Positions 1-64,000 of a stretch of DNA of 64,000 bases are shown here, piece after piece. Positions within the stretch are counted from its first letter, which is position 1; each line of letters starts with the position of its first letter. The stretch is taken from IMG/VR virus record IMGVR_UViG_2574180309_000001, positions 1 through 64,000 of that record, one strand, 5' to 3'. The notes under the pieces were generated by a model. The model worked only from the letters and a program-made list of their open reading frames with translations. It was not told the DNA's origin and did not search any database. This DNA comes from a virus (Duplodnaviria; Caudoviricetes). A program made the translations under genes and the position numbers.

Positions 1-42
1 AGATGAAAGGTTCGAAAATAAAAAAGAATTAGAAGTGATTAT

Positions 43-204
43 TTGAATAAATTAATATCATTGTTTTTATTGGCTACATTTTGTTTAAATATCGCAGGAT
101 GTTCTAACGATATGGCTACACCAAGGGATAATTTTAAACCCTCAACACATAAGAAGGTTAAATGTATCAACAAAGCATGGTATAAAAAATCACATGTTAT
201 GTAA
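43..204 (+). pseudogene. Short or truncated lipoprotein remnant (53 aa)
   Basis: Hand translation from TTG: MNKLISLFLLATFCLNIAGC, a lipobox, followed by only ~33 aa. Confidence 0.3.
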
Positions 205-418
205 AAATTCCCCTCCTAGAAATTTTCATTTGTTAATTATAATATAAATATAGTAAAATTAAGTTCTCTAAAACTACCCAAAAAGGACTGCCAGTAATGG
301 TGGTTCTTTTATATTGGTGAGATTGTACTAGTATGATAGAATAAGAACAACTGTATATTGTAGGGTGGGCGGTTACGACTGTCCTTTTCTCATTTAATGA
401 GGAAAGGAGGTGTAGCCA

Positions 419-574
419 ATGGATCTATTTCTTCAAATAGTATTAGAGGTAATTAAGACGATCGTACGAGAACTTGTAGTTTTCGTGGTTAAGAAAATTA
501 CTTCTAAAAATAAAAAGAAGAAGACCACCCGTCAGCCTCGCAAGCGTGGGAAGTCTTCTAAATCTAAAAAGTAG
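419..574 (+). CDS. Putative type I toxin peptide, 51 aa
   Basis: MDLFLQIVLEVIKTIVRELVVFVVKKITSKNKKKKTTRQPRKRGKSSKSKK: amphipathic helix plus basic tail. Strong RBS AAGGAGGTG lies within a hairpin; terminator at 616-642. Confidence 0.65.
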   Translation: MDLFLQIVLEVIKTIVRELVVFVVKKITSKNKKKKTTRQPRKRGKSSKSKK

Positions 575-675
575 TATTTAGTCGCAACCACTCACCTTGC
601 GGTAGCAGTTACTTGAAGAGATGTTAGCGCATCTCTTCTTTTATTATATACATACTGTATTACTGTAATACTAAT
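510..675 (-). ncRNA. Putative antisense antitoxin RNA
   Basis: Minus-strand sigma-A promoter TTGATT-N16-TATAAT with TG extension (682-709); hairpin at 521-558 followed by a U-rich tract; overlaps the 3' half of the peptide gene. Confidence 0.5.
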
Positions 676-1045
676 ACAGTAATTATATCAAATGCACATA
701 AAAAATCAATGCGTACGTAATGGATATAATGGACAAAAGAAAAGACACCCTAAGGTGCCTTCCTCTACTCAATCTACATAAGACTTTTCTTACAGCACAA
801 ATGTTTGCTGCAGCTCTATTAATTGGTTTAGGAGTAATCCCGCTTTGTTCTTAATTTAAGGAACTCCAAACAGCCTTACCTTTCAATTGATAAACCTCAA
901 GTGTATGAATACTTGGGGGTTTTCTGATAAAGAAAAGACACGCTAAGCAAAAAGTACAATAAGCTGCCTAGATGGACAGCTTATTTGTATAATTTCCATT
1001 GTTAGAAGTTATTGGGAAACCTCTTGTTCAGAGAAGGTTACTGTT

Positions 1046-1234
1046 TTAGCTTCTTGCCTTGTAAATCTTGTCTGCTCTATTTATGCTAAGAAACGTCAGA
1101 ACGGTTGCAAGTACAACAAGGACTATCCAATAGCCATTTCCTTTTACAGCAAAAACAACTGATAGTATTGATAGAAACATTGCAAGTACAAAACCGGACA
1201 TGGTTTTTGAATCCTTCAACATTAACCAATTCAT
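1046..1234 (-). CDS. Small two-TM membrane protein
   Basis: MNWLMLKD... with RBS AGGAGGTG and two hydrophobic segments. Confidence 0.7.
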   Translation of the reverse strand: MNWLMLKDSKTMSGFVLAMFLSILSVVFAVKGNGYWIVLVVLATVLTFLSINRADKIYKARS

Positions 1235-1535
1235 TTTTTCACCTCCTTTTTTTATTGTATCATTCAAGGATAACAATTTGTTTGGATTTTTGGATGTATA
1301 TACTATTCATGCAAAGTTAACATAACGTCCTAGTATTGGTAGCAAAGAAAAAGGGGAATCTTTACTCTCAGAAGGAATTCCCTTTTTTATTTTCTATAAC
1401 GCTATTCATCTTTTTATACATTCCTATTATGGTGCGATTTTAGGTTTCTCGTTTATTCCTGGATTAGTCGAAAAACTGTATAAAATCTTGTATGCTCTTA
1501 GCGTGTTTTTTTCCTAAATGCTGACGCTACCCAAT

Positions 1536-1640
1536 AAAAAAAAGACACCCTAAGGTGTCTTCCGACTTAAACCATCTTAATTTTAATAATATGTATCTCG
1601 CAAATATAATTTTACCATATTTAGTTATTTAACACATTGA
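1536..1640. repeat. ~100-bp intergenic repeat, copy 1 (copy 2 at 9199-9314; partial copy at 740-763)
   Basis: Shared AAAAGACACCCTAAGGTGYCTTCC...GACTTRAACCATCTTAATTTTAATAATATGTAT...TTTTACCAT. Confidence 0.85.
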
Positions 1641-1656
1641 GAAATGTTGTTCAAAT

Positions 1657-2136
1657 CTATATTTTATTACGAATCGATTTCAATACACCATCAACATTGT
1701 AATCAGGAATATTGCTAATCGTTCTCTTTTTTGTACCTAACATTTTCTTTATTTTTAAGTAAATAACACCAGTATTCACGTTGGATAAGCCAAATAAATT
1801 TGGAGCAATATCGAAGTCTACGTTTTTAATATCCTTGTATTTAATTACTTCAGCTTCAGCGCCTCCGAAAAATCCGCCTTTCATCATTACGAGGTAGAGA
1901 TTATGTTCCCCTACAACCATAAATCCCATTTTTGTTAATTTAGGATTAGCAACTTCAAAGCAGTAGATCGCTTCTTTAGCTTTCATAACCTTCTTTAAAG
2001 CATCGAAAGCATATTTATAATATGTGCGTTCTGTTTTCGGCAGTTCTTTTGATATTTCAACCATTTCTGCAAGTGTAACTGGGTATTCAATAATGCCAAA
2101 ACGTTCATCAATTTTAGTGTATTTTGGAGTAGCCAT
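1657..2136 (-). CDS. Bacterial PH-domain protein (YokE/bPH_3-like)
   Basis: Pattern GFMVVGEHNLYLV...IKYKDIKNVDF resembles bacterial PH folds. Confidence 0.55.
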   Translation of the reverse strand: MATPKYTKIDERFGIIEYPVTLAEMVEISKELPKTERTYYKYAFDALKKVMKAKEAIYCFEVANPKLTKMGFMVVGEHNLYLVMMKGGFFGGAEAEVIKYKDIKNVDFDIAPNLFGLSNVNTGVIYLKIKKMLGTKKRTISNIPDYNVDGVLKSIRNKI

Positions 2137-2256
2137 ATAATATCCCCTTTAAAAATGTAAGATTTAACCCAAGCATAACAAATCCAGTTACAACTATTTT
2201 GTCATATTTTGTCGAAGAAAAATAAAAAGCACTCATAAGAGTGCTTATCCATAAAT

Positions 2257-2817
2257 CTAATGTTTTTTACTAGATTTTTTATGTCCTTTATTTCGTTCAC
2301 AAGCCACGCCATCACCATCACGATCTAAATGTGAAGCATAAGCTGGGCTATCTGGAGTTATATCATAGTAACCAGCATTATTTGCATCTGTACAGTTTGC
2401 AAAGTGAACTTTCTCTTGTTTAGGTGCAGCTTGTTGCTGAGGTGCTGTATTAGCTGCAGCTTTTTGTTGCTCCTGTTCTTTTGCTTGAGCTGCTTCTTGT
2501 TGTTTCTTTTGTTATTCCTGTTGTCTTTGAGCCCCTTCTTTGCGTTGTTCATCTAATCGTTTTTGTTCTTCAGCCTTTTTCTGTTCTTCCAACTTCTTTT
2601 GTTCCTCAGCCTGTTTTTGTTCTTCGGCTTTTTTCTGTTCTTCTATTTTCTTTTGTTCCTCTTCCTGTTTTTGCTCATCTAGCTTCTTTTGTTCATCTTC
2701 TTTTTTAGTTTCTTGTTTTGGTTCTTCTGATGTACTTGCTTTATCATTTGAACCACAAGCAGCCAATCCCATGAGTAACACGCTGCATGCTAAAGCCATT
2801 AATAATTTTTTGCTCAT
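2257..2817 (-). pseudogene. Lipoprotein with coiled coil and C-terminal Excalibur Ca-binding domain, interrupted by one in-frame stop
   Basis: Lipobox LAAC; TAA at 2512-2514; the same frame continues to FANCTDANNAGYYDITPDSPAYASHLDRDGDGVACE. Confidence 0.85.
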
Positions 2818-3265
2818 AATTTAATTCCTCCAAGATATATATAATGTAATATTTCTGCACAATCTTATCAAAATAAACATCTGTATATTGTTATATTGTG
2901 TCGAATAGGAATAAAAAAAGAGAGAGCTATAACTCTCAATGGGGAAATGATAAGAATTTACCGATGGATATTAGAGAGATATCTTCTATTTTTTACTAAT
3001 GTTGAATAATGGTTTTTATCAAATCTATCGGGAGATGTGGTTTTAATATGGCTAGGAAGGAGTGTGTCTCGAAAGGTGTACCTTTCGAAACGATATGAGA
3101 TGTGTCTTTTATACAGTTAAGAAGGATTTCAAAAAGGGAAATTATCTGAGGATGATATTATTTTAGAGAATTGATACTTTATAACATAATGTAAGTTTTG
3201 ATTAAAATGAATAAGGATATTTTTGAAAAATAAAAAACGTCCTTCAAAAGAAGAAACGTTTTTTA

Positions 3266-4585
3266 TTATTTTGCAAATGTATTACGATATTCATTAATAA
3301 AATGATTATTTGGTAATTTACTATTACCTTTGCCAAATAATTTTTCTCGATAGGTACCTTCTGTATATTGTGTTTTATAAAGACCACGTTTTTGTAATTC
3401 AGGAACTACTAAGTCAATAAAATCTTGAAAGGTGCCTGGGGATATATATTGTACCAAATTAAAACCATCAATGTCTGTTTCTTCAACTAAATATTGCATT
3501 TCATTAGCTATTTCTTTAGGCGTACCTATAAGTAGCTTAAACCATTTTCCATCTATTTTACTCAAATTCCCAATAATTTCTTTTACACTTAATGTACCTA
3601 TGTAATCATTAATATTGTATTGAGATAAATCATATCCACTTCCACCAGCATAGTGAGCTATATTTCCTTCAAGGCTCCAATATTTTTGGAAAGAATCGAA
3701 TTTTTCGATTGCTTCTTCATATGTTTTTCCAACAATTACACATATTCCTGCAAACAGTTTAATATTGTTAGGATTCCGACCGTATTTTTCAGCTTTTTCT
3801 CTAATGTCTTTTACAACATATTTTAATGTTTCCACATCTTTTCCGCCTAAAAATATGCCTTCTGCATGCTTAGAAGCAAATTCTCTTCCCCTTTCTGACA
3901 TTCCAGCTTGATAAAGAACAGGTGTACGTTGTGGAGAAGGTTCGCTTAAATGTGGTCCAGGTACATTGAAATATTTGCCAATATGATTAATTTGATGCAC
4001 TTTATTGGGATCTGTATATATTTTATTTTCTCTATCACGAATAACTGCATCATCTTCCCAACTAATTTCCCATAATTTATAACAAACTTCTAGAAACTCA
4101 TCAGCTAAATCATATTTTTCATCGTGATTAAGTTTAGTTTCTATGCCAAAGTTTTTTTCTGCACTAGATAAATGTGAAGTAACAATGTTCCAAGCCATTC
4201 GACCTTTTGTTAAGTGATCTAGTGTTGACATGCGTCTAGCATATCCATATGGATGCTCGTAAGAAGTTGAAAAAGTTACAGCGAACCCTAAATGTTTTGT
4301 TACATTGGCCATAGCTGATATAATCATCAATGGATCGTTAGCTGGAATTTGAACAGCTTCACGAACTGCAGTATCTTTATTCTGTTGATATGTATCATAT
4401 ACACCAACTACATCAGCTAGAAAAAGAGAATCAAACATCCCTTTTTCTAGTAATTGAGCGAGTTCTGTCCAATAATTTAAATCTGTGTAACGATGTCTTT
4501 GGTTATCTGGATGAGCCCAAAGCCCGTGAGAAATATGTCCTACACAATTCATTTCAAATGCATTCAAATAGATTTTTTTCTTCAT
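3266..4585 (-). CDS. Luciferase-like (LLM) flavin-dependent monooxygenase, NtaA/DszA/SnaA family
   Basis: LEKGMFDSLFLAD, TLDHLTKGRMAWNIVTS, PSPQRTPVLYQAGMSERGREFA motifs. Confidence 0.9.
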   Translation of the reverse strand: MKKKIYLNAFEMNCVGHISHGLWAHPDNQRHRYTDLNYWTELAQLLEKGMFDSLFLADVVGVYDTYQQNKDTAVREAVQIPANDPLMIISAMANVTKHLGFAVTFSTSYEHPYGYARRMSTLDHLTKGRMAWNIVTSHLSSAEKNFGIETKLNHDEKYDLADEFLEVCYKLWEISWEDDAVIRDRENKIYTDPNKVHQINHIGKYFNVPGPHLSEPSPQRTPVLYQAGMSERGREFASKHAEGIFLGGKDVETLKYVVKDIREKAEKYGRNPNNIKLFAGICVIVGKTYEEAIEKFDSFQKYWSLEGNIAHYAGGSGYDLSQYNINDYIGTLSVKEIIGNLSKIDGKWFKLLIGTPKEIANEMQYLVEETDIDGFNLVQYISPGTFQDFIDLVVPELQKRGLYKTQYTEGTYREKLFGKGNSKLPNNHFINEYRNTFAK

Positions 4586-4616
4586 TTTGATAATCCCCTT
4601 GATGTTAAAATTCTAT

Positions 4617-5858
4617 TTAAGAAACTATTTTGTTTTCAAGTTGTTCATCTTGTAAATTTATAATTTTTTTATTTAACATCCAAAGATTTGAGACTATTAA
4701 TAAAATACCAGCTACCGTTAATACACTTTGGACACCAATGATATCACTCAATATACCAGCAAATAAAGCTCCTAATGGAATTGTTCCCCAAGTCATCATC
4801 ATCATACTGCCACTAATTTCTCCTCTTATGTGTGAAGGTAAGACTATTTGCTGAATTGTAACACGTGCAATACTTCCAATACTTCTTGAGATGAAGAATA
4901 AAATAGTTCCTACTACAAATATGATAATTCCAGGTTCCCCTTTAGCAAAACTTGCTAAAAGTAATCCGCAACTTGGTATTATTGGAGCGAAGACCATAAC
5001 TTTTATTACACCAAATTTATTAATTAACTTTGGTGCGAGAAAAGATCCAATTATTGCACCAATACCACTTAGTGACATTAATATTCCTGTTAGGGATGTA
5101 CTAAGATTTAGATCTTTTACTAAGAAAATTACTACAATTGCTGTATACATAGAGATAGCAAAATTTATAGTTCCAGTTGTAAATACTAATGTTCTGAGAA
5201 CAGTGTTTTTAAAAATATATTTTAAATTTTCTATACGTGTACTTTTTTTATTTACAACTTTTTTCTCTTGGATATTTTTGTTTTGTTTTTCTTTAGGACT
5301 TTTTATAGTTATTATGGTTATACAAGAGATAATTAGGCTTATGGAAATGCAGAGAAGTGTATATGTCTCTCCTAATATCCCTATACAAATTCCACCTAAT
5401 GCTGGTCCAATTAAGTTTGCACTTGATCTAGCAAATTGTATTAATCCATTTATGCTTGATAATTCTTTATTTGTATATATATCTGGCATCCATGTTGTCA
5501 TTGTAGTTTCAATTACTACTAAACATAAACTAAGTAATAGTATTATTATAAAGTAACTTTCTTTTGTTAAGTTTGCAGATAAAGTTAAATATGAAAATAA
5601 CCCAAATACAAGTGAATTAATTAGTAGGGTAGTAGTAATTATATACTGTCTATTCCATTTATCTGCAATTAATCCTGAAATATAACCGAATAATAAATAA
5701 CCCATTGATGCTAATGAAGCAGCAATTGCTATAGAAGAATTATTTAATGCTAATACTTTAATTCCAATTATAGGAATTAAAATCATTAATATTTCAGTAG
5801 AAATATACCTTATTGTTTCTTCAGTTCCAATTTGAATGTTTTTAATTTTATTTTGCAT
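4617..5858 (-). CDS. MFS exporter
   Basis: ~12 TM segments, GLIADKWNR motif A, IGPALGG. Confidence 0.9.
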   Translation of the reverse strand: MQNKIKNIQIGTEETIRYISTEILMILIPIIGIKVLALNNSSIAIAASLASMGYLLFGYISGLIADKWNRQYIITTTLLINSLVFGLFSYLTLSANLTKESYFIIILLLSLCLVVIETTMTTWMPDIYTNKELSSINGLIQFARSSANLIGPALGGICIGILGETYTLLCISISLIISCITIITIKSPKEKQNKNIQEKKVVNKKSTRIENLKYIFKNTVLRTLVFTTGTINFAISMYTAIVVIFLVKDLNLSTSLTGILMSLSGIGAIIGSFLAPKLINKFGVIKVMVFAPIIPSCGLLLASFAKGEPGIIIFVVGTILFFISRSIGSIARVTIQQIVLPSHIRGEISGSMMMMTWGTIPLGALFAGILSDIIGVQSVLTVAGILLIVSNLWMLNKKIINLQDEQLENKIVS

Positions 5859-6922
5859 TAGAATGCTAATTCCAATTTATTTTCTATATTATTTTCAGGA
5901 TGTAGTTTAGAAAAGAATTCATCAACATCTTTTATGGCTACATTTTTTTCAATATTGAATTTTTTTGTGATGGTATTTACTATTTCTTCTTTCGAATTTC
6001 CTTCGAAAGCAAGAGTGTAGAAAAGTACTCCTATTTCATCCAAAATGTGATATACATCTTTTTTCGAATTGTGCAGCATAGAAATTTCTTCCCAAAATCT
6101 ATAATGTCGTGCAATCCATGCAGGAGAATCCTTTTCTGCTTGTTTTAATAACTCATAAGGTTTATTAGCTTGATTTAAATATGATTTTATCGTTTCTCTA
6201 TTAAGTAATGAATCTATATAATCTGCTACTTCTTTACTTTGTATTTCTATATTCCAGCCTTTAATCTGTTGTGCTATTGGGGAAAACATTGCATCAGCTA
6301 AAGAAAAATCTCCGAATAAGAATTGTCCAAGCCAATTTTTTTTCTTTTTACGTTCTAAAGTCTGTTTAAGTAATTGTAAAGTTTCTTCTAATTGTTCTAA
6401 TGCATCTTCTGGTATTTCTTGTTTATCGACACCTCTAAATGAATTTGAATAGGACATTCCACTCATTAATGGTAATAAGTCTGCATGAATATGATTACTA
6501 AACACACGTATGTCATTTCTTTTTACTATATCGGTACTTAATAAAGTAGGAAATTCATTAAAGTTTTCTTCTAAATAATCTGATATAGCCAGACTGTCAC
6601 ATATTACTACATTTGTTTCATCATCTATTAAAATAGGAACCCTTGGTAAATGTTCCACTATACTTCCTTTTAATAGTTGTGTATTATCAATTTTTAATAA
6701 CTGGGTAAGCTGGCATCCGCAACCTGATGCTGGTTCTTTTGGTAAATCGTAATCATCTTTAGCGTTTATGGGTATTAATCCACTATCAGTGAATTTAATA
6801 GGCCAATCTAATCCTGCTATAATTTCTTGATAAGGTACTTTTTTTTCTTTTAAAATAATTGAAGCACGCATTGACCATGATGAAAATTGTTTATCTCCAA
6901 TAATTAATGTTAACATGTGCAT
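5858..6922 (-). CDS. Glutathione S-transferase-fold protein fused to a C-terminal PqqD/RRE-like domain
   Basis: FSSWSMR, RVPIL, DSLAISDYL and FLFGDFSLADAM GST motifs; C-terminal YHILDEIGVLFY...EEIVNTITKKFNI...KDVDEFFSKL is RRE-like. Confidence 0.8.
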   Translation of the reverse strand: MHMLTLIIGDKQFSSWSMRASIILKEKKVPYQEIIAGLDWPIKFTDSGLIPINAKDDYDLPKEPASGCGCQLTQLLKIDNTQLLKGSIVEHLPRVPILIDDETNVVICDSLAISDYLEENFNEFPTLLSTDIVKRNDIRVFSNHIHADLLPLMSGMSYSNSFRGVDKQEIPEDALEQLEETLQLLKQTLERKKKKNWLGQFLFGDFSLADAMFSPIAQQIKGWNIEIQSKEVADYIDSLLNRETIKSYLNQANKPYELLKQAEKDSPAWIARHYRFWEEISMLHNSKKDVYHILDEIGVLFYTLAFEGNSKEEIVNTITKKFNIEKNVAIKDVDEFFSKLHPENNIENKLELAF

Positions 6923-6935
6923 CCTCCTCTATATT

Positions 6936-8297
6936 TTATGCGGAACATCCTGATGTTTTTTCTGGTTTAGATTCAAAAAAGTGTGGTAAATGACATCCAC
7001 CTCGACAACTTTCTAATTGACTACAGCCAATACATGTTTGTCGTGGATTAAGAACATCTGATACTTTTTTAGTCATTGCACCCCATATGTTTTTAATACC
7101 ATCGGTAACAGCATCACCAAAGAAGACATTACTATGTGGACAATGTCTTAATTGACCAGTAAAGGATACACTTCCCCAAGTTAATCCGGCTTCACAATGA
7201 CCAGATAGTTGTCTTTTTCTTAATGGTAATGTAGGATCATCAATGTTTAGCGGCATATCTTCATTTGAAGTACACATTTTTTGACCACATGGCCATGCAA
7301 CAATTAAATCTAAATATTGTTTTTGTAAATCATCAATTTTTTGCATTAATGGAAGCATATTTTCTATGGGAACACCGTAGGCATCATCATTTTTTCCAGT
7401 CGGGACATACCTCATTACACTAAAATGTTTTGCTCCATTTTTATATGCATCTTTCATTACCTCAATTGCTCCATTAAAATTACTTTTTACTAAAGTTAAT
7501 TCAACTACAACTTCGATCTCTTCCTTTGCTAGTGTTTCGATAGCTGTGATTGCTTTTTGATAAGCCATTTTGTGGCCTGTTAATGCATTATGAACAGTTT
7601 TATCACCATGTAGAGAAATTAAAACTGTTCCTACGTTGTATTCTTTAAAGCGTTTAGCTAGTTCAATATCTAAAAAATGACCATTTGTAAAGACAGCTTG
7701 ATATAGACCAAGTTTCCCCCCATATGCTAGAATTTCTTCAATATCAGGATGTAATAATGTTTCACCACCGCTATATCGGACTGTAAAACATCCATTATCA
7801 TGGCATTCATCTAAAATTTTAAAAATCTTTTCCTTTGGAAGATGTTTTTGTTGTAATGATTTAATTTTTTTTCGGACATCATCATCAGTCAGATTAGGAT
7901 CGATTTTCCATACGTTATAACAGAAACCACAGTTCCAATTACATAGAGATGTTACTTCTATTTCTATACGCAAAGGAAATTCAAGTAACTGTTCATGCTT
8001 TTTTTCAATGTCCCATTCCCAAATATTTTCTTGATTTGTATTAATACTATATAGAAATTCTTTTAAATCATTTATTAATTCATTTTTAGTGACGTCATAT
8101 TCTTGTAAAATATAATTTGTAATGTAGTTAATATCATGATTTTGTTTTATTAGAGATACGACTAAAAGCCCTAAATCATTATCAATCCTATGTATAACAC
8201 CAGTTTTACTATCAAATAACATACCTACATCTTCTCTGAATTTTAAATTTTTAATTTTATCTATAAATGAATTTAATTCATTGGAACTTATATTCAT
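6936..8297 (-). CDS. Radical SAM/SPASM peptide maturase with N-terminal RRE
   Basis: CNWNCGFC, SGGE and TNG motifs; SPASM cysteines CEAG...RHC...CIGC...CRGGC; N-terminal ~85 aa is PqqD-like. Confidence 0.92.
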   Translation of the reverse strand: MNISSNELNSFIDKIKNLKFREDVGMLFDSKTGVIHRIDNDLGLLVVSLIKQNHDINYITNYILQEYDVTKNELINDLKEFLYSINTNQENIWEWDIEKKHEQLLEFPLRIEIEVTSLCNWNCGFCYNVWKIDPNLTDDDVRKKIKSLQQKHLPKEKIFKILDECHDNGCFTVRYSGGETLLHPDIEEILAYGGKLGLYQAVFTNGHFLDIELAKRFKEYNVGTVLISLHGDKTVHNALTGHKMAYQKAITAIETLAKEEIEVVVELTLVKSNFNGAIEVMKDAYKNGAKHFSVMRYVPTGKNDDAYGVPIENMLPLMQKIDDLQKQYLDLIVAWPCGQKMCTSNEDMPLNIDDPTLPLRKRQLSGHCEAGLTWGSVSFTGQLRHCPHSNVFFGDAVTDGIKNIWGAMTKKVSDVLNPRQTCIGCSQLESCRGGCHLPHFFESKPEKTSGCSA

Positions 8298-8326
8298 AAT
8301 GGTTCCCCCTCAAATTTGTATTCATC

Positions 8327-8358
8327 AAAAAGAGAGCAAGTTCCCCTGCCCTCCTTTT
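8327..8358 (-). terminator. Hairpin/attenuator between precursor and maturase
   Basis: Minus strand AAAAGGAGGGCAGG-GGAA-CTTGCTCTCTTTTT; the G-U pairs form only on the minus strand. Confidence 0.7.
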
Positions 8359-8366
8359 GTTTTTAA

Positions 8367-8435
8367 TTAGTTACATTGTAAAGATGGTGCTTTACCAGAT
8401 TTTACAGTTGGACGTTTGTATTCTTTTTTAGCCAT
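8367..8435 (-). CDS. Putative RiPP precursor peptide, 22 aa: MAKKEYKRPTVKSGKAPSLQCN
   Basis: Hand translation; RBS GGAGGGG; YxxPxV RRE-binding leader motif; first gene of the operon. Confidence 0.85.
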   Translation of the reverse strand: MAKKEYKRPTVKSGKAPSLQCN

Positions 8436-8522
8436 TATTTTCCCCTCCATTTCTCATTGTATGTATATATATAAATGATAAGGATTTTCATCCATATCAT
8501 CTATAAACAGAAAGTAAAAAGG

Positions 8523-9090
8523 TAAAAAACTGTAAAGTCTAAATAGACTGAAAATTAATCTGTGATTAATATACACTTTACCTTTAACTAAGTAAAGTAT
8601 TTTTGAAAAAAAATACTTTAAAGATAAAAAATTACATTTAAAAGTCTTAAAAAATTATATCCATATATAAATGAAAATGTTTCTCACTCAAATCATTTAT
8701 ACTCAAAGAATATAATTCACTACAGATAAAAACTGTTAAATCTAAATAGACTGACAATTCACAGTAATTAATATACACTTTATCTTTAACTAAGTAAAGT
8801 GTTTTTGAAAAAAATTACATTTAAAAGTCTTGAAAAAATTATATCCATATATAAATGAAAATGTTTCTCACTCAAATCATTTATACTCAAAGAATATAAT
8901 TCACTACAGATAAAAACTGTTAAATCTAAATAGACTGACAATTCACAGTAATTAATATACACTTTATCTTTAACTAAGTAAAGTGTTTTTGAAGAAAATT
9001 ACATTAAAAAGTCTTAAAAAAAATTATATCCATATATAAATGAAAATGTTTCTCAATTTAGTTGTTTATAATCAGAGGATATAATTCACT
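8523..9090. repeat. Three tandem copies of a ~184-bp unit upstream of the precursor
   Basis: Copies start at ~8523, 8727 and 8911; copy 1 has a ~20-bp insertion; internal IR ACACTTTA-N12-TAAAGTGT. Confidence 0.9.
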
Positions 9091-9198
9091 GTGAATAATA
9101 TCAAACCAATAATCCCATCTTTTCCAAAGTAGAACATCATGTCCGTATAAAAAGGTCATGACTAAGGAAAATTAATCTAATTATTAATTTTTTCTACA

Positions 9199-9314
9199 TA
9201 AAAAAGACACCCTAAGGTGCCTTCCTCCGACTTGAACCATCTTAATTTTAATAATATGTATTGGACTCCCATCCGAATATTATTTTACCATGTTAAGTAA
9301 TTTTATGCATTGAG
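9199..9314. repeat. ~100-bp intergenic repeat, copy 2
   Basis: Matches 1536-1640. Confidence 0.85.
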
Positions 9315-9415
9315 GGGTATCGCCACATCACCATCAAGCTAAGGTTTTTATTTTTTTATTAAATCTATTAAAATATTTATTAGTATTGGAAAAAATTTCT
9401 GGAGTGGATAAGAAT

Positions 9416-10222
9416 ATGGAGAAGATAGGAAATTGTAGATTATGTGGGATGGAAGGAATCCTTCAAGATAGTCATATAGTGCCAAAGTTTATAGGTAGAT
9501 GGATAAGAAAAACATCAGAAGCGGGAGATTTAAGGATTCCCTATAATCCTAATAAACCTGAATATGACCTGTTTAGTACACACCTCCTTTGTAAGAAATG
9601 TGAAGGTATCTTCAGTAAGTTTGAAACTACTTTTGCAAATAAGATATTTTATAAATACCAAGATAATGATAGAAAATTCGAATATGATGATTGGTTAATG
9701 AATTTTGTTATCTCATTAAGCTGGCGTATTGGAACTTTATATTTTGTTAATAATTCTTTTGATGAAACAAATAGCAAGCATGTGTTATTAAATGAGGCAT
9801 TGAACTTATGGGGAAGTTATTTACTTGGCGACAATACAAATTATGGTAGTTATAATCACCACTTATATTTTGTAGATGAAAGTAAGATTTCTGAAGATTT
9901 TCCACCCGGATATAAATATTATTTTAATAGGAGTGTTGATGGGCATGTAAGCTATTTACCTAATGGTGAAATGAATATTTATTGCATGTTACCGGGAATG
10001 TTGATTGTTTCAAATATTTCTCCTAAATCAATAAAGGGGTGGAGGGGAACAATTATAAATCGCTTTGGAACACTTCATAAATACAAACAATACACTCCCA
10101 TTAATATTGCAAATTACATGGTAGATCGCACTATAATTTCAAGCTATTCCCTTCTAAACGGCATTAGTGATCAGCAAATAGAAAAAATTAAAGTAAAAGC
10201 TTCAAAGAAAAAGGAAAGCTAG
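9416..10222 (+). CDS. HNH-like nuclease-domain protein, possibly defence
   Basis: CRLC...SHIVP...LLCKKCE..FS pattern. Confidence 0.6.
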   Translation: MEKIGNCRLCGMEGILQDSHIVPKFIGRWIRKTSEAGDLRIPYNPNKPEYDLFSTHLLCKKCEGIFSKFETTFANKIFYKYQDNDRKFEYDDWLMNFVISLSWRIGTLYFVNNSFDETNSKHVLLNEALNLWGSYLLGDNTNYGSYNHHLYFVDESKISEDFPPGYKYYFNRSVDGHVSYLPNGEMNIYCMLPGMLIVSNISPKSIKGWRGTIINRFGTLHKYKQYTPINIANYMVDRTIISSYSLLNGISDQQIEKIKVKASKKKES

Positions 10223-10600
10223 CTACTATGTTATAACTAGATTTTATTTTGCTTCATGTAAGTGTATTAATATATAACTAGGATAAAGCCGTAGCCCTCG
10301 ATGAAAATAATGGTGAACTCACCGTTGGATATTAGAGAAATTCCCCTTTATTTCTCATTAAAAATTTCATTTATGTTGTACAAATATTGAATAATGTTTT
10401 TTATCAGATATATAGGGGGATATGGTTGTAATATGGGAAGAAGTGTGTTTCAAAAGGTTACTTAGGAAATGGATTTTATTAAGCTTTTTGATTTCAAATA
10501 GACGGGACCTCCTGAGTTTTTTAAAATCATTAAATGAAAATTGGATTGGGTATCGTGTATGATATAGTAAGAGCTATTTTTACATAAAGGGGGATATTTT

Positions 10601-11245
10601 ATGAAGTTGAAAAAGGAAGATTTTATGGAGAATCTAATTGAAGCATATGATTTTTTAATTACTTCTGTTGATGTATTTGATAAAAAGCAAAAATATCATG
10701 AGGCCAAAAGAATGGCAACAACTGTTAGGGTTCTTTTACATGATACAAATCAATCAACATCATTGTTAAAACATCTAGACCGAAAAGATATACATTTTTG
10801 TGACTCTTCATTTAAACATGACATGGTTCAAGAGGATGGATCTATTTGCATTATGCCACTGAGTAAACCAATGTATTATGAAGAGGTTAGTATTGATGGA
10901 GTTACACTGATACCGTACTTGAATGAGAATGAAGAGAAATACATTCCATTTAAGGAATGGTGGGAGGAACAAGTAATATTAACAAATGGATATGGTAACA
11001 CATTTACAAGAAAAAGTATTGTTACAGAGCTTGCAAATCGAGACGGAGGTGCTCATGTTGATAGCAAACTTCGTGATTCTTACTTCCATTTGACTAGAGG
11101 GATTTCTACAGGAGAGACGTTTCAAAGAAATGATGGGGATCCTGAGCCAATTCCTAATCCTCATTTGTTTACAATGAGACAAATTACTTATGAGGTAATA
11201 AAAACATTAGAAAAAGAATTTAATGAATTTATTGAACTGGAATAG
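10601..11245 (+). CDS. Hypothetical protein with HEPN-like motif
   Basis: R.LLHD and ANRDGGAHVD motifs. Confidence 0.5.
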   Translation: MKLKKEDFMENLIEAYDFLITSVDVFDKKQKYHEAKRMATTVRVLLHDTNQSTSLLKHLDRKDIHFCDSSFKHDMVQEDGSICIMPLSKPMYYEEVSIDGVTLIPYLNENEEKYIPFKEWWEEQVILTNGYGNTFTRKSIVTELANRDGGAHVDSKLRDSYFHLTRGISTGETFQRNDGDPEPIPNPHLFTMRQITYEVIKTLEKEFNEFIELE

Positions 11246-11355
11246 AATTTTAATAAAAATGTTAGTTTGAAATAAAGTTGTATAATTTATTATCAAGACA
11301 ATGAATTAATCTATTTTTGAAAAAGCTGCAAACTTAATGTTTAATAAAATGTAAC

Positions 11356-11446
11356 AAAAAAACACTATTCAAATGAATAGTGTTTTTTTGGACTTTTAGC
11401 AAGCTGCGATAGCTTGACACGCCGTCTTGGCTATACGTTATTTTAT
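11356..11446 (-). ncRNA. Putative AbiF antitoxin RNA (~90 nt)
   Basis: Promoter TTGACC-N17-TATATT with TG extension (11453-11481) just past the Abi stop; hairpin CAAGCT-N5-AGCTTG; terminator at 11355-11390. Confidence 0.6.
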
Positions 11447-11497
11447 GAAATAAATATAACATATATACGAAAAAAGGTCAATAAATTAATGTTTAAT

Positions 11498-12685
11498 TTA
11501 TATCCAGTAAAAAATATTTGAGTTTCCCATTCTATCTAATAAAGAAATTGCTATATCATGCTTTTCTTCATAACGATATTTCCATAATAATAATTTAATT
11601 TCCGTTAAATCAATGTATTGTTTTAAGACTTTTAAAACATCATATAACTTAAGGACATATTTGTTTGCTCTCATAGGTGTAAGACCTAATTCGGAAATTA
11701 AATGCTGGTTAATTTTTAAGGAACTTGATGTTCTGAAACGATTAACCAATTCGAAATGTGCACACGTATTACGTAATTCTCTAATGATTTGCAAAGAATT
11801 TAAAAATTTCTCTTTGTCTTTTGGTTTTAGATTGAAATCCCTTAAAATAGCATCAAAAGTACGTTTCTTTAGTCCATAAAGTAAAAGAATTAAATCATTA
11901 AACATTAGGGTTTTAATAACAACCCAAAATGGAGGATTGTTATATTCATTTATAAATGGAAACCTTGTTTTGCATTCATCGATATAATTTAACCCATATA
12001 TTCTTTCATCCTTAATGGTTATTGGTGTAGTAATAGATGTTCCTGATGAAGGGGCAAGCGAATGAATATGTGCTACTAATGATGCTTGTTTCGAATTAAA
12101 AAAGGTGCACTTACCTTGGACTGTATTTATTGATGTAGATCCAAATCTGCCCGTAAATGTTCCTTCAAGTATAGTTTGCCCACGGGCGGGATTATAAGTC
12201 ACATCTCCAGAAAAATCTCCACTAAAAATGCCTTCGAAATAAGCTGATTTTTTAAATAATTTATGTTTCTTAAAATGTTTAGTATATTCTTTAGGTCCAT
12301 CTGTTCTTTTGGGAAGAGAATAACTAGTAAGTTCAATGTATTTATTATTATCACATAAAGTAGAGCAATGATTTTTACTAAAATGATAAGATATAGAAGT
12401 CTTTAATTTGTTTTCGAGTTCCGAAATTTTTTGGAATATTAAACTTGAAAGTTGATTATCAAGTTTATAAAGACTTAAAAAATCATCAAAGAAAACATTA
12501 GTATAATATTTAGATGTACCTTTAGGGTCATCTAATAAAAGGGTTTCAAAACCATTTATTAAATTAAAATAATTTTTTTCATGAAGATGTAATTTTGCAT
12601 TTTTTAAATCTTGAATAGCTAAATTCCGATCTCTTAATAAACGTAATTGATCCACGACAGCTTTAAACTCTTTATCTGAAGGCAT
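11498..12685 (-). CDS. Abi_2/AbiD/AbiF-family HEPN RNase
   Basis: LRDRNL.I, NYFNLINGF, ELENKLK, PPFWV and LRNTCAH (RxxxxH). Confidence 0.85.
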   Translation of the reverse strand: MPSDKEFKAVVDQLRLLRDRNLAIQDLKNAKLHLHEKNYFNLINGFETLLLDDPKGTSKYYTNVFFDDFLSLYKLDNQLSSLIFQKISELENKLKTSISYHFSKNHCSTLCDNNKYIELTSYSLPKRTDGPKEYTKHFKKHKLFKKSAYFEGIFSGDFSGDVTYNPARGQTILEGTFTGRFGSTSINTVQGKCTFFNSKQASLVAHIHSLAPSSGTSITTPITIKDERIYGLNYIDECKTRFPFINEYNNPPFWVVIKTLMFNDLILLLYGLKKRTFDAILRDFNLKPKDKEKFLNSLQIIRELRNTCAHFELVNRFRTSSSLKINQHLISELGLTPMRANKYVLKLYDVLKVLKQYIDLTEIKLLLWKYRYEEKHDIAISLLDRMGNSNIFYWI

Positions 12686-13218
12686 CCCTAAAAATCTCCC
12701 CTTATTTTTATGTAACCACATAATAAAAAGTAATAGTTAGAGACAATTTTAGTGAAATAAATATGTTAGTAACCTTTTGAATAACATATTTTCCTATTTG
12801 GATAAAATTTTATGTATTATCAAAAAAGTGTCTTTTATTACTTAGTAGTTAATAATTTATATATATATATTATAATAAAATCGGAAGAAATTTAAGTATA
12901 TTTTAAATAGACATAAATAACCGCACGATTAAGATATATAATTTTTTTGAAAAGTATATTTAAAAATTTGAATGTTATTTTAGATGGTATGTATTTTCAA
13001 TTAGGTCTAGAATATGATTTTTTAGTAATCAATATAGAATTCGACTTGCATATATAGTTGTAATCACATTTAGTTTGGTGTTCAAAAGAAAGTGAATTTT
13101 ATTGCTTATTCCTTTGAAATGTAAGATTTTATGAACTCATGTAATGAGTCCGATTACAATAATTTGGTCATATTGTGTTGAATAAAAATAAAAAAGAGAA
13201 CCATAGCTCTTTTTTTTA

Positions 13219-14487
13219 TTAAGTAGCATCTATTTTTGAAAACTTCGTAGCCAGTGAACAAACGATGAATAGACAATATAGTTGAAGGTATAACATCACG
13301 TAGTTTTCCTCAGCAAATTCAATTAAATATTTTTCTGTTGTGATTTTTTTATCTTTAAAAATTAATTTTTGACTAATAGACTCATATTCCACCGAGGCAT
13401 GATTTATAGCATTTCGTATTTTATTATTTAGAATGGATAGATCATTATATCTGGAAACACCTGAAGATATTTTTTTTAAGTATTGAATTTGAAGTCCAAT
13501 TGGTTTATTTAAAAAATTTTCTAGTGAATTAGTATTGTCCGAAAATTTATTAATGTCTTTTCTGTTAATGATATTATCAATAACAACTATTAAAGGAATT
13601 ATTTTCCCAAGTATTTCATAGTTTTCAGCATAATTTTGCAGTAGAGTCTTATAGTTAGCTGTGCTTAGACCATAATCCTCCTTTATTGTTTCAATCTTCT
13701 TATGGTTGAACGTTTCAGAAGTAATTATAGGAACAATATTAGGAATAATACTTATTGAAGAATAAAAAGCGTTAATTAAAGAATTAATTAGGCTAGGTAA
13801 TTTATCTTGAAATAAGTCTTTAACTTTTTGAAATTCAATATTATCCTCATACATTTTATAAAGATTATTTTTAATATCATCTACCTGGAACTTTTTCTCA
13901 TTTAGCTTTAATAAAGGGCTGATACTATTTACAATTGCCGAAAATAATATAGAATATCTGTTTATATTGTAATCAGTAGCAAATTTTTCTTCAGGTATAT
14001 TTAAATTCCTAATTAATCTTTTTAGTTCTGAATAAACATATTTAACATTATTTTTGTTACTAAGTACTAAATTGACAAGATTTTTATGATTGTTGACATC
14101 TTGTTGAATATCTTCAGCCAAGTAAACCGCTAACCCATTCATTTTTTCTATATGAGGACCAAGGTTTCTCATAAAAGGGCTTGGGGTAAAAGGAAAATAA
14201 CCCTTAAGAGAAGAGAGTTTCTCATCATAGAATTCACCGGTTAGTTGAATACAGTAACCTTCTTTAGATTCTAAAATATTTCCAGTGAAATCTATTAAAT
14301 TATCGAAATTCCAACCTATTCTAACATTTTTATTATCTACATTAATCGTTCCTTCAATCATTACTCCACAAGTTGGGCACTCGAAAGAAAAATGGTTTTC
14401 TGGTACATAACCAACTTGATATTTTATTAAATATGGAGTTTCACAAACCTTACATTTTGTTTTGAAACTATGATTCATAATCATCAC
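13219..14487 (-). CDS. Zinc ribbon plus C-terminal HEPN-like protein, possibly defence
   Basis: CKVC...CPTC at the N-terminus; IRNAINH. Confidence 0.6.
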   Translation of the reverse strand: MMIMNHSFKTKCKVCETPYLIKYQVGYVPENHFSFECPTCGVMIEGTINVDNKNVRIGWNFDNLIDFTGNILESKEGYCIQLTGEFYDEKLSSLKGYFPFTPSPFMRNLGPHIEKMNGLAVYLAEDIQQDVNNHKNLVNLVLSNKNNVKYVYSELKRLIRNLNIPEEKFATDYNINRYSILFSAIVNSISPLLKLNEKKFQVDDIKNNLYKMYEDNIEFQKVKDLFQDKLPSLINSLINAFYSSISIIPNIVPIITSETFNHKKIETIKEDYGLSTANYKTLLQNYAENYEILGKIIPLIVVIDNIINRKDINKFSDNTNSLENFLNKPIGLQIQYLKKISSGVSRYNDLSILNNKIRNAINHASVEYESISQKLIFKDKKITTEKYLIEFAEENYVMLYLQLYCLFIVCSLATKFSKIDAT

Positions 14488-14836
14488 CCCTTTTTAAGTC
14501 TATGTTATCATTTTTGCAATCAAGTAACAAAAAAGAGAGCCAACTGGCTTTTTCGTCATATTTGATAAAATTATAAACTTCTAGAAGAAGGGGATAATCT
14601 CCACTTAAAATGAACTAGGGATACAGTATGTCTTTGTTGATGACCATTTAAATTATAAATTTTATTAATAAAATATTAACTTGAATACAATTTATTGTAT
14701 TGGACAGGGATAATTTACATTCTTAGCATATTAGGTATAATTCTTAAATCTTGTGTTAGTTTATCTGTTTATATACTATACCATACCTTCTATAATAGAA
14801 TTATTTGGAACATCATCATAAATATGGAGGGATTTT

Positions 14837-16717
14837 ATGTATATATCTGATGTGAAAATTTTGAATTACAGAAGCTTTTCAGAGTTTAATGTAAGCTTGA
14901 ATGAAGGCTTATCTATAATCATTGGAGAAAATAATGCGGGGAAATCCAATTTTTTAGAGGCGTTGAGTCTTATCTTTAATAGTAATTACTCATTACGAAA
15001 AAGAATATTACAACAAGAGGATTTTTGGAGTGGACTCAATATTCAAGGGAACTGGCCAGAGATTACAATTGAGGCAACTTTAAAAGGAATCGAAACAGAA
15101 AACGATCTTGCTATTACAAGTAGATGGCTAACAAGAAATCCAGGAGAGGCAAAACTTACCTACAAGTACAAACCAAAGGCAAATATTTCGGTTTCAGCTC
15201 CTCTTGATGCTACCCCTATTAGCAAAATTCAGCTTCCCCTTCATGAGTATGAGTGGATAATTTATGGTGGGGAGCGTGAAACATTAGACACCTTTGATTT
15301 TAATATGCTATCCAAGTTTGGAGTCGAGTATGTAGGGGCTCTTAGAGATGCAAATGCTGAATTAAAAAAGTCCTCTGGTCAATTACAGAGAATCCTAAAA
15401 AATTTCGATCTTGGAGAAGAGGAGCTTCATAAGATTTCAGGAAAAATTGATGAACTTAATGAGCAAATTATGCAAGGTAGAGAAATTCAGAAGGTACAGA
15501 GTGATATCAATGAACATCTTCGAAAAATTACAGGGACTATGAGACAGCAAGTAAAAATCCAAATGGGAGAAAGTGACTATGACGCTTTATTAAAAGATTT
15601 AAAGGTCCTAATTGGTTCATATGAAGACAGAGTACATTCTGTTGATATGAATGGCCTTGGTTATAATAATTTGCTGTATATTAGCCTTTTACTTACTCAA
15701 TATACAGCCATTAAGGAAAAGCGAAATCAAAATCATGACTATGTGTTTCCACTTTTAATTGTTGAGGAACCGGAAGCCCATCTGCATAGTCATTTACAAA
15801 AGTTCTTAGCTAATTATTTCTTTAATCAGAAAGTCGTAGGCCAGGTTATTATGACAACCCATTCTTCACACGTTAGTTCGCATGCAGAACTGGATAATTT
15901 AGTAGTGTTTTATAAGGGGAACAATAGGACATTATCTAAACGTATTGGAACAATTTTTGATACCAATAAAAAAGAGGAAAGAGATTATAAACGGTATTTA
16001 GAAAGATGGTTAGATGCTACCAAATCTGATATTTTTTTTGGTAGAAGGGTCTTATTAGTAGAAGGAATTGCAGAACGTCTATTAATACCGAAATTTTTCT
16101 CTATGCTACAAAATCGATACGCGGGAGAAGATAAAACATTAGAAAGTGAAGGGATATCTATTATTTCAGTAGATGGTGTAGCATTTAGACCATTTTTACA
16201 GTTATTTGGATCAAAGGGATTAGATATGAAGTGTGCTGTTTTGACTGATAGTGATCCAGAATCTGTTCCAGTAATAGACATGCATGGGGATGAAGTGATT
16301 GGAAGTGACGATAAGGTTGTAAAAGAGGCAGTTTATCCTACGAAATTTGGTGATTTTCCAATCTGTTCAAGAACAACTGGTTTAATTAATGATTTTAGCA
16401 CATCCTCTAATATTTATATATCTAGTAATCTTAAAACATTTGAATATGATTTGATGATGGAGAATAATGCATCTTTCTTTCGTGAGTTAATTCAAACATA
16501 CGATATTGGAACAAAAACAGAAAGGGAAAGAATTGTTACTTTGGACGGGCACGAATTTGCAAAAGAAGCCTATGAAGTTATTTCAAAGGAGAAGGGTCAA
16601 TTCTCCCAGTTCATATTAGATGAATTGAATAAAGGGAAAGTTCTTCATATTCCAGCATATATCAAGCAGGTATTTAGTTTTCTTACGAATGAAGAGGAGG
16701 TAAGAAGTGATGGTTGA
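14837..16717 (+). CDS. gajA: OLD-family ABC ATPase/TOPRIM nuclease (Gabija GajA-like)
   Basis: GENNAGKS, EEPEAHLH, TTHS, VEGIAE and DSD motifs. Confidence 0.85.
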   Translation: MYISDVKILNYRSFSEFNVSLNEGLSIIIGENNAGKSNFLEALSLIFNSNYSLRKRILQQEDFWSGLNIQGNWPEITIEATLKGIETENDLAITSRWLTRNPGEAKLTYKYKPKANISVSAPLDATPISKIQLPLHEYEWIIYGGERETLDTFDFNMLSKFGVEYVGALRDANAELKKSSGQLQRILKNFDLGEEELHKISGKIDELNEQIMQGREIQKVQSDINEHLRKITGTMRQQVKIQMGESDYDALLKDLKVLIGSYEDRVHSVDMNGLGYNNLLYISLLLTQYTAIKEKRNQNHDYVFPLLIVEEPEAHLHSHLQKFLANYFFNQKVVGQVIMTTHSSHVSSHAELDNLVVFYKGNNRTLSKRIGTIFDTNKKEERDYKRYLERWLDATKSDIFFGRRVLLVEGIAERLLIPKFFSMLQNRYAGEDKTLESEGISIISVDGVAFRPFLQLFGSKGLDMKCAVLTDSDPESVPVIDMHGDEVIGSDDKVVKEAVYPTKFGDFPICSRTTGLINDFSTSSNIYISSNLKTFEYDLMMENNASFFRELIQTYDIGTKTERERIVTLDGHEFAKEAYEVISKEKGQFSQFILDELNKGKVLHIPAYIKQVFSFLTNEEEVRSDG

Positions 16718-18503
16718 TAATGATGATTTCCGGAGAAGTATAGCATGTGCTCCTCATACTGATTCAATTACTGTACAAGCTGGACCTGGAAGTGGTAAAA
16801 CGACGTTATTGATAGAGCGGTTGAAATATATAATTGAAAATCGCATAAATGCTTTGTCCGGGATTGCTTGTATTACTTATACCAATGCGGCTAAAGAAGA
16901 GATCATGATGCGACTACAAAATGAAGGAGTGCAGCTACCTAATGAGCTGTTTATAGGAACAATCCATTCATTTTTATTGGAGCATGTGATTAAACCCTAT
17001 TCACACTTGAAGCATAAGGAAGGAATACCATATAAACTTGCTTCTGTGGGCTTTGCTAGGGGATATAAAGATTATATTGCAAATATGTTAGGACGCCCCC
17101 ATTATCATATTAATGAGAGTATATTTAAAGCGTTCGAGAGCCTGGGCCGTGATGAAAAGGGAAATCCTTATTGCTATAGAAATAAGATTTCTTCTTCAGA
17201 TGCATTGACATGGAAGAGCTTTATTAAAAATAAAGGATACATAGATCAACAAGATGTGATTTATCTTTCTTACCTTATTTTAAAAAAATATGGTCATATT
17301 CGAAATGCATTTAGTTCTCGCTTTAAATATATTCTTGTAGATGAGTATCAAGATGTTACTTATTATCAAGAGAAGTTATTTTCTTTGCTAGAACATTCTT
17401 CGTTCTTTTGCGTCGGGGATACAAATCAATCAATTTATAGCTTTACAGGAGCAAAGCCAGAAATATTTCAAGCAAAGTGGAACAATGAGAGTTACAGAAA
17501 CTATATGTTAACCAACAATTTTCGGAGTACGCAACACATTGTCCAGTTTGCTAATTATAAAACAGAAATTGAGCAAACTGGAGCTGGTAAAAATGCTACA
17601 AGAAAGCAAAAAGTGATATTTATAAAAGATATTAAAGAGGCTTCAGAGGCTATTCAATTGTTTCAAAGTATTTGTACAGATATAGAATGTGAGGAACAAA
17701 AGAAGCCATTTATGATTCTAGCTAGACGGAATGATTATGTGAAAAATATAAATAGTCTTTTAAAAAAACAAGAAGTGGAAGTAAGCCCTTTTTTTAAGAA
17801 ATTAGCAAAAGAGCATTATCGTCGCTTTCAAATTTTGCAAAATCTCATATTGGCTATCTCATATAAGCGGAGAAACGAATTTGACAAAGCTGTTGAAAGA
17901 ATGAGTGAAGCCTTCAGCTATTTATTTTTTAATGAACACCCTAATTATATTGCATTAGTTGAAATTGGATATAGTATGTTTATGTGGAAGAAATTGCAGA
18001 TCTTTACGCTTCAGTTTTTAGATAACCTGGTATTAACAGAAACATCGGTGGAAGAGCTGTTTGAAGTACTGAAAAAATTTCTGATGGAAGAATCAAAAAA
18101 ACTGTATGGTAAATCTATAGGGAAAAAACTAAATATGCTTAATTACAAATGGAAGAATCAAGTTAAAGCATCAAAGAATACCATGTTATCACATCTCATA
18201 GAGCAAGTAGAGCTACAAGGGCACTTTTCTGAAAGTGAAGGCTCTATTTTAAACATTCATGATGCAAAAGGTCAAGAAGCGGAATGTGTATTGGTAATGG
18301 CTGAATACGAATCTCAGCTTAAGGAGTGGCTTGGAAAAAATGGAGAAATAGAAGAAGCACGTGTAGGTTATGTGGCGTTTTCTAGAGCTAGAAAGTTATT
18401 ATGTGTATGGGCTCCTTCCATTCAAGAAAGTAACTACATGCATTTACAACAACATGTTCAATTTGTAGATAAGGTCTATGCCGCTAAAATGGAAAGTGTT
18501 TAA
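16707..18503 (+). CDS. gajB: UvrD-like helicase (Gabija GajB-like)
   Basis: AGPGSGKT, DEYQD, GDTNQSIY, NFRS, HDAKGQE, YVAFSRA; overlaps the OLD gene. Confidence 0.85.
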   Translation: MMVDNDDFRRSIACAPHTDSITVQAGPGSGKTTLLIERLKYIIENRINALSGIACITYTNAAKEEIMMRLQNEGVQLPNELFIGTIHSFLLEHVIKPYSHLKHKEGIPYKLASVGFARGYKDYIANMLGRPHYHINESIFKAFESLGRDEKGNPYCYRNKISSSDALTWKSFIKNKGYIDQQDVIYLSYLILKKYGHIRNAFSSRFKYILVDEYQDVTYYQEKLFSLLEHSSFFCVGDTNQSIYSFTGAKPEIFQAKWNNESYRNYMLTNNFRSTQHIVQFANYKTEIEQTGAGKNATRKQKVIFIKDIKEASEAIQLFQSICTDIECEEQKKPFMILARRNDYVKNINSLLKKQEVEVSPFFKKLAKEHYRRFQILQNLILAISYKRRNEFDKAVERMSEAFSYLFFNEHPNYIALVEIGYSMFMWKKLQIFTLQFLDNLVLTETSVEELFEVLKKFLMEESKKLYGKSIGKKLNMLNYKWKNQVKASKNTMLSHLIEQVELQGHFSESEGSILNIHDAKGQEAECVLVMAEYESQLKEWLGKNGEIEEARVGYVAFSRARKLLCVWAPSIQESNYMHLQQHVQFVDKVYAAKMESV

Positions 18504-18556
18504 AGGATATAACTTTCTGTAAGTATTCCCCAGTGAGTAGGAATATTAGCTGGATA

Positions 18557-18878
18557 GGATATTCCAGAGCCTAATAACAAAGCATACACACCTTTATTTG
18601 CTTCCATTGAAAAAGATAGTAATGGACAATGGTTTGTTAACTATTTATCTGTACTGCTCCAGTCCGGAGAAAACCATTTGCGTTCACGTTTAGCTCAACA
18701 TAAACAAGTTGTAGAGAAGAAATTAGAAGAATATAAAGATGATTCCAAACTTCTAGACAAATATGGTTGGGTAGCAAACTATCACAATAATTTCTGTGAG
18801 AATTATGTGGGAAATTCAGAGGGTTATATAATTACACTTACTCATAAGTGTCCTAGCACGATTCTATTATCAATTTGA
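18557..18878 (+). pseudogene. C-terminal remnant of a gene displaced by the Gabija cassette
   Basis: Open frame without start or RBS: DSNGQWFVNYL...DKYGWVANYHNNFC. Confidence 0.45.
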
Positions 18879-19569
18879 AGAAGATGTTCTATTTTTACGT
18901 TTACTTCTTATGAAGTAGGACTAGAGAAATGGAAGTTTACAAAAATCAGGTGGTTATACAATTGAAAAGTTCAATTTATCGGTATTTAAATAGAGAAATC
19001 GAGCTTTTTTTGCTATATAAGCATTTCCAGCATTATAGGAAATTGCAAACTTTTGTGGAACGAATGCCCCTGTTAGTTAATTTAAAGTTACAAAACAAAA
19101 AGATCATTTACTATCTTTTTTGTTTTGTAACTTTTTCAAATACAATGAAACTTTCTTAGTAAAAGGACCTCACAGCCGTTCATGAAGGTCTTCATAAGTT
19201 CCCGTGGTTATAATATACGGTAAAATATGCATTTGGCACTCTATACAGAAAGATGCACTATTGCATATCCTTATCCGTAAGTGTGAGAAAGCGTTGATAT
19301 AAAGCTATTTTCAAACTTTCTCAACTTTTTTCTGATAACCACACGACTGAATTTTGGCAAAAATATGATATTATGAAAATAATAAAATAAACGGACGTAA
19401 AAAGACCCACGGTGCAAGTAGTGCTGGTAACACTCTTACACTGCCCCTACTACCCTAGGGAACATTGTCGCGGATCTTATACATATAATTATAACACACC
19501 ATAGATTGAGGGTGGCACGTTTTCCTTTATGGGGTTTACGTGTCTTTTGTTCCGGCAAGGAGGAGCAAA

Positions 19570-20742
19570 ATGAAATATTGGTTATTTAAAGTTGTTGATC
19601 AAATTGATTTTCAAAAAAAGAGCCAAGAGAGTATTTCAAAAGAACTTGGAATAAGTGGCCCTGCGTTTTCAAAGAATTTATCAGGGAAAAGTGAATTGAA
19701 TTTTTTAAATGTAGTAAAGTTAGTTGAATTATTATATGAAGATCCGCTTGAAAAGAATTATATGATCCATGAATTTTGTAAAAAAACTAAAAGTAAAAAG
19801 AATTTAAGAATAGCTATGGAGTATGGAAATGCTTTAGGGGATTTGGAACTCCTTAGAATCGCGATTCAAAGAGGCTTTGAATCTAATAACTCTAAAACTT
19901 ACGAATGGGCATATATATATGAACTCGTTTGGTTAAGAGCTAAGAAATTTTTTACAGCTGAAAAACTTTTAACGGAGACTGAGAATAGGAAAAAGAGTAA
20001 AGTTCTTAAAAATGAAGAAACTAAAATAATGTTTGATATTTTAACATTATATTCTATGTATGATTGTAGGGATTTTAAACTTTTAGATGGGTATATACAA
20101 ACATTACAGGAAAAAATATCTGAACTTCCTAGCCAATTTATAAAAGATATATACAGTAGCCGTGTAAAGGAATGGTATGCGTATGCATTGCTAATGGACG
20201 AGCAAATAGAAAAATCAAGAGAACTATGCCATAGTATATTGAATGTTAATGATGAATTAGGTTATTTAAGGTTATTAAAGATTTCTGCATTAGGATATTT
20301 AGGTGAATCATACGTTGAAAATTATGAACAATCTTTATGGTATTTAAATAAAGGGATTGAGATGCTAGACCAACTATCTTATGAGAAAGCAGAAAACCGA
20401 AAAAAAGAGTTTTTAAATATGAGGTCTTACATTAGAATAATCCATCAAAAGGATATGTATGATTTACAAATTTTTGATGTGGGCGAGAAAGCGCTTCTAT
20501 ATATAGTAACAGGAGAAAAAGAAAAAGCTGCCACTATATTAAGAAAGTACGAAAAAGAGAATGGTAGTCTGTCTCCAATGAAATTATGTTATTTAGGAAT
20601 GGCATTGGAAGATAGAAAATTACTAGAAAAATCAATTGAGTTATTCTACTCGCAAGGGTGTAAATTTTATAGTTATTTACCTCGAAAAATATTGGTAGAT
20701 ATTAATAAAAATAGTATAATATACAAGGGTGATGCTAAATGA
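19570..20742 (+). CDS. aimR: Arbitrium receptor (HTH plus TPR)
   Basis: N-terminal HTH, KNLRIAMEY, helical repeats; directly upstream of a secreted-peptide gene and cI. Confidence 0.85.
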   Translation: MKYWLFKVVDQIDFQKKSQESISKELGISGPAFSKNLSGKSELNFLNVVKLVELLYEDPLEKNYMIHEFCKKTKSKKNLRIAMEYGNALGDLELLRIAIQRGFESNNSKTYEWAYIYELVWLRAKKFFTAEKLLTETENRKKSKVLKNEETKIMFDILTLYSMYDCRDFKLLDGYIQTLQEKISELPSQFIKDIYSSRVKEWYAYALLMDEQIEKSRELCHSILNVNDELGYLRLLKISALGYLGESYVENYEQSLWYLNKGIEMLDQLSYEKAENRKKEFLNMRSYIRIIHQKDMYDLQIFDVGEKALLYIVTGEKEKAATILRKYEKENGSLSPMKLCYLGMALEDRKLLEKSIELFYSQGCKFYSYLPRKILVDINKNSIIYKGDAK

Positions 20743-20894
20743 AAAAAGTACTAGCTTTAGTAACAACTTTGGCTTTAGTCGGAGTATTATATGTATCTCC
20801 TGTTAAAGGTCAAAAGGAGCAGCCTAAACAAGTAGCAAAGGATGCTCAAACTCAAATTATGCTTAGAATGGATCCAGGGACAGGAATGGGATAA
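20739..20894 (+). CDS. aimP: Arbitrium pro-peptide, 51 aa, ending ...IMLRMDPGTGMG
   Basis: Signal peptide MKKVLALVTTLALVGVLYVSP; overlaps the aimR stop. Confidence 0.85.
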   Translation: MKKVLALVTTLALVGVLYVSPVKGQKEQPKQVAKDAQTQIMLRMDPGTGMG

Positions 20895-20926
20895 TTTTCT
20901 GGTTAAGGGTCCGATATAAATAGATT

Positions 20927-20961
20927 GAATGCGATTGTCTCTTAATGGGGCAATCGCATTC
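20927..20961 (+). terminator. Hairpin after aimP
   Basis: GAATGCGATTGTCTC-TTAAT-GGGGCAATCGCATTC. Confidence 0.65.
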
Positions 20962-21060
20962 GCTGTTTATAGGGGGATTAACTAAATTTCAAAATTAAAT
21001 ATTGGTTATACATTGTGATAAATTCACAAACTACTATGAAAATATCGGAGGATGTTGGTG

Positions 21061-21198
21061 ATGGAACAAAATACAATCGAAAAAGAGTTAATTGAAGTTG
21101 AAAGTAATCTACAAGGAATCTTTAATGCGGCTCATAATGGGGATGCTGAGTCTTATGAAATTCTTTTGAAAATAAAAGAGGCGATCGGTAGCATTTAA
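21061..21198 (+). CDS. AimX-position small protein (45 aa), convergent with cI
   Basis: RBS GGAGG; MEQNTIEKELIEVESNLQGIFNAAHNGDAESYEILLKIKEAIGSI. Confidence 0.6.
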   Translation: MEQNTIEKELIEVESNLQGIFNAAHNGDAESYEILLKIKEAIGSI

Positions 21199-21203
21199 CG
21201 CTA

Positions 21204-21554
21204 TCAATCGCCTGATATTTTAACTAGTTGTTTTATCATTTCAATAAGTTCTTTTTGTTTATCAGGATTCTTAGATCGGATATCTATCATTACTTGTTCT
21301 AAGTCATCCTTAGCTGTTAATTCAGGATTCTTCTCATCGGATTCACCTAATACATAAGAAACGGATACATTTGCGAGTTTAGCTATATCTAAAGAAGTTT
21401 TTCTCGATGGACATTTATCTATTTCTTCGTTCTCCCACATAGATACAGCAGATTTACTTTTTAGTCCTAGTGCGTTAATGAATTCAGATTGGCTCATTTT
21501 GAGTATTTCCGTTCTGATTTCTTTAACCCTTTTACTAATCAATTGATGATTCAT
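21204..21554 (-). CDS. CI-like XRE repressor
   Basis: XRE HTH; divergent from cro; no peptidase domain. Confidence 0.8.
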   Translation of the reverse strand: MNHQLISKRVKEIRTEILKMSQSEFINALGLKSKSAVSMWENEEIDKCPSRKTSLDIAKLANVSVSYVLGESDEKNPELTAKDDLEQVMIDIRSKNPDKQKELIEMIKQLVKISGD

Positions 21555-21646
21555 TAGTTTTCTCTCCTTTATAGAAGTCCCGTCTACTATTATCTTTTAC
21601 TTTTTTTCATTAACTATAGTCAATATATATAAAATTTAACAGGAAA

Positions 21647-22006
21647 GTTCACTCAAAGACAACCTTTTTAAGTTTATAGAAAAAAATAAATTTTACTGTT
21701 CACAAAACGTGAACGTTGTGTTATTATCAAATTAACGAAAAGAACAAAGGTGATAAACATGAAACTAAATATCGAAAAGGCCAAATCGTTACGCAAGAAA
21801 CGTGGTTATAGTCAGGCTTATGTAGGTGATTATCTTGGTTACTCAACAAAATCCGCTTATTCACAACTTGAATCTGGCAAGAGACAACCAAGTATATACA
21901 GATTGGGTTTGTTGTCTAAATTGTATGATGTTACAGTTGATGAATTAGTAGAAAGTTAACGAAAAGTTAACTATTATTTTTAACTAAATGTTCACTTTTT
22001 GTGAAC
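21647..22006. promoter_or_regulatory. Operator palindromes GTTMAC-N5-GTKAAC
   Basis: 21698-21714, 21955-21971 and 21990-22006; degenerate copy at 21647-21663. Confidence 0.7.
21759..21959 (+). CDS. Cro-like XRE regulator
   Basis: LRKKRGYSQ...YSQLESGKRQPS. Confidence 0.8.
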   Translation: MKLNIEKAKSLRKKRGYSQAYVGDYLGYSTKSAYSQLESGKRQPSIYRLGLLSKLYDVTVDELVES

Positions 22007-22023
22007 TTAGAGGAGGAAAGAAA

Positions 22024-22827
22024 ATGAAGCAGTTACAGGTTTTCAATCATCAAGAATTTGGAGCGTTAGAGGTTATACACCTTAACGGTAAGGAAATGTT
22101 CAATCTTGAAAATGTAGCGTGGTCACTTGGATATACGAAAGTGGCAAAAGGGAAAACTTATCTTCGAAAAGATCGTATCGAGAAAGTCATCCAAAAAGCT
22201 GATATATCAGTAATTGTCCACGATGGACAACCATACATTACCGAAGATGGATTGTATGAGCTGATTTTCGAATCAGAAACTCAGAAAGCAAAAGAATTTC
22301 GAAAATGGGTAACAAGTGAAGTGCTTCCTTCTATTAGAAAACATGGAGCATACATGACACCAAACACAATTAATGCTCTACTTCAAGATCCAGACTTAAT
22401 TATTGGTCTCGCATCACAACTCAAGCAGGAACAACAAGCGAGACAGGTTGCTGAACAAAAAAATCTCATGTTAACACAACAGATCGCAGAAAACGCATCA
22501 AAGATTACATACCTAGACCAAATTCTTCAATCCCAAGATACAGTAACAGTCTCACAAGTTGCAGCGGATTACGGATTATCAGCGATGAAGCTTAATAAAA
22601 TCCTGAAAGAAGAAAAAGTGCAGTACAAAGTGAATAATCAATGGTTACTGTACTCCAAATACCAAAACAAAGGTTATACAAAATCGAAAACAGTTGATGT
22701 AGTGCATACAGATGGTAGCAGATCAGTGAAAATGAATACGCGTTGGACACAAAAGGGGAGGCTCTTCATCCACGAACTTCTAACGAAACGCGGAATTATT
22801 CCAGAAATGGATAGGGAGGCGATGTAA
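22024..22827 (+). CDS. Phage antirepressor (BRO-N plus KilAC)
   Basis: FRKWVTSEVLPSIRKHGAY; WTQKGRLFI. Confidence 0.9.
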   Translation: MKQLQVFNHQEFGALEVIHLNGKEMFNLENVAWSLGYTKVAKGKTYLRKDRIEKVIQKADISVIVHDGQPYITEDGLYELIFESETQKAKEFRKWVTSEVLPSIRKHGAYMTPNTINALLQDPDLIIGLASQLKQEQQARQVAEQKNLMLTQQIAENASKITYLDQILQSQDTVTVSQVAADYGLSAMKLNKILKEEKVQYKVNNQWLLYSKYQNKGYTKSKTVDVVHTDGSRSVKMNTRWTQKGRLFIHELLTKRGIIPEMDREAM

Positions 22828-22950
22828 ATGATGGAGGAAAGTATATTATCACTGGCGATTGTATCAGCAGCTATATGTCTATCATCATACCTAGTATATA
22901 GAATTGATGTCTGGGATAAAAAGACAGGATGGTCACAAGATGATAAATAA
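22828..22950 (+). CDS. Small membrane protein (40 aa)
   Basis: Hand translation; RBS GGAGG. Confidence 0.5.
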   Translation: MMEESILSLAIVSAAICLSSYLVYRIDVWDKKTGWSQDDK

Positions 22951-23080
22951 ACAGCAACGTGATGAATATGAACGAAAGAAAATCTTGTGGATTATAAAGG
23001 ATTTAAGAGCAAAGGGTGTACATAACAGCGCAGATAAGGTTGAGGAAACATACAAGAGGTATATCACTCTAGCTAAATGA
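22940..23080 (+). CDS. Small hypothetical phage protein (46 aa)
   Basis: Hand translation; overlaps the previous gene. Confidence 0.5.
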   Translation: MINKQQRDEYERKKILWIIKDLRAKGVHNSADKVEETYKRYITLAK

Positions 23081-23604
23081 TAAAAGCCCTACAAGGGGAT
23101 GTAGGGCAAGACTAAGGGTATTGAAGAATTGTCGATTCTAAAAGTAAAGGACTTCTTGGAACGTTATAAGTTTAACACGAAATTTAATAAAACATTATAT
23201 AAAGATGTTACGAAATTATGGATGTAAAAAACAAAGATAAAAATTATGAAAAAAGTTGATAATCAATAGAACCTATAAGGGATTATGTTTGTAATAGCGT
23301 CTTTATAAAGTTAGTTGGACAGGCTTTTGCTTGTCGAAATATTCAGGAATTTAATAGAATTCCCCACCTAATAGGCAGGTTCCTGGGTATTGCGATGCGT
23401 GAAAGCATCAAAAAAGCCCGTACAGAAGCACGGGCCGGTTGTTACACATATCGTTAACTAAATTTTAACAGCTTTTCAGAAAGTTAGCTATTGAAAAATA
23501 AAAAACGCTCGATGGCAACGAGCGCTGTAGAGAAAACATTCCCTAAAATTAGCTACCTCTATTATACCATAAGTTTTCTCTCAGTAAATAAGGAGGAACG
23601 AGAA

Positions 23605-23805
23605 ATGATTGAAAACAGAATGTTAATCGGAAATCACCACGATTCATCAGCAAGAGATTTCATTGAAGAGTGTGCGGGTTGCAATGGAGAGATATATTTC
23701 GGTGAAAGTTGTTTAGATTTCGATGGTACTTACCTACACGCAGAAACAGAGTGCATTACTCAATATGTGAAGTCCCATTCTACAGAGAAAGTAGCAGGTG
23801 AATAA
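23605..23805 (+). CDS. Small Zn-binding phage protein
   Basis: CAGC...H...C; RBS AGGAGG. Confidence 0.65.
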   Translation: MIENRMLIGNHHDSSARDFIEECAGCNGEIYFGESCLDFDGTYLHAETECITQYVKSHSTEKVAGE

Positions 23806-23983
23806 GATGGCCCTACAAAACAAAATTGAAGCTGAAATTCAAATTATGAAGAATTTAGTTGAACGATATAAGCAAAGTAATGAACCTAACGCTGCATCAA
23901 TGGTTGTAGCCTATGAATACGGATTACAGGCACTTACGGAAGTATATGAGGTTAGTAAACAAACAGAAGTATCACCATTTTAA
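23798..23983 (+). CDS. Hypothetical phage protein
   Basis: ORF coupled within the early operon. Confidence 0.6.
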   Translation: MNKMALQNKIEAEIQIMKNLVERYKQSNEPNAASMVVAYEYGLQALTEVYEVSKQTEVSPF

Positions 23984-24000
23984 AGGAGAGGGAGATTCAT

Positions 24001-24627
24001 ATGATAATTGAAAACTACTTTTCTAAATTAGCTCAAATAGATTGCACGGAACATGTTGAAAAGAAAGGGCGCTTTAACTACTTATCATGGGCATGGGCAG
24101 TTAAAAAACTTCGTGAGGTTGATCCAACAGCGACATGGGAAGTAAAACGATTTAATGGGGCACCTTACCTTAAAACAGATTGTGGTTACTTTGTAGAGGT
24201 TGAAGTAACTGTACAAGGAATACCACTAAGTCAGATTCACCCAATACTTAACAATCAGAATAAGCCAATTGCAGAGCCTAACAGCTTTGATATTAACACA
24301 AGTATCCAACGGTGCTTAGTAAAAGCAATTGCACTTCACGGATTAGGATTATACATCTATGCAGGTGAAGATTTACCAGAAATCCAAGAGGAAATGATTA
24401 CTGCTCAACAAGTCGGTGCAATCAAATTAAACATAAAAAAATTAGCTACTCTTCGAAAAGTGGATGAAGACTCGATTAAAGGACACTTAAGTATTAAAGA
24501 AGTTGGCGAATTGACATTAAAACAAGCTGAAGAAGTACTAAAGAAATCAACAAAGTGGGTTAAACAGGCTGAAAAAGCAACTTCTGAAATCGAAGAACAA
24601 GTAGAAAAAATAGAACAAACAAACTAA
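24001..24627 (+). CDS. Sak-type single-strand annealing protein (DUF1071)
   Basis: YLSWAWA; QRCLVKAIALHGLGLYIYAGED. Confidence 0.85.
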   Translation: MIIENYFSKLAQIDCTEHVEKKGRFNYLSWAWAVKKLREVDPTATWEVKRFNGAPYLKTDCGYFVEVEVTVQGIPLSQIHPILNNQNKPIAEPNSFDINTSIQRCLVKAIALHGLGLYIYAGEDLPEIQEEMITAQQVGAIKLNIKKLATLRKVDEDSIKGHLSIKEVGELTLKQAEEVLKKSTKWVKQAEKATSEIEEQVEKIEQTN

Positions 24628-24642
24628 GGAGATGTTAAGCCT

Positions 24643-24819
24643 ATGTTAGACAAAAATCAATCTAAAGTCGTCCTTCCGAAGTGGGTGTGGAAGGGCGCAC
24701 GGAATGAAAAAGAAGCAAGAGTAAAGGCGATTGAGTACATCACCCCCAATCGCTACCCAGGATATAAAATAATCAAAATTCAAGGCGACATAGCGGTATG
24801 CGAAAGGGCGAATGCGTGA
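24643..24819 (+). CDS. Hypothetical phage protein (58 aa)
   Basis: Hand translation; RBS AAGGAG. Confidence 0.55.
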   Translation: MLDKNQSKVVLPKWVWKGARNEKEARVKAIEYITPNRYPGYKIIKIQGDIAVCERANA

Positions 24820-25040
24820 TGTTTAAGATACCTGTCAGACGTGGATCAATGAAAGAAATGCTAATAGCAGTTCGTGATTTAGAAAAACGGGGTTATGACT
24901 ATGTAACACCAATTAAGCGGGTATATAGAGCAGAAAGAACTTTCCATCACGAAGGTAAATTCAGGGGGAGAGACAAGGTTCGTTTTACTGGCATGGAAGA
25001 CAATGTGAGTTATGAATGTTGGATGAAGAAGGTGAACTAA
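24819..25040 (+). CDS. Hypothetical phage protein
   Basis: Coupled ORF. Confidence 0.6.
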   Translation: MFKIPVRRGSMKEMLIAVRDLEKRGYDYVTPIKRVYRAERTFHHEGKFRGRDKVRFTGMEDNVSYECWMKKVN

Positions 25041-25925
25041 ATGGCGAAATACAGACACGTTCAAACTTCATTTTGGTCAGATGCAAGAGTTTCAGAAGAG
25101 ATGACGCCAGAGGATAAATACTTTTACCTCTATCTAATGACTAATGAGCATACAAACCAAATTGGAGTTTATCAGATAACTAGAAAACAAATGGCTTTTG
25201 AATTGGGTTACTCAATTGAAAGTGCAAAAGCTTTATTGGATCGCTTTATTAATCATCATGATTTGGTAGTTTATAACGAAGAAACTAGAGAACTTTGCAT
25301 ACTTAACTGGGGGAAATACAACCTTAACAAAGGTGGCAAGCCGATTGAGGATTGCATAAAGAAAGAGCTTAAAAGTATTAAAGATTTGTCGTTGGTACGA
25401 CTGGTGCTAGAACGAACAGAAAACACCTCGTTAGTACAAAAAGTCAGTGTTTATGCGGGTCTTGACGATACGTCACACGATACGTCCACGATACGGGGAC
25501 AAAAAGAAAAAGAAAAAGAAAAAGAAAAAGAAAAAGAAAAAGAAAAAGAAAAAGAAAAAGAAAACAAGCCTCCTCGTCACAAGTTTGAAACTTGCGACAC
25601 CAACGGGGCTAAGTATCTATTTGAAAAAATTAAGGGGAACAATCCTAAACAAAAAGAACCTAATTTCGATAATTGGGCAAATGAATTTAGATTAATGCGA
25701 GAACGCGATAACAGAGAACCGCAAGAGATTAAAGATGTTATTGATTGGTGCCAAGCTGATCTATTCTGGCAGGGGAACATTTTATCTCCTAAAAAGCTAA
25801 GGGAGAAGTTCGACCAACTAGCTATCCAAATGAATTCTAAAAAAGGAGCAAAAAACAATGCGGAGAGCGGTGGCAGCAATACCAACCGATATAGCCAAAA
25901 AGGTGAATATGACTATGGATTCTGA
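25041..25925 (+). CDS. Phage replication initiator/replisome organiser
   Basis: FWSD...PEDKYFYLYLMTN; WQGNILSPKKLREKF; upstream of the DnaC-like gene. Confidence 0.85.
   Translation: MAKYRHVQTSFWSDARVSEEMTPEDKYFYLYLMTNEHTNQIGVYQITRKQMAFELGYSIESAKALLDRFINHHDLVVYNEETRELCILNWGKYNLNKGGKPIEDCIKKELKSIKDLSLVRLVLERTENTSLVQKVSVYAGLDDTSHDTSTIRGQKEKEKEKEKEKEKEKEKEKENKPPRHKFETCDTNGAKYLFEKIKGNNPKQKEPNFDNWANEFRLMRERDNREPQEIKDVIDWCQADLFWQGNILSPKKLREKFDQLAIQMNSKKGAKNNAESGGSNTNRYSQKGEYDYGF
25501..25565 (+). repeat. (AAAGAA)n microsatellite encoding a (KE)n linker
   Basis: About 10 perfect hexamers. Confidence 0.9.
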
Positions 25926-26667
25926 TGTGTGTGATACGCACGGTATGAATAAGATGAAGTTCGTTGGACAAGTTGTTTGTCCGCGTTGCTTCCTTGAAAA
26001 CGAGAGTAAGAAGCTTCAGCAACATGAGCAAGCGAAATACGATGCGGATAAAGCGAATGAGAAGAAGTTTATGTTCCATCAACAAAGTATGATTGCCGAT
26101 AGCAACATTAAGAAAGCTAGTTTCGATAACTATCAACCTACTAGCGAGGAAGGAGCAAAGAACCTTGAACTTGTAAAGGTCATCGCTACTTATTATCTCA
26201 ATGGAAAAGTGTTTAACACGATTATGGCAGGAAATTGCGGGGCAGGGAAAACGCATCTTGCTTATGCTATCGCGGATCAACTTGCTGGAGCAGGGAAGTC
26301 AGTTGTCTTCGTCACAGTTGGGGAATTATTACGAAAGATTAAAAGTACGTTCAGTAAAGATTCAACACTAACTGAGGATTCAATCATTCGAGGCTTAGTA
26401 AGAGCAGAAGTGTTAATAGTCGATGATTTAGGAGCGGAGTTAGGCGCATTAGATGCCAATACAAAAGCAACAAACTTCATTAATAGGGTGTTATTCGATG
26501 TTTTTGATGGAAGGCAAGGTAAATCTACTATTTTTACGACAAACCTTACAGGAGAGCGTTTAGAGGGTGCATATGATGAAAGAATTGTATCGCGTATCTT
26601 TAATAACTTTAGAACGATTGTTTTCAAAGATACAAAGGATTACAGGAGAAAAGCATTGCCATTCTAA
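25858..26667 (+). CDS. DnaC/IstB-like helicase loader ATPase
   Basis: GNCGAGKT, IVDDLGAE, TTN, RIVSR. Confidence 0.9.
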   Translation: MRRAVAAIPTDIAKKVNMTMDSDVCDTHGMNKMKFVGQVVCPRCFLENESKKLQQHEQAKYDADKANEKKFMFHQQSMIADSNIKKASFDNYQPTSEEGAKNLELVKVIATYYLNGKVFNTIMAGNCGAGKTHLAYAIADQLAGAGKSVVFVTVGELLRKIKSTFSKDSTLTEDSIIRGLVRAEVLIVDDLGAELGALDANTKATNFINRVLFDVFDGRQGKSTIFTTNLTGERLEGAYDERIVSRIFNNFRTIVFKDTKDYRRKALPF

Positions 26668-26674
26668 GGGGGAA

Positions 26675-27310
26675 ATGAAAATGACAAAGGTAACAGTTGA
26701 ATTAACAGAAAAGCAGGTTGAGTTCTTAAAATTATTTAGCGAAAAACAATACGAAGATACAGAAGACAATCAATACACATGTGATGCTTTGCATGTTGTT
26801 CAGAAAAAAAGATACCGTTTCATCCCATATAGCGAAGAAATTTCAGGTTACTTTGATCCAGATATCTTAAAGTTTTGTGTTGATGCAGAATATGAAGATT
26901 GGCATGAGAATGAAACGGCAGCAGTTAAACAACGGTATGAATTGATAGAGGAAGAATGTCCGATTGAAATAAAAACGTTCGATGATTTGCAATACGAACG
27001 AGTTATTGGAACAGATGGAGAAGAAAGATTCATTATGAATTTCGATGATTACTTTAAACATTATGGAATAGAAAATTACGACATAGCTTGGGTAGAAAAA
27101 GAATGGGAAAATGTAGCGTTCTTCTTCATTTTGGAAGAAGCTAAGCACTATCTAAAATATCAAGCTCATAATCTAGGGAAATCAAGAATCTACACTTATT
27201 CTGCTGGCTATGACAATAGAGGAGATTTTACGCACTTCCGTAATTTGTTATTGAAAATGGGGCAAGGGCTAAATAAGGAATCTAATCAAAAAGAAGCAGC
27301 GGCTGTTTAA
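26675..27310 (+). CDS. Hypothetical phage protein
   Basis: Long ORF with RBS. Confidence 0.7.
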   Translation: MKMTKVTVELTEKQVEFLKLFSEKQYEDTEDNQYTCDALHVVQKKRYRFIPYSEEISGYFDPDILKFCVDAEYEDWHENETAAVKQRYELIEEECPIEIKTFDDLQYERVIGTDGEERFIMNFDDYFKHYGIENYDIAWVEKEWENVAFFFILEEAKHYLKYQAHNLGKSRIYTYSAGYDNRGDFTHFRNLLLKMGQGLNKESNQKEAAAV

Positions 27311-27332
27311 AAATATAAAGGGGGAATAAACG

Positions 27333-27596
27333 ATGTGTGTATGTGCAGGAACGGGAGTAATTAGCAAAGATATGGGGAATGGCTGTTATCAATTTGCACT
27401 GTGTATTTGCGAAGCAGGGAATCGCAGTCCTGAAGAAGTGGATAGAAGACGTCATGCCGTTATGGCGGAGTTACGAGAAATTCATCAATTACAACTGGAG
27501 GGGAAATGGGATGCCACGACTTGGAACGGATTTGGAAAAGGAGAATTACACAATGGCGTTGCAGCAGGGGAAGTACATGAAGAAGTCGCGTCGTAA
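27333..27596 (+). CDS. Small Cys-containing phage protein
   Basis: MCVC...CIC. Confidence 0.55.
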   Translation: MCVCAGTGVISKDMGNGCYQFALCICEAGNRSPEEVDRRRHAVMAELREIHQLQLEGKWDATTWNGFGKGELHNGVAAGEVHEEVAS

Positions 27597-27798
27597 CTTA
27601 TATATTGCTTTAGAGGAGTTGGACTTAGTGTTTGATGAAAGCGAAGTGATTCAATTAAGAGAAATGTGGGATGAGGATAAAGATATTCTTGAAATAGCAA
27701 AAGAGTTAGGAAGGCATCAACTAGAAATCGCCGCATTAATTATGGATCAGGCAGATAAGAACAAAATCAAATCTCGTCCAATGGGGTTAGGGGCATGA
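27511..27798 (+). CDS. HTH-like phage protein
   Basis: ILEIAKELGRH. Confidence 0.65.
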   Translation: MPRLGTDLEKENYTMALQQGKYMKKSRRNLYIALEELDLVFDESEVIQLREMWDEDKDILEIAKELGRHQLEIAALIMDQADKNKIKSRPMGLGA

Positions 27799-28058
27799 AA
27801 CAACTAACACTGGAGGATGTAGTCGGAAGTTTTGATTATACCGCAACAAGTACCGTGGACAAATTCTTGAAGCGTAATAGCGTTATGACGTACTCAGTAG
27901 AGTTTTACGATAAAGATGAGAAGTGGAAGCTTCGTTGGTTTGAGGCGGAGTCCGAGAGCGAAGCTATAGAAATGGCTAAAAAGAAATACGGAAAGATACA
28001 GATTATTACTACGTATATTTCCGATAGAACCTTAGAAGAGATAATGAATTTAGATTAG
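27795..28058 (+). CDS. Hypothetical phage protein
   Basis: Coupled ORF. Confidence 0.6.
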   Translation: MKQLTLEDVVGSFDYTATSTVDKFLKRNSVMTYSVEFYDKDEKWKLRWFEAESESEAIEMAKKKYGKIQIITTYISDRTLEEIMNLD

Positions 28059-28165
28059 GAGACATAGCGTTATGACGTATGATCAAATCAGATAGATTCA
28101 GGTAATTAGATTATGACTCTAATAGTCTCATAAAAGTGTTATTTGAATAGAAAAAGAGATAGGGT

Positions 28166-28306
28166 TCACAACCCCATCTCTTCCAACAAAGATAAGTGCA
28201 GTTTTGCTTCTTCGCAATTTGGATTAATGCAGTAATAAATAAACGAATGTTCATCGTGTTGTATGAGAGGTTGATCACAAGATACACATGTATATAGTGA
28301 GAGCAT
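28166..28306 (-). CDS. 46-aa zinc-ribbon peptide (moron)
   Basis: MLSLYTCVSCDQPLIQHDEHSFIYYCINPNCEE...; RBS AGGAGGT. Confidence 0.7.
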   Translation of the reverse strand: MLSLYTCVSCDQPLIQHDEHSFIYYCINPNCEEAKLHLSLLEEMGL

Positions 28307-28668
28307 TTTATATACCTCCTTACATAATATGGATTAATTGTAGCATAGTTTTAGTTGGGGAAGGAGTAAAATAAAATCGTTATTTAAATAAAAGAAACCC
28401 CGATTGTCTGCGGGGTTTCTAAGGGTAATCGTCAAGTAATGACGTACTCGACTAAACAACCATATCATGAATTTTTTGGTAAAAGTACTGGTAAATGCGT
28501 CCAAATGGGGAAGGGCATCGTTTTGAACAAAAACGCTATTTTAAATAAAAGAACAGTTAGCAAAAGCTAACTGCTCGGTTCTCCAAGGGGGAACAAGGAG
28601 AAAGTAACTTAATGGGTTGTCTATAGTATTGACGGAATATTGAGTTTTATTCACTGTGAGATTCATAT

Positions 28669-28833
28669 TTAAATTAAAATCTCTGTTATTAATATTATCA
28701 TTCCTACAAGAAGCAAGAATTCAAGCGAAATCCAAAATACACTTTTCTGTGGTTTTTTAAATTCTTGTATTAAAGAGAAGATGGAACTAATTGCTACAAA
28801 GATGAAAAGAATGAGTCGTATCATATCTGGCAT
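28669..28833 (-). CDS. Small two-TM membrane protein
   Basis: MPDMIRLILFIF...; RBS AGGAG. Confidence 0.6.
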   Translation of the reverse strand: MPDMIRLILFIFVAISSIFSLIQEFKKPQKSVFWISLEFLLLVGMIILITEILI

Positions 28834-28959
28834 TTTAACCACTCCTAAGGTTTGAATGGATTCATTATATAACGATTTTTGAATTTTTGGATAATCAAGG
28901 ATGAGAATTAAGCAAAATTTAAACAAAATAATCCTTTTAATAGAAAGTGAGGAATAACA

Positions 28960-29589
28960 ATGGGACGAGGAAACAGAGGTATGGCATTTGAGAAGCTTAT
29001 CAATCTATCGAATGAAATGTATCAACGCGAGGGAGTAGCGCTTATAAACAAGCGTGCAACTCCTGTAAAGGTGTTAAAAAGTGCTGGTGGACGAGTATTA
29101 AATGGATTCTATGAAGCAAAGAGCACAGTAGACTATGACGGTGTATATAAGGGGCGAGCTGTAGCATTTGAAGCGAAGTCTACAGAGAAAGATACACGTT
29201 TTGATTTGAAGAACATTGCACAGCATCAGTTGGATTACTTGGAGAAAGCAGAGAAGATGGGAGCGATATGCTTCTTCCTTATAGAATTCAGTAAGGATAA
29301 TTCAGTATTCGCAGTGCCACTATCAGTCATTCAATCGTATGTAAGGATGTCTCATCAACCAAAGGGTAAGAAGTCTATACCAAGAGCAGACTTTGATATT
29401 TATGGGTATTTAGTAGAACAGACAGAACGAGCACCAGTGGATTACTTACAATACGTAGATGTAGCAGTAGCTCCAGTTATGTTTGATGGCATGATTCAGA
29501 TTGATCAGGACCATAAGAAAGTAGCGAATAACATTGAGGTAGCAAAAGAGAAGATGGCTAATAAGAAACGTAAGTTATTAAAGGCTTAA
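28960..29589 (+). CDS. recU: RecU-family Holliday junction resolvase
   Basis: NRGMAFE, STVDYDGVYKG, FEAKST, HQ. Confidence 0.9.
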   Translation: MGRGNRGMAFEKLINLSNEMYQREGVALINKRATPVKVLKSAGGRVLNGFYEAKSTVDYDGVYKGRAVAFEAKSTEKDTRFDLKNIAQHQLDYLEKAEKMGAICFFLIEFSKDNSVFAVPLSVIQSYVRMSHQPKGKKSIPRADFDIYGYLVEQTERAPVDYLQYVDVAVAPVMFDGMIQIDQDHKKVANNIEVAKEKMANKKRKLLKA

Positions 29590-29727
29590 TGGATAACGGA
29601 ACCATGCAGAGTGGATGATGGGGGCTACTCGCTATGCATGGTTCCCTTATTCAATAATAAGATAGTAAAATTTCACGTACCTGATGTGAATGTAAAAACT
29701 AAAATTCAGAAATAGGGGGATTCCTTC

Positions 29728-30111
29728 ATGGAACAATTAGCATTCCTACCAATAATGGACAAAGAGATGGAGAAAAAGATGCAAAAGGAAGTTGTGAGCA
29801 TTCTAAAAGAGTATCGCGCCTTAAAAGCACGTTTTGAGAATGAAATGGAGCAACAACAAGAGGGAATTAGTCTGTTTCCTGAGATAAGGAATACAAGACA
29901 TGTCAGTAATATCAAATTCAAGCAAATTGATAAGGCTTTACAACACGTTTTAGATTATGATGAGGCAGAGATTATTAAGATGAAGTATTTGAATGGTGGG
30001 AAGTTAAAGGATAGTTTTATCTACACTGAATTATCAATGAAGAAAGATCATTTCTATTATAAGAAGAAAAATGCTATTCGATTAATCGCAACTTCATTGG
30101 GTATGATTTGA
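29728..30111 (+). CDS. ArpU-family late transcriptional activator
   Basis: IIKMKYL...YYKKKNAIRLIA; lies before the late region. Confidence 0.85.
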   Translation: MEQLAFLPIMDKEMEKKMQKEVVSILKEYRALKARFENEMEQQQEGISLFPEIRNTRHVSNIKFKQIDKALQHVLDYDEAEIIKMKYLNGGKLKDSFIYTELSMKKDHFYYKKKNAIRLIATSLGMI

Positions 30112-30200
30112 AGATATAGAAAAATAGTGCATTATATAATATTCGTATGTTAATATATTATAGTTATTTATTTTTAATATATTAATAGGGAGATTAAAGC

Positions 30201-30701
30201 ATGTTTAAGAAAACGAAATTATTATTTGCTATATTTACTAGTATGATTATTTTACTTGTAGGCTGCGGAGGACCTGAAATACCTTATAAAAAAGGAGAGG
30301 TCTACAATTATAAAGATGGTGATGCTTTTGTTAACATCACAGAAGATAATGAATGGAAAGTTAAGGGTGGCCGTGGAATGAAATCAGAAGCCATTTATAA
30401 GGTTGAACCTATGGATGAGTTTAATGCAGGCCCTTACTCTGTTATAAAAATATCCTTGAAAGAAGTCATTAGTAAGAAAGATCCTTGGCTTATTAGACAA
30501 GACTATGAATACTATATTCTGTCACCGATGGAAGAAGGATTTGGAACGGTATATATAAGTTCTTCTTATCAAGATGATAAAGATTTGAAGAAATTTAGAA
30601 AGCAGTTTGAAAGTGCAGATGACAAAGAAGCATTTATGAAACAAGAGATAGAGAAAGAGAAAAAGAAGTATCGCTTAAATAAATTTAGAAAAACAAGTTA
30701 A
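30201..30701 (+). CDS. Lipoprotein (moron)
   Basis: Lipobox LVGC. Confidence 0.75.
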   Translation: MFKKTKLLFAIFTSMIILLVGCGGPEIPYKKGEVYNYKDGDAFVNITEDNEWKVKGGRGMKSEAIYKVEPMDEFNAGPYSVIKISLKEVISKKDPWLIRQDYEYYILSPMEEGFGTVYISSSYQDDKDLKKFRKQFESADDKEAFMKQEIEKEKKKYRLNKFRKTS

Positions 30702-30844
30702 TAATTGATGGAGTTATTAGATAAATAGTAAATGTAGAGCAGGGTCATTAAAGTGATTCTGTTCTTTTTATATTTAAAAACGTCGACAAAACGCCGATAA
30801 AAAAGGGGGAATTTTAAAAATGAAAATAGCGATAAATTATATGT

Positions 30845-31640
30845 ACAAGCCCTTTGACAACCGTATATCGAAGAGGATTAGTACACCTATAAGTGAAACG
30901 TTCTTATGCGAGAATGTCACGGTAACGTATACCGCATAGTAGGGCGGGCAAGGCGGTACGAACCCGCGTTCAGACGAAAAGACCAATGAATGTATAACAA
31001 TGACATATTCCAGTGTGGCGGGTGTGAGATAACTCGCATTCGTCATGCTGTTTCTATTGTATTTATCAATCAGCTCGGAATGCGTCCTCTGGGTTGATAA
31101 TAAATATAAGTCTATTTCTCTCTAATATGTCGGTTCTTGAAAATGGAATGGAGGTGGTTGCTCATGATTGAGTGACATTTGCATTCTAAAAAGCTAAAAA
31201 GTATACGTATCTCGTACATTAGTAATTACCCATGATTCTTATTAATGACCAAAACGAGGGCAAAGAGTTCCACTCTTTGTTTGAGCCAATACAGCGAAAA
31301 CATTCCCCTTCCGTCCCTCTAGTGTATTGGTTCAAACAAGGCGTTGGAAGATTCATATACGTCTTGGATATAAACCCTTTATAATTCGATATTGGTCAGC
31401 TAAGGGCCGCGACACCCGATGTATTGACCGACTCTACGGAGTATAAACGAGAAGACTCCTAGTCTTCTCTCAGCCACCGAACGTAAAGCGCGTAGCTAAT
31501 AAGAGCTAAAAAATTACATGATGCGGTGGCTTGGAGAAGGTTGAGGGTATTCAGCCTTGATCTAAGAGAAACTTTTGCCATTTGTTTTCTCTCTTTTCTC
31601 CCATCCCCTTGAAAGCTGTCACTTCGGTGATGGCTTTTTG
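30845..31640 (+). ncRNA. Candidate long structured non-coding region
   Basis: ~800 nt without a credible ORF, richer in GC, many hairpins, ends in a terminator at 31612-31640. Confidence 0.45.
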
Positions 31641-31699
31641 TTATGTAGGATATTCTGTTATTTTGTCGAATAGATAGAGTAGGAGAGGAGGAATATAAT

Positions 31700-31900
31700 A
31701 TGAAAAGATTTTCGGTTACTGTACATTGGATTGGTGGAGGAAATGAAGAATATGTTATTTCCTATAAAAGAAGCGACGCCACAACAGATGATGTTGAGCA
31801 ATACATTATAAGAAATGAATACCGTTTTATAAAGCTTGGTGAAGAGTTGGTCAATCTTGATAATATATTAGCGATAAAAGTTAATGAAATCGGTAACTAA
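31700..31900 (+). CDS. Hypothetical protein
   Basis: RBS GAGGAGG; own terminator. Confidence 0.7.
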   Translation: MKRFSVTVHWIGGGNEEYVISYKRSDATTDDVEQYIIRNEYRFIKLGEELVNLDNILAIKVNEIGN

Positions 31901-32439
31901 AACTAACTACTAAAGAAAAAGCATCCAAAATGGGTGCTTTTTTCTTTGTTATATAGAAATTACACATTAAACGTATTTAATGAGTTTGCTAAGTATAAAG
32001 ACAATCGATAATCATACAATGATATGGAAGGGTCTTTTCTAACGTGTTAGTTACCTCAAAGTATATGTATCTTTTGGCGCCTGGGCGAGGGTGCTTTTTT
32101 TATTGCACATTATGATAAGGACAAGCATATATTAAAGTGTAGGACAAGTTCACTCGCTTGTATCCTATTTCAATACTCATAGAAAACCCCTTATCACATT
32201 AAGAGCACCCAACCATTGGATGCTCTTTTAAAATTATCTTATTCATATCGAAAATGTTTTAACATACAATAAGGTGAGAGTAGGCAAAAGAGTCAACGAT
32301 ACTCTAATAATTTGAAAGAGCGTCCATTGCAGGTGCTCTTTTATTTTGAACAAAATGGACATTTGGTTTAAAGGATTCTATATAAATAGGTAGAATCTAA
32401 TTACTTGGTTCACATTTTAATCCAAGGGGTACAAATTCG

Positions 32440-32631
32440 ATGCGACGTGAAAAGGATTTGTTGAAACAATGGAAGGCGGATTTGCAAGCTGTTCAAGAAG
32501 AGAAAAGGCTGAAGAAGAAAGCTAAGAAAAAGAATAAGAAATATAGCATTCCGGGTAATACAGCTGACTTCATGGATGGCAAGAATACTTATCGTAAAGA
32601 GAATGGGGTATGGAAGCAAAGAAATAAATAA
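32440..32631 (+). CDS. Small basic protein
   Basis: ORF track. Confidence 0.55.
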   Translation: MRREKDLLKQWKADLQAVQEEKRLKKKAKKKNKKYSIPGNTADFMDGKNTYRKENGVWKQRNK

Positions 32632-32759
32632 TGTGAGGATAAATGATTTTGATTAAATGTATAGGAATTATAGTAGGCGCTGCCTTGATTTGGGCGGCGT
32701 CTTATTTGTTGTTAAGGAAAGATAAGGATTAACAAAACAAACGAACACAACGAGTGAAA

Positions 32760-32897
32760 ATAAAACTGTCTAAAAGTTGACCCTTTTGTACAGTTGAAAT
32801 GTATAGGGTAAAAACTTTGTAAACAGATAGTTGTTAATGTCTAAAAGGTAGTCTAAAATAAAAGTGTATAATTCTTAAGACTTTTAGACTATTTTGA
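32760..32897. promoter_or_regulatory. Putative res site
   Basis: Direct and inverted GTCTAAAA/TTTTAGAC motifs upstream of the resolvase. Confidence 0.5.
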
Positions 32898-32907
32898 GGT
32901 GATTTGG

Positions 32908-33483
32908 ATGGCTATCGTTGGTTATGCAAGGGTGAGTACAAAAGATCAAAACTTAGATGCACAAATTGAAAGGTTAACAGAATATGGATGTGAAAAGATA
33001 TATTCTGAAAAGTACAGTGGAGCTAATAGTGATCGGGAAGAATTGCAAAAGGCATTAGAGTATATGAGAGAAGGGGATAAATTTGTTGTTTGTAAAATAG
33101 ATCGTTTAGCTAGATCGATATTTGATTTGCATAAGATTGTAAATCAATTAGCTGATCGAGGAATAGCGGTAGTATTTCTTAAAGAACAAATTGATTTCTC
33201 TACACCAGCAGGTAAATTGATGTTTACTATGTTAGGGGCTATTGCTGAGTTTGAAAGGGATTTAATTAACGAAAGAACAGCTGAAGGAAGAGAAAGAGCT
33301 AAAGCAATGGGCAAACATATGGGACGTAAGGGGCAGGATGAAAAACAGGTGAAGCAGGCTATGAACTTATTCTTTAATAGGAAAGAGAATGGTTTGAGTG
33401 TAAATGATATTTCAAAAATGACGGGAGTTCCGCGTTCTACTATTTATGCTAAGGCGAAAGAATTAAAAGAGGAGGAATTATGA
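32908..33483 (+). CDS. Small serine recombinase (resolvase)
   Basis: GYARVSTKDQ, DRLARS, C-terminal HTH. Confidence 0.93.
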   Translation: MAIVGYARVSTKDQNLDAQIERLTEYGCEKIYSEKYSGANSDREELQKALEYMREGDKFVVCKIDRLARSIFDLHKIVNQLADRGIAVVFLKEQIDFSTPAGKLMFTMLGAIAEFERDLINERTAEGRERAKAMGKHMGRKGQDEKQVKQAMNLFFNRKENGLSVNDISKMTGVPRSTIYAKAKELKEEEL

Positions 33484-33674
33484 TGGAGGAATACGAACAG
33501 CTACGGCAGGAATTTTGAAATATAAGTAACCAGTTAAAGTAGCGAATCCGCTGCTTTTTTATTTTATAAAAAAAGAACCTGCAAACCTGCAGATTCTCCT
33601 GATAATGATTTATGAAGTAAGACCCGAAAATATAATACAATGATTCGAAAATGAGTTCAAGAGTGTTTGGTGAT

Positions 33675-33905
33675 TTAAGCCACTCTATAATCTTTGTTTT
33701 TAAGCTTTTTTCTAGTATCCATGAATCCTATAATCATTATCGCCATGCATATTAACTTAAGCCAACGAACCTCCTGGTGGTACATTAGCCCAGAAAAGAA
33801 TTCATAGGCATATAACAAACCGACAATTGGAAATAGCCAAGTCATAAATTTCAAATCTTTTAGATGAAACTTATAATTATTAATCTTTTTCCACATATGT
33901 ATCAA
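33675..33905 (-). CDS. Small membrane protein
   Basis: Two TM segments. Confidence 0.65.
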   Translation of the reverse strand: MIHMWKKINNYKFHLKDLKFMTWLFPIVGLLYAYEFFSGLMYHQEVRWLKLICMAIMIIGFMDTRKKLKNKDYRVA

Positions 33906-33914
33906 CTCCTATTG

Positions 33915-34121
33915 TTATGAGGTTCTGTAGTTTTTCTTTTTGAAATCTCGCATGTTGAGGATAAAGAATAGAAGGAAGATAACAGCTCCGATGCCATTAA
34001 TCCAGTAGTATGTGCGCCCTGTTGTGAATCCGTTATAGAATTCATAGGCATTCCAAATTACAAGAAGTACTGAGCAGACAGTAGAGACCATTAATGAGCC
34101 AAAACTTCTCATGATTTTCAC
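33915..34121 (-). CDS. Small membrane protein, paralogue-like of its neighbour
   Basis: Shares AYEF..G and K..YR with 33675-33905. Confidence 0.65.
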   Translation of the reverse strand: MKIMRSFGSLMVSTVCSVLLVIWNAYEFYNGFTTGRTYYWINGIGAVIFLLFFILNMRDFKKKNYRTS

Positions 34122-34338
34122 CTCGATTCAAAATGTTAGAACTTATTTATAATTTTACATTTAAATAAATAGATTTACAAGAAGAGGGAATAATAAAAAG
34201 AACCCGCTGGAGTTCGGGTCCTTTCAGAAGTGATGATGTATTCTCGGCTTGGGAACTGAGAAAAACACAAAAATATAATACATCGAGTTTTAGGGAATTT
34301 CAAGAATAAATTAGAGTGATTTTGGAGGATGATGAATA

Positions 34339-34551
34339 ATGAAACTAACTAAACAAGAACAAGCGATTGCAATTGGTACATTCATTTCGATGTTGGGACA
34401 GGACTTTGTAAATGAGCGCATCGATAAACAGAAATTAGAAAGTGCAATTCCAATCTTTAATGAGTTAGAAGATAACACAACACCAAAGCAAAAGAGAGAA
34501 GCAATGGTTAGTTTGCTCGATAAAACAATGGAAGAATTCCTAAAAGCTTAA
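34339..34551 (+). CDS. Hypothetical phage protein
   Basis: RBS GGAGG. Confidence 0.65.
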   Translation: MKLTKQEQAIAIGTFISMLGQDFVNERIDKQKLESAIPIFNELEDNTTPKQKREAMVSLLDKTMEEFLKA

Positions 34552-34584
34552 AAAACTAATAGAGCCTATCGTGAGGTGGTGGTT

Positions 34585-35499
34585 ATGGCTAGACAACGTA
34601 GCGCGGACAGAGATAAAGCATTTGAAATATATAAAGTAAGTAAAGGTGAGAAGCCATTAATTGATATTGCTACTGAGTTAAACCTTAAACCTTCGCAGAT
34701 CAGAAAGTGGAAATCACAAGACAAATGGGATGAACAAATGAATGGTAACGTTACTATTGCGAAAAGGAGCGTTACTAATGTTAAAAATCCCAAAACGAAA
34801 GAAAAACTGAAAGAGATTTTAGAAGATGAAGAGTTGACCGAAAAGGAAAGGCTCTTTTGTTTGTATTATGTGAAATACTTCAATGGTACACAAGCTGCAC
34901 TGAAGGCTGGATACTCCAAAGACGGCGCTCATGTACAGGCTAGTCGATTGCTAAGACGTGAACGAGTTTCTTCCTATATAAAAGAGCTTAAAGGTGAGTT
35001 AATCGAGAATGTATTTGTGGAAGCCATGGATGTGCTTAAAGAGTACATTAAGATTGCTTTTGCTGATATTACTAACTATGTAACCTTTGGACAGAAGGAA
35101 GTACCTGTAATGGGGATGTTTGGCCCGATGAAAGATGAATCCGGTAAAGAAATAACTCGTATCATAAATTATGTAGATTTACACGAGGCTGACATGGTTG
35201 ATGGTTCTATAATAACCGAAGTAAAACTCGGAAAAGATGGCGTGTCAGTAAAACTTGCTGACAAGATGAAAGCACTGGACAAACTATCTCAGTACTTTGA
35301 CTTAGTACCTGACAATTTCAAACGTAAAATCGAAGAAGAACGCCACAAAATCCAGATGGAAGTGCAGAAAGCTCAAATTGATAAAATTAAAGCAGATACT
35401 TCTCGTATTAAAGGTGATGAAGGTGAAGAGTATGAAGATGACGGATTCATCGATGCGTTAGAAGGTAAAACAGCAGAGGTGTGGGAAGATGAAACTTAA
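34585..35499 (+). CDS. terS: Terminase small subunit
   Basis: IRKWKSQDKW HTH; FNGTQAALKAGYS. Confidence 0.9.
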   Translation: MARQRSADRDKAFEIYKVSKGEKPLIDIATELNLKPSQIRKWKSQDKWDEQMNGNVTIAKRSVTNVKNPKTKEKLKEILEDEELTEKERLFCLYYVKYFNGTQAALKAGYSKDGAHVQASRLLRRERVSSYIKELKGELIENVFVEAMDVLKEYIKIAFADITNYVTFGQKEVPVMGMFGPMKDESGKEITRIINYVDLHEADMVDGSIITEVKLGKDGVSVKLADKMKALDKLSQYFDLVPDNFKRKIEEERHKIQMEVQKAQIDKIKADTSRIKGDEGEEYEDDGFIDALEGKTAEVWEDET

Positions 35500-36763
35500 A
35501 CCTGCCCCTTTTAAATTTAGACCATTCTCAAAGAAACAATTACAAGTACTCACTTGGTGGAGAAAAGATTCACCTGTGAAGGACCATGACGGCATTATAT
35601 GCGATGGTTCTATTCGTGCTGGCAAAACTGTTTCGATGGCTCTTTCTTATGTTATGTGGGGAACTGAAACATTTAATGGTGAAAACCTAGGTATGGCAGG
35701 TAAAACAATTGGATCACTGCGACGCAACGTAATTACTCCATTAAAGAAGATGTTAAAATCACGTAAATATAAAGTGAAAGACCATCTATCAGAGAACATG
35801 CTTACCATTAGTAAAGATAGCCATACGAATCATTTCTATATATTTGGTGGTAAGGACGAATCATCACAAGAACTTATCCAAGGTATTACATTAGCTGGTA
35901 TGTTTTTTGATGAAGTTGCTCTTATGCCACAAAGCTTTGTGAACCAAGCGACAGGACGTTGTTCTATTGAAGGCTCAAAGTATTGGTTTAACTGTAACCC
36001 TGCCGGCCCGTATCATTGGTTCAAACTTGAATGGATAGATAATAAGGAAGATAAGAACCTGCTACATATTCATTTTACAATGGACGATAATCTTTCTTTA
36101 TCTGAAAAAGTGAAGCAAAGATACTATCGTATGTATAGTGGAGTCTTCTTTCAACGCTTCATTTTAGGTTTATGGGTGCTTGCAGAAGGTATTGTATATG
36201 ACATGTTTAACAAGGAAAAGCATGTTGTAAAAACAGTAGAAAGAGAATACGAGAAGTATTATGTATCTTGTGACTATGGTACACAGAACCCTATGACATA
36301 TGGACTATGGGGATTGTGTAAAGGTATATGGTACAAAACAAAAGAGTACCATTATGATGGTCGTAAAAATTCACGGCAAAAGACAGATGATGAGTATCTT
36401 GACGACCTAAAAGAATTCATCGGAGATATTTCTATTCGCGGGATTATAGTTGACCCATCAGCAGCTTCATTTATTGCTTTATTGAAAAAGAATCGATTCA
36501 AAGTGCTTAAAGCTAAGAATGAAGTTATAGATGGCATAAGAAATGTAGCGCGACTTCTTAATGAAGAGAAGATAAAATACAACGACTGCTGTAAAGAAAC
36601 ATTCCGTGAATACGCTTCTTATACTTGGGATGAAAAAGCTACAGCTCGTGGTGAAGATAAACCAAATAAAGAGAATGACCACCAAATGGATGGTGATCGT
36701 TACTTTGTAAATACAGTTGTTGTAACTAATAACAAAGCTAAGGCTGTTAAGTCAATCTATTAA
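35489..36763 (+). CDS. terL: Terminase large subunit (PBSX type)
   Basis: GSIRAGKT, FDE, CNP, DYG, DPSAASF, DHQMDGDRY. Confidence 0.93.
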   Translation: MKLKPAPFKFRPFSKKQLQVLTWWRKDSPVKDHDGIICDGSIRAGKTVSMALSYVMWGTETFNGENLGMAGKTIGSLRRNVITPLKKMLKSRKYKVKDHLSENMLTISKDSHTNHFYIFGGKDESSQELIQGITLAGMFFDEVALMPQSFVNQATGRCSIEGSKYWFNCNPAGPYHWFKLEWIDNKEDKNLLHIHFTMDDNLSLSEKVKQRYYRMYSGVFFQRFILGLWVLAEGIVYDMFNKEKHVVKTVEREYEKYYVSCDYGTQNPMTYGLWGLCKGIWYKTKEYHYDGRKNSRQKTDDEYLDDLKEFIGDISIRGIIVDPSAASFIALLKKNRFKVLKAKNEVIDGIRNVARLLNEEKIKYNDCCKETFREYASYTWDEKATARGEDKPNKENDHQMDGDRYFVNTVVVTNNKAKAVKSIY

Positions 36764-36775
36764 GGAGGTGAGACG

Positions 36776-38201
36776 ATGTTTGAACACTATATTCCGTTGC
36801 TGGATGAACAAAATGGCGAGCCTACATCAAAGTTACTAAAAAAAAATTATTGATGAGTTTGAACCATTAAAACAACGCATGATTAACAGGTACGAGCGAT
36901 ACAAAGCAAGTGAAAAGGGTGTACCTATCTTTACTCGCGAGTTTAAAGGTGATGGTAATAAAGATAAGGTTAACAATAAGCTAAACAATGACTTCTTTTC
37001 TGAAATTATCGATACAAAAATCGGTTATATGTTTGGGTTGCCTATCTCATACAGCTTAGATCATGAAGATGATGAAGTATTGAAACGTATTCAGGACTTT
37101 TTAAAAGCGAATCATACTGAGGATGCTGACGCAGAAACAGGGAAGTTCGCTTCTATTTGTGGATACGGAGCGAGACTACTGTATCACGATAAAGAAGGTA
37201 TCGAAAAGGTTATGAATATCAAACCTTACGAAGCTATATTTCTTACGAATTCAAGTATTGCAGAACCTAAATACGCTATACGCTGCTATCCAATCAAAGT
37301 AATTGATGGTGATGATTTCAAGGATGGTTACAAAGTAGAGTTTTACAATGAAACAAACATTATTGAGTACACTGGTGAAGGTTTAGATAAGTTAACAGAG
37401 ACTGACCGTATTCCAAACTTATTTAAAGGTGTGCCACTTATTGGGTTTCCTAATAATGAAGAATTACAAGGCGATGTAGATAAAGCTATATCACTTATTG
37501 AAGGTTACGACCGTTCATTTTCCGATGTAAACAGTGAAATTGAACAGTTTCGTCTGGCTTATATGATCTTTAAAGGCGTTGATATAGATGATGATACTAT
37601 CGAGAAGCTAAAACAAACAGGAGCTCTTGATGTAGGTGAGAATGGTGAGGCTTCTTTTTTAACTAAGGACCTTAATGACAACATCTTAGAACACCATCTC
37701 GACAGATTAGAAAAGAATATATGCCGTTTCACAAAGCATGTGAACCTTTCTGATGAATCATTTGGTGGTAACCTTACTGGTGTTGCTATTCGTTACAAGT
37801 TATTAGCTTTAGAAACTAAATCAGGAACATTAGAAATGAAGTTTACTAAGTCATTGCGACAACAATTTAAGTTATTGTTTGACGCTTGGAACTTACGCTC
37901 AAATAAAGGAGAACTAGACTACCTTTGTATGACGTTTCAATTTACGCGAAACCTTCCAGCCAACTTAGCTGATGAAGCTGATGTGCAGTCTAAACTACAA
38001 GGTTTAGTAAGCGAAGAAACACGATTATCTATGTTATCTGTTGTTTCTGATCCGAAAGCGGAGATACAGAAGATGCAGGAAGAAGAGGCGGATTCCATGA
38101 ATCTCGACAAGGTAGGTGAGCCTAGTGGAATGGGACAAGAAGCAGAAACATCTCCAAAAGATAGAGGACGAACTGGAAAAGGCGATTCTCTACCTGTATA
38201 A
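36776..38201 (+). CDS. SPP1-type portal protein with a +1 frameshift in the A9 run at 36838-36846
   Basis: RBS AAGGAGGTG plus ATG at 36776, out of frame by one base with ORF 36879-38201; FGGNLTGVAIRYK. Confidence 0.85.
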
Positions 38202-39042
38202 AGATGCTTTAGAAGAAGTCAGAGGAATACTGGCTTTTTATTATGCCAAATATGCCGTAAATGAGCAGTTGAGTATGCAGGAAATGCGCCGATTCAATCG
38301 ATATAAGAGCATGCAAAGTGAACTGCAACACGTTATTAATGAAATAACATATGAGAAAAAGAAAACTCTCAATGAAACGCTCTCCAATCAGTATGGAGAG
38401 TCTTTTTATTATACGAGTTATCTCATCGAGAAAGAAGTCGGCGTGGCTCTTTCGTATGGTCTTCTTGACCCGAACGTCATTAAACGAGCGGTACAAATGC
38501 CAATCGATAAAATGACACTCAATCAAAGGTTAAGTACACATCGAGTACAGATAGTTAACCGAATACGCAGAGAGTTATCTATCGGTCTTAGAAAAGGCGA
38601 AGGATATGCAACAATGGCAAATCGGATTAAGCCGATACTTGATGGTGATGCGAAGAAAGCCCAAATGGTCGCTTGGACAGAAAGTGCTAGGGTGCAAAAC
38701 TTAGGTACTTATGACAGTGCTTCTCACGCTTTTGATGAAGGTGTATCAATGAAGAAGATTTGGATTTCTACATTAGATAAACGTACGCGTCCTACTCACC
38801 AAGCAGCAGATCATCAAAAAGTACCGTTTAAAGGATTATTTAAAGTCGGTGGTTATAGTTGCGAATATCCACATGATAGTAATTTACCTGCTAAAGAAGT
38901 TGTACGATGCCGCTGTACTTTCATTACTGAGGTAGCGGATGTTAGCTCATTCATTGAGAGAAGGGCCAGAAACCCAACTACAGGTAAGAATGAGGTGATT
39001 AGCGCAGTTAGTTACGAGGAATGGAAAGAATCTCTTGAATAA
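38116..39042 (+). CDS. Minor head morphogenesis protein (SPP1 gp7/Mu F)
   Basis: WISTLDKRTRPTH; CRC. Confidence 0.85.
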   Translation: MSLVEWDKKQKHLQKIEDELEKAILYLYKDALEEVRGILAFYYAKYAVNEQLSMQEMRRFNRYKSMQSELQHVINEITYEKKKTLNETLSNQYGESFYYTSYLIEKEVGVALSYGLLDPNVIKRAVQMPIDKMTLNQRLSTHRVQIVNRIRRELSIGLRKGEGYATMANRIKPILDGDAKKAQMVAWTESARVQNLGTYDSASHAFDEGVSMKKIWISTLDKRTRPTHQAADHQKVPFKGLFKVGGYSCEYPHDSNLPAKEVVRCRCTFITEVADVSSFIERRARNPTTGKNEVISAVSYEEWKESLE

Positions 39043-39114
39043 TAAAACACACGAGGGCTTATAAAATACGAACTAAATAGGGTGTATTCATAGGAACTCA
39101 GAGGAGGAATAATA

Positions 39115-39846
39115 ATGAAACAATTACAAAAGCAAGCGGAAGTACAGTTTTTAAAAGAAAGAGAACTAACAAAGTTACCGTTTCGTTTATCAAATCTGCA
39201 ATTCTTTTCTGATCCTGCAATACCTGCAGATGAGACACTACAGAATGAACAAACATCACCTGCGGATGATATAAAAGATTCACTAGTTGAAGAGCAAAAA
39301 GAACCGCCAGTTGGTGAACAAAAAGAACCGAAATTAGATGATGCAACAAAAACATTTATTGAGAAGATGGTACAATCAGCGGAAGATAGAGTGCGCTCTA
39401 AATATTCGAAAGAACTGAATGCAACAAAAAAGGAATTAGAGAACTATAAAACCGCTTCTATGACTGCACAAGAGAAAGCTGAATATGAGATGAAGCAACT
39501 TCAGGAACAACTAGAAGAGCGAGAAAGGGTACTTCATCAGAAAGAAATGCAGAGTGTTGCATCAGATGGTTTATCAGCGGTTGGATTGGATCTTAAATTT
39601 GTAGATTTTGTTATTGGTTCAGATGTAGAAGATACAAAAGTTAGGGTGTCAAAGTTTAATGATTTATTCTCTACTGCATTAGAAGTAAAAGTGGCTGAAA
39701 AGTTTAAAGCTGCTGGCCGAGAAATCCATGTTAGTGGCGGAACTGGAGGGGGATTTACGAGAGAACAAGTAAATTCAATGAGTCAAGCTGAAATTAATGC
39801 GAACTGGCCACAAATTCAGAAGGATATGCGCAATTGGGGTAAGTAG
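39115..39846 (+). CDS. Scaffold protein (DUF4355-like)
   Basis: NLQFF N-terminal motif, coiled coil, position. Confidence 0.8.
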   Translation: MKQLQKQAEVQFLKERELTKLPFRLSNLQFFSDPAIPADETLQNEQTSPADDIKDSLVEEQKEPPVGEQKEPKLDDATKTFIEKMVQSAEDRVRSKYSKELNATKKELENYKTASMTAQEKAEYEMKQLQEQLEERERVLHQKEMQSVASDGLSAVGLDLKFVDFVIGSDVEDTKVRVSKFNDLFSTALEVKVAEKFKAAGREIHVSGGTGGGFTREQVNSMSQAEINANWPQIQKDMRNWGK

Positions 39847-39963
39847 CACTAGGAAAGTTAAGTGATTTGAATAGTACAGTCAAAAAAATATAAAAGGAAC
39901 AAAAGAGATTGCTAGTTTAGTAATCTCTTTAGTTATGGAAAAACATTAAGGAGGAATTAATAT

Positions 39964-40809
39964 ATGTCAGTATCAACTTTTATTCCAACAATTTGGGAAG
40001 CGCGCTTGATGGCGAACTTTCACAAGCGTTCTATTGCGGATTTAATTACAACAACGCCAACGAAAATCGAAGGTAATAAGATTATCTTTAATCGTGTAGG
40101 CGCAGTAAATGTAAAAGATTATAATGGTACAATCGAATGGGATGATACCAACCCTTCTAAAGTAGAAATTAATATGGATCAACAAAAGTATTTTGCTTTC
40201 AAAGTTGATGATGTAGATGCAGTTCAGGCTGCTGGAGATTTAATCGACCCACATACACAAGAGGCAGGAGCGGTACTTCAGGAAACCGTTGATACATTCG
40301 TATTAGGGCTTTATAAAGGCGCTCATAAAACTCATACAATTGGGAGTGACTCTAGTCCAATTGAGTTATCACCTAAAAATGCATATGATTACGTTGTAGA
40401 CTTAAATACGATTTTAAATATTAAAAAGGTTCCTAAAACTGAACGATTCACAATCATCAATTCTCAGGTTTTAGGTTTATTATCTAAAGATGATCGCTTT
40501 ACTAAGCAACCTGTTGTTTTAGAAAATGGTATTGTTGAAGGACAGATTATTAATGGATCACAAATCGTTGTATCAGAAGAAATTCACGGTACTGGTGGTA
40601 AGTATAAAATTTTAGGTCTTCATAAGTCTGCCATTGGATACGGGACACAGTTAACTGAAACAGAGGCACAACGTCTGCAAAATTCCTTTGCAGATGGTAT
40701 TCGTGGTCTTATGGTTTATGGTGGAGATATCCTTCGTCAAGAGTCAATAGCGGTACTTACAGCTACAGTTACATCAATTACTCCGGAAAAACCAGGTGGA
40801 GGGGCTTAA
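39964..40809 (+). CDS. Major capsid protein
   Basis: FIPTIW; FADGIRGLMVYG; position. Confidence 0.85.
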   Translation: MSVSTFIPTIWEARLMANFHKRSIADLITTTPTKIEGNKIIFNRVGAVNVKDYNGTIEWDDTNPSKVEINMDQQKYFAFKVDDVDAVQAAGDLIDPHTQEAGAVLQETVDTFVLGLYKGAHKTHTIGSDSSPIELSPKNAYDYVVDLNTILNIKKVPKTERFTIINSQVLGLLSKDDRFTKQPVVLENGIVEGQIINGSQIVVSEEIHGTGGKYKILGLHKSAIGYGTQLTETEAQRLQNSFADGIRGLMVYGGDILRQESIAVLTATVTSITPEKPGGGA

Positions 40810-40852
40810 TAAGCCTTCTCCATTTTTTTCTTTTACGTAAGTAGGTGATTAG

Positions 40853-41164
40853 ATGGAAGATATGAAAGCAGAAATTTTAAAACGTGTAAAACTGCAAGTA
40901 CCTAATATAAGTGATGAAAATTTATTAATAAGCATTGAAGATACAATGTTAATGGTTGCTCAGTACACCAATAGAACTATTCCTGAATTCCCTCCTGCTT
41001 ATATTGGTATCATCGCTAAAATGGTGGTTCATCAGTATATGGAGCAAGAGAGAGAAGGAAAGAAAAGTGAATCGTTAGGTAACTATTCTGTTACTTATGA
41101 TGATGTGGTAGATTATCCAGCAAGCGTCACGAAGGGGCTGAAAGTGAGGTTACGTGTTCTATGA
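40853..41164 (+). CDS. Head-tail connector
   Basis: EGKKSESLGNYSVTY. Confidence 0.8.
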   Translation: MEDMKAEILKRVKLQVPNISDENLLISIEDTMLMVAQYTNRTIPEFPPAYIGIIAKMVVHQYMEQEREGKKSESLGNYSVTYDDVVDYPASVTKGLKVRLRVL

Positions 41165-41505
41165 TTCAGTCAATGATACGCAAGTTTGGAAAAGATGCTA
41201 CAGTACTTCGTAACGCTGGTTCTGATGATGGACCATATCCAACAGAAGAATGGAAAGAAATCAATACTGTTAAAGGTGTATTGGATGCTATCCAAGGGAC
41301 AAAGGATGCTCGCAATAAGAAAGTAGAAGAGAAAAGCACACATTTCTTTTACTGCATGCTTTTCGACGTAACTATTCAAGATAGATTAGTTATCGATAAG
41401 AAGGTATACAGCGTTACTTATCCGGGCGATCCAATGAATGCGGGTAGATTCTTTCAAATAGAATTGGAGATGTTGCCATATGAGCGTGAAATTCCAATCC
41501 AATAG
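41161..41505 (+). CDS. Head closure protein
   Basis: Synteny and size. Confidence 0.7.
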   Translation: MIQSMIRKFGKDATVLRNAGSDDGPYPTEEWKEINTVKGVLDAIQGTKDARNKKVEEKSTHFFYCMLFDVTIQDRLVIDKKVYSVTYPGDPMNAGRFFQIELEMLPYEREIPIQ

Positions 41506-41887
41506 AGCCGCTGTTATGGCGAGACATTTGGCTGCAAAGAAAGCAGCTCATACTGCTATTGGTCAATTTGTATCTTCTAAAGCTAAATTACTTGCTGCTG
41601 TAGACACTGGCAATCTAAGAAGAAGCATTAGTTCTAAAGCAGAGCAAGAAAAAGTTGTTATCGGTACTTCTGCTGATCATGGAATTTATGTTGAGAAAGG
41701 AACAGGAATTTATGCTGTAGACGGTGATGGGCGTAAAACTCCTTGGATGTACCGTGACCCTAAAACAGGGAAGATGGTTAAAACTCAAGGGCAACATGCA
41801 CAGCCTTTTCTTAGACCAGCAGCAGAGAGCAATAAACCGCAAATTACACAAGTTGGCACGCGAACCTATTCGTCGTTAATGAGGTAG
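41480..41887 (+). CDS. HK97 gp10-like neck protein
   Basis: VDTGNLRRSI, VEKGT, QPFLRPA. Confidence 0.85.
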   Translation: MSVKFQSNRAAVMARHLAAKKAAHTAIGQFVSSKAKLLAAVDTGNLRRSISSKAEQEKVVIGTSADHGIYVEKGTGIYAVDGDGRKTPWMYRDPKTGKMVKTQGQHAQPFLRPAAESNKPQITQVGTRTYSSLMR

Positions 41888-41892
41888 ATAGC

Positions 41893-42255
41893 ATGAATGA
41901 CTTTATAAATATATTACACAGTGAATTAAAACAGATTCATAAAGAAACGTATTATGAAATCGCTAAAACAACGGCTGAAATGCCTTATCTGGTATTCACG
42001 GTAAATGATGACAAAGAACCATGGGGACGAAAGAATATCATGCTTACAATTGATATTTACGGCACTTCCGCTCATCTTAGTAAAATAGATGAACTGATTA
42101 TGAAGCTAGAAAACAATCTTCATAGAAAAAGGTTAAGCAGTGCTGAATTTGGTGCTGCTATTTCTTATCTTTCGAGTCAGAAAGTACCTGATCCAGACCC
42201 GAATATCAGACGTAAAGAAGTGAGGTTCATTTTAAGAACTTATTTTAAACAATAG
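41893..42255 (+). CDS. Tail terminator
   Basis: Synteny; PYLVF. Confidence 0.7.
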   Translation: MNDFINILHSELKQIHKETYYEIAKTTAEMPYLVFTVNDDKEPWGRKNIMLTIDIYGTSAHLSKIDELIMKLENNLHRKRLSSAEFGAAISYLSSQKVPDPDPNIRRKEVRFILRTYFKQ

Positions 42256-42269
42256 AAAGGGTTGATTAT

Positions 42270-42863
42270 ATGGCAGCTCCACAACCAAAACCAGAGAATG
42301 TCCTATTCGGAGATTGGGGTGCATTCTTCTTTAATTATGGAGAAAAAGACGAACTACCTGTAGGTGCTACACAAGGCGGTGGCTCATTTAAATACGAACC
42401 AGAGTTTAAAGAAATTGAATATGATGGTTCTCCTGGTGACACTATGGGGATGAAACGTATTACAAAATCAAAAACTCAAATTAGTTTTAAGACACTTGAA
42501 TTTTTGGATAAAGAAAAAATCAAAAACTTTATTGCTGGTTTAAAAGTATCAGAAGAGACTGTTACAAAAGACGGGAAAACAATTAAGTACGACGTGATCG
42601 AAGCTACAGAACGTCTAACAAAAGATAGCTATCTTAAAAACGTAGCATGGGTTGGCGAAACTTTAGGTGGAGATATCGTTGAAATTATCGTATATAACGC
42701 ATTATCTGACGGTTCATTAGAGCTAGGATTTGAAAACGAAAGTGAAGTTGTTCCAGAAGTGACATTCACAGGACATCGTGATCCAGAAAACATTCGAAAA
42801 GTACCATGGAAAAAACGTATTTTAACAGCAACAGAAGCAGCTAAATTAATACCAGCAGGTTAA
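42270..42863 (+). CDS. Major tail protein
   Basis: VGATQGGGSF; synteny. Confidence 0.8.
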   Translation: MAAPQPKPENVLFGDWGAFFFNYGEKDELPVGATQGGGSFKYEPEFKEIEYDGSPGDTMGMKRITKSKTQISFKTLEFLDKEKIKNFIAGLKVSEETVTKDGKTIKYDVIEATERLTKDSYLKNVAWVGETLGGDIVEIIVYNALSDGSLELGFENESEVVPEVTFTGHRDPENIRKVPWKKRILTATEAAKLIPAG

Positions 42864-42909
42864 AGAGTAGGGATAATCCCTGCTCTTTTTATTTTAAGGA
42901 GGAATAAAT

Positions 42910-43338
42910 ATGACTATTGCAATTCAAGAAAAAGAATATAAAGTGAGACAAATTCATGGTGGAGATTTATTTTCTGTAGTTCGTATTTTGAAGAAATCGA
43001 AATTCAAGGTTGATATTAATTTACTTAAAGATTTAATGATGGGCGTACGAAATAAAGAAGGAGCAACTCAAGCTGATGTATTAGCTGCCCAAGAGACTTT
43101 CGGGTATGACATTATCATGAAGTTTATCTTCGGATTAGAAGAAGCAGAACAGGAATTTTTTGAGTTTGTAGCCGGACTTTTAGTTCATGAAGATGAAGGT
43201 GGCAAAAAAACATCACCAGGTTGGGAAACGATTCGAACTTTAAATCTAGAAGAGTTGGTTCGATTATTTATTGCAATTAAAGATTCAGAAGTTGGGCTGG
43301 TTAAGCTTTTTTCCAATGCGGTGAACTTGATGAAATAG
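42910..43338 (+). CDS. Tail assembly chaperone (G)
   Basis: Between the major tail and tape measure genes. Confidence 0.75.
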   Translation: MTIAIQEKEYKVRQIHGGDLFSVVRILKKSKFKVDINLLKDLMMGVRNKEGATQADVLAAQETFGYDIIMKFIFGLEEAEQEFFEFVAGLLVHEDEGGKKTSPGWETIRTLNLEELVRLFIAIKDSEVGLVKLFSNAVNLMK

Positions 43339-43649
43339 ACTTCATCGATACGTTAGCTTCTCGCTATCCAAATATGGAGTATATAAGGAGTTTGGATGCA
43401 GAGATAGTTATTAACTTGTATCTCACCGCAAAGAAGAAACAGATGGACCGCATGTTATGGGAGGAATGGTGCGCCCTGCAACCGTACTGCGATGAAACAT
43501 TTCCTCAATTTAAACATAAGCGCGAAAATCCAACGCAAGAACAGGTACAACAATACAACGATTCAATCGAACAAACACCGAAGCAGAAACTTACAAAAGA
43601 AGAAGTGTTTGCTCGAGTTGCAAAAATCCGCGGAAAGGCGGGTGAATAG
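43306..43649 (+). CDS. Tail chaperone extension (T), probably via -1 frameshift
   Basis: The -1 frame opens at CTTTTTTCC (43306-43314), just after a TAA. Confidence 0.6.
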
Positions 43650-46600
43650 ATGGAATTATTTAAGATGTTCGGTTCAATCTTCTTAAAAGACGATCAGTTA
43701 CAAAGAGGATTGGCTAATGCAGAAAGAAGCGGGCAAAGGACCACAGGTATCTTAGGTCGTGGATTTGGTCAAGTTGGCGCTGCGGCAGCTGGTTTAGGTT
43801 CTTCTGTTGGTGGAGCGGCTATAGCTATGGGTGGATTAGTCGGCATTGCTGTCGGTGTGGGTGCCGCAGTTGCTGGTATAGTTCATGTTGGTTCTGAGTA
43901 CACGAAACAAATGTCAAAGGTAGAAGCTCTTTCGCGTTCGAACGGACTACAAATGGCTGAGCTTGGAGCTAACGCTCGTAAACTTGGTGCTGATACTAGA
44001 TGGTCTGCTACCAATGTAGCTGAAGCCTATGAGTATATGGCTTTAGCTGGTTGGGATTCTAACCAAATGATTGCAGCTAGTAAACCACTACTTGACTTAG
44101 CGACTGCTGGTGCTTTAGACCTTGCGAAAGCTTCTGATATCGTTACGGATACGATGACTCCATTTGGCATGAAAGCTTCTGAAGCAGGGCGAGCTGCTGA
44201 CGTATTCGCACTAGCCCAAGCGACTGCCAATTTAAATGTTGAGCAGCTGGGCGAGACTATGAAATATGCAGCTCCTGTAGCTGCTACATTCGGTTTAAAC
44301 ATCGAACAAACAGCTGCGATTGCTCAGATATTTGCGAATAACGGTATCAAAGCTTCTATGGCTGGTACTGCATTACGTGCTGGGTTATCTCGATTAGCCG
44401 CACCGCCAAAAGAAGCAGCTAAATCATTATCAGCATTAAATGTAACAGTTAAAGATTCACAAGGTAACTTGAAACCGATGAATGAAATCATCGGGCAATT
44501 ACACGATGGGTTTGGGAAGTTAACTGATGCTCAACAAATCGCTGCTGCAAAAGCAATCTTCGGTGAAGAAGCCTATGCAGGATGGATTCAAGTTATTAAG
44601 GGTGGTAAACCTGCCTTTGATGATATGGTAAATACCCTCGAAACTGCTGAAGGTTCTGCGAAAGTTATGGCTGAAACAATGGCAAATAACTTATCAGGTG
44701 CAGTTGATGGCGTTAAATCACAATTGGAAAATTTAGGGCTTGTTGTTTTTTCGCACGTTGAACCGGCGCTTGTCGCGATGACAAATGGAACAAACAATGC
44801 TGTTAAATCTCTTACCAACTGGCTCGATCCATCTGGACGTGCCGTTGAAGCAGCTAAATTAATGCAACAAACTGATCAGCAGTTAGCTCAATCTAAAGCT
44901 GTTCTTGATATGAATCTTAAAAAAGGGAAAATAACGCAAGAAGAGTATAACGAAAAGTTAGCTCTATCTAAGAAACATGCCGAAGATATGATGAACGCTG
45001 ATGGTATGTTAGCTCAGAAAAAAGAAGAGTTAAAAATGAAGATTGAAGAAGGGAAAATGACTCAAGAAGAAGCCAACAAGATCCTCGACCAATCTGAAGT
45101 TGAATACCAGAAACTCCAACAGGGTATTGATCAAACTCGTCAACGTCAAGAAGCGATGAATAAAGTATTCGAACCACTTCGTGATGCAATTGGAATCATC
45201 CAACAAGTTGGAGCTGCTATCGAGCAATTCTGGATTGCTGCAACTGGAGATAGAAATGCACTAGTTGAAGGGTATGACATCCTTACTAAACTAGGTTTTT
45301 CAGCTAATGCAATTCAGTTTATACAAGAAACTACAGCAGCAGTACAATACGGTGTAGAAACTATGAAAGCCCTCGTATCTGGTGATTGGGGAGCTGCTAG
45401 TAATTTCTTAGACAAGTTAGGTTTTTCACCTGAGCAAAAAGCAGATATTATTATGTTCGTTCAGGATGTGCAGGCTCAATTGAGTAGCTTCATAGAAAAT
45501 GTACAATCTCTAATCTCAGCTGCCGCTCCAGTAATTATGGGAATCATCGGTGCTACTTGGGATTTTATTAAGAGTGTATTTAATACCATAGCCCCATACT
45601 TAATGCCTTTGCTAACAGATGTGATGTCGTTTGTGAACGGAATTATAGAAAAGATTGCGGCGTTTTGGAAAGAAAACGGAGATCAAATTGTTCAAGCTGT
45701 AAAAAATGCATTCGATATTATAAAGAGCATTATTGAATTTGTAATGCCTATTGTTCTATTCATCATTGAAGATGTGTGGGGAAACATAAAAGGTGTTATA
45801 AATGGGGCCTTAGATATCATCTTAGGGACAATTAAATTGTTTTCTTCCTTACTAACTGGTGATTGGACTGGTGTATGGGAAGCGATTAAACAGATTTTAT
45901 CAGGGGCTTGGGAATTCATTTGGAATTTCATTCAAATATGGGGAGTTGGAAAGGTACTTGGCATCATCGGCAAAATAGGCAGCAAAATGAAAGGACTGTT
46001 TGGAGAAGCTTGGGAAGGTGTAAAGAAAGTATTTTCTGACATGTTCGAGGGGATTTTTAAAAGTTCAGGGGACACCCTTACAGTGATAAAAGAAGTGTTC
46101 GGAAAAGTGAAAGATGCAATCGCAACCCCATTTAAAAATGCTTGGGAAGGCGTTATGGAATGGATTGATAAAATTAAAAAAGGTGTTTCAAATATGTTTA
46201 GTGGTGTGCATATACCAGTTCCGAAAATTAGTGTGAACGGTTCGTTAAACCCTGTTAATTGGGCGAGTGAGGGTCTGCCATCTTTCGACGTTAAATGGGC
46301 TGCGAATGGAGCTTTAATTAAGCCTGGTAATCCTACATTAATCGGGGTTAAATCTAGCCCGGTTGTTGAGAAATCAGCAGCATAAAACATCGTGTGAATT
46401 CGGGGAAACCTAAGTTTTATCAATAATTCAGGTATGGTATAATATGGGAGAGAGATAGATTCGGATTAGCTACCCGAGTCGAAAGAAGGTACCGACACCT
46501 TTTCTCTCATTTGAAAATTAAATAGTCGGATAAAAAAACTCTGTCGGAGGGTTATTCGTTATGACTAAAAGAGTTAGATGTTTAGAAGACGCTATTTCTT

Positions 46601-48032
46601 TTGTTAATGAAAATAGCGATTGTACATTGTTTTCGAATGAATATGCAGGCAACCGTGCAAAGATGAAATTCAAATGCAGGTGTGGTTCTGAATTCACAAC
46701 TGACTTCAATCAATTCAGGAAAGGAAAACGACAGTGCAATAAGTGTGGTCTCAATAGATGTAATCAAGATAAGATATTCACTTATAGCCAGATCAAAGCC
46801 TTTGTTGAATTAGAAAGTGATAGTGGTTGCACTTTGATTAGCGACAAGTACCAAAATTGCAAAACACCTATTAATGTTAAATGTAGGTGTGGAAACGAAT
46901 TTGTTACTACATTCGATTCTTTTAAAAATAGCGGTAAAAGAAGATGTAATTTTTGTTCCAATAGAAATACTGGGAAAACAGCAACCTTGTTAGCCAAAAG
47001 AAGAACTAAATCTGAAGGGCCACACAATAAATCTAACCATGAAGAATTTGTTTCGAGAATGTATGCTCTATTAAAAGATGAGTATACTGTACTTGGTCAA
47101 TATACAACAGCGAGAGATAAGATTCTCGTGAAACATAACATTTGTGGTCATGAATATCATGTAGCGCCAGATAAGATTTTAAATCAAAATAGACGTTGCC
47201 CAAATTGCAGCGACTGCCGTTCATCAAAAGCTAGTAAAGAAATTGAAAAATGGCTAACTGAAAATGACGTTCTATTCGAAAAAGAATACAAGTTCCCTGA
47301 CTGTAAATATCAAAGGAAACTAGCTTTCGATTTCGCTGTTTTAGATTCAAATGAACATGTTAAATGTTTAATTGAATATGACGGAGAACAACACTTCAGA
47401 CCTTTCCAGTTTATTAGGAACAAAAATACAAGAAATGCTAAATTCCGAGATTCTAAGAAAAGGGATGCAATAAAAAATGCATATTGTAAAAGAAATAACA
47501 TCCCGTTGATTAGAATTTCTTACTTAGAACAAGACATATTAAAACCAATACTTGAATTAAAGGTAGGCACTCTATTATGAGTGTCTTTTTTGTTGATAAA
47601 ATATGGCAATCCCGAGCCAAGCCTGTGCGGAAACGACAGGAAGGTGTAGAGACTAGGTAGAGTAACCTAAGTGAGAATATGGTGAAATACCCAAGAGCGC
47701 ACGACACCCGAACCCGAAGAATAGGTGATGATATAGTCCGATACTCCAGCGAAAGCTGGAGAGTTAAGGATAAAGAGCCTTAACATAACAAATGTGGTGA
47801 CGCAAGAGGATACGATGAAACGGTTTTACCTTTACGTAAGCAAACCTTTGACGCGATTGCGAATGGAATTATGGGTTCATTACCATTAAATCAACAGCAA
47901 GGGGCCAAATATGCATCACAAGGTCCAACTGTTTTACAAATTAATTTGAACGGAAGAGAAATAGCGAAGGAAATTTACTCAGATGTCAATGAATTTCAAG
48001 AACGCGAGAAAGAAAGAATCAAAGTATTTTAG
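43650..48032 (+). CDS. Tape measure protein, exons 43650-46348 and 47795-48032 (978 aa spliced)
   Basis: TP901-type core; the spliced junction restores PTLIGV-GDARGYDETVLPL. Confidence 0.9.
46349..47794 (+). mobile_element. Group I intron in the tape measure gene
   Basis: P1 with U46348-G46357 wobble; P GAATTCGGGGAA, Q AATCCCGAGC, R GTAGAGACTA, S GATATAGTCC; terminal G at 47794. Confidence 0.9.
46561..47580 (+). CDS. Intron-encoded homing endonuclease (Zn-finger repeats plus Vsr-like/EDxHD-type nuclease)
   Basis: Repeated CxCG...CxxC units; FDF...IEYDGEQHF...D..KN. Confidence 0.8.
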   Translation: MTKRVRCLEDAISFVNENSDCTLFSNEYAGNRAKMKFKCRCGSEFTTDFNQFRKGKRQCNKCGLNRCNQDKIFTYSQIKAFVELESDSGCTLISDKYQNCKTPINVKCRCGNEFVTTFDSFKNSGKRRCNFCSNRNTGKTATLLAKRRTKSEGPHNKSNHEEFVSRMYALLKDEYTVLGQYTTARDKILVKHNICGHEYHVAPDKILNQNRRCPNCSDCRSSKASKEIEKWLTENDVLFEKEYKFPDCKYQRKLAFDFAVLDSNEHVKCLIEYDGEQHFRPFQFIRNKNTRNAKFRDSKKRDAIKNAYCKRNNIPLIRISYLEQDILKPILELKVGTLL

Positions 48033-48044
48033 GTAGGTGATGAT

Positions 48045-49526
48045 ATGGCGGGAATTGGCTTCTTTAGTTTTAACGGTAAAAGGAATCCAAATGTAATTCC
48101 ACTGCAGGGTAAAAAGCGCCCTGCATGGGCTCCTTTGGATCATATGTTTCTTGAAGTCCCGCATTATCCAGGAGGTAGGTTACTACGCACACAAACTAAA
48201 ATGAGAAAAATTTTAGTTCCTATTGCACTATTATATGATTCAGCTGAAGAAGCTGAAAAACTAAAAGAAGAAATAGCAGATTGGCTCGTTACGGATCAAC
48301 CGTGCGAGCTTATTTTTGATGATGAAAAAGATCGTACGTTTTTAGCTGTCGTAGATGAAACTTTAGATTTAGACCAGTTAGTTGATCTCGGTGAAGGTAC
48401 TTTAACTTTCATTTGTCCAATGCCATATAAGCTAGGAAAAGGGCAAACGGTTGACTTTAAAAAAGATGTTAGTGGGTTAGTTGCTAATGTCCAAAATAAA
48501 GGAACTGTTCATTCTAACCCTATCATTGAGATTGATATTACGAAACCAAACACTTTTTTAGATGTATGGTTCGGCGGGGTATCCTTAAGTGATCGAGATT
48601 ATTTTCGTATCGGTATGCCACTAAAAACTGTGGAAAAGCCTGTAGAAAGGAATCAACGAATAGTATGGGATGAAATGGCCACTACGGTCGGATGGAGTAA
48701 AGTCAGCTCAATGGAAGATGGGGAACCGGTTGGTGAAATGAAATCAGATAAATATCAATTTTATTGTTCTGACTTTGGTACTGCGGGTAAAGGTTGGCAC
48801 GGCGCAGCCGTTAAAAAAAGTATCCCTGGCGGTCCAGTACAAGACTTTATTATGCAAGCCTACGTTACATGTAAGAGTAAAAAAATCAATGAAATGGGAC
48901 GAGTTGAGATAGCGATACTGGATGAAAATAGCAAGGTACTTTCAAAAATTGCTATGAACGATCTCTTTTGGCAAGCTGAACAAAATTTCGGGACAATGGT
49001 AATTGGATATGACAATAAGCCAGGGAAAATAGGTTTAATTTATGAGAGTGGCGATTATCCGAATACATGGAATCAGTATTTTGGTCGATTGTGGATAGCT
49101 AGGACAGGAAATGTATGGGAAGCGTATATTTCAAAATTCCTTCCAGGTACAGAAAAAGATGATTCAGAACGATTTGCACGTTGGACCGATGAAAAAAACT
49201 ATCATATGGAAAAAGCAGCACAAATTCAGATTAGCATCATGCAGTTTCAAGACGTTCCACCAGTAGAAGCAATGTCAGTTAGTGGTTTGAAGTTTTGGAA
49301 AGTGAATTTAAATACGAAAAATACACCGCCTTATATAGTAGATGTTGGTGATAAAGTCGTGATCGACACAGAAAACAGTCATGTAACAATTGAAGGAAAG
49401 AATGCGATTAACATTAAGGACATTTTCAGTAATTTCCCTGTTATCAATAGAGGCACTAATAAACTTGAAATCATGCCTTCTGATATCGGAACAGCAAGGG
49501 TCAAATATAGGGAGCGATTTAGATGA
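48045..49526 (+). CDS. Distal tail protein (Dit) with insertion
   Basis: ELIFDDEKDRTF, GTLTFICPMPYK; 493 aa. Confidence 0.85.
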   Translation: MAGIGFFSFNGKRNPNVIPLQGKKRPAWAPLDHMFLEVPHYPGGRLLRTQTKMRKILVPIALLYDSAEEAEKLKEEIADWLVTDQPCELIFDDEKDRTFLAVVDETLDLDQLVDLGEGTLTFICPMPYKLGKGQTVDFKKDVSGLVANVQNKGTVHSNPIIEIDITKPNTFLDVWFGGVSLSDRDYFRIGMPLKTVEKPVERNQRIVWDEMATTVGWSKVSSMEDGEPVGEMKSDKYQFYCSDFGTAGKGWHGAAVKKSIPGGPVQDFIMQAYVTCKSKKINEMGRVEIAILDENSKVLSKIAMNDLFWQAEQNFGTMVIGYDNKPGKIGLIYESGDYPNTWNQYFGRLWIARTGNVWEAYISKFLPGTEKDDSERFARWTDEKNYHMEKAAQIQISIMQFQDVPPVEAMSVSGLKFWKVNLNTKNTPPYIVDVGDKVVIDTENSHVTIEGKNAINIKDIFSNFPVINRGTNKLEIMPSDIGTARVKYRERFR

Positions 49527-52500
49527 GAACACCAAGCGGAATACTTCATGTTGTTGATTTCAAAACAGATCAGATTATATCAGCTATTCAACCAAAGGAC
49601 TACTGGGCTGATAACCGTCATTGGGAGATAAAAAATAACATTGATATGTTAGAATTCAAAACTTTTGACGGCACTCCACATGCAGTTACATTACAGCAGC
49701 AGAACTTAGTTTTAAAGGAAGTGCGTGATGGTCGCATTGTTCCATATGTTATCAATAATGAAGTAGAAAAAGACTCTGATGATAGATCGCTCACTGTACA
49801 TGCTTCTGGTGCCTGGGTTCAAATAGCCAAAGATGGGATTATTAAACCTCAACGTATAGAGAGCGAAACAGTTAATACGTTTATTAATATCGCTCTTGCC
49901 GATTCAAAATGGCAACGTGGAATAACGGATTATTCTTCATTCCACACGATGACGATTGATGAATTCATCGATCCCCTCACTTTTTTAAAGAAAATCGCTG
50001 CTTTGTTTGAGTTAGAAATCCAATATCGCGTTGAAGTATCCGGTTCTCAAATTACTGGATGGTACGTCGATATGATAAAGAAACGAGGGAGAGAAACAGG
50101 GAAGGAAGTAACCCTGGGAAAAGACTTAGTAGGCATTAGACGCATTGAACATTCCAGGGATATTTGCACTGCCTTAGTTGGATTTGTACGGGGTGAAGGT
50201 AACAAACTTATCACAATTGAGAGCATCAATAATGGACTTCTTTATATTACAGATAGTGATGCTTTTCAACGCTGGAATGCGCATGGTAAGCATAAATTTG
50301 GTTTCTACACTCCGGAAACAGAAGACCAAAATATGACACCGCAGCGATTAATGACTTTGATGAAGACGGAATTAAAGAAGCGTGTCAATTCTTCAGCTTC
50401 TTATGAAATAGAAGCACAATCTATTGGACGTATTTTCGGACTAGCGCATGAACTAATTAACGAGGGCGATACTATCCGAATCAAAGATACAGGCTTCACG
50501 CCTAAGTTATACCTTGAAGCACGTGTAATTGCTGGCGATGAATCTTTTACGGATCCTACACAAGATAAATATGTGTTTGGTGATTACCGTGAGATTACAG
50601 ATCAAAATGAAGAAATACGAAAGATTTATAATCGTATTCTTAGTTCACTAGGAAGTAAGCAAGAACTGATAGATCAGCTAGATAAATTGGTGAAAGAAGC
50701 TAATGAAACAGCAAGTAACGCTAAGAAAGAATCAGAAGCAGCGAAAATACTGGCTGAAAAGGTTCAAGAAAATATTAAAAATAACACGGTAGACATCATT
50801 GAAGCTAAGAATCCACCGACAACAGGGCTGAAACCTTATAAAACACTTTGGCGTGATATTAGTAATGGAAAGCCGGGTATTTTAAAAATATGGACAGGTA
50901 CAGAGTGGGAACCTGTTGTACCCGATGTAGAGTCTGTCAAAAAAGAAACACTTGAACAGGTTAATAAGGATATTCAGTCCACAAAAGAAGAATTAGATAA
51001 AAAAGTAGAAGATGCGCAAAAAGAGACAAATGGACAATTCAAGAAAGTAACAGAAAATCTGCAAGAAGTTTCTCTAACCATTAAAAATGTAAAAAAATCT
51101 CAAGGTGAAATAGATAAAAAAGTTACTAGCTTGCAGCAAACTAACGAAGGATTCAATAAATCTATTGAAGCATTAACAAAAAAAGATGGTGAAATCACTG
51201 AGAAACTAAATACAGTAGTAGAGACTTCCGAAGGCACAGTAAAGAAAATCTCTGAGGTACAGCAAACAACAAGTGAACTAAAGAAAACAACTACTGAAAT
51301 AGAAGAAAAAGCTGGGGAAATCAGTGAAAAGTTAACAAGTGTAGAAACAAAGGTTAATAATGATAAGGCTGGAGGACGTAACCTTTTATTAGATTCAAAT
51401 ATTAAATACGAAAAAACAGATTATCTAATCAATCAATATTCTCTAACTGAAAATTTCTTTGCGGGTGAGGAATATACCTTTGTAATTAAGGGAAGTGTCC
51501 CACAAGGTCAGAAATTTGGGATTTGGCAGAATGGCGGTTCAAATAATGTTGGATATGCAACAAGTGTTTATGCTAATGGAATAACGTATGTAACCTTTAA
51601 AGCTGGTGCAACTACAAGTGGAAATGAAAGAAAGTTAAGTTTATATAACTATCCAAGTAATACTACAAAGGCAATTGTAGATTGGGTTGCCTTGTATAAG
51701 GGGAATAAGCCCCAGGATTGGACGTCAGCGCCTGAAGAACAGGTAACAACCGATGAATTCACCAAGAAAACTACTGAAATTACAAAAAGTGTAGATGGTA
51801 TCAAAGAAACAATGACAAAAGTAGAAAATAATCAAAGTGGATTTGATAAGCGTGTTGCTACTGTAGAAAAAGATGCAACTGCCATTAAACAAAATGTCTC
51901 TTTAATACAAAATACGCAGACAGAACAAGGAAGACAATTACAAGAGGCGAAAGCTGGTTGGGAAAATACTGCGAAAGCACTTGAAGGTAAAGTTGAGCTT
52001 AAACAAGTAGAAGATTATGTTGCAGGGTTTAAAATCCCTGAATTGAAACAAACAGTTGATAAAAATAAACAAGATTTATTAGGCGAATTAGCTAACAAGC
52101 TTGCGACTAATCAATTTAATCAAAAAATGACTTCGATTGATAACCGCTTTACTATCAATGAACAGGGAATCAATGCTTCAGCCAAAAAGATAGAGGTATA
52201 TACAAAAGAGCAAGCAAATGGGCAATTTGCAACATCATCTTATGTAAGAGATATGGAAACACGCCTTCAGTTAACTGAAAAGGGCGTTAGTATATCTGTA
52301 AAAGAAAACGATGTAATCGCAGCATTCAATATGAGTAAAGAAAACATTACTTTGAATGCGAACAAAATTAACTTAGTAGGTTTTATTACAGCAAATCATA
52401 TCAAAGGAAAAGTTTTAGAAGGAGTAACACTTAAAACGAGTGGAAACAGATTTGTTGAAATAAATAAACAAGACATGAAGATTTTCGATGCAGATACGCC

Positions 52501-53557
52501 ACGTGGTTATATAGGATTTATGGAAGCAAATGATGGAAGTATTCAACCTTCATTAGTCCTTGGTTCTGATAATAGAAAATACGCCGGCACAGGATCGTTT
52601 TATATTTATCAAGTCATGCCGCGAATTAATGGAGTCGATCAACCTTCTAAAGCGTATGCAACATTTGGGATTTCTAAAGGAGAAAATGCAGAAGGCACTA
52701 ATATATGGTCATCATATATTAATATGCAGAATGACGGTGGACATCTTTATGCGTATGCAGCCGGAAGATTATACTTTGATAATTTGAATGACATTGTTTT
52801 TAACTCAGTGGGATGGGCTCGAGGATACGGGAAGTTTATAGTGACAACCACAGAACCACATTATTTTAAAAATGACTATGGTGAGTTTCATTTTGATAGA
52901 AAAAGTACTGGTAACAGTATATACTTTGCCAATGGCGTTAATGATCACGATTTAAGTATGGGGAGATTAACGATAAGAGCAAGTCTCGTATCAGGTTATG
53001 ATACAAGTTTGCAAATTAAAGATACGTATGGTAATGGATGGCGAGATATAGAATTAAGAACGCTGCGAGCGCAAGAAAATGTAAATGCCAATGGTCAAAT
53101 GTGGGCGAAAGCATTTAATCCTACATCAGCTAGGAATATGAAAGAAAACATAAAAGATATTCCTTTCTCAGCTCTTGATAAAATCATGAGTTTAGCTATC
53201 AAACAGTACAACTTCAAGGACGACATGTATGATCTGTATCAAATGCGTGTGAACAAGCCGGAAGAACAAACAGAACCATATACAACAAAAGAAATTGAAA
53301 CGTATTTCGGTATGATTGCAGATGATACGGAAGATATATTTACAGATAAAGAGAAACGGGCCATTAATTTATATAATACTGTTTCTATTTTTATTGCAGC
53401 TTTCCAACAGCAGTATCATCAATTTAACGAAGAGTTAACTACTGTTAAAGGTGAGAATAAACAACTAAAAGAGCAAGTTACGAAACTAACAAACGATGTG
53501 TCCACATTAACAGAATTAGTACAAAAATTAATAGACGAGAAACCAGAGCAGCCATAA
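49523..53557 (+). CDS. Tail spike/Tal with C-terminal intramolecular chaperone (peptidase S74-like)
   Basis: N-terminal phage minor structural domain, coiled coils, GGRNLL module, TSARNMKENIK...GMIA. Confidence 0.85.
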   Translation: MRTPSGILHVVDFKTDQIISAIQPKDYWADNRHWEIKNNIDMLEFKTFDGTPHAVTLQQQNLVLKEVRDGRIVPYVINNEVEKDSDDRSLTVHASGAWVQIAKDGIIKPQRIESETVNTFINIALADSKWQRGITDYSSFHTMTIDEFIDPLTFLKKIAALFELEIQYRVEVSGSQITGWYVDMIKKRGRETGKEVTLGKDLVGIRRIEHSRDICTALVGFVRGEGNKLITIESINNGLLYITDSDAFQRWNAHGKHKFGFYTPETEDQNMTPQRLMTLMKTELKKRVNSSASYEIEAQSIGRIFGLAHELINEGDTIRIKDTGFTPKLYLEARVIAGDESFTDPTQDKYVFGDYREITDQNEEIRKIYNRILSSLGSKQELIDQLDKLVKEANETASNAKKESEAAKILAEKVQENIKNNTVDIIEAKNPPTTGLKPYKTLWRDISNGKPGILKIWTGTEWEPVVPDVESVKKETLEQVNKDIQSTKEELDKKVEDAQKETNGQFKKVTENLQEVSLTIKNVKKSQGEIDKKVTSLQQTNEGFNKSIEALTKKDGEITEKLNTVVETSEGTVKKISEVQQTTSELKKTTTEIEEKAGEISEKLTSVETKVNNDKAGGRNLLLDSNIKYEKTDYLINQYSLTENFFAGEEYTFVIKGSVPQGQKFGIWQNGGSNNVGYATSVYANGITYVTFKAGATTSGNERKLSLYNYPSNTTKAIVDWVALYKGNKPQDWTSAPEEQVTTDEFTKKTTEITKSVDGIKETMTKVENNQSGFDKRVATVEKDATAIKQNVSLIQNTQTEQGRQLQEAKAGWENTAKALEGKVELKQVEDYVAGFKIPELKQTVDKNKQDLLGELANKLATNQFNQKMTSIDNRFTINEQGINASAKKIEVYTKEQANGQFATSSYVRDMETRLQLTEKGVSISVKENDVIAAFNMSKENITLNANKINLVGFITANHIKGKVLEGVTLKTSGNRFVEINKQDMKIFDADTPRGYIGFMEANDGSIQPSLVLGSDNRKYAGTGSFYIYQVMPRINGVDQPSKAYATFGISKGENAEGTNIWSSYINMQNDGGHLYAYAAGRLYFDNLNDIVFNSVGWARGYGKFIVTTTEPHYFKNDYGEFHFDRKSTGNSIYFANGVNDHDLSMGRLTIRASLVSGYDTSLQIKDTYGNGWRDIELRTLRAQENVNANGQMWAKAFNPTSARNMKENIKDIPFSALDKIMSLAIKQYNFKDDMYDLYQMRVNKPEEQTEPYTTKEIETYFGMIADDTEDIFTDKEKRAINLYNTVSIFIAAFQQQYHQFNEELTTVKGENKQLKEQVTKLTNDVSTLTELVQKLIDEKPEQP

Positions 53558-53789
53558 GCTGTTTTTTATTTTTAGAAAAAGTTTATGGTGGGGTTCTATG
53601 ATGACACGATTAGAACAGGTACTGAGTATAAAGAAAGGGCGACTGTAAGCGGAGTGTAAATGGTTCAAAATATTAACGAGCAGATTTGATGCATGGCAAG
53701 TTATCTTTGTAAAAGAATCAAACATTAAGATTAATAAAAAGTGATTTAAAAAACGTTACTCTTGATGTCAATTAAATCACTAATATTAA

Positions 53790-54116
53790 TTAATCTTGTG
53801 AATTTACGTTTTCATGATTCCCTAAGTTTGAATCATGATGATTACTTTCCGAATGATCCTGAGCACTTTTCATAGACGCTGTAATAAATGCGGTTGTCAT
53901 TACGGCATTCATCCAGTCAGCTTCAGCATCATTAGTATTTGTTCCTGAATCGTTATGACTACCATTTTTTTGTATTGAGTAAGGGTTTTTAAATTCTTTT
54001 TTTATAGATTTGCTATTTTGCTTCTTTCTGTCAAAATTCTTCATAATTACCAATGATATCAAGCATACAATCAAGACTATTAGGAAGAAAATTATTTTTT
54101 CCATGTGCACACCCAC
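53790..54116 (-). CDS. Membrane-anchored hypothetical protein (moron)
   Basis: N-terminal TM; opposite strand. Confidence 0.6.
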   Translation of the reverse strand: MGVHMEKIIFFLIVLIVCLISLVIMKNFDRKKQNSKSIKKEFKNPYSIQKNGSHNDSGTNTNDAEADWMNAVMTTAFITASMKSAQDHSESNHHDSNLGNHENVNSQD

Positions 54117-54295
54117 TTTCTACTTTATACAATAACAAATAAAACAGCACAATAATAGGTTATAAGGGGACTCTCAAAAATGATACTATTCTGAATAGAA
54201 TGCGGTTTTTGTTTTGAAATTTCTGCAAAATATTCACCCTAAATAAGGTTGTCTCATATCATGTAGAGATTGCTTTATTAAGATTTTAAAAGGAT

Positions 54296-54529
54296 GTGAA
54301 TATATTGGAAGATGTATATGTAAAAATCGACAGTTTAAAAGCAGAACAAAAAGAAATTATGCGAGATATTCGTAATTTAGAAACTCGCACAACAATTAAT
54401 GAGAAAGACATCACCACAATTAATAAGCAATTAGAAAAGATAAGCCTGAATACAACTTGGATTTTACGAATCATTATTAGTGCAATTACTATGTCAGTTT
54501 TGGGTTTAATATTAAAAGGGATGATTTAA
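54296..54529 (+). CDS. XhlA/XpaF1-like small membrane protein
   Basis: Coiled coil, NTTWILRIII, C-terminal TM. Confidence 0.7.
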   Translation: MNILEDVYVKIDSLKAEQKEIMRDIRNLETRTTINEKDITTINKQLEKISLNTTWILRIIISAITMSVLGLILKGMI

Positions 54530-54604
54530 TATTTTAAAATAAAAGTACTTATTGAGAGAGGGACAAGCGTCTCTCTTTTTTATTGTAAATAAGGAGATGA
54601 AAAG

Positions 54605-55030
54605 ATGGATCGTATTGATGTATTAATGAAAATATTTATAGCTACCTTCGGCGCCTTCTGTGGGTACTTTTTAGGCGGGTGGGATACAACATTGAAAGTT
54701 CTAGTAATCATGGCAGCTATTGACTATATAACAGGCGTATTTGCAGCAGGATATAACGGAGAGCTAAAAAGTAAAGTTGGTTTCAAAGGCATCGCCAAAA
54801 AGGTGGTGCTTTTTCTTTTGGTTGGAGTGGCGACCCAACTAGATGTGGCACTTGGAAGCAATAGTGCTATTCGAGAAGCAACAATTTTCTTTTTCATGGG
54901 TAATGAATTACTTTCACTTTTAGAAAATGCTGGTCGAATGGGTATTCCGTTGCCACAAGCTTTAACAAATGCAGTTGAAATTTTAGGTGGTAAACAAAAA
55001 CAAGAAGAGAAAAAGGGAGATGTTCAATAA
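54605..55030 (+). CDS. Holin (TcdE/phage holin 4 family)
   Basis: DYITG, GFKGIAKK, NELLSLLEN.GRMGIP. Confidence 0.9.
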   Translation: MDRIDVLMKIFIATFGAFCGYFLGGWDTTLKVLVIMAAIDYITGVFAAGYNGELKSKVGFKGIAKKVVLFLLVGVATQLDVALGSNSAIREATIFFFMGNELLSLLENAGRMGIPLPQALTNAVEILGGKQKQEEKKGDVQ

Positions 55031-55959
55031 TGGAAATCAGAAAAAAATTAGTTGACCCAAGTAAATATGGTACAAAGTGTCCGTATACAATGAATCCAGA
55101 ATTTATCACAGTTCATAATACGTATAACGATGCTACAGCAGAAAATGAAGTATCTTATATGATTCGCAATGATAACCAAGTCTCGTTTCATATTGCGGTA
55201 GATGATAAAGAAGCTGTACAAGGAATTCCTTTAGAGCGTAATGCTTGGCATTGCGGTGATGGTAACGGAAATCGTAAATCTATTGGAGTTGAAATCTGTT
55301 ACTCTTTAAGTGGTGGAAATCGATATTATAAAGCAGAAGATAATGCAGCTATCGTTGTAGCTCAACTCATGAAACAGTACAATATTCCAATTAGTAAAGT
55401 TCGCACACACCAATCATGGAGTGGAAAGTACTGTCCTCATCGTATGTTAGCAGAAGGACGTTGGAATAGCTTTATTGAAAGAGTTCAAAATTCATATAAC
55501 GGTGGAGGTAGTCCAGTAATGCCAACTCCTATTCCACCGTCAACTAACAAGACAGGTATTGCGTATATTGAAGGGAATGACATTAACCTCCGTAAAGGGC
55601 CAGGTACTGGATACGGGGTTATTCGTCAATTAGGTAAAGGTGAGTCCTACCAAGTTTGGGGTGAGTCAAACGGATGGTTAAACCTTGGTGGTGATCAGTG
55701 GATTTATAATGATCCATCGTACATTCGTTATACAGGAGGAAATGCACCAGTTCCAACACAATCATCCAATGATGGCGTTGGTGTCGTGACTATTACAGCG
55801 GATGTGTTACGCGTTCGTACTGGCCCAGGAACTAACTATAGCGTCATAAAAAATGTGCACCAGAGTGAAAGATATCAATCTTGGGGATATAGAGACGGTT
55901 GGTATAATGTTGGTGGCGACCAATGGGTTTCAGGTGGATATGTGAAATTCGAGAAATAA
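55030..55959 (+). CDS. Endolysin, N-acetylmuramoyl-L-alanine amidase (Amidase_2) plus two SH3b domains
   Basis: ITVHNT, SFH, AWHCGD, SIGVEIC, KYCP; NLRKGPGT and RVRTGPGT. Confidence 0.93.
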   Translation: MEIRKKLVDPSKYGTKCPYTMNPEFITVHNTYNDATAENEVSYMIRNDNQVSFHIAVDDKEAVQGIPLERNAWHCGDGNGNRKSIGVEICYSLSGGNRYYKAEDNAAIVVAQLMKQYNIPISKVRTHQSWSGKYCPHRMLAEGRWNSFIERVQNSYNGGGSPVMPTPIPPSTNKTGIAYIEGNDINLRKGPGTGYGVIRQLGKGESYQVWGESNGWLNLGGDQWIYNDPSYIRYTGGNAPVPTQSSNDGVGVVTITADVLRVRTGPGTNYSVIKNVHQSERYQSWGYRDGWYNVGGDQWVSGGYVKFEK

Positions 55960-55990
55960 AAACAAGAGCCGTCCTGTTGGGCGGCTTTTT

Positions 55991-56344
55991 TTAGTTTATA
56001 TTCACTAATTCATCAAACTTAAATTCTGTTTTGAGTCCAAATGCATCTCTACAATACACAGTTTTTAGCATCGGTTCGATATGTAATACATTTATATAAA
56101 TGTCTTGTACCATTCCGTCACGATAGTATGAGATATGTATTTCTTCTTTGTTTTGTAGCGATTGAATAAGACCAATTTGCAGTTGTTCTTTCATATCTTC
56201 AGTAACAATTGGTTTCGGTACTTTATTCAAATCGCTAATTATTTCTCGTATTACTTCGTATTGTTCCGGCATACTGGCAAAAGGCTGCCACTTGACCATG
56301 CCCCTCCCACGTAATTTAGGTGTTCCCCAGCTATGATTTTCCAT
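55991..56344 (-). CDS. YolD-like protein
   Basis: RGMVKWQPFASMPEQ. Confidence 0.85.
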   Translation of the reverse strand: MENHSWGTPKLRGRGMVKWQPFASMPEQYEVIREIISDLNKVPKPIVTEDMKEQLQIGLIQSLQNKEEIHISYYRDGMVQDIYINVLHIEPMLKTVYCRDAFGLKTEFKFDELVNIN

Positions 56345-56383
56345 GATGATCCCTCAATTCGTGTAATTTATGCTTATTATACA

Positions 56384-56397
56384 CGAACGTGCGTTCT
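56384..56397. promoter_or_regulatory. LexA (SOS) box
   Basis: CGAAC-GTGC-GTTCT upstream of the YolD-like gene. Confidence 0.8.
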
Positions 56398-56399
56398 TT

Positions 56400-56639
56400 T
56401 TAAACTGCTTTTTCTGCTTTGTTTTTCCCCTCTAATTCCTTATTTAAAAATTCTATTCGTCGTTGGATAAATTCAATTTCACTTCGGCGAGCTGCATTAT
56501 ATCCTTTGAAATGCCCTTTTGCGTAACCATCAGCAGCTTTTATTTCATTTTCAAAATCATTAATGCTATCCGTTAAGAATTGAATGCGTTCATTCATTAT
56601 TTCTATGAAGTATTCAACTGACTTTCTTTCCATACCCAT
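56400..56639 (-). CDS. Hypothetical coiled-coil protein
   Basis: RBS AAGGAG. Confidence 0.6.
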   Translation of the reverse strand: MGMERKSVEYFIEIMNERIQFLTDSINDFENEIKAADGYAKGHFKGYNAARRSEIEFIQRRIEFLNKELEGKNKAEKAV

Positions 56640-56673
56640 ACAGCTCCTTTTTTTACTAAATTACAATATCGTT

Positions 56674-56907
56674 TTACATATCCCAAAAATCTCGTTCGTC
56701 TATATTCCTACCTAACTCTTTTAATCCCTTAACAATTTGAATTATCGTCGAAAACTTCGGTCTATATTTTTTATCATTACACACTTTAGAAATAGTGGCT
56801 GTACTTAGTTTCGATGTTCTTTCTAATTCAATTTGAGCTATTCCATTTCGATCAAGATAGCTACCAAATTTTGTACGCTTTTTCCCCAGTCCGAACACGT
56901 TTATCAC
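56674..56907 (-). CDS. XRE HTH regulator
   Basis: FGLGKKRTKFG...STATISKVC; divergent from the FtsK operon. Confidence 0.8.
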   Translation of the reverse strand: MINVFGLGKKRTKFGSYLDRNGIAQIELERTSKLSTATISKVCNDKKYRPKFSTIIQIVKGLKELGRNIDERDFWDM

Positions 56908-56991
56908 CTCATCAACATCTTGACCTATTTCTTACTTTTTTAAACTAAGGCAAAAAAATAAGAAATTGTCCAAGCTGTACACCATATGATT

Positions 56992-57111
56992 TATCAAGGT
57001 CGCTACCAAAGTAGCTACCACAGTAAATAGCTAAATTGCTATCAAGGTAACTAGTATTTGCACTATCAAAGTAGCTATCAAGTTAGCTATCAAAATAACA
57101 CTACCAAGGTA
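56992..57111. repeat. Iteron-like CTAYCAA repeats
   Basis: About eight degenerate copies of (G)CTAYCAA(R)GTA. Confidence 0.75.
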
Positions 57112-57173
57112 TTAGGCCGATAAACCCACGCAATAAAAGGATTCTAAATTCTGTTTATAAAGGGGGGTTTTAT

Positions 57174-57368
57174 ATGTTAACTACATTTATTTCATTAGGA
57201 GTTTTAGGAGCAACAACAATTGGTGGAGCTATATTAGAGACACACCTTGTAAAGAATGATCACGTTGCAGCAGCTAAACTTTTAAGCGATGGAATGTATC
57301 ACGGAATGAGAATAGGTGGAATTTGTTTTATCGGTTATGTATTTATCAAAATTTTAATCATGTTCTAG
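57174..57368 (+). CDS. Small membrane protein
   Basis: Two hydrophobic segments; first gene of the FtsK operon. Confidence 0.65.
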   Translation: MLTTFISLGVLGATTIGGAILETHLVKNDHVAAAKLLSDGMYHGMRIGGICFIGYVFIKILIMF

Positions 57369-57378
57369 GAGGTGTCAC

Positions 57379-58545
57379 ATGGGACTCATCAAAGATTGGC
57401 TCCATAAGCAAAATTTAAAGAATCAACTTATAGAGGTATTTAGGAAAGCAGGTTTATATGTGGACCATCAAACGAGAGGTGGTAAAGTACCCATTTATCC
57501 AAAGATACATTCCATTTCTTCCACACAAGAAAATGTTCGATATGTATTTACCATTCCGAATGGTTTGGATCCGAAGAATATTGAAAAGAAATGGTTTTGC
57601 TTTCAACAAATATTAGGACGTAATGTAGCGATTGAAGGTGATATTAAGCGATTTGTTCTTAATGTATTCCATTCAGATGCTGGACTACAAACATACAAGT
57701 ACAGTTATAAGAAATGGCAGCCATTATTAAAACAACATCGTCTTCCTGTTGTGGTAGGACGTGACCAATATGGAAACATGATTGCGTATGACATGGTTGA
57801 TTCAAATACACCTCATTTACTCATAGCAGGAGAGACAGGTAGCGGTAAAAGTAGTATGGTACGCGTTGTTCTGTCCACACTCATTCAACACATGTCTCCT
57901 GATAAGTTGCATTTGTACCTGGGCGACTTGAAGAATTCTGAGTTTCATTTCTTGAGAAGAGTAAAGCACGTAAAAGAGGTTTGCATGGAAGAAATCGAAA
58001 TGAAGATTATGCTACAGAAAGTGTGGAAGGAAATACGCGAACGTAGAAAACTGATGGAAGAGTATGAAGTGGATCATATAGATGAATACAACAAATTAAA
58101 TCCCAATAATGAAAAACCGTATATCTTACTTGCTATTGATGAAGTAGCAATGCTTCAGGATGAAAAGGAATGTATGTCTACAGTTGAAAAAATATCGGCA
58201 GTCGGTAGGGCGCTAGGAGTCTTCCTTATGCTTAGCATGCAACGTCCCGACGCAAAAGTATTAGACGGAAAGCTAAAGTTGAATATGACCGTGAGAATGG
58301 GCTTTAAATGTGATAGTACAATTAACAGTAATATCATGGGTACACCTGGTTCAGAAAACTTGGAGCAATCGGGCCAAATGATATTAAAATTGAACGGATT
58401 AAAGAAAGTGCAAGCTCCTTATTTAGAATTAAGTAAAGCGAGACAAATTGTTGAACCTTATCGCATTCCGAAAGAGGATATGAAGTCCCAGATTCCTCCG
58501 CAAGAAGAAAATCAATTGTTTGGGGTGTTAGATTATGAAGAGTAG
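57379..58545 (+). CDS. FtsK/SpoIIIE-family ATPase
   Basis: PHLLIAGETGSGKS, IDE, GRALG, QRPD. Confidence 0.92.
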   Translation: MGLIKDWLHKQNLKNQLIEVFRKAGLYVDHQTRGGKVPIYPKIHSISSTQENVRYVFTIPNGLDPKNIEKKWFCFQQILGRNVAIEGDIKRFVLNVFHSDAGLQTYKYSYKKWQPLLKQHRLPVVVGRDQYGNMIAYDMVDSNTPHLLIAGETGSGKSSMVRVVLSTLIQHMSPDKLHLYLGDLKNSEFHFLRRVKHVKEVCMEEIEMKIMLQKVWKEIRERRKLMEEYEVDHIDEYNKLNPNNEKPYILLAIDEVAMLQDEKECMSTVEKISAVGRALGVFLMLSMQRPDAKVLDGKLKLNMTVRMGFKCDSTINSNIMGTPGSENLEQSGQMILKLNGLKKVQAPYLELSKARQIVEPYRIPKEDMKSQIPPQEENQLFGVLDYEE

Positions 58546-59143
58546 AGACAAAGCGATACTGAGCGATTTGAAACATTTCAGATGTATGTCTAGGGATGAC
58601 ATAATAGATTTACATTTTCAAGGAGTGAAAAACGCAGTTACTTGCTGTAATACGGTGATGAAACGATTAAGAAGAGATGGCCATGTCGATGCAAATATCT
58701 CACAGCAGCCATTTATATATTTTCCTCAACCCAGCACACTTCGCAAAACTAGCCAAAAAATTCCCCACTTTCTCGGCATTGTAGACGTATACAAACAGCT
58801 TATCCATTATGAAAAACCGAAACTATTCAAAGTCGAACCGAAATACGGTAAAGAATTTATGGAACCAGATGCATTTACAATTTGGCGTAGATCTCCATTC
58901 TTTATTGAAGTACAGAAGTCAGTTTACAGCAAGAAGATTATGCAAGATAAGATAAACAGGTATGAATTATACTTCCACAGCCAGGAATGGCATAATGAAT
59001 CGTGGCAACCCAAAGGATCTAAATTCTTTCCATCAATCCTCATTATTACCGATAAACAGTACGATATTAATTCTTCTAATTTACGTATCTTTCAAGCTTC
59101 TTCAATTAGCAATTTTATGGGTAGTCTTGCTGTAAAAATTTAA
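58535..59143 (+). CDS. Replication-relaxation (Replic_Relax) protein
   Basis: wHTH, then H.L, EPDA, FFIEVQ, K..RY. Confidence 0.8.
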   Translation: MKSRDKAILSDLKHFRCMSRDDIIDLHFQGVKNAVTCCNTVMKRLRRDGHVDANISQQPFIYFPQPSTLRKTSQKIPHFLGIVDVYKQLIHYEKPKLFKVEPKYGKEFMEPDAFTIWRRSPFFIEVQKSVYSKKIMQDKINRYELYFHSQEWHNESWQPKGSKFFPSILIITDKQYDINSSNLRIFQASSISNFMGSLAVKI

Positions 59144-59323
59144 TAAGGAGCCCTAAACAGGGCTTTTTATTTTCAGGAACCTCTTACAATTGCATCCGTT
59201 GTAGCGTTATACGACGGACTGTACGATAGACTTTATGTTAAAAGCTTACTAATACAACTAAGTCTAATTTAATGATATTCTTATAAAAGTGAATTCAAGA
59301 AAATATTGGAAGGGCGAAAAAGC

Positions 59324-59893
59324 ATGAACTCTAATTGGATAAAGACTATGGAATTAATAACTGTGTCTATGGGGATAGCGATAATAGTTTTAGGGATTTC
59401 ATATTTTTGCGGTGGTGCGTTAATACCTCCAGCATTAGTTACGGGTATTTCTATAGCGGGACTTTGTTTAACGTTAAGTGATTCCGTAATTAAGATGGAA
59501 ACCGGTGACAATAAATTTATAAAGAGTGAATCAACTCAAATAAGAGTAGTGTCAATCGTGAATGCTTTAGCTATATTTGGAGTTATATGGTTTCCTAATT
59601 TAACTATTATTGAAAATATGGGGAGAGAAAGATTAGACTTTATAAGTACTTTTGCTAGTGTAGTTGCACTTGGCTCCGTTATTTTAGCAATTGGAAATAA
59701 TAATAGAAAAGAAGTTATGGAAGATATAATCAAAATAAAGGGTGATGTTGATGAATTCTTAAAAAGATTACCCAAATTAGAAAAAGAATTAAAAGAGGCA
59801 CAAGAAGAAGCCTTACAAAATAAAAATGAAGTTGAAAAATTAAAAATGCGTTTGAAAGAGGCACAAGAAGAATTAAAAGGAAAAAATCAGTAG
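59324..59893 (+). CDS. Multi-TM plus coiled-coil protein (moron)
   Basis: Four TM segments and a C-terminal coiled coil; flanked by direct repeats. Confidence 0.7.
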   Translation: MNSNWIKTMELITVSMGIAIIVLGISYFCGGALIPPALVTGISIAGLCLTLSDSVIKMETGDNKFIKSESTQIRVVSIVNALAIFGVIWFPNLTIIENMGRERLDFISTFASVVALGSVILAIGNNNRKEVMEDIIKIKGDVDEFLKRLPKLEKELKEAQEEALQNKNEVEKLKMRLKEAQEELKGKNQ

Positions 59894-59953
59894 GGAGAAG
59901 TCCTGTTTATTCAGGGCTTTTTTATTTTCAGGGATTTCTTCATCGTCAATACA

Positions 59954-60112
59954 GTTGCATCCGTTTTAGCGTTATGCGGTGGTTTGTTCATTATGGTTGG
60001 TAGCCAGGAACGGGGATTTTCGCTAATAAGTCGTGCAGGGATCGGCTATATAGTGGTTCAAATGATTCCATTATTTATGAGGTTGCTTGTTGAAATTGCT
60101 AAAGCAATCTAA
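59954..60112 (+). pseudogene. 5'-truncated VirB2/TrbC pilin-like remnant
   Basis: VASVLALCGGLFIMVGSQERGFSLISRAGIGYIVVQMIPLFMRLL; no start or RBS. Confidence 0.5.
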
Positions 60113-60312
60113 TAGCAACTCTTCCCTAACTAAACAGCACACCCAGTTGTACGGTAGAAGATGGGAAGAGTTACAAGGGTAACAGACAATATCTATGTTA
60201 TGCCTAAGAATCGTAATATAGAATACTAAGCCCTATGCATACAGGGATTTTTTTCTTTGCAGGAATTTCTTTACCATCATGGAATACTCTCACTAGGAGG
60301 TGTTGTGACGTT

Positions 60313-60903
60313 ATGACGGACGAAATTGTTTATTCTGCTAGTGAAGTATACAAACGACTAGGAATAAGTGATAGCACCCTTAGAAAGTACATGGAAGTAT
60401 TACAGCGAGAGAAATACATCGTAAAGAAAGATAATCGTGGCAGACGCCAATACACAGACAATGACATTATGGTGATTGAGAAATTAATCGAACTGAGTAA
60501 GCATGACGGTATGACGCTAGAAAAGGCAGCTAAGATGATTGCACAGCAAATAGAAAAAGTTAATCCGGATTTGATTCAAGAAGAAGTTGAGGAAACGGAT
60601 TTAGTGCCATTCCACATTAAACAGCAATTACAGGAACAGTACAGCGTTATGGCGCAGGAAATGAATCAAAGCATGTTAGCGATGGAGAAGCGATTGAGTG
60701 ACCAGGCGGAGCAAAACAATGAGGAAATCAAAGCGAGCGTAGAAGCGCATAATGAGCGCGTGGAAAAACGATTGGAAGCGCGGGATGAGACGCTTATGAA
60801 GACACTACGTGAAATGCAGGAAACGAAGAGAATGATGCAGGAATTTCGAGATGAGGTTGCTGCTGCGAAAGAGAAGAAAAAACCGTGGTGGCGGTTCTGG
60901 TAA
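60313..60903 (+). CDS. MerR-like HTH, coiled coil and amphipathic tail (DUF3967/RacA-like)
   Basis: SDSTLRKY, RRQY; C-terminal KKPWWRFW. Confidence 0.8.
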   Translation: MTDEIVYSASEVYKRLGISDSTLRKYMEVLQREKYIVKKDNRGRRQYTDNDIMVIEKLIELSKHDGMTLEKAAKMIAQQIEKVNPDLIQEEVEETDLVPFHIKQQLQEQYSVMAQEMNQSMLAMEKRLSDQAEQNNEEIKASVEAHNERVEKRLEARDETLMKTLREMQETKRMMQEFRDEVAAAKEKKKPWWRFW

Positions 60904-60960
60904 GAATATGTAACAAACTACGCATAGGTAAAAGAGGAGTGAGATTTCACTCCCCTTTTT

Positions 60961-62100
60961 TTAATTGTGGATTTCAATAAGCATTAGATCGCTACTACGA
61001 TTTTGCTTCTCTAAACTTATATCTATTTTAAGATTATTTTTATTTATGTGATATGTATCTGTTCTTGTATTAGAAGCTATTATTTTATCAATCTCTGTAC
61101 TCAAATCTAAGTTTGGATTTATCATGGTGATCCACTTTTTTCCTAACTCTATTAATGCTTTATTATCTTCAGCTCTATCGATTACAAAATTAACAGTAAA
61201 GTTATTTTCATCATCGCCATTTACATAAAAATTCCCATTAAATTCAGGAATCCCCTCTAATACAGGAGAGAATAAAACTATCTCTGAATGTGGAGCCCCT
61301 ACCTGTATATACTTTAAATCCGCGTTATATTTTGCATTGATTTCAGTAACAAGATTTTGTGCTTTCTTAGATATAGATTTTTTTAGTACAGATGAGCTAT
61401 CCATCCAACCCTCGTGATAAGTAATATACTCATCGGCTAAATCTTGCGGTATAACAGTAGGCTTAGATTCAGGCTCTTTTTCTGGTTTTTCCGACTTAAT
61501 AATTGCATTGTATAAGAATTGTGCATACTGCTCACGAGTTACGATATTTTTAGGTTCAAACATATTATCGCCCGTGCCAATAGTGATTTTATTTTCTTGT
61601 AATGCACTGATAGCATTTGTTGCCCAGTAATTTTTATCTACATCTTTGAAAGTAGTAGTAGATGTCGCTTTGAAATTAAAAGCCTTTGTTAATACAGAAG
61701 CCAATTGTTCACGTGTTAAAAAATCATCTGGACCAAATTTCCCATCGCCAAATCCATTTATAACACCTGCCTTACTAAGACTCAAAATTTCCTTTTCAAA
61801 CATATGTCCTTGGATATCGCTGAAAGGATTTGATGCATTAGGTTCATCTGCTGGCTTCAAGTAGTTATATATCAGTCTAGCTACTTGTCCTCGTGTAATA
61901 TTATCACCAAAACCAAATATTCCATTTCCATAACCAGCTACAATATTTTTCTCTTTTAAATCCATAATTGCTTTATAAGACCAGTGATCTACAGGAACAT
62001 CTTTAAATCCTACCGTTTCTGCTGCTTGCACATTTGTTAGAGGGGTTAGTGTTGTTGATGCGATAACTGTCCCTGCTAAGATTAGTTGTTTAAAGTTCAT
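60961..62100 (-). CDS. Secreted protein with three SLH domains
   Basis: Signal peptide; FKDVP...ITRGQ, LTREQ, VTREQ. Confidence 0.9.
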   Translation of the reverse strand: MNFKQLILAGTVIASTTLTPLTNVQAAETVGFKDVPVDHWSYKAIMDLKEKNIVAGYGNGIFGFGDNITRGQVARLIYNYLKPADEPNASNPFSDIQGHMFEKEILSLSKAGVINGFGDGKFGPDDFLTREQLASVLTKAFNFKATSTTTFKDVDKNYWATNAISALQENKITIGTGDNMFEPKNIVTREQYAQFLYNAIIKSEKPEKEPESKPTVIPQDLADEYITYHEGWMDSSSVLKKSISKKAQNLVTEINAKYNADLKYIQVGAPHSEIVLFSPVLEGIPEFNGNFYVNGDDENNFTVNFVIDRAEDNKALIELGKKWITMINPNLDLSTEIDKIIASNTRTDTYHINKNNLKIDISLEKQNRSSDLMLIEIHN

Positions 62101-62302
62101 AATTAAATCCCCTTATCCGTAAAATAATGTGTTCACACAGAACACTGTACACATTCCGTTTAATATTAACATATAGATATTAAAATTTAAATGTTTATTA
62201 TGGGAATTTTTCTCAAGTAGTTCGTTTCAATCATTTGGTGTTTTTGTTCATCTCTTTGAAAAGGAGAATAAGCAAAAAAATATTGTCAAAAATCCTTATA
62301 TC

Positions 62303-62596
62303 CCATTCCACTTTTAAGAACAATTGTAGCAATAGTACAGCGTTATGGCGCAAGAAATGAATCAGAGCATGTTAGCGATGGAGAAGCGATTGAGTGAGCA
62401 AGCGAAGCAAAGCAACGAAGAAATCAAAGCAAGTGTAGAAGCGCATAATGAACGAGTGGAAAAACGATTGGAAGCGCGGGATGAGACGCTTATGAAGACA
62501 CTACGTGAGATGCAGGGAACGAAGAGAATGATGCAGGAATTTCGGGATGAGGTTGCAGCTGCGAAGGAGAAAAAGCCGTGGTGGAAATTTTGGTGA
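62303..62596 (+). pseudogene. Duplicate of the 3' half of the DUF3967-like gene
   Basis: Near-identical to 60607-60903; lacks the HTH. Confidence 0.85.
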
Positions 62597-62649
62597 GAGA
62601 GATACAAAAAGAAGTATCCTAAATGTAAAACAGAGATACTTCTTTTTTC

Positions 62650-63003
62650 TTATTTATTTTCTAATGTTTCATAAAGACGCTTGTACATATCTTTATATGC
62701 ATTAGAATGGCGATTTGCTAGATGGGTGTCTACAAAACTTTCAACAAGCATATCAATGATATTATTAATTGACGTTTTCTCCATACCCTCTTGTTCTTTA
62801 ATGAATGGTTTAAGGGTATTTAGCTTTAGCAAAACAGCAGGTGAAATTTTAGCTGTTTTAGATGGAACTAAACGTTGATCTGGTTTCTCTGGCGTCTGTA
62901 TTTCCTTTTTCGTTTGATCGTTTTGAATAGTTAAATCAGAACTTTCGGTAATAGGTGTTACAGTTACTACAAAAGATTTACTTTTATTATCCAAAGGTAC
63001 CAC
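62650..63003 (-). CDS. Small plasmid DNA-binding (RHH-like) protein
   Basis: TAKIS...SINNIIDMLVE resembles the upstream adaptor. Confidence 0.55.
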   Translation of the reverse strand: MVPLDNKSKSFVVTVTPITESSDLTIQNDQTKKEIQTPEKPDQRLVPSKTAKISPAVLLKLNTLKPFIKEQEGMEKTSINNIIDMLVESFVDTHLANRHSNAYKDMYKRLYETLENK

Positions 63004-63136
63004 TCCTATTTAGTTTTCTATCGTAAACTATTAAAACTATTTTGCGTTTGTATTGGTAACGACTATGTTATTATCTGCTGTTTTCCCTGTGTATTCAAGT
63101 AAGTTGGAGAAAGTTAATATATCATGAAGAAAAGTA

Positions 63137-63185
63137 AAAATATAGAAATATCCCTATTTCTAAATAGGGATATTTCTATATTTTT
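63137..63185. terminator. Long perfect inverted repeat after the par operon
   Basis: AAAAATATAGAAATATCCCTATTT / AAATAGGGATATTTCTATATTTTT. Confidence 0.7.
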
Positions 63186-63559
63186 AAATCTCTGTTAACA
63201 GTTTGAATTTCCTTTTCTGTTCAGGTGTTAGCTCGTTTTCTACATAACGATCTATAAGTAAATCGATGATCTCATACGTGAATTTTGTGTTTGTAAGTTT
63301 CATTAATACTTCAAGTTCTTCTTTTGATTGATTAGAAATTTTAATGCTGCCTTGCTGATTTTTAAATTTCTTTTTTAATTCAGTTTTTTCGTTTCTTTTT
63401 TTCTTTTTGAGTTACTTGCTTTTCTTCTGTCTTAGGTTGAGAAGGAGCAGATGGAACTTCATTATCTTCCACTACAGCTTGTCCTTGCTCTGGTACATAA
63501 GGCTCAGTAGGTTCAAAGTTACTTTTCTTTCTACCTAACAAACCAGGAGTTCTCGCCAT
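63184..63559 (-). CDS. ParA adaptor (RHH-type), frameshifted at an A7 run
   Basis: MARTPGLLGRK... continues in another frame as ...SIKISNQSKEELEVL...YEIIDLLIDRY; removing one A gives 124 aa. Confidence 0.65.
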
Positions 63560-63560
63560 T

Positions 63561-64000
63561 TTACACACCAACCTTCATTTTTTCAAACATATCAATACGA
63601 GATAATAATTCATCACTAATTGTTTCGTATAGTTCAATTACATTCATATCATGTCTATCTTTTTCAGTAATACCATTCACATCAAATCGTTTAATACGTT
63701 CCATTTGAGGGACAATGTTTTTGAATAGGTTTTCTTCACCGAAAATTTCACGAGCGTTCTCCATGATATATTCGTCAACCTTACCGTTGTTTTTTAATAG
63801 GACAGGAAGAACGCCAACTACTTCAATATCAAGATCATATTGTTCCTTTAACTTAATAAGCTCATTAATATAGTTCTCAGCACCAGTAAGAGAACGTTCT
63901 TGTGTTTGCAGAGCAATTAGAACATAATCAGAAGCTACAACTGCATTTTTTGTAACTTCTAGTGACATAGGAGGTACGTCGATAAATATGTAGTCGTATT
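63561..64000 (-). CDS. parA: ParA/Soj partition ATPase (5' end outside the window)
   Basis: YDYIFIDVPP, NAVVASDYVLI. Confidence 0.88.
   Translation of the reverse strand, partial: YDYIFIDVPPMSLEVTKNAVVASDYVLIALQTQERSLTGAENYINELIKLKEQYDLDIEVVGVLPVLLKNNGKVDEYIMENAREIFGEENLFKNIVPQMERIKRFDVNGITEKDRHDMNVIELYETISDELLSRIDMFEKMKVGV

Follow-up and report, generated by a model that had tools for sequence, protein, structure and literature searches.

The window, a stretch of 64,000 nucleotides from a Caudoviricetes record, raises the question of what is made by an operon that opens with a reading frame of only 22 codons and continues with two RRE-bearing enzymes, a transporter and a flavin monooxygenase. 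The reading preferred here, with a probability of roughly 0.6, is that the operon makes a RiPP of an uncharacterised family whose product probably acts on glycyl-tRNA synthetase (GlyRS), and that it is cargo of a phage-plasmid.

Operon layout, enzymes and carrier

The operon is formed on the minus strand, in the order precursor, RRE-bearing radical SAM (rSAM)/SPASM enzyme, GST-RRE, MFS transporter, flavin monooxygenase and terminator.

8626..9090, no strand: tandem repeat of 184 bp, 2.5 copies, 5' of the precursor gene (Tandem Repeats Finder, 95% matches)
8442..8448, minus: RBS GGAGGGG, read from the sequence, 6 nt upstream of the precursor ATG
8367..8435, minus: precursor peptide gene, 22 aa, MAKKEYKRPTVKSGKAPSLQCN
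8326..8359, minus: hairpin between the precursor and rSAM genes, 15-bp stem, -23.4 kcal/mol, z -5.85
6936..8297, minus: radical SAM/SPASM maturase with N-terminal RRE, 453 aa (profile matches, alignment)
5858..6922, minus: full GST fold (N and C domains) with C-terminal PqqD-type RRE, 354 aa (Pfam, NCBIfam, alignments A2/A3)
4617..5858, minus: MFS transporter, 413 aa, start overlapping the GST-RRE stop
3266..4585, minus: LadA-type FMN-dependent monooxygenase, 439 aa, beginning 31 nt past the MFS gene
3229..3267, minus: terminator-like hairpin and U-run closing the operon, z -3.38 over the 136-nt stretch folded

The first gene, at 8435-8367, is predicted to encode the 22-residue precursor, and its start context is shared with the Priestia (L004) and Geobacillus (L005) loci. 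Each copy of the 184-bp repeat carries a putative promoter-like TTTACT-17-TATATT on the minus strand, assigned by consensus only (matches at 8982, 8798 and 8596). None of 200 shuffles was as stable as the hairpin at 8359-8326, and a hairpin of other sequence is found at the same place in all five further low-GC loci folded (L004, L005, L082, L083 and L020). Its probable role is that of a leaky terminator or a stabiliser, setting the ratio of precursor to enzyme. The unannotated frame, strong RBS, hairpin and co-oriented genes described in the earlier sequence-only reading are all present in the sequence. Contigs from RNA libraries span the cluster genes, and may be DNA carry-over.

The rSAM enzyme contains a CX3CX2C motif (C119/C123/C126) and auxiliary-cluster cysteines at C337, C342, C368, C386, C422, C425, C431 and C435; the family is strongly conserved and has the full set of SPASM cysteines. 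Pfam gives 75.8 bits for Radical_SAM and 20.1 bits for PqqD, the latter under the cut-off of 23.4. The lasso RRE TfuB1 is among the matches of the family profile (6jx3_B, E 4.5e-6), which also aligns over its full length with SuiB and CteB; by profile search the N-terminal domain is an RRE. The nearest solved relatives are the peptide maturases SkfB, SuiB, PqqE, anSME and CteB, and the window enzyme is approximately 49% identical to those of Nocardia and 67% to that of L089.

The GST_N and PqqD protein is confidently predicted to adopt a full GST fold: its AlphaFold model has a pLDDT of 91.6, with YfcF-like GSTs as best PDB matches (4jbb, 4mp4 and 3bby; TM 0.84-0.88 on the target). An inserted loop contains a CxC motif of which C68 is invariant and C70 nearly so, and S14 and P96 are also invariant. 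The PqqD domain scores 29.1 bits, over the cut-off, and the C-terminus gives weak matches to lasso PqqD models. The MFS protein is a putative exporter or immunity pump, with orthologues after GST-RRE in L004, L005, L082, L087, L089 and L083.

The final gene encodes an LLM enzyme of the NtaA/DmoA family (TIGR03860, 520 bits against a cut-off of 279.7) that scores 835 bits against PDB 3b9n ('Alkane monooxygenase') and is 79% identical over 435 residues to the pLW1071 protein LadA, for which alkane hydroxylase activity has been published. On pLW1071, some 450 bp separate ladA from a precursor gene of this peptide family that is left unannotated, a context with no mention in the accessible portions of the LadA literature found. 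The monooxygenase is limited to some Bacillaceae versions (the window, L089, pLW1071 and G. icigianus) and is absent from those of Priestia L004 (within 8 kb), Nocardia, Chitinophagaceae, Zoogloea and C. tagluense. This distribution would suit an unrelated piece of cargo, an alkane or hydrocarbon hydroxylase, with only the peptide, rSAM, GST-RRE and MFS as the working unit, as would the divergent transcription of ladA on pLW1071, a promoter-like site directly 5' of the window gene (4639-4610) and an operon without flavin reductase. We regard that explanation as possible but doubtful, since the linkage outlasts rearrangement: the window gene is co-directional and close behind the MFS gene within a terminator-bounded unit, the L089 gene start overlaps the MFS stop, and in two Geobacillus loci the gene is divergent yet adjacent, or has only IS elements between. 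A generic C-N or C-S bond-cleaving core enzyme, as first suggested, does not describe a LadA orthologue of such restricted occurrence.

Neither a leader protease nor a flavin reductase lies within the operon. Both absences had been claimed before; the first stands for the cluster itself and fails for the element, which encodes a subtilase (Peptidase_S8) outside the cluster at record positions 68288-69262. The carrier, formerly taken for an integrated prophage, is a ~70-kb phage-plasmid of the B. cereus group. The ends of the record overlap by 2.9 kb at 99.9% identity, ParA, Rep and FtsK are encoded, and no tyrosine integrase was found on it. Bacillus phage BceA1 and TP21T match the structural arm at 88.7% identity, and the backbone is similar to plasmids of the B. 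cereus group. The cluster sits in the variable cargo arm beside AbiD and Gabija, between flanks common to other plasmids that are without it, and neither 2.9 million IMG/VR contigs nor 50,697 phage records yielded a further relative of the window rSAM. The operon is presumably a competition weapon for the lysogen.

Conservation of the peptide and its radical SAM partner

The precursor contains Y6-x-x-P9 toward its N-terminus and a single Cys, in Q20-C21. Its relatives share the Y-x-x-P, a fixed 10-residue spacer, Q-C and then one or two terminal residues, and the pattern Y-x-x-P-x10-Q-C-x(1-2)-stop was used in searches. In alignment A4 the M, Y, P, Q and C are invariant in 27 peptides, and the stretch from Y to C is without indels; what follows Q-C varies (N, D, S, A, H, G or SF). 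Codons for the invariant Y, P, Q and C differ synonymously among relatives across phyla. Y6-x-x-P9 is a putative RRE docking motif, and the invariant Q20-C21 the putative modification site.

Two sets of loci were compared: a homologous set of 35 genomic loci, drawn from several phyla, in which the rSAM homologue bears an RRE, and a distant set of 43 whose rSAM is without an RRE region. The pattern adjoins the rSAM gene in 33 of the 35 and occurs in none of the 43. It is missing from L026, which ends at a contig edge, and from L021, a probably degraded cluster with only partial matches to rSAM and GlyQS. The pattern is also found in the two plasmid loci, pLW1071 and C. tagluense pCM008-C, and, among the 24 best metagenome loci examined, in 17. 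A six-frame translation of 80 loci, 2.14 million residues in all, contains 36 matches, all except one beside an rSAM gene on the same strand. Precursor relatives are found in Bacillota, Actinomycetota, Bacteroidota, Pseudomonadota and Acidobacteriota, and where gene order differs the small ORF shifts along with the enzymes. As judged by sequence, the ORF at 8435-8367 is more than a chance occurrence, and the peptide and the RRE-rSAM together form the predicted core. GST-RRE neighbours the rSAM in 22 of the 35 loci, though gene order varies; other branches have different enzymes instead, for example extra rSAMs or dioxygenases. The system is found on plasmids, in an ICE-like region and on the phage-plasmid.

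The RiPP-type cassette proposed in the sequence-only reading is borne out by the retention of a YxxP...C peptide in homologous neighbourhoods across phyla. Its two RRE-bearing enzymes are likewise recovered (GST-RRE by Pfam, the rSAM by profile search with a sub-threshold Pfam match), and a docking role for Y-x-x-P fits their predicted RRE domains; GST-RRE as a general component is contradicted by its presence in only part of the set. The gene set is real, widespread and apparently uncharacterised. No dedicated NCBIfam model matched, literature searches found no paper on the system, and RRE-GST fusions are listed in the RRE-Finder paper as absent from known classes, in agreement with the earlier view that no described RiPP class is represented.

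Linked glycyl-tRNA synthetases and proposed function

The strongest functional clue, one outside the reach of the sequence-only reading, is the linkage to extra GlyRS genes, which hints at what the product attacks. GlyRS genes flank the system in 25 of the 35 genomic loci, and at least five different arrangements occur; many Nocardia loci are near-identical and so not independent observations. In Nocardia type-1 loci a fused GlyQS overlaps the rSAM stop, and in type-2 loci a dimeric GlyS lies upstream. In Chitinophagaceae L020 a dimeric GlyS is immediately 5' of the peptide. Metagenomic relatives have linked GlyRS too. GlyQS is convergent in L090; in L098 it lies ~3 kb downstream, coupled with a PhyH dioxygenase, and L097 also has GlyQS. 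Copy number was checked in eight genomes with a cluster-linked GlyRS, and each of them also encodes a dimeric GlyS away from the cluster, so that the cluster copy is an extra one. Two dimeric GlyS genes are present in each of the five Nocardia genomes with type-2 loci, one plus the cluster GlyQS in two type-1-only Nocardia genomes, and two, mutually only 29% identical, in the Chitinophagaceae genome. The linked enzymes exceed curated equivalog cut-offs (NF011499, 1312.7 against 1244; TIGR00389, 404.8 against 243.3).

Given that the linked copies come on top of the host GlyS, GlyRS is the most likely target of the product, and the additional copy would provide self-protection. Self-resistance through extra aaRS copies in biosynthetic gene clusters is established for AlaRS and IleRS (review PMC12945691); literature searches found no natural-product cluster with GlyRS. 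The argument reaches the window cluster by homology only, because that cluster has no GlyRS gene and the Priestia and G. icigianus genomes carrying the cluster have one dimeric GlyS each. According to the same review, aaRS paralogues in such clusters may also be aminoacyl donors or transferases (SbzA, AcmD/AcmF). The linked GlyRS could similarly be biosynthetic, with Gly-tRNA or a GlyRS-like activity serving to add or swap a residue at the modified C-terminus and the product acting on some other target, and the final peptide residue is variable, as though dispensable or replaced. This is unlikely: the linked copies meet the cut-offs for genuine GlyRS, two structurally distinct types in different lineages suit the protection of a function better than one reaction, and the Bacillaceae clusters are without any GlyRS.

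In the preferred reading, a RiPP directed at GlyRS, the RRE domains would dock the precursor via Y-x-x-P and the fixed spacer would serve as a ruler, bringing the C-terminal Gln-Cys into the rSAM active site. Radical chemistry at the single Cys or a neighbouring residue may then form a thioether or oxidise the Cys. GST-RRE would bind the same peptide via its own RRE for a thiol-directed second step, and in the Bacillaceae branch the LadA-type monooxygenase would add an oxidation. The product would be exported by the MFS pump to act on GlyRS, with the extra cluster copy protecting the producer and the Bacillaceae versions depending on the pump instead.

The peptide might instead be the precursor of a redox cofactor or metabolite, as for PQQ or mycofactocin, from which Gln-Cys-X is cut out after radical crosslinking to serve partner oxidoreductases such as the LadA-type enzyme, with no antibiotic made. 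It is PqqA-sized, its invariance on this count is limited to the C-terminal residues, the related rSAM families include PqqE and MftC, the phylogenetic spread is wide, and nearby oxygenases recur (LLM, PhyH and AspH-like). Such a role is nevertheless quite improbable, as equivalog scores fall far under their cut-offs (PqqE 59.6 against 381, MftC 64.4 against 265), PqqB/C or MftD/E/F analogues were not seen, the cluster has a dedicated MFS pump and lies on mobile carriers (plasmids, the ICE-like region, the phage-plasmid), and extra GlyRS copies are hard to account for. That the small ORF is a regulatory leader or chance frame, with the RRE enzymes modifying an unlinked peptide or small molecule, would agree with the attenuator-like hairpin after it and its absence from the pLW1071 and pCM008-C gene tables (PLSDB tables, which are incomplete), and is highly implausible given that 35 of the 36 pattern matches adjoin an rSAM gene, the invariant residues survive synonymous codon change across phyla, a strong RBS precedes the ORF, and it travels with the enzymes under changed gene order.

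Comparison with known systems

The sactipeptide and ranthipeptide maturases (SkfB, AlbA and CteB) similarly combine an RRE-fused rSAM and auxiliary Fe-S clusters with a small adjacent Cys-containing precursor; SkfB is the best solved-structure match of the window enzyme, and CteB aligns over its full length. However, the window rSAM scores well short of the cut-offs for those families (SkfB 61.3 against 300, AlbA 49.4 against 850), and the precursor has one Cys, penultimate or antepenultimate, in a conserved region of 17-18 residues. A classical multi-bridge sactipeptide is excluded because of this single Cys. Neither class is known to have a GST-RRE partner.

The PQQ (PqqA/D/E) and mycofactocin (MftA/B/C) systems share a very short precursor, an RRE-guided SPASM enzyme, modification near the C-terminus and possibly a small-molecule product. 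Their precursors bear the motifs E-x3-Y and C-terminal GVY, which are lacking here, as are the other pathway genes, whereas the present system has an exporter in the cluster and linked GlyRS genes. YxxP is the RRE docking motif of lasso leaders, and the window peptide has Y-x-x-P in its N-terminal part together with the profile match to the lasso B1/RRE protein TfuB1, but the lasso cyclase and B2 protease are absent.

Clusters directed at aminoacyl-tRNA synthetases (ascamycin AcmD, SB-203208 SbzA) resemble the relatives in having extra aaRS genes within or abutting the cluster, besides the housekeeping copy. Mupirocin, albomycin and microcin C clusters are further cases of a resistant copy of the target aaRS. 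The principle of such resistant copies in antibiotic clusters is set out in PMC12945691. Here, in contrast, the enzyme is GlyRS, the scaffold is an rSAM-modified ribosomal peptide and the window cluster has no aaRS gene; no ThiF/MccB-like adenylyltransferase was found among the cluster genes scanned.

LadA of Geobacillus thermodenitrificans pLW1071, a long-chain alkane monooxygenase of solved structure (PDB 3b9n/3b9o), belongs with its window orthologue to the NtaA/DmoA family, and differs in that the window and L089 genes close a peptide operon. As with sublancin on SPbeta, a phage-borne RiPP, the lysogen has a cassette for a peptide antibiotic as cargo on a temperate Bacillus phage element, although the peptide class is different and the prophage here is plasmid-like, with ParA and Rep.

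Peptide operon and precursor family

The minus-strand cluster in the window is best read as a RiPP operon (probability about 0.85), in which a very short precursor gene is followed by four co-oriented genes. Its features are:

8435-8367, minus strand: precursor ORF of 22 codons, MAKKEYKRPTVKSGKAPSLQCN, with GGAGGGG 6 nt upstream
8359-8326, minus strand: hairpin with a 15-bp stem (-23.4 kcal/mol, z -5.85, 0 of 200 shuffles equally stable)
8297-6936, minus strand: radical SAM (rSAM) enzyme, 453 aa, with a weak N-terminal PqqD match
6922-5858, minus strand: GST-RRE protein, 354 aa, containing GST_N domains and, C-terminally, a PqqD domain that passes the Pfam cut-off
5858-4617, minus strand: MFS transporter, the start overlapping the GST-RRE stop
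4585-3266, minus strand: NtaA/DmoA-family FMN monooxygenase (LLM), 31 nt past the MFS gene
3267-3229, minus strand: stem and U-run closing the unit

The sequence-only reading had described a small ORF with a ribosome-binding site, a hairpin and four co-oriented genes with these domains, and as the ORF, hairpin, genes and closing stem with its U-run are all found in the window, this description is correct. Its interpretation is largely right too: the observation and the RiPP-type operon stand, and the function is one that we infer. Upstream of the precursor gene lies a 184-bp tandem repeat (8626-9090, 2.5 copies, 95% matches), each copy of which has the same promoter-like TTTACT-17-TATATT, so that the promoter may have been multiplied. 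Contigs from RNA libraries (X16 and X18, together with X10, whose RNA origin is a guess) span portions of all four enzyme genes. The MFS-LLM junction is bridged by both X10 and X18, and X10 extends over the peptide gene as well. These are not counted as proof of transcription, as they are contigs and may represent DNA carry-over; stretches that they leave uncovered carry no meaning.

The rSAM enzyme scores 75.8 bits against Pfam Radical_SAM (cut-off 29.5) and contains the CX3CX2C motif, the cysteines of which (C119, C123 and C126) are invariant in the 14 homologues aligned. Eight further cysteines (C337, C342, C368, C386, C422, C425, C431 and C435) are invariant in the same 14 and include a CX2CX5CX3C sequence, which we take to be the SPASM auxiliary-cluster motif. 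SPASM (PF13186) is annotated in some homologues and PF05402 in many. At the N-terminus the Pfam PqqD match reaches 20.1 bits, below the cut-off of 23.4, and the first 60 residues of the family profile match the lasso-peptide RRE TfuB1 (E 4.5e-6). The profile aligns to SuiB and CteB from residue 9 or 20, and its top solved-structure matches are the peptide maturases SkfB, SuiB, PqqE, anSME and CteB. Judged by sequence, the enzyme combines a SAM-cluster motif, SPASM cysteines and an N-terminal RRE with an adjoining precursor gene, the peptide of which it would modify. Close homologues are from Priestia (82% identity), Geobacillus and Anoxybacillus (both 75%) and Rummeliibacillus (67%), followed by Staphylococcus pseudintermedius (55%; 572 member sequences in its cluster) and Nocardia (~49%). 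Others occur in Streptomyces, Zoogloea and Azorhizobium, and more distant ones in Azospirillum and one cyanobacterium.

Seventy-eight genomic loci were fetched, and the 35 whose rSAM alignment extends across the RRE region are L004-L036, L038 and L047. In 33 of these 35, and in none of the 43 more distant loci, the rSAM gene has beside it a small ORF that fits [YFW]-x-x-P-x10-Q-C-x(0-2)-stop; the conserved peptide that the sequence-only reading had proposed to look for in homologous neighbourhoods is therefore present. The two exceptions are L021, where the rSAM and GlyQS matches are partial and the cluster looks degraded from its sequence, and L026, which is cut by a contig end. The pattern is highly specific, with 36 matches in 2.14 million six-frame residues (80 loci scanned), 35 of them being the rSAM-adjoining ORFs. 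It also occurs in both plasmid loci, pLW1071 and Clostridium tagluense pCM008-C, and in 17 of the 24 metagenome loci taken as the best of 80 (L087-L110). A previous pattern, Y-x-R-P...C-x-stop, was dropped as too narrow, the Nocardia peptides having been missed.

Met1, Tyr, Pro, Gln and Cys are invariant in the 27 peptides aligned, with no insertion or deletion from Tyr to Cys, and the codons for these residues differ between lineages. Two sub-types exist, ending either Q-C-[N/D/S/A/H/G] or ...T-E-N-L-P-P-Q-C-S-F. A hairpin of differing sequence lies 3' of the precursor gene in all five of the other low-GC loci folded.

Two variants of the locus deserve mention. In Staphylococcus rostri (L035; 107-181, 253-678 and 881-1903) the precursor gene is intact (MTNKVQKEYKKPEVKSGKALGHQCN), the rSAM match is limited to residues 18-162 and the next gene is an MFS gene; this cluster looks degraded, as far as its sequence can tell. 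A divergent RRNPP-like regulator of 431 aa (HTH_3 and TPR) lies upstream of the cluster in metagenome locus L089 (5248-6543), and a TPR protein upstream of that in Priestia (L004:6201-6797). These hint at quorum-sensing control; the version in the window has no such gene.

Partner enzymes

The GST-RRE gene adjoins in 22 of the 35 loci; it follows the rSAM gene in the Bacillaceae and precedes it in Nocardia, Chitinophagaceae and Zoogloea. In the Bacillota versions MFS genes come after the GST-RRE gene. Two additional radical SAM genes occupy its position in the branch formed by Azospirillum, Terracidiphilus and SAR324, and one Clostridia locus has another rSAM and a TrmO-like domain. As the partners vary in this way between branches, the invariant core consists of the peptide and the RRE-rSAM/SPASM enzyme. 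Varied oxygenases recur, namely an Asp/Asn-hydroxylase-like protein (Zoogloea), a PhyH dioxygenase (metagenome locus L098) and the LLM (Bacillaceae).

The GST-RRE protein matches GST_N_2 (37.8 bits, cut-off 25) and GST_N_3 (36.8 bits, cut-off 22). In its predicted model (pLDDT 91.6) the first ~260 residues superpose on the YfcF-like GSTs 4jbb, 4mp4 and 3bby (TM 0.84-0.88 by target, ~255 columns), and the model points to a cytosolic GST fold with a thioredoxin-like N domain and an all-helical C domain. Across 31 sequences S14, W16, R19, D39-W40-P41, C68, V95-P96, D100, Y235, Y256, W269 and R275 are invariant; C70 is nearly so and forms a CxC with C68 within an inserted loop. The N-terminal Ser and the V-P loop are presumably the thiol-activating and thiol-binding (G-site) positions. 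Glutathione synthesis is not known from many of the hosts (Bacillaceae, Nocardia). A protein-cluster search, which gave nothing beyond the protein's own cluster and generic GSTs, is given no weight as evidence.

The LLM belongs to the NtaA/DmoA family (TIGR03860, 520.1 bits, cut-off 279.7), matches PDB 3b9n, 'Alkane monooxygenase', at 835 bits and shares 79% identity with the LLM encoded by pLW1071 of Geobacillus thermodenitrificans. On that plasmid (NC_009329.1) ladA (104-1426) is divergent from, and ~450 bp away from, an unannotated 24-codon precursor gene (1877-1951, MSKAKKEYKRPTVKSAKGPSLQCN), after which come the rSAM, 'PqqD family' GST-RRE and MFS genes. In metagenome locus L089, the rSAM of which is 67% identical, the gene order is that of the window, with overlap between the LLM start and the MFS stop. 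The LLM was initially judged to lie outside the cluster, a view dropped given these two contexts and the similarity to LadA. That it is unrelated cargo is rather unlikely, for the same reasons, even though its distribution is uneven: no LLM lies within 8 kb in Priestia, none is present in any non-Bacillaceae version, and that of G. icigianus is ~7 kb off, behind transposase genes. The flavin monooxygenase of the sequence-only reading is thus upheld as to family and withdrawn as a constant part of the pathway, and we read the LLM as a lineage-specific tailoring enzyme. A textbook enzyme, LadA, thereby gains a new context, its gene being the neighbour of an unannotated precursor gene on pLW1071 and its orthologue the last gene of the operon in two other elements, and the pLW1071 arrangement raises the question of its native substrate.

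The carrier phage-plasmid

The window covers the initial 64 kb of a record of 72,866 bases. That record carries the class 'linear', but its bases 1-2890 repeat 69976-72866 at 99.9% identity. The element is therefore ~70 kb and circular or terminally redundant, a ~70-kb circle, or else a form with long terminal repeats, being probable. Its genes include those for ParA, FtsK/SpoIIIE, a replication initiator and a small resolvase (PF00239), and no match to the tyrosine integrase family PF00589 was found on the element. The structural arm is 88.7% identical to Bacillus phages BceA1, SpaA1, phiS58 and TP21T, and the backbone resembles 54-87-kb plasmids of the B. cereus group. This combination of structural and lysis modules, partition and replication genes, overlapping ends and an absent integrase is, on sequence grounds, that of a phage-plasmid, which replaces the integrated prophage assumed by the sequence-only reading.

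Plasmids related to the element have the same flanking DNA, near 240-3200 and near 9200, and lack the cluster. An AbiD-like Abi_2 gene (11498-12721) and a complete Gabija pair (14837-18503; GajA 626 aa, GajB 598 aa) are adjacent, and these defence neighbours, with the flanks common to cluster-less plasmids, mark the cluster as cargo within a variable arm devoted to defence and competition. For the four ORFs in between (9386-10222, 10601-11245, 13219-14487), Pfam, NCBIfam and PADLOC gave no family match. No phage relative was found by megablast with the cluster or tblastn with the rSAM, nor any rSAM relative in a scan of IMG/VR, collections that may not include IMGVR_UViG_2574180309_000001 itself; phage carriage is therefore known for this record only. 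Near-identical cluster DNA in runs of 13 studies is given no evidential weight. A temperate B. cereus-group phage-plasmid with a peptide-antibiotic cassette beside AbiD and Gabija would bear on how lysogeny pays.

Several other features of the element were recorded. A Peptidase_S8 subtilase of 324 aa (record 68288-69262) lies ~4 kb past the operon end on the circular map and is a candidate leader protease, though nothing ties the gene to the cluster. Short dispersed repeats of 48-115 bp, 82-92% identical (window 1538-1641 and 9188-9314; record 66676-66723, 69526-69597 and 71515-71618), border cargo modules, the peptide cluster at its right edge among them, and may be recombination sites for cargo exchange. 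An AimR-type arbitrium receptor (19540-20742; PF22871, E 2.7e-42) is encoded where the phage early region begins. A predicted lipoprotein of 101 aa with an (E/Q/K)-rich low-complexity repeat region (2512-2817) falls inside the terminal 2.9-kb repeat and is thus present twice in the record. A 285-bp direct repeat, 90% identical (60607-60891 and 62303-62584), brackets an SLH-domain gene (60961-62100).

GlyRS linkage and relation to known systems

A glycyl-tRNA synthetase (GlyRS) gene lies within the fetched flank in 25 of the 35 genomic loci; many Nocardia loci are near-identical, so the independent cases are nearer five architectures. In the type-1 loci of Nocardia a fused GlyQS of 1015 aa (NF011499, 1312.7 bits, cut-off 1244) starts inside the rSAM stop region, and in the type-2 loci (n=5) a dimeric GlyS is immediately upstream of the peptide. 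The Chitinophagaceae locus (L020) has a dimeric GlyS of 486 aa (TIGR00389, 404.8 bits, cut-off 243.3), which ends 90 nt before the peptide gene and adjoins a TraG-like coupling protein. Among the metagenome loci GlyQS is convergent in L090, follows in a Nocardia-like manner in L091 and L093, lies ~3 kb downstream and coupled to PhyH in L098, and is also present in L097.

The linked gene is an additional copy in these lineages. Each of the five Nocardia genomes that have a type-2 locus contains a pair of dimeric GlyS genes, located on separate contigs, the two type-1-only Nocardia genomes each have one dimeric GlyS and the cluster GlyQS, and the two dimeric GlyS of the Chitinophagaceae genome are mutually 29% identical. 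In Priestia and G. icigianus there is a single dimeric GlyS, with no copy at the cluster; the additional synthetase is found in the Nocardia, Chitinophagaceae and metagenome relatives, and in none of the window, Priestia and Geobacillus clusters. Nocardia arizonensis (G001; loci L034 and L038) contains two paralogous peptide-rSAM systems, one of type 1, which has the GST-RRE and the fused GlyQS, and one of type 2, which has the dimeric GlyS. Its GlyS paralogues are 79% identical and, with the type-1 locus, give it three GlyRS genes. From these identity comparisons L086 was left out, its longest ORF having come from the wrong strand.

According to PMC12945691, an extra synthetase copy in a biosynthetic cluster is an established marker either of self-resistance or of a role as aminoacyl donor. 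Of the two, resistance appears the more likely role for the linked GlyRS. The repeated recruitment of these genes yields a concrete target hypothesis: the product possibly acts on GlyRS, at a little under even odds, and for the cluster in the window the argument is one of homology. As a combined statement, a RiPP operon with a GlyRS-directed product is somewhat favoured. A fuller joint reading, which we regard as unlikely to hold in its entirety, would make this the first natural ribosomal class of GlyRS inhibitor. Its warhead would be the modified C-terminal Gln-Cys-X; the GST-RRE may handle that tail as a glutathione-like (Glu-Cys-Gly-like) thiol substrate; in Bacillaceae the peptide would be the native substrate of LadA, known as the long-chain alkane monooxygenase; and the temperate phage-plasmid would spread the weapon along with anti-phage defences.

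The rSAM reaches none of the curated NCBIfam families, the best matches being 60-80 bits against cut-offs of 265-850. A sactipeptide enzyme of the SkfB/AlbA type was rejected (TIGR04403 SkfB, 61.3 bits against 300; NF012164 AlbA, 49.4 against 850); sactipeptides have several Cys donors and a thioether-bridged hairpin, whereas here there is one Cys per peptide in all 27 relatives aligned. Mycofactocin (TIGR03962 MftC, 64.4 bits against 265) was likewise rejected, its precursor ending in Val-Tyr and the window peptide in Q-C-N, as was PQQ biosynthesis (TIGR02109 PqqE, 59.6 bits against 381.35), the peptide being without E-x3-Y, which we take to be the motif of PqqA-type precursors.

In the literature covered, where subscription journals are thinly represented, we found no description of the peptide family, no natural-product precedent for a GlyRS-directed antibiotic, and nothing relevant on the gene combination, a GlyRS-linked rSAM RiPP, GlyRS self-resistance or LadA with radical SAM. 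The RRE-Finder paper names RRE-glutathione S-transferase fusions as outside known classes (PMC7470986), and this family may be among the nine novel BGCs that it reports. A pan-genome study of S. pseudintermedius describes an operon annotated as sboA/AlbA, which may or may not be this cluster. If the reading is true, this is a new RiPP class with a tiny precursor and a single invariant Gln-Cys, and a GST fused to an RRE is an enzyme architecture for which the literature covered holds no characterised example. The rSAM-modified RiPP is already known as a kind of system; the novelty appears to lie in the family of precursors, in their GST-RRE partner, in the linkage to GlyRS, in the context of LadA and in carriage on a phage-plasmid.

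Follow-up and report, generated by a model that had tools for sequence, protein, structure and literature searches.

A GST-fold/RRE fusion protein in a radical SAM RiPP cassette on mobile DNA probably acts on the cysteine of its peptide precursor

We analysed a 64,000-nucleotide stretch of DNA from a Caudoviricetes virus (IMG/VR record IMGVR_UViG_2574180309_000001, positions 1 to 64,000; hereafter the window), which carries a small RiPP-type gene cassette. Its third gene codes for a protein with a GST fold fused to an RRE, which we call GST-RRE. Judging from sequence comparisons and structure models, GST-RRE appears to be a tailoring enzyme of two domains that works on a ribosomal peptide, probably on the peptide's own cysteine. 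The gene order of the cassette is precursor, radical SAM (rSAM) maturase, GST-RRE and MFS exporter, and in the window the gene of a LadA-type monooxygenase comes with them (Table 1). A precursor with its Cys in QCN had been proposed from the sequence, and that proposal holds. A short precursor is found beside an rSAM enzyme that has both a CxxxCxxC motif and an RRE, as expected of a radical SAM RiPP cluster. The cassette encodes two RREs, one in the rSAM enzyme and one in the GST protein.

Table 1. Positions in the window of the cassette genes, of domains of GST-RRE and of neighbouring elements
Feature	Position	Strand	Basis
LadA-type FMN-dependent monooxygenase, 439 aa	3266..4585	-	TIGR03860, 520 bits
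MFS efflux transporter, 413 aa	4617..5858	-	Pfam MFS_1, E 7e-40
GST-fold/RRE fusion gene (GST-RRE)	5858..6922	-	354-aa ORF; Pfam, profile search, AlphaFold2, Foldseek, VIA-align
RRE of GST-RRE (PqqD-like winged helix), aa 266-354	5861..6127	-	Pfam, profile search, model, Foldseek
Family-specific insertion of GST-RRE, ~aa 41-90, about 40-50 residues	6653..6802	-	No counterpart in 8/8 stand-alone relatives
Radical SAM maturase, 453 aa	6936..8297	-	Pfam Radical_SAM, E 5.8e-21
RNA hairpin, 15-bp stem, between precursor and rSAM genes	8326..8359	-	Folding against shuffles
Precursor gene, 22 aa, MAKKEYKRPTVKSGKAPSLQCN	8367..8435	-	Read from sequence, located by script
184-nt tandem repeats upstream of the precursor	8453..9090	.	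Repeat search, 95% matches, score 826

The precursor gene coincides with the only 'QCN-stop' of the window across its six frames, and its ATG at 8435 follows a GGAGG located 7-8 nt upstream. The peptide has the leader Y-K-R-P-T-V and the C-terminal Q-C-N, in which Cys21 is the sole Cys. Homologous precursors were identified in all nine loci that include DNA upstream of the rSAM gene. All nine end in QCN, with a Y-x-K/R-P-x-V leader and a Tyr-to-C-terminus distance that is always 17 residues. The same end and the same spacing are found in clostridial precursors, whose GST-RRE proteins are only 35-36% identical. The constancy of QCN and of its 17-residue spacing from the leader motif is consistent with the Cys of the precursor itself reaching the active site. 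Between the precursor and rSAM genes, the hairpin has a minimum free energy of -23.4 kcal/mol (z -5.5), and none of 200 shuffles was equally stable. It escaped a simple terminator scan and may act as an attenuator or as a stabiliser of the transcript. The upstream repeats comprise 2.5 near-identical copies and one diverged proximal copy. Rfam searches with the precursor upstream region and the repeats returned nothing credible (best E 0.48).

The rSAM gene immediately precedes that of GST-RRE in 10/10 loci across two phyla (the window, L001, L002, L061-L065, L114 and L115), and an MFS gene immediately follows in the nine loci for which downstream DNA is present. A further 16 pairs of GST-RRE and rSAM matches are on contigs of equal size within the pair, and the Nocardioides pair has consecutive locus tags. 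Members of the GST-RRE family were collected from Bacillaceae, Staphylococcus, Clostridium, Streptomyces and Nocardioides. An exhaustive profile search among 1.84 billion representatives yielded only 21 full-length clusters at 50% identity. Though rare, the cassette is conserved in two or more phyla. It is carried on mobile DNA; when it was compared with phages by megablast, the sole match was a short repeat element.

The ORF of GST-RRE is genuine, and its translation contains all the motifs named in the sequence-only reading, SSWSMR (residues 14-19), GCGC (67-70), VPIL (95-98), DS (109-110) and SLAD (207-210), with the Cys-Gly-Cys codons at nt 6713-6721. The reading frame proposed there stands, but the start at 6922 probably does not. 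Translation probably begins at the second ATG (6916), given that a GGAGG lies 6 nt ahead of it and that both the homologues and the ESM Atlas record begin there. The gene starts 19 nt past the rSAM stop, and its own stop overlaps the MFS start (TAATG).

The predicted fusion of a GST fold and an RRE was borne out for both domains by Pfam, structure prediction, Foldseek and profile searches. In the N-terminal part, GST_N_2 and GST_N_3 scored 37.8 and 36.8 bits (cut-offs 25 and 22, respectively), and the Pfam GST_C families remained under their cut-offs. NCBIfam has no specific model for GST-RRE, all matches being far under cut-offs. The AlphaFold2 model has a pLDDT of 90.4 and a pTM of 0.89. With Foldseek, its GST part matched 4jbb (E 2.8e-10) and 3bby (TM 0.88 on target), and VIA-align ranked Escherichia coli YfcF first (3bby_A, Z 21.6, rmsd 1.9 A over 188 residues). 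These models confirm that the N-terminal part is predicted to adopt a cytosolic GST fold, with a thioredoxin-like N-domain and an all-helical C-domain.

To describe conservation, we used an alignment of 25 GST-RRE family sequences (A1), one including eight stand-alone GST relatives (A3) and one of 22 sequences, with one representative of each of the 21 full-length clusters plus the query, at identities down to 23% (A4). The invariant columns of A4 are S14, W16, C68, P96, L98 and R275. In Ser-type GSTs, the catalytic Ser sits at the start of helix alpha-1. S14 and W16 occupy this place in GST-RRE, whose model has the helix starting at residue 15, and in profile alignments S14 falls opposite the SPY/SAF Ser of YfcF-class structures. 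Both S14 and P96, which belongs to the Pro loop before beta-3, are invariant in the 22 cluster representatives. The DS motif serves gamma-glutamyl binding in GSTs; its Ser (Ser110) is present in only 3/25 family members (A1) versus 8/8 stand-alone relatives (A3). Furthermore, the alpha-2 region of the N-domain is replaced by the insertion (A3). We infer that the G site has been remodelled, with its alpha-2 wall replaced and the gamma-Glu-binding Ser mostly lost. Part of a small-thiol site could persist, since D109 is retained in 25/25 members (A1).

The inserted segment with GCGC described from the sequence is indeed an insertion, missing from all eight stand-alone relatives aligned in A3. The region harbours D39-W-P41, E63-P-A-S-G-C68-G-C70 and a beta-hairpin. 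C68 is found in 25/25 sequences of A1 and 22/22 of A4, and C70 in 24/25 sequences of A1. Confidence in the model is lowest in this lid, with a pLDDT of only 67-71 for residues 51-70.

At the C-terminus, an RRE-like domain had been anticipated, and Pfam detects PqqD (PF05402) there at 29.1 bits, above the cut-off of 23.4, over residues 287-341. The GST-RRE family profile also matches TbiB1 (E 2.5e-4). Modelled alone, residues 266-354 have a pLDDT of 89.4 and show the RRE layout of three strands (275-277, 282-285 and 290-293 in the GST-RRE model) and three helices (296-306, 311-322 and 326-340). In agreement with that assignment, the six best Foldseek matches of the isolated domain are lasso B1 leader-binding proteins (5v1u, 5v1v and 6jx3; TM 0.61-0.74), whose structures carry bound leader peptides, and PqqD comes next. 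These six matches are weak (E 6e-3 to 2e-2), and no match of the domain reaches E <= 0.001. The lasso_PqqD models of NCBIfam reach 22 bits against a cut-off of 80. The modelled fold confirms the C-terminal domain as an RRE most like lasso-peptide B1 proteins. The lasso leader motif is YxxPxL, and the Y-x-x-P-x-V of the precursors resembles it. GST-RRE shares the RRE fold with TbiB1 (5v1u/5v1v), 6jx3 and PqqD; nevertheless, lasso B1 proteins are discrete small proteins acting alongside a B2 protease and a C cyclase, whereas GST-RRE is a fusion. A lasso peptide system was rejected, as the cassette has neither a B2 protease nor a C lasso cyclase.

The rSAM maturase has a CNWNCGFC cluster motif, a Cys-rich C-terminus and an N-terminal PqqD-like RRE, detected at residues 40-82 under the Pfam cut-off (PqqD E 8.4e-4). 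This RRE and that of the GST protein are paralogues sharing 30% identity (E 9.5e-7). The enzyme is under cut-off for every NCBIfam model, and its nearest solved relatives are SkfB (1.8e-9) and SuiB (2.8e-8). Pfam finds no SPASM match (PF13186) in the window's rSAM enzyme; SPASM is precomputed for its homologue P0056, and SPASM-family NCBIfam models align below their cut-offs up to residue ~435 of the window's enzyme. The MFS transporter is the presumed exporter of the cassette product.

LadA is a known hydroxylase of long-chain alkanes, and the solved relatives closest to it cleave or oxidise organosulfur compounds. The LadA-type protein of the window matches PDB 3b9n, 'Alkane monooxygenase', over residues 1-436 (E 9.8e-251). 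Its gene adjoins the cassette in the window, in L062, in L063 and in pLW1071 of Geobacillus thermodenitrificans NG80-2; in Geobacillus icigianus it is split and lies ~7 kb away. It is a possible fifth gene of the cassette. That it might be unrelated cargo is an explanation weakened by its adjacency to the cassette in two different arrangements. A literature search combining LadA, radical SAM and Geobacillus found no paper.

Lastly, we considered the thiols available to such an enzyme. A host lineage with bacillithiol and without glutathione had been postulated, and the carriers examined agree with it: in the related genomes of G. icigianus and Priestia megaterium, BshC was detected in both and GshA and GshF in neither, with controls behaving as expected. 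GST-RRE is not itself a bacillithiol S-transferase. Those enzymes have a DinB/YfiT fold, while its fold is that of a GST, with no DinB-type four-helix bundle.

The reading that we favour, at a probability of about 0.5, is that the leader is bound by the RRE, which brings the C-terminal tripeptide of the precursor, similar to glutathione, into the remodelled G site, for thiol chemistry without glutathione. Glutathione is gamma-Glu-Cys-Gly, and an X-Cys-X-COO- end resembles it. The RRE of the GST protein would clamp the leader motif, and the fixed Tyr-to-C-terminus spacing would act as a ruler that places this X-Cys-X-COO- tripeptide in the site. Ser14 may then stabilise the thiolate of the precursor, and Cys68, usually in a CxC pair, may join the thiol chemistry on Cys21, in the form of S-conjugation or of thiol-disulfide exchange. 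The reaction could take place before or after the rSAM step and would not require free glutathione, and the MFS pump would export the modified peptide. Several observations speak against the use of the peptide's own Cys. The lid is modelled with the lowest confidence, and the Foldseek E-values of the RRE are weak. D109 is retained, and rSAM homologues of 33-45% identity are found in Zoogloea, Azorhizobium and Azospirillum, which are Proteobacteria that make glutathione. SkfB consumes Cys in a thioether; if the rSAM enzyme similarly puts the only Cys of the precursor into a thioether, no free thiol would be left for the GST domain. A doubtful, more far-reaching version has QCN as a ribosomally encoded stand-in for glutathione, used by the GST domain where none is made, with the LadA-type enzyme, in the Bacillaceae versions, as a tailoring enzyme that would act on the sulfur of the peptide.

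Other explanations must be weighed against the use of the peptide's own Cys. GST-RRE might be a conventional thiol transferase or lyase guided to the peptide by its RRE. Its G site would bind a small cellular thiol, such as bacillithiol, mycothiol, cysteine, CoA or, where the cell has it, glutathione, and the enzyme would attach this thiol to an electrophilic precursor intermediate made by the rSAM enzyme, or detach it from there. We regard this as unlikely. The GST fold is intact, as are its landmarks S14, V95-P96 and D109 (25/25 sequences of A1), the nearest solved structures found with Foldseek bind glutathione (4jbb and 4isd contain GSH), and the beta-etherase and maleylacetoacetate isomerase models of NCBIfam match weakly. 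However, Bacillaceae, Staphylococcus, Clostridium, Streptomyces and Nocardioides, the lineages of the family, use different or no dedicated small thiols, the two carrier genomes lack GshA and GshF, and the site has lost its gamma-Glu-binding Ser in 22/25 members together with its alpha-2 wall. It is even less probable that GST-RRE is a non-catalytic chaperone or scaffold, in which an inert GST fold and the RRE offer the precursor to the rSAM enzyme or keep that enzyme stable. SspA, Ure2p and eEF1B-gamma are GST folds without catalysis, and Foldseek and VIA-align list the non-enzymatic SspA, Ure2p, MglA and GDAP1 among the structural matches of GST-RRE; moreover, NCBI labels some family members 'PqqD family peptide modification chaperone'. 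Yet an RRE is already present in the rSAM enzyme itself, and the invariant S14, W16, P96 and C68 are located at catalytic landmarks and in the lid rather than spread over the surface.

Could the CxC motif, together with H144 and D148, bind a metal or an iron-sulfur cluster, so that GST-RRE assists the rSAM enzyme as a redox partner or sulfur donor rather than acting on the thiol of the peptide? The four residues are well conserved in A1 (H144 in 25/25 and D148 in 23/25 sequences, in addition to the two Cys), and GST-RRE is always paired with an Fe-S enzyme. In the wider set (A4), though, C70 is missing from 2/22 sequences (P0125 and P0138) and H144 is not invariant, and the presence of an RRE implies direct work upon the peptide; we consider such a site quite improbable. 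As for an unrelated detoxification GST that merely sits beside a RiPP operon, the only argument is the GST annotation that some sources use. The RRE fusion, the overlap with the MFS start, the 19 nt to the rSAM stop and the gene order kept at 10/10 loci in two phyla make it extremely unlikely; the conserved fusion and synteny contradict it.

Comparisons with known systems set GST-RRE apart. The YfcF-like GSTs (3bby, 4jbb, 4mp4 and 4isd) have in common with it the two-domain fold, the N-terminal Ser and the Pro loop, at only 16-21% identity. Nevertheless, they lack the lid insertion, the CxC motif and the RRE, bind free glutathione and are encoded by stand-alone genes outside peptide operons. 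Closest in sequence to the GST part are stand-alone 'YSSWSMRAW' GSTs of ~210-240 residues from Proteobacteria and Bdellovibrio (P0029-P0044), with 23-28% identity by BLASTP and 25-31% in A3. They share SSWS-x-R, VP, D-S, FLFGD-FSxAD and Y235 with GST-RRE, but they have neither the insertion nor the RRE, and the DS Ser is kept in 8/8 of them. Among rSAM systems, those of SkfB, SuiB, CteB/sactipeptides, PQQ and mycofactocin likewise pair a short precursor with an exporter and with an rSAM enzyme that has an RRE at its N-terminus. In PQQ and mycofactocin, as in the QCN precursors, the conserved part of the substrate is a few C-terminal residues. We know of no such system (SkfB, SuiB, CteB, PQQ or mycofactocin) that includes a GST-fold enzyme, and to our knowledge no GST-fold enzyme is a characterised leader-guided peptide-tailoring enzyme. 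The present cassette also differs from these systems by its two RREs.

Fusions of an RRE and a glutathione S-transferase were flagged bioinformatically in 2020 by RRE-Finder, which calls them 'not present in known classes' (PMC7470986). In the available part of that source, their architecture is that of GST-RRE, and the mention is bioinformatic, with no function given. Our literature searches found this mention (PMC7470986) and no functional study of a GST-RRE enzyme. The sequence-only reading had spoken of a new type of peptide-tailoring enzyme. The enzyme is uncharacterised, in line with that claim, but the fusion itself had already been noted by RRE-Finder (PMC7470986).

As the cassette is tiny, with four to five genes and a 22-residue substrate, its function is directly testable. 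RiPP pathways are a main source of new enzyme chemistry. If the more far-reaching version is true, GST-RRE would be the first GST-fold enzyme with a RiPP precursor as its thiol substrate, brought to it by the RRE to which it is fused. The LadA link would also show a familiar alkane hydroxylase in an unexpected genomic setting and, in that version, this setting would suggest that the native role of LadA is something else than the oxidation of alkanes. Finally, should the idea of a tethered glutathione be true, the GST fold would have been re-used where glutathione is absent.

GST-RRE, a GST-fold/RRE fusion protein, carries all the motifs that the sequence-only reading had assigned to it, as its translation shows (SSWSMR, VPIL, DS, SLAD and GCGC; see the table). 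Its first ATG directly abuts a GGAGG box and the second one (6916) lies 6 nt after it. As its homologues and the ESM Atlas record start at the second Met, the real protein probably has 352 residues; residue numbers follow the 354-aa ORF throughout. Searches against Pfam detected N-terminal GST domains (GST_N_2, 37.8 bits for a cut-off of 25; GST_N_3, 36.8 bits for a cut-off of 22) and, at residues 287-341, a PqqD domain (29.1 bits for a cut-off of 23.4), with the GST_C models below cut-off. NCBIfam contains no specific model for the protein, its best ones being generic GSTs and lasso PqqD chaperones, far under cut-off.

Coordinates of the cassette genes, enzyme motifs and neighbouring features, with the LadA-type genes of related loci
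Feature	Position	Strand	Remarks
Precursor	8367..8435	-	22 codons, good ribosome-binding site; encodes MAKKEYKRPTVKSGKAPSLQCN (sequence reading, script)
Hairpin	8326-8359	-	15-bp stem, -23.4 kcal/mol, z -5.5 (folding)
Radical SAM maturase (rSAM)	6936..8297	-	453 aa; CNWNCGFC; Cys-rich C-terminus; N-terminal PqqD-like domain
GST-RRE	5858..6922	-	354 aa
SSWSMR	aa 14-19		GST-RRE translation
GCGC	aa 67-70		GST-RRE translation
VPIL	aa 95-98		GST-RRE translation
DS	aa 109-110		GST-RRE translation
SLAD	aa 207-210		GST-RRE translation
MFS transporter	4617..5858	-	start overlaps GST-RRE stop (TAATG, 5856-5860)
LadA-type FMN monooxygenase, window	3266..4585	-	after MFS gene, 31-nt gap
LadA-type gene, L062	3047-4387		after MFS gene, 8-nt gap
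LadA-type gene, L063	7264-8568		after MFS gene, 4-nt overlap
LadA-type gene, L114 (pLW1071)	9269-10591		divergent, upstream of precursor
LadA-type gene, G. icigianus contig with L001			split ortholog (77-79% identity) ~7 kb upstream, past IS genes
LadA-type gene, L002			not adjacent; none in genome at E <= 1e-30
LadA-type gene, L061			none
LadA-type gene, L065			none
LadA-type gene, L115			none
AbiD-like protein	11498-12721	-	E 4.8e-28; beside cassette
Gabija pair, GajA + GajB	14837-18503	+	E 1.2e-165 and E 4.3e-81

Structural analyses agree with Pfam on both halves of the proposed fusion. The AlphaFold2 model of GST-RRE, computed from an alignment of 25 family members, has a pLDDT of 90.4 and a pTM of 0.89, and its top Foldseek matches in the PDB are GSTs only (4jbb, E 2.8e-10; Escherichia coli YfcF, 3bby, TM 0.88 on the target). 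A VIA search, which is independent of Foldseek, similarly ranked 3bby_A first (Z 21.6, rmsd 1.9 Å, 188 residues). Modelled separately from seven sequences, the 89 C-terminal residues form three strands followed by three helices (pLDDT 89.4). The top six Foldseek matches of this domain are lasso-peptide B1 proteins whose crystals contain their leaders (5v1u, 5v1v, 6jx3; TM 0.61-0.74); PqqD (5sxy, 3g2b) and two maturases with an RRE, CteB and SuiB, come next. With values of 6e-3 to 2e-2 (none <=0.001), these matches have weak E-values, as is usual for a domain of ~90 residues. The profile of the 25-member alignment matches TbiB1 at positions 274-336 (E 2.5e-4).

When eight stand-alone relatives (~210-240 aa) were aligned with six members of the family, they proved to have SSWS-x-R, V-P, D-S, FLFGD-FSxAD and Y235 in common with GST-RRE. 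They lack the whole RRE and ~40-50 residues that follow strand beta-2 and precede the V-P loop in GST-RRE, so the GCGC-containing segment is indeed an insertion relative to these proteins. In the model it takes the place of the alpha-2 region, which lines one side of the glutathione site in GSTs. A beta-hairpin, a loop of lower confidence (pLDDT 67-71) and two short helices make up this lid, which includes the residues D39-W40-P41 and E-P-A-S-G-C68-x-C70.

In the 25-member alignment, R19, E26, D39, W40, P41, C68, R94, V95, P96, D100, D109, Y116, H144, S157 and S161 are invariant, as are S14, S15 and W16 in the 24 sequences in which these positions are present; C70 is found in 24 of 25. The Ser of the DS motif (position 110), which binds the gamma-Glu of glutathione in ordinary GSTs, is conserved in all eight stand-alone relatives and in three of the 25 family members, the others having V, I or A. 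When the query was aligned with one sequence for each of 21 full-length clusters, with identities down to 23%, S14, W16, C68, P96, L98 and R275 remained invariant, and two of the 22 sequences had no C70. In the profile alignments, S14 pairs with the Ser of the SPY/SAF motif found in YfcF-class structures, the position of the catalytic Ser in Ser-type GSTs.

Of the 3245 candidates of a word-indexed search, 44 proteins had E <= 1e-3. Twenty-eight belong to the fusion family (23 covering >=94% of the query, five partial or with lower coverage), and the other 16 are stand-alone GSTs with 23-28% identity. An exhaustive profile search of 1.84 billion representatives collected 2195 matches at E <= 1e-3, 542 at <= 1e-10 and 23 at <= 1e-30. 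These best 23 correspond to 21 full-length proteins (329-373 aa) and two fragments; past them the scores fall from 153 to 122 bits, and stand-alone GSTs matched in two stretches follow. Named carriers of GST-RRE are Priestia, Rummeliibacillus, Staphylococcus pseudintermedius, S. equorum, Clostridium tagluense, Streptomyces, Nocardioides and Geobacillus. For the rSAM partner, 75 relatives were found at E <= 1e-20, many of them in Nocardia at 44-50% identity; relatives with 33-45% also occur in Zoogloea, Azorhizobium, Azospirillum and a cyanobacterium. Sixteen pairs of matches to GST-RRE and rSAM agree in the length of the longest contig, and the Nocardioides pair has consecutive locus tags, which suggests co-location.

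We compared the cassette DNA of the window with nine other loci, from Geobacillus icigianus (L001), Priestia megaterium (L002), five metagenome contigs (L061-L065), plasmid pLW1071 of G. thermodenitrificans NG80-2 (L114) and plasmid pCM008-C of C. tagluense (L115). The rSAM gene lies directly upstream of the GST-RRE gene in all ten, and the MFS gene directly downstream in the nine that extend far enough (L064 ends early). A precursor gene was found in 9/9 loci covering the upstream region, L062 being cut. All nine peptides end with Q-C-N-stop and contain a Y-x-[KR]-P-x-V motif with a Ser two residues past its Val, and the distance from the Tyr to the C-terminus is exactly 17 residues in each. 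The L061 precursor starts with GTG. The clostridial precursors, MYTKPEVISYEVKSQQCN and MYTKPEVESYEVKTVQCN, keep both QCN and the 17-residue spacing, with enzymes 35-36% identical to the query. In the window, 'QCN-stop' occurs only once in the six frames of the 64 kb. The genes are tightly packed, the probable GST-RRE start lying 19 nt past the rSAM stop. The N-terminal domain of rSAM resembles the RRE of GST-RRE (30% identity, E 9.5e-7), and the nearest solved relatives of the rSAM enzyme are SkfB and SuiB. Upstream of the precursor ORF, and excluding it, are 184-nt tandem repeats (8453-9090; 2.5 copies at 95% identity and a diverged proximal copy) that have no match in Rfam.

The LadA-type protein of the window, a close ortholog of LadA, aligns over residues 1-436 with this solved long-chain alkane monooxygenase (3b9n, E 9.8e-251). 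Among its other solved relatives, dimethyl-sulfide monooxygenase, a dehalogenase, riboflavin lyase and DszA match next best. On pLW1071, the plasmid that the described LadA comes from, the gene (56268-57590) is divergent, and the 590 bp that separate it from the rSAM gene include the precursor gene. Such genes are adjacent to or near the cassette in five of nine assessable loci, in two different arrangements, which suggests either that the two are functionally linked within Bacillaceae or that mobile DNA carries them together. No link between LadA and radical SAM genes was found in the literature searched. The cassette itself is mobile, since it is found on a conjugative plasmid (pLW1071), on another plasmid near a BhlA/UviB holin-like gene (pCM008-C), and between transposase genes in G. 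icigianus (L001, 3102-4144 and 8383-9609). In the window, defence genes lie on the other side of the precursor from the MFS gene (the AbiD-like protein and the Gabija pair of the table), and a siphovirus-like prophage block (~19500-62100) encodes a phage regulator, large terminase, portal, tape measure, FtsK/SpoIIIE-like and endolysin-like proteins. The cassette lies ~11 kb to the left of the first phage-like gene tested and thus may be host or island DNA; the whole IMG/VR record has 72,866 bases and is rated 100% complete.

A ~150-175-nt element at ~9188-9364 has matches in 252 records of Bacillus plasmids, most of them from the B. cereus group (82-95% identity among the matches listed), and in two B. 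cereus phages. A record often contains more than one copy, and most copies lie in DNA that has no annotation; the element is probably a dispersed repeat of the B. cereus group, and these matches suggest such a host for the window. A host that uses bacillithiol and lacks glutathione, as the sequence-only reading describes Bacillus in general, would agree with the gene contents of two carrier genomes, G. icigianus (L001) and P. megaterium (L002): neither has GshA (control positive in E. coli) or a GshF-type ligase, and both have BshC above cut-off (control positive in B. subtilis).

We consider GST-RRE to be a predicted leader-guided catalytic tailoring enzyme of the cassette, with a probability of about 0.85. 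It keeps the catalytic landmarks of the fold and has gained an extra invariant Cys in the lid, which favours an enzyme over an inert scaffold; a non-catalytic chaperone is unlikely. There is about an even chance that this putative enzyme brings the precursor's own Cys into a remodelled G site for thiol chemistry. The RRE would bind the Y-x-x-P-x-V motif, YxxP leaders being bound by the solved B1 proteins, and the 17-residue spacing would act as a ruler. The C-terminal X-Cys-X-carboxylate, formally like gamma-Glu-Cys-Gly, would then fill the site, where Ser14 and Cys68, with Cys70, might act on the peptide thiol by conjugation to a second substrate or by thiol-disulfide exchange; CxC pairs are known to mimic disulfide isomerases in their redox activity. 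This proposal builds on the presence of both domains, the conservation of the operon, the fixed spacing between an invariant QCN and a leader motif of lasso type, the invariance of S14, W16, P96 and C68, the lost gamma-Glu-binding Ser and the two carriers without glutathione-synthesis genes.

Nevertheless, several observations count against use of the precursor's own Cys. No part of the model is less confident than the lid, D109 has been kept, the E-values for the RRE fold are weak, and Proteobacteria that make glutathione also have homologues of rSAM. Furthermore, SkfB is a thioether-forming enzyme, and if rSAM does the same, the only Cys of the precursor would be consumed. Among the alternatives, a transferase or lyase that depends on a small thiol and is directed at the peptide is possible, if rather doubtful. 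We regard a metal, Fe-S or sulfur-relay partner as very unlikely, and an unrelated detoxification GST as scarcely credible.

Within its superfamily the GST part is divergent, with YfcF as its closest match in structure and the uncharacterised 'YSSWSMRAW' group in sequence; the RRE belongs to the PqqD family. A passage of the RRE-Finder paper (PMC7470986) names RRE-GST fusions as 'not present in known classes'. The literature searched, with subscription journals mostly outside its reach, yielded no functional study of an RRE-GST enzyme. Our analyses confirm the observation of a GST-fold/RRE fusion. The earlier interpretation, that the G site may activate the precursor's Cys rather than glutathione, is partly supported by them. 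The cassette represents an RRE-dependent radical-SAM system outside all curated NCBIfam rSAM families: it is RiPP-type, uncharacterised and rare yet widely spread, with a predicted GST-fold, RRE-guided enzyme.

Follow-up and report, generated by a model that had tools for sequence, protein, structure and literature searches.

The window analyzed here is a 64,000-nt stretch of a 72.9-kb IMG/VR virus record, and it carries three short units in tandem in a temperate-phage region of a Bacillus cereus-group prophage. Related sequences come from hosts of the same group (B. thuringiensis, B. toyonensis, B. mycoides, B. albus, B. pacificus, and others). The array occupies a cargo slot that follows a late activator gene and precedes the terminase genes. 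A hydrophobic ORF of 29 aa lies 300 nt downstream of the units, and a tRNA scan of the window found no tRNA. The surrounding genes are:

19540–20742, AimR-like regulator
21204–21554, HTH repressor
28960–29589, RecU
29728–30111, phrog_248 'transcriptional activator'
30201–30701, DUF5512 lipoprotein
31700–31900, 66-aa ORF, the upstream neighbour of the array, terminated by T0
32440–32631, + strand, 63-aa lysine-rich ORF, phrog_16399 (function unknown), the first gene after the array
32643–32732, small ORF homologous to the 22-aa hydrophobic ORF of unit 1 relatives
32899–33483, resolvase, 550 nt downstream of the array
34576 and 35489, terminase, small and large

The array itself and its edges comprise:

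31915–31943, + strand, terminator T0 (13 pairs, loop of 3, T-run), which ends the 66-aa ORF
31946–31972 (ending at about 31975), + strand, conserved block TTGTTATATAGAAATTACACATTAAAC, upstream edge of the insertion slot
31980–32042, + strand, 20-aa ORF with no Shine-Dalgarno sequence
31993–31997 and 32013–32020, + strand, unit 1 promoter-like boxes, sigma-E-like: GTATA, 15 nt, CATACAAT
32027–32102, + strand, unit 1 predicted RNA of about 75 nt from a putative start, with a UUACCUC stretch and a terminator
32044–32115, + strand, 23-aa ORF with a GTG start and GGAAGGG 12 nt upstream, crossing the terminator into the next promoter
32076–32095, + strand, unit 1 terminator with a U-run, found by the terminator scan
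32106–32109 and 32126–32134, + strand, unit 2 promoter: CACA, 16 nt, CATATATTA
32139–32231, + strand, unit 2 predicted RNA of about 90 nt from a putative start
32139–32168, + strand, unit 2 5' hairpin, from folding
32169–32200, + strand, unit 2 single strand with the conserved UUCAAUACUCA and a C-rich stretch
32201–32227, + strand, unit 2 terminator, missed by the scan, a stable hairpin with a U-run on folding
32243–32247 and 32263–32270, + strand, unit 3 promoter-like boxes, sigma-E-like: TCATA, 15 nt, CATACAAT
32277–32344, + strand, unit 3 predicted RNA of about 68 nt from a putative start
32277–32305, + strand, unit 3 5' hairpin, followed by a short single strand and the terminator
32313–32343, + strand, unit 3 terminator, missed by the scan, a stable hairpin with a U-run on folding
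32346–32372, + strand, leader TTGAACAAAATGGACATTTGG..., downstream edge of the insertion slot

The initial annotation had given each unit a pair of promoter boxes and a terminator of one family, with a fourth such terminator ahead of the array. All three box pairs lie where it had placed them, and the four related terminators are real, two being found by the scan and two more by folding. Terminator-like sites are enriched in the region as a whole, with 14 found in 30000–34600 versus 2.4 ± 1.5 in shuffled sequences.

The further claim that the units hold no ORF led by a ribosome-binding site is essentially right, with the 23-aa GTG ORF and its upstream GGAAGGG as the one caveat. This ORF, whose GTG start is replaced by GTA in one relative (L056), and the 20-aa ORF are the only two + strand ORFs of at least 20 aa within the units, and a 39-aa ORF on the minus strand (32243–32362) has no Shine-Dalgarno sequence. 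In none of the units is a start codon behind a ribosome-binding site kept across relatives, and the conserved stretch of unit 2 contains 1-nt indels in an alignment of 42 copies. For these reasons, we regard the units as non-coding. Rfam 15 yielded no matches at the gathering threshold, either in the window or in 16 loci with unit relatives, and nothing at an E-value threshold, the best sub-threshold matches being driven by terminators. The three units have no similarity to one another, and the representative of each family matches the window only once; a reading as tandem-repeat antitoxins was rejected because the units do not match one another. Bacillus prophages carry type I toxin–antitoxin loci, which resemble the array in combining small RNAs with very short hydrophobic ORFs in the cargo region. 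The units differ in having no internal hydrophobic toxin ORF, and their promoters and terminators all run in one direction, on the + strand, so that there is no convergent antisense pair; this reading was also rejected.

The edges of the array define a slot. The 27-nt block is unique in the window and has no match in shuffled sequences, and its core is present in at least 120 viral contigs. In most block-bearing contigs the block is joined directly to the leader (GAACAAAATGGACATTTGG...AGGAGG), which is followed by a small ORF that varies between phages; an ORF of at least 35 aa led by a ribosome-binding site begins within 60 nt of the block in 54 of 121 sequences. The three units of the window therefore separate two elements that adjoin in most related prophages. 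Of 20 loci found via the 63-aa ORF, nine have unit 1, unit 2, or both, diverged forms included, and the other 11 have either the block–leader join or different units. Among the 120 block-bearing loci listed, unit 1 and/or unit 2 occur in 10 and unit 3 in none. T0 is kept together with the block in 19 records of isolated phages, and the units are absent from all 19. In other phages the slot holds different short promoter-plus-terminator units, which form at least six further families (labelled C and E to I).

By comparison of these loci, the units are cassettes inserted between block and leader: they are separate, modular, and non-coding, as had been proposed, and like morons they have their own flanking signals and are present or absent among collinear related phages. 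As for the accompanying proposal that cassettes are swapped via a shared terminator, the T-run of the terminator and the TTATTG[C/A]AC after it form a recurrent site of cassette junctions, which is compatible with exchange at that place. The slot also adjoins a structured RNA of about 850 nt, and in other phages the slot insert has two tRNA-like ends; a tRNA scan of seven loci with such inserts found no tRNA.

Within the window, the promoter boxes are not distinguished by their frequency. The element CATACAAT occurs seven times versus 3.9 expected (14 of 100 shuffles reach seven), the full SigK consensus seven times versus 4.6 (17 of 100 shuffles reach seven), and sigma-70-like sites 19 times versus 19.8. 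Because box matches alone are at chance level, the case rests on the conservation of the boxes in homologous units elsewhere. Loss of the boxes among homologous units would have spoken against the initial annotation; instead, the AC and CATA...T positions are the best-kept columns in the 88 copies of unit 2, and 19 of 25 unit 1 copies keep the −10 box.

The SigE consensus has ATA about 16 nt upstream of CATACA-T. The −10 element CATACAAT of units 1 and 3 agrees with CATACA-T, and in both units the distance from ATA to the −10 box is 15 nt, versus 16 nt in a mapped SigE promoter, ATA-N16-CATATATA (PMC3789822). The boxes of unit 2 were first described as AC (32107–32108), 17 nt, and CATATATT (32126–32133), and called sigma-K-like. 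The promoter fits the SigK consensus of the B. cereus group, given as MWCM-16-CATANNNTD in Additional file 2 of PMC4750369, exactly: the −35 element MWCM, the 16-nt spacer, and the −10 element CATANNNTD are all present. The bclA and bclB promoters are described as dependent on sigK, as judged from mutants, and the spacers of the bxpA and iunH promoters contain CTTGTC, the reverse complement of GACAAG (PMC4750369 supplement), which is a lead at most. The unit 2 spacer contains AAGGACAAG.

We ran the 39-nt module upstream of unit 2 as an nhmmer profile against all fetched DNA and obtained 88 distinct occurrences (consensus tTgCACntTtTgAtAAGgACAAGCATATAtTg), whose counts are not independent, as the loci were mostly fetched by their likeness to unit 2 and 46 of 83 RNA bodies fall in one cluster. 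Conservation is highest in the columns of the −35 AC, of GGACAAG in the spacer, and of C-A-T-A...T in the −10 element. The −35 positions are C in 77 modules, A in 83, C in 79, and A or C in 70, and all 88 carry both the A of CATA and the T located eight bases further on. AC-N17-CATA is kept in 76 of the 88 modules and the full published SigK consensus in 58. In 85 of them a terminator lies no more than 220 nt downstream, with a median of 83 nt between the −10 box and the end of the terminator. The 83 RNA bodies that could be clustered form 19 clusters, one of which, with two members, is a gene for a CHRD-domain protein behind a diverged unit 2 module (L018). Short terminated units were also found at 20 places picked mostly from promoter-only matches that had been fetched blind.

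The units could be real small-RNA genes that are not timed to sporulation, read by sigma-A or by RNA polymerase with the help of a phage factor such as phrog_248, and act in the lysogen in growth or in lytic development. Sigma-70-like readings with nine of 12 matches exist for unit 2 (TGCACA-18-TATATT) and unit 3 (TTCATA-17-TACAAT), and the −10 boxes across families contain TATAAT-like hexamers (TATATT, TATACT, TACAAT, and TATAAT). However, sigma-70-like sites occur in the window at the chance density given above, and what is conserved in the modules is AC and C-A-T-A rather than TTG, with G at the TTG position in 65 of 88 modules versus A in 83 and C in 79. Unit 1, moreover, has no acceptable sigma-A −35 box and is absent from the list of sigma-70-like sites. 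As for a phage factor, a transcriptional activator is encoded 2 kb upstream, and conservation covers the full spacer of the unit 2 module, beyond what a sigma factor requires, which hints at a second DNA-binding regulator. The spacer AAGGACAAGC fits what we take to be the SpoIIID consensus, a lead rather than evidence. No other gene of this prophage has the module ahead of it, however; the module has one exact match in the window, and three more matches at two mismatches are within chance (1.5 expected). On balance, we consider an origin of these RNAs outside sporulation unlikely.

The structural evidence for a predicted RNA is most developed in unit 2. The window copy has a minimum free energy (MFE) of −21.3 kcal/mol (z = −4.39). 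In the alignment of 42 distinct copies, 90.8 per cent of cells are paired, compared to 36–50 per cent when the partners are slid, and in the 5' hairpin and terminator seven of 15 pairs have changes on both sides. The predicted fold of 5' hairpin, single strand, and terminator is thus supported by covariation, and it combines conserved structure with a conserved unpaired stretch, as expected of a base-pairing small RNA (sRNA). Across the family, the unpaired stretch contains UUCAAUACUCA together with a run rich in C and U, for instance CUCCUU or CCCCUU. Of 81 RNA bodies, 52 have C-rich tetramers versus 17.0 ± 3.4 in random locus segments, and since shuffles of the same bodies give 48.9, only the composition is unusual and not the placement of the motif. 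The complement of the conserved unpaired stretch occurs nine times in the window versus 6.3 expected, one of the nine being the unit itself, which is at chance level. A pairing of GATAAGG in the promoter with CCUUAUC in the RNA, present in one fold, was discarded, as it is lost in relatives with a different body.

Unit 2 relatives are present in 52 of 71 genomes of the genus, at up to six places per genome. At the family level they are found in 53 of 105 genomes, and the single match outside the genus is 29 nt long. One unit-2-like copy is chromosomal and syntenic in 12 of 13 examined places (12 genomes), where it is flanked by a 67-aa ORF (94–100 per cent identical) and a convergent ORF for a 70-aa membrane protein, with genes for DUF3995 and DUF1835 proteins as neighbours. 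Its promoter is of the same type (ATGCAC...CATATATTA). Given this syntenic copy with the same type of promoter, we assign unit 2 to a host family, as a member carried by the phage. Unit 2, which the initial annotation had treated as a prophage element, is thus no phage invention, being a paralogue of a conserved chromosomal element. We also considered whether the ORF of 66 aa ahead of the array is homologous to the 67-aa ORF that precedes the paralogue, and dropped the idea because the two do not align.

Multiple copies per genome could instead mean that the units are interspersed repeats or recombination modules comparable to group B of the bcr repeats, in which the module and the terminator tail serve as exchange sites and any RNA is incidental. 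Besides the up to six unit-2-like places per genome, this would account for the location of the units in variable cargo regions, for the resolvase gene 550 nt downstream, and for the recurrent junctions at the terminator tail and TTATTG[C/A]AC. In the available descriptions, bcr5 measures 310 bp, flanks resolvase-containing clusters, and has a stable predicted structure (PMC3184786), and bcr4–6 occur at about two copies per strain (PMC6542083). The units thus share with bcr4–bcr6 a restriction to the genus, few copies, proximity to strain-specific or resolvase genes, and stable structure (PMC3184786; PMC6542083), and they may overlap the bcr repeats described in 2011, a comparison made by description. 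In those descriptions, as far as they are available, the bcr repeats do not figure as promoter-plus-terminator RNA genes, and this sets the units apart. Several observations argue against a mobile repeat: the covariation preserves RNA hairpins, the chromosomal copy is syntenic across 12 genomes and not mobile, a terminator lies at an sRNA-like distance behind 85 of 88 modules, and unit 2 has one match only in the record, with no second copy flanking the resolvase gene. We therefore judge this explanation improbable.

Unit 1 presents a more mixed picture. Its relatives occur in 18 of 70 genomes and mostly lie directly upstream of a unit 2 relative, which makes unit 1–unit 2 a recurrent pair. 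Among 25 distinct copies of the family, CATA[C/T/A]AAT is kept in 19, ATA lies 13–17 nt upstream of the −10 box in 18, and the distance is exactly 15 nt in 14; from these alignments, GTATA-N15-CATACAAT appears fairly conserved across unit 1 relatives, and diverged copies keep the boxes while the spacer sequence changes. The body, on the other hand, has an MFE of −14.2 kcal/mol with a z-score of +0.47, that is, no structure beyond the terminator, and so lacks the conserved structure expected of a base-pairing sRNA. The −10 box is absent in six of the 25 relatives, and in three of these (L174, L175, and L188) the unit 1 core is joined in a fusion to the 5' portion of a hydrophobic ORF of 22 aa that is homologous to the window ORF at 32643–32732. 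This fusion may be either a chimera or a sign of shared origin, and together with the loss of the −10 box it means that unit 1 could be a gene remnant.

Extended to the whole array, the remnant explanation would make the units decayed protein-coding morons, in which a promoter and a terminator were left functionless after loss of the ORF. The fusion loci, a unit 1 body no more structured than shuffles, and the diverged unit 2 module before the CHRD-domain gene in L018 would all fit. This is countered by the unit 2 family, which is kept across the genus with covarying structure, and by the diverged unit 1 copies that retain their boxes while the spacer changes, and we consider decay of this kind extremely unlikely.

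Unit 3 folds well (MFE −19.8 kcal/mol; z = −3.27), and its sole relatives are two near-identical copies, too little diversity for covariation. Both are in one genome (G012), the only other one with the unit at full length, at two places with 98 and 95 per cent identity, and their boxes are identical to those of the window save one spacer base. Six other genomes have matches of 22–29 nt only, and an exact 19-mer of unit 3 had no matches in viral contigs.

The density of terminators could point to still another function, in which the array acts in cis as a terminator stack that insulates the 63-aa ORF and the late genes against transcripts arriving from the block or from further upstream, and the units are short abortive leader transcripts. 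The late genes of lambda have a short terminated transcript upstream. Here, four terminators stand within 430 nt between the conserved block and the leader, in a region that has the late activator gene on one side and the terminase genes on the other. At the slot, however, such a stack is missing from most relatives, the chromosomal paralogue stands alone between convergent genes, and conservation extends to the promoter and to the part of the body outside the terminator. An insulating stack consequently seems very improbable to us.

Public RNA data comprise four runs, two of them contig sets and two raw reads, and say nothing for or against expression. In relatives, coverage by the two contig sets is limited to the block, unit 1, or the downstream gene. 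One contig from an RNA library (229 nt, depth 3.3) spans 31924–32101 and stops at the unit 1 terminator; as it starts upstream of the T0 terminator and could be DNA, it does not demonstrate a unit 1 transcript. In another run, a 624-nt contig at depth 507 (neighbours at depths 122 and 143) consists of the block followed by sequence resembling a diverged unit 1. The two raw-read runs are uninformative, with no reads on units 1 and 3, a trace depth of 1.45 in one bin of unit 2 (32111–32157), and neither 5' nor 3' transcript ends on any unit.

Each unit has the layout of a base-pairing sRNA gene, a non-coding stretch of 50–300 nt with a terminator and a promoter recognized from its sequence. We consider it probable (about 0.6) that each is a self-contained small-RNA gene cassette, or RNA 'moron', with a mother-cell-type promoter and an RNA product acting in trans. 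Unit 2 makes the strongest case, units 1 and 3 a weaker one. What the sequences themselves establish is the anatomy, the modularity, the conservation of promoter and structure, and the lack of a conserved ORF; transcription, the start sites, the sigma factor used, the timing in sporulation, and action in trans are predictions.

As small-RNA cassettes, the units would work as follows. Housed in the cargo slot of a temperate phage of the B. cereus group, each would be read from its own CATA-type promoter, of the kind used by mother-cell sigma factors: unit 2 presumably by SigK, which it fits exactly, and units 1 and 3 from their SigE/SigK-like CATACAAT. Each would give rise to an RNA of 70–95 nt ended by the intrinsic terminator, and units 2 and 3, together with most unit 2 relatives, share a plan of 5' hairpin, unpaired stretch, and terminator. 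The RNAs would likely pair in trans with mRNAs at or near Shine-Dalgarno sequences through the unpaired C/U-rich stretch, and would do so in the mother cell during late sporulation of the lysogen. Because the chromosome holds a conserved, predicted RNA gene that is paralogous to unit 2 and has the same promoter, a host circuit is probably supplemented or retuned by the prophage.

A broader possibility, which we raise only tentatively and hold to be less probable than not, is that SigK-driven small RNAs of the B. cereus group make up a superfamily, so far undescribed, whose phage-captured paralogues have been diversified and stacked, reprogramming translation in late sporulation. One member would then sit at a fixed chromosomal place and the phage paralogues in a dedicated RNA-cargo slot, and the RNAs released in the mother cell might alter coat, exosporium, or lysis functions to the benefit of the prophage.

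The finding is akin to sporulation-controlled or prophage-borne sRNAs. Bacillus subtilis has sRNAs that depend on SigK or on forespore sigma factors. With these and with Bvs196 of B. velezensis (PMC9147052), the units would have in common a sporulation-sigma promoter, an intrinsic terminator, and an endospore-forming host. Those RNAs are single chromosomal genes, whereas here we predict a multi-copy family with phage copies in tandem. The concepts of the moron and of the prophage-encoded sRNA come from lambdoid phages and enterobacterial prophages. Like prophage morons, the cassettes are autonomous promoter–cargo–terminator units, variably present in a late-region cargo slot; they differ in their RNA cargo, in their mother-cell-type promoters, in the stacking of at least three cassettes, and in the host paralogue of one of them. 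RsaE/RoxS are C-rich-seed sRNAs of Firmicutes, and the units resemble them in an unpaired C/U-rich stretch between hairpins that is suited to Shine-Dalgarno pairing. The units have no sequence or Rfam match to them, however, and the C-rich motif here reflects composition only. In the open-access literature, we found no description of arrays of sporulation-timed sRNAs in prophages.

If transcribed as predicted, the array would represent a prophage carrying a set of sporulation-timed regulatory RNAs, and unit 2 would point to a family of small RNAs, as yet unnamed, that is widespread in the B. cereus group, whose members include pathogens of insects as well as food-borne ones. The single conserved chromosomal gene, with its textbook SigK promoter, would then offer a ready-made test system, and interference of temperate phages with spore formation would become directly testable at the RNA level.

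The block (window 31946-31972) and the leader (window 32346-32372), two conserved stretches flanking the slot that holds the three predicted sRNA cassettes (units 1-3), are conserved together in at least 120 viral contigs (loci L023-L142 were the set examined), where they precede a variety of small ORFs, and the module is occasionally present twice per contig (L055 and L056). The block-plus-leader module resembles a common expression signal for cargo genes. By eye, it is not obviously a sigma-A promoter.

Other phages carry different cargo in the same slot. Directly 3' of the block, seven loci (L140, L074, L089, L048, L027, L037, and L120) have an element of ~170 nt, the 5' end of which resembles the acceptor and D arm of a tRNA, and the 3' end a T arm and acceptor, with ~110 nt separating the two tRNA-like ends. 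ARAGORN called a tRNA in none of the seven. In a collection of 50,697 isolated-phage records, 19 matched, and only over the terminator-plus-block stretch (window 31913-31975), with no record matching units 1-3; in contrast to these records, prophage contigs and genomes do carry the units.

In three loci, a 22-aa hydrophobic ORF has its 5' part fused in frame to the core of unit 1; this ORF is homologous to a 29-aa ORF of the window (32643-32732; phrog_34161):

L174:3070-2960, minus strand, unit 1 core-ORF fusion
L175:207-335, unit 1 core-ORF fusion
L188:1494-1621, minus strand, unit 1 core-ORF fusion

Either these fusions are recombinant junctions, or they point to a derivation of unit 1 from the 3' end of that gene. 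For unit 2, a diverged copy of its SigK-like promoter module (-10 box AATATATTA) is located upstream of a 135-aa CHRD-domain gene at L018:3780-4250, where that gene, absent from the window, immediately follows the resolvase gene.

Directly 5' of the sRNA slot lies a further conserved element:

30765-31680, plus strand, ~850-nt element without an ORF longer than 50 aa
31611-31638, terminator at the end of this element

The element is 77-88 per cent identical across 54-88 per cent of its length in the records of six Bacillus phages (0105phi7-2, IEBH, LY4, 250, PfNC7401, and PfIS075), none of which has an annotated feature beneath it, and pieces of it are present in many of the fetched loci. In an alignment of 16 sequences, 33 of the 159 predicted pairs show compensatory changes (for example, pair 603/645 is CG in 10 sequences, UA in 5, and AU in 1). 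The element has no match in Rfam and represents a candidate for a large structured RNA.

Elsewhere in the window, one gene may bear on the lysis-lysogeny decision:

19540-20742, AimR-like regulator (Pfam PF22871, E = 2.7e-42)

This regulator suggests that the prophage possesses an arbitrium-type lysis-lysogeny switch.
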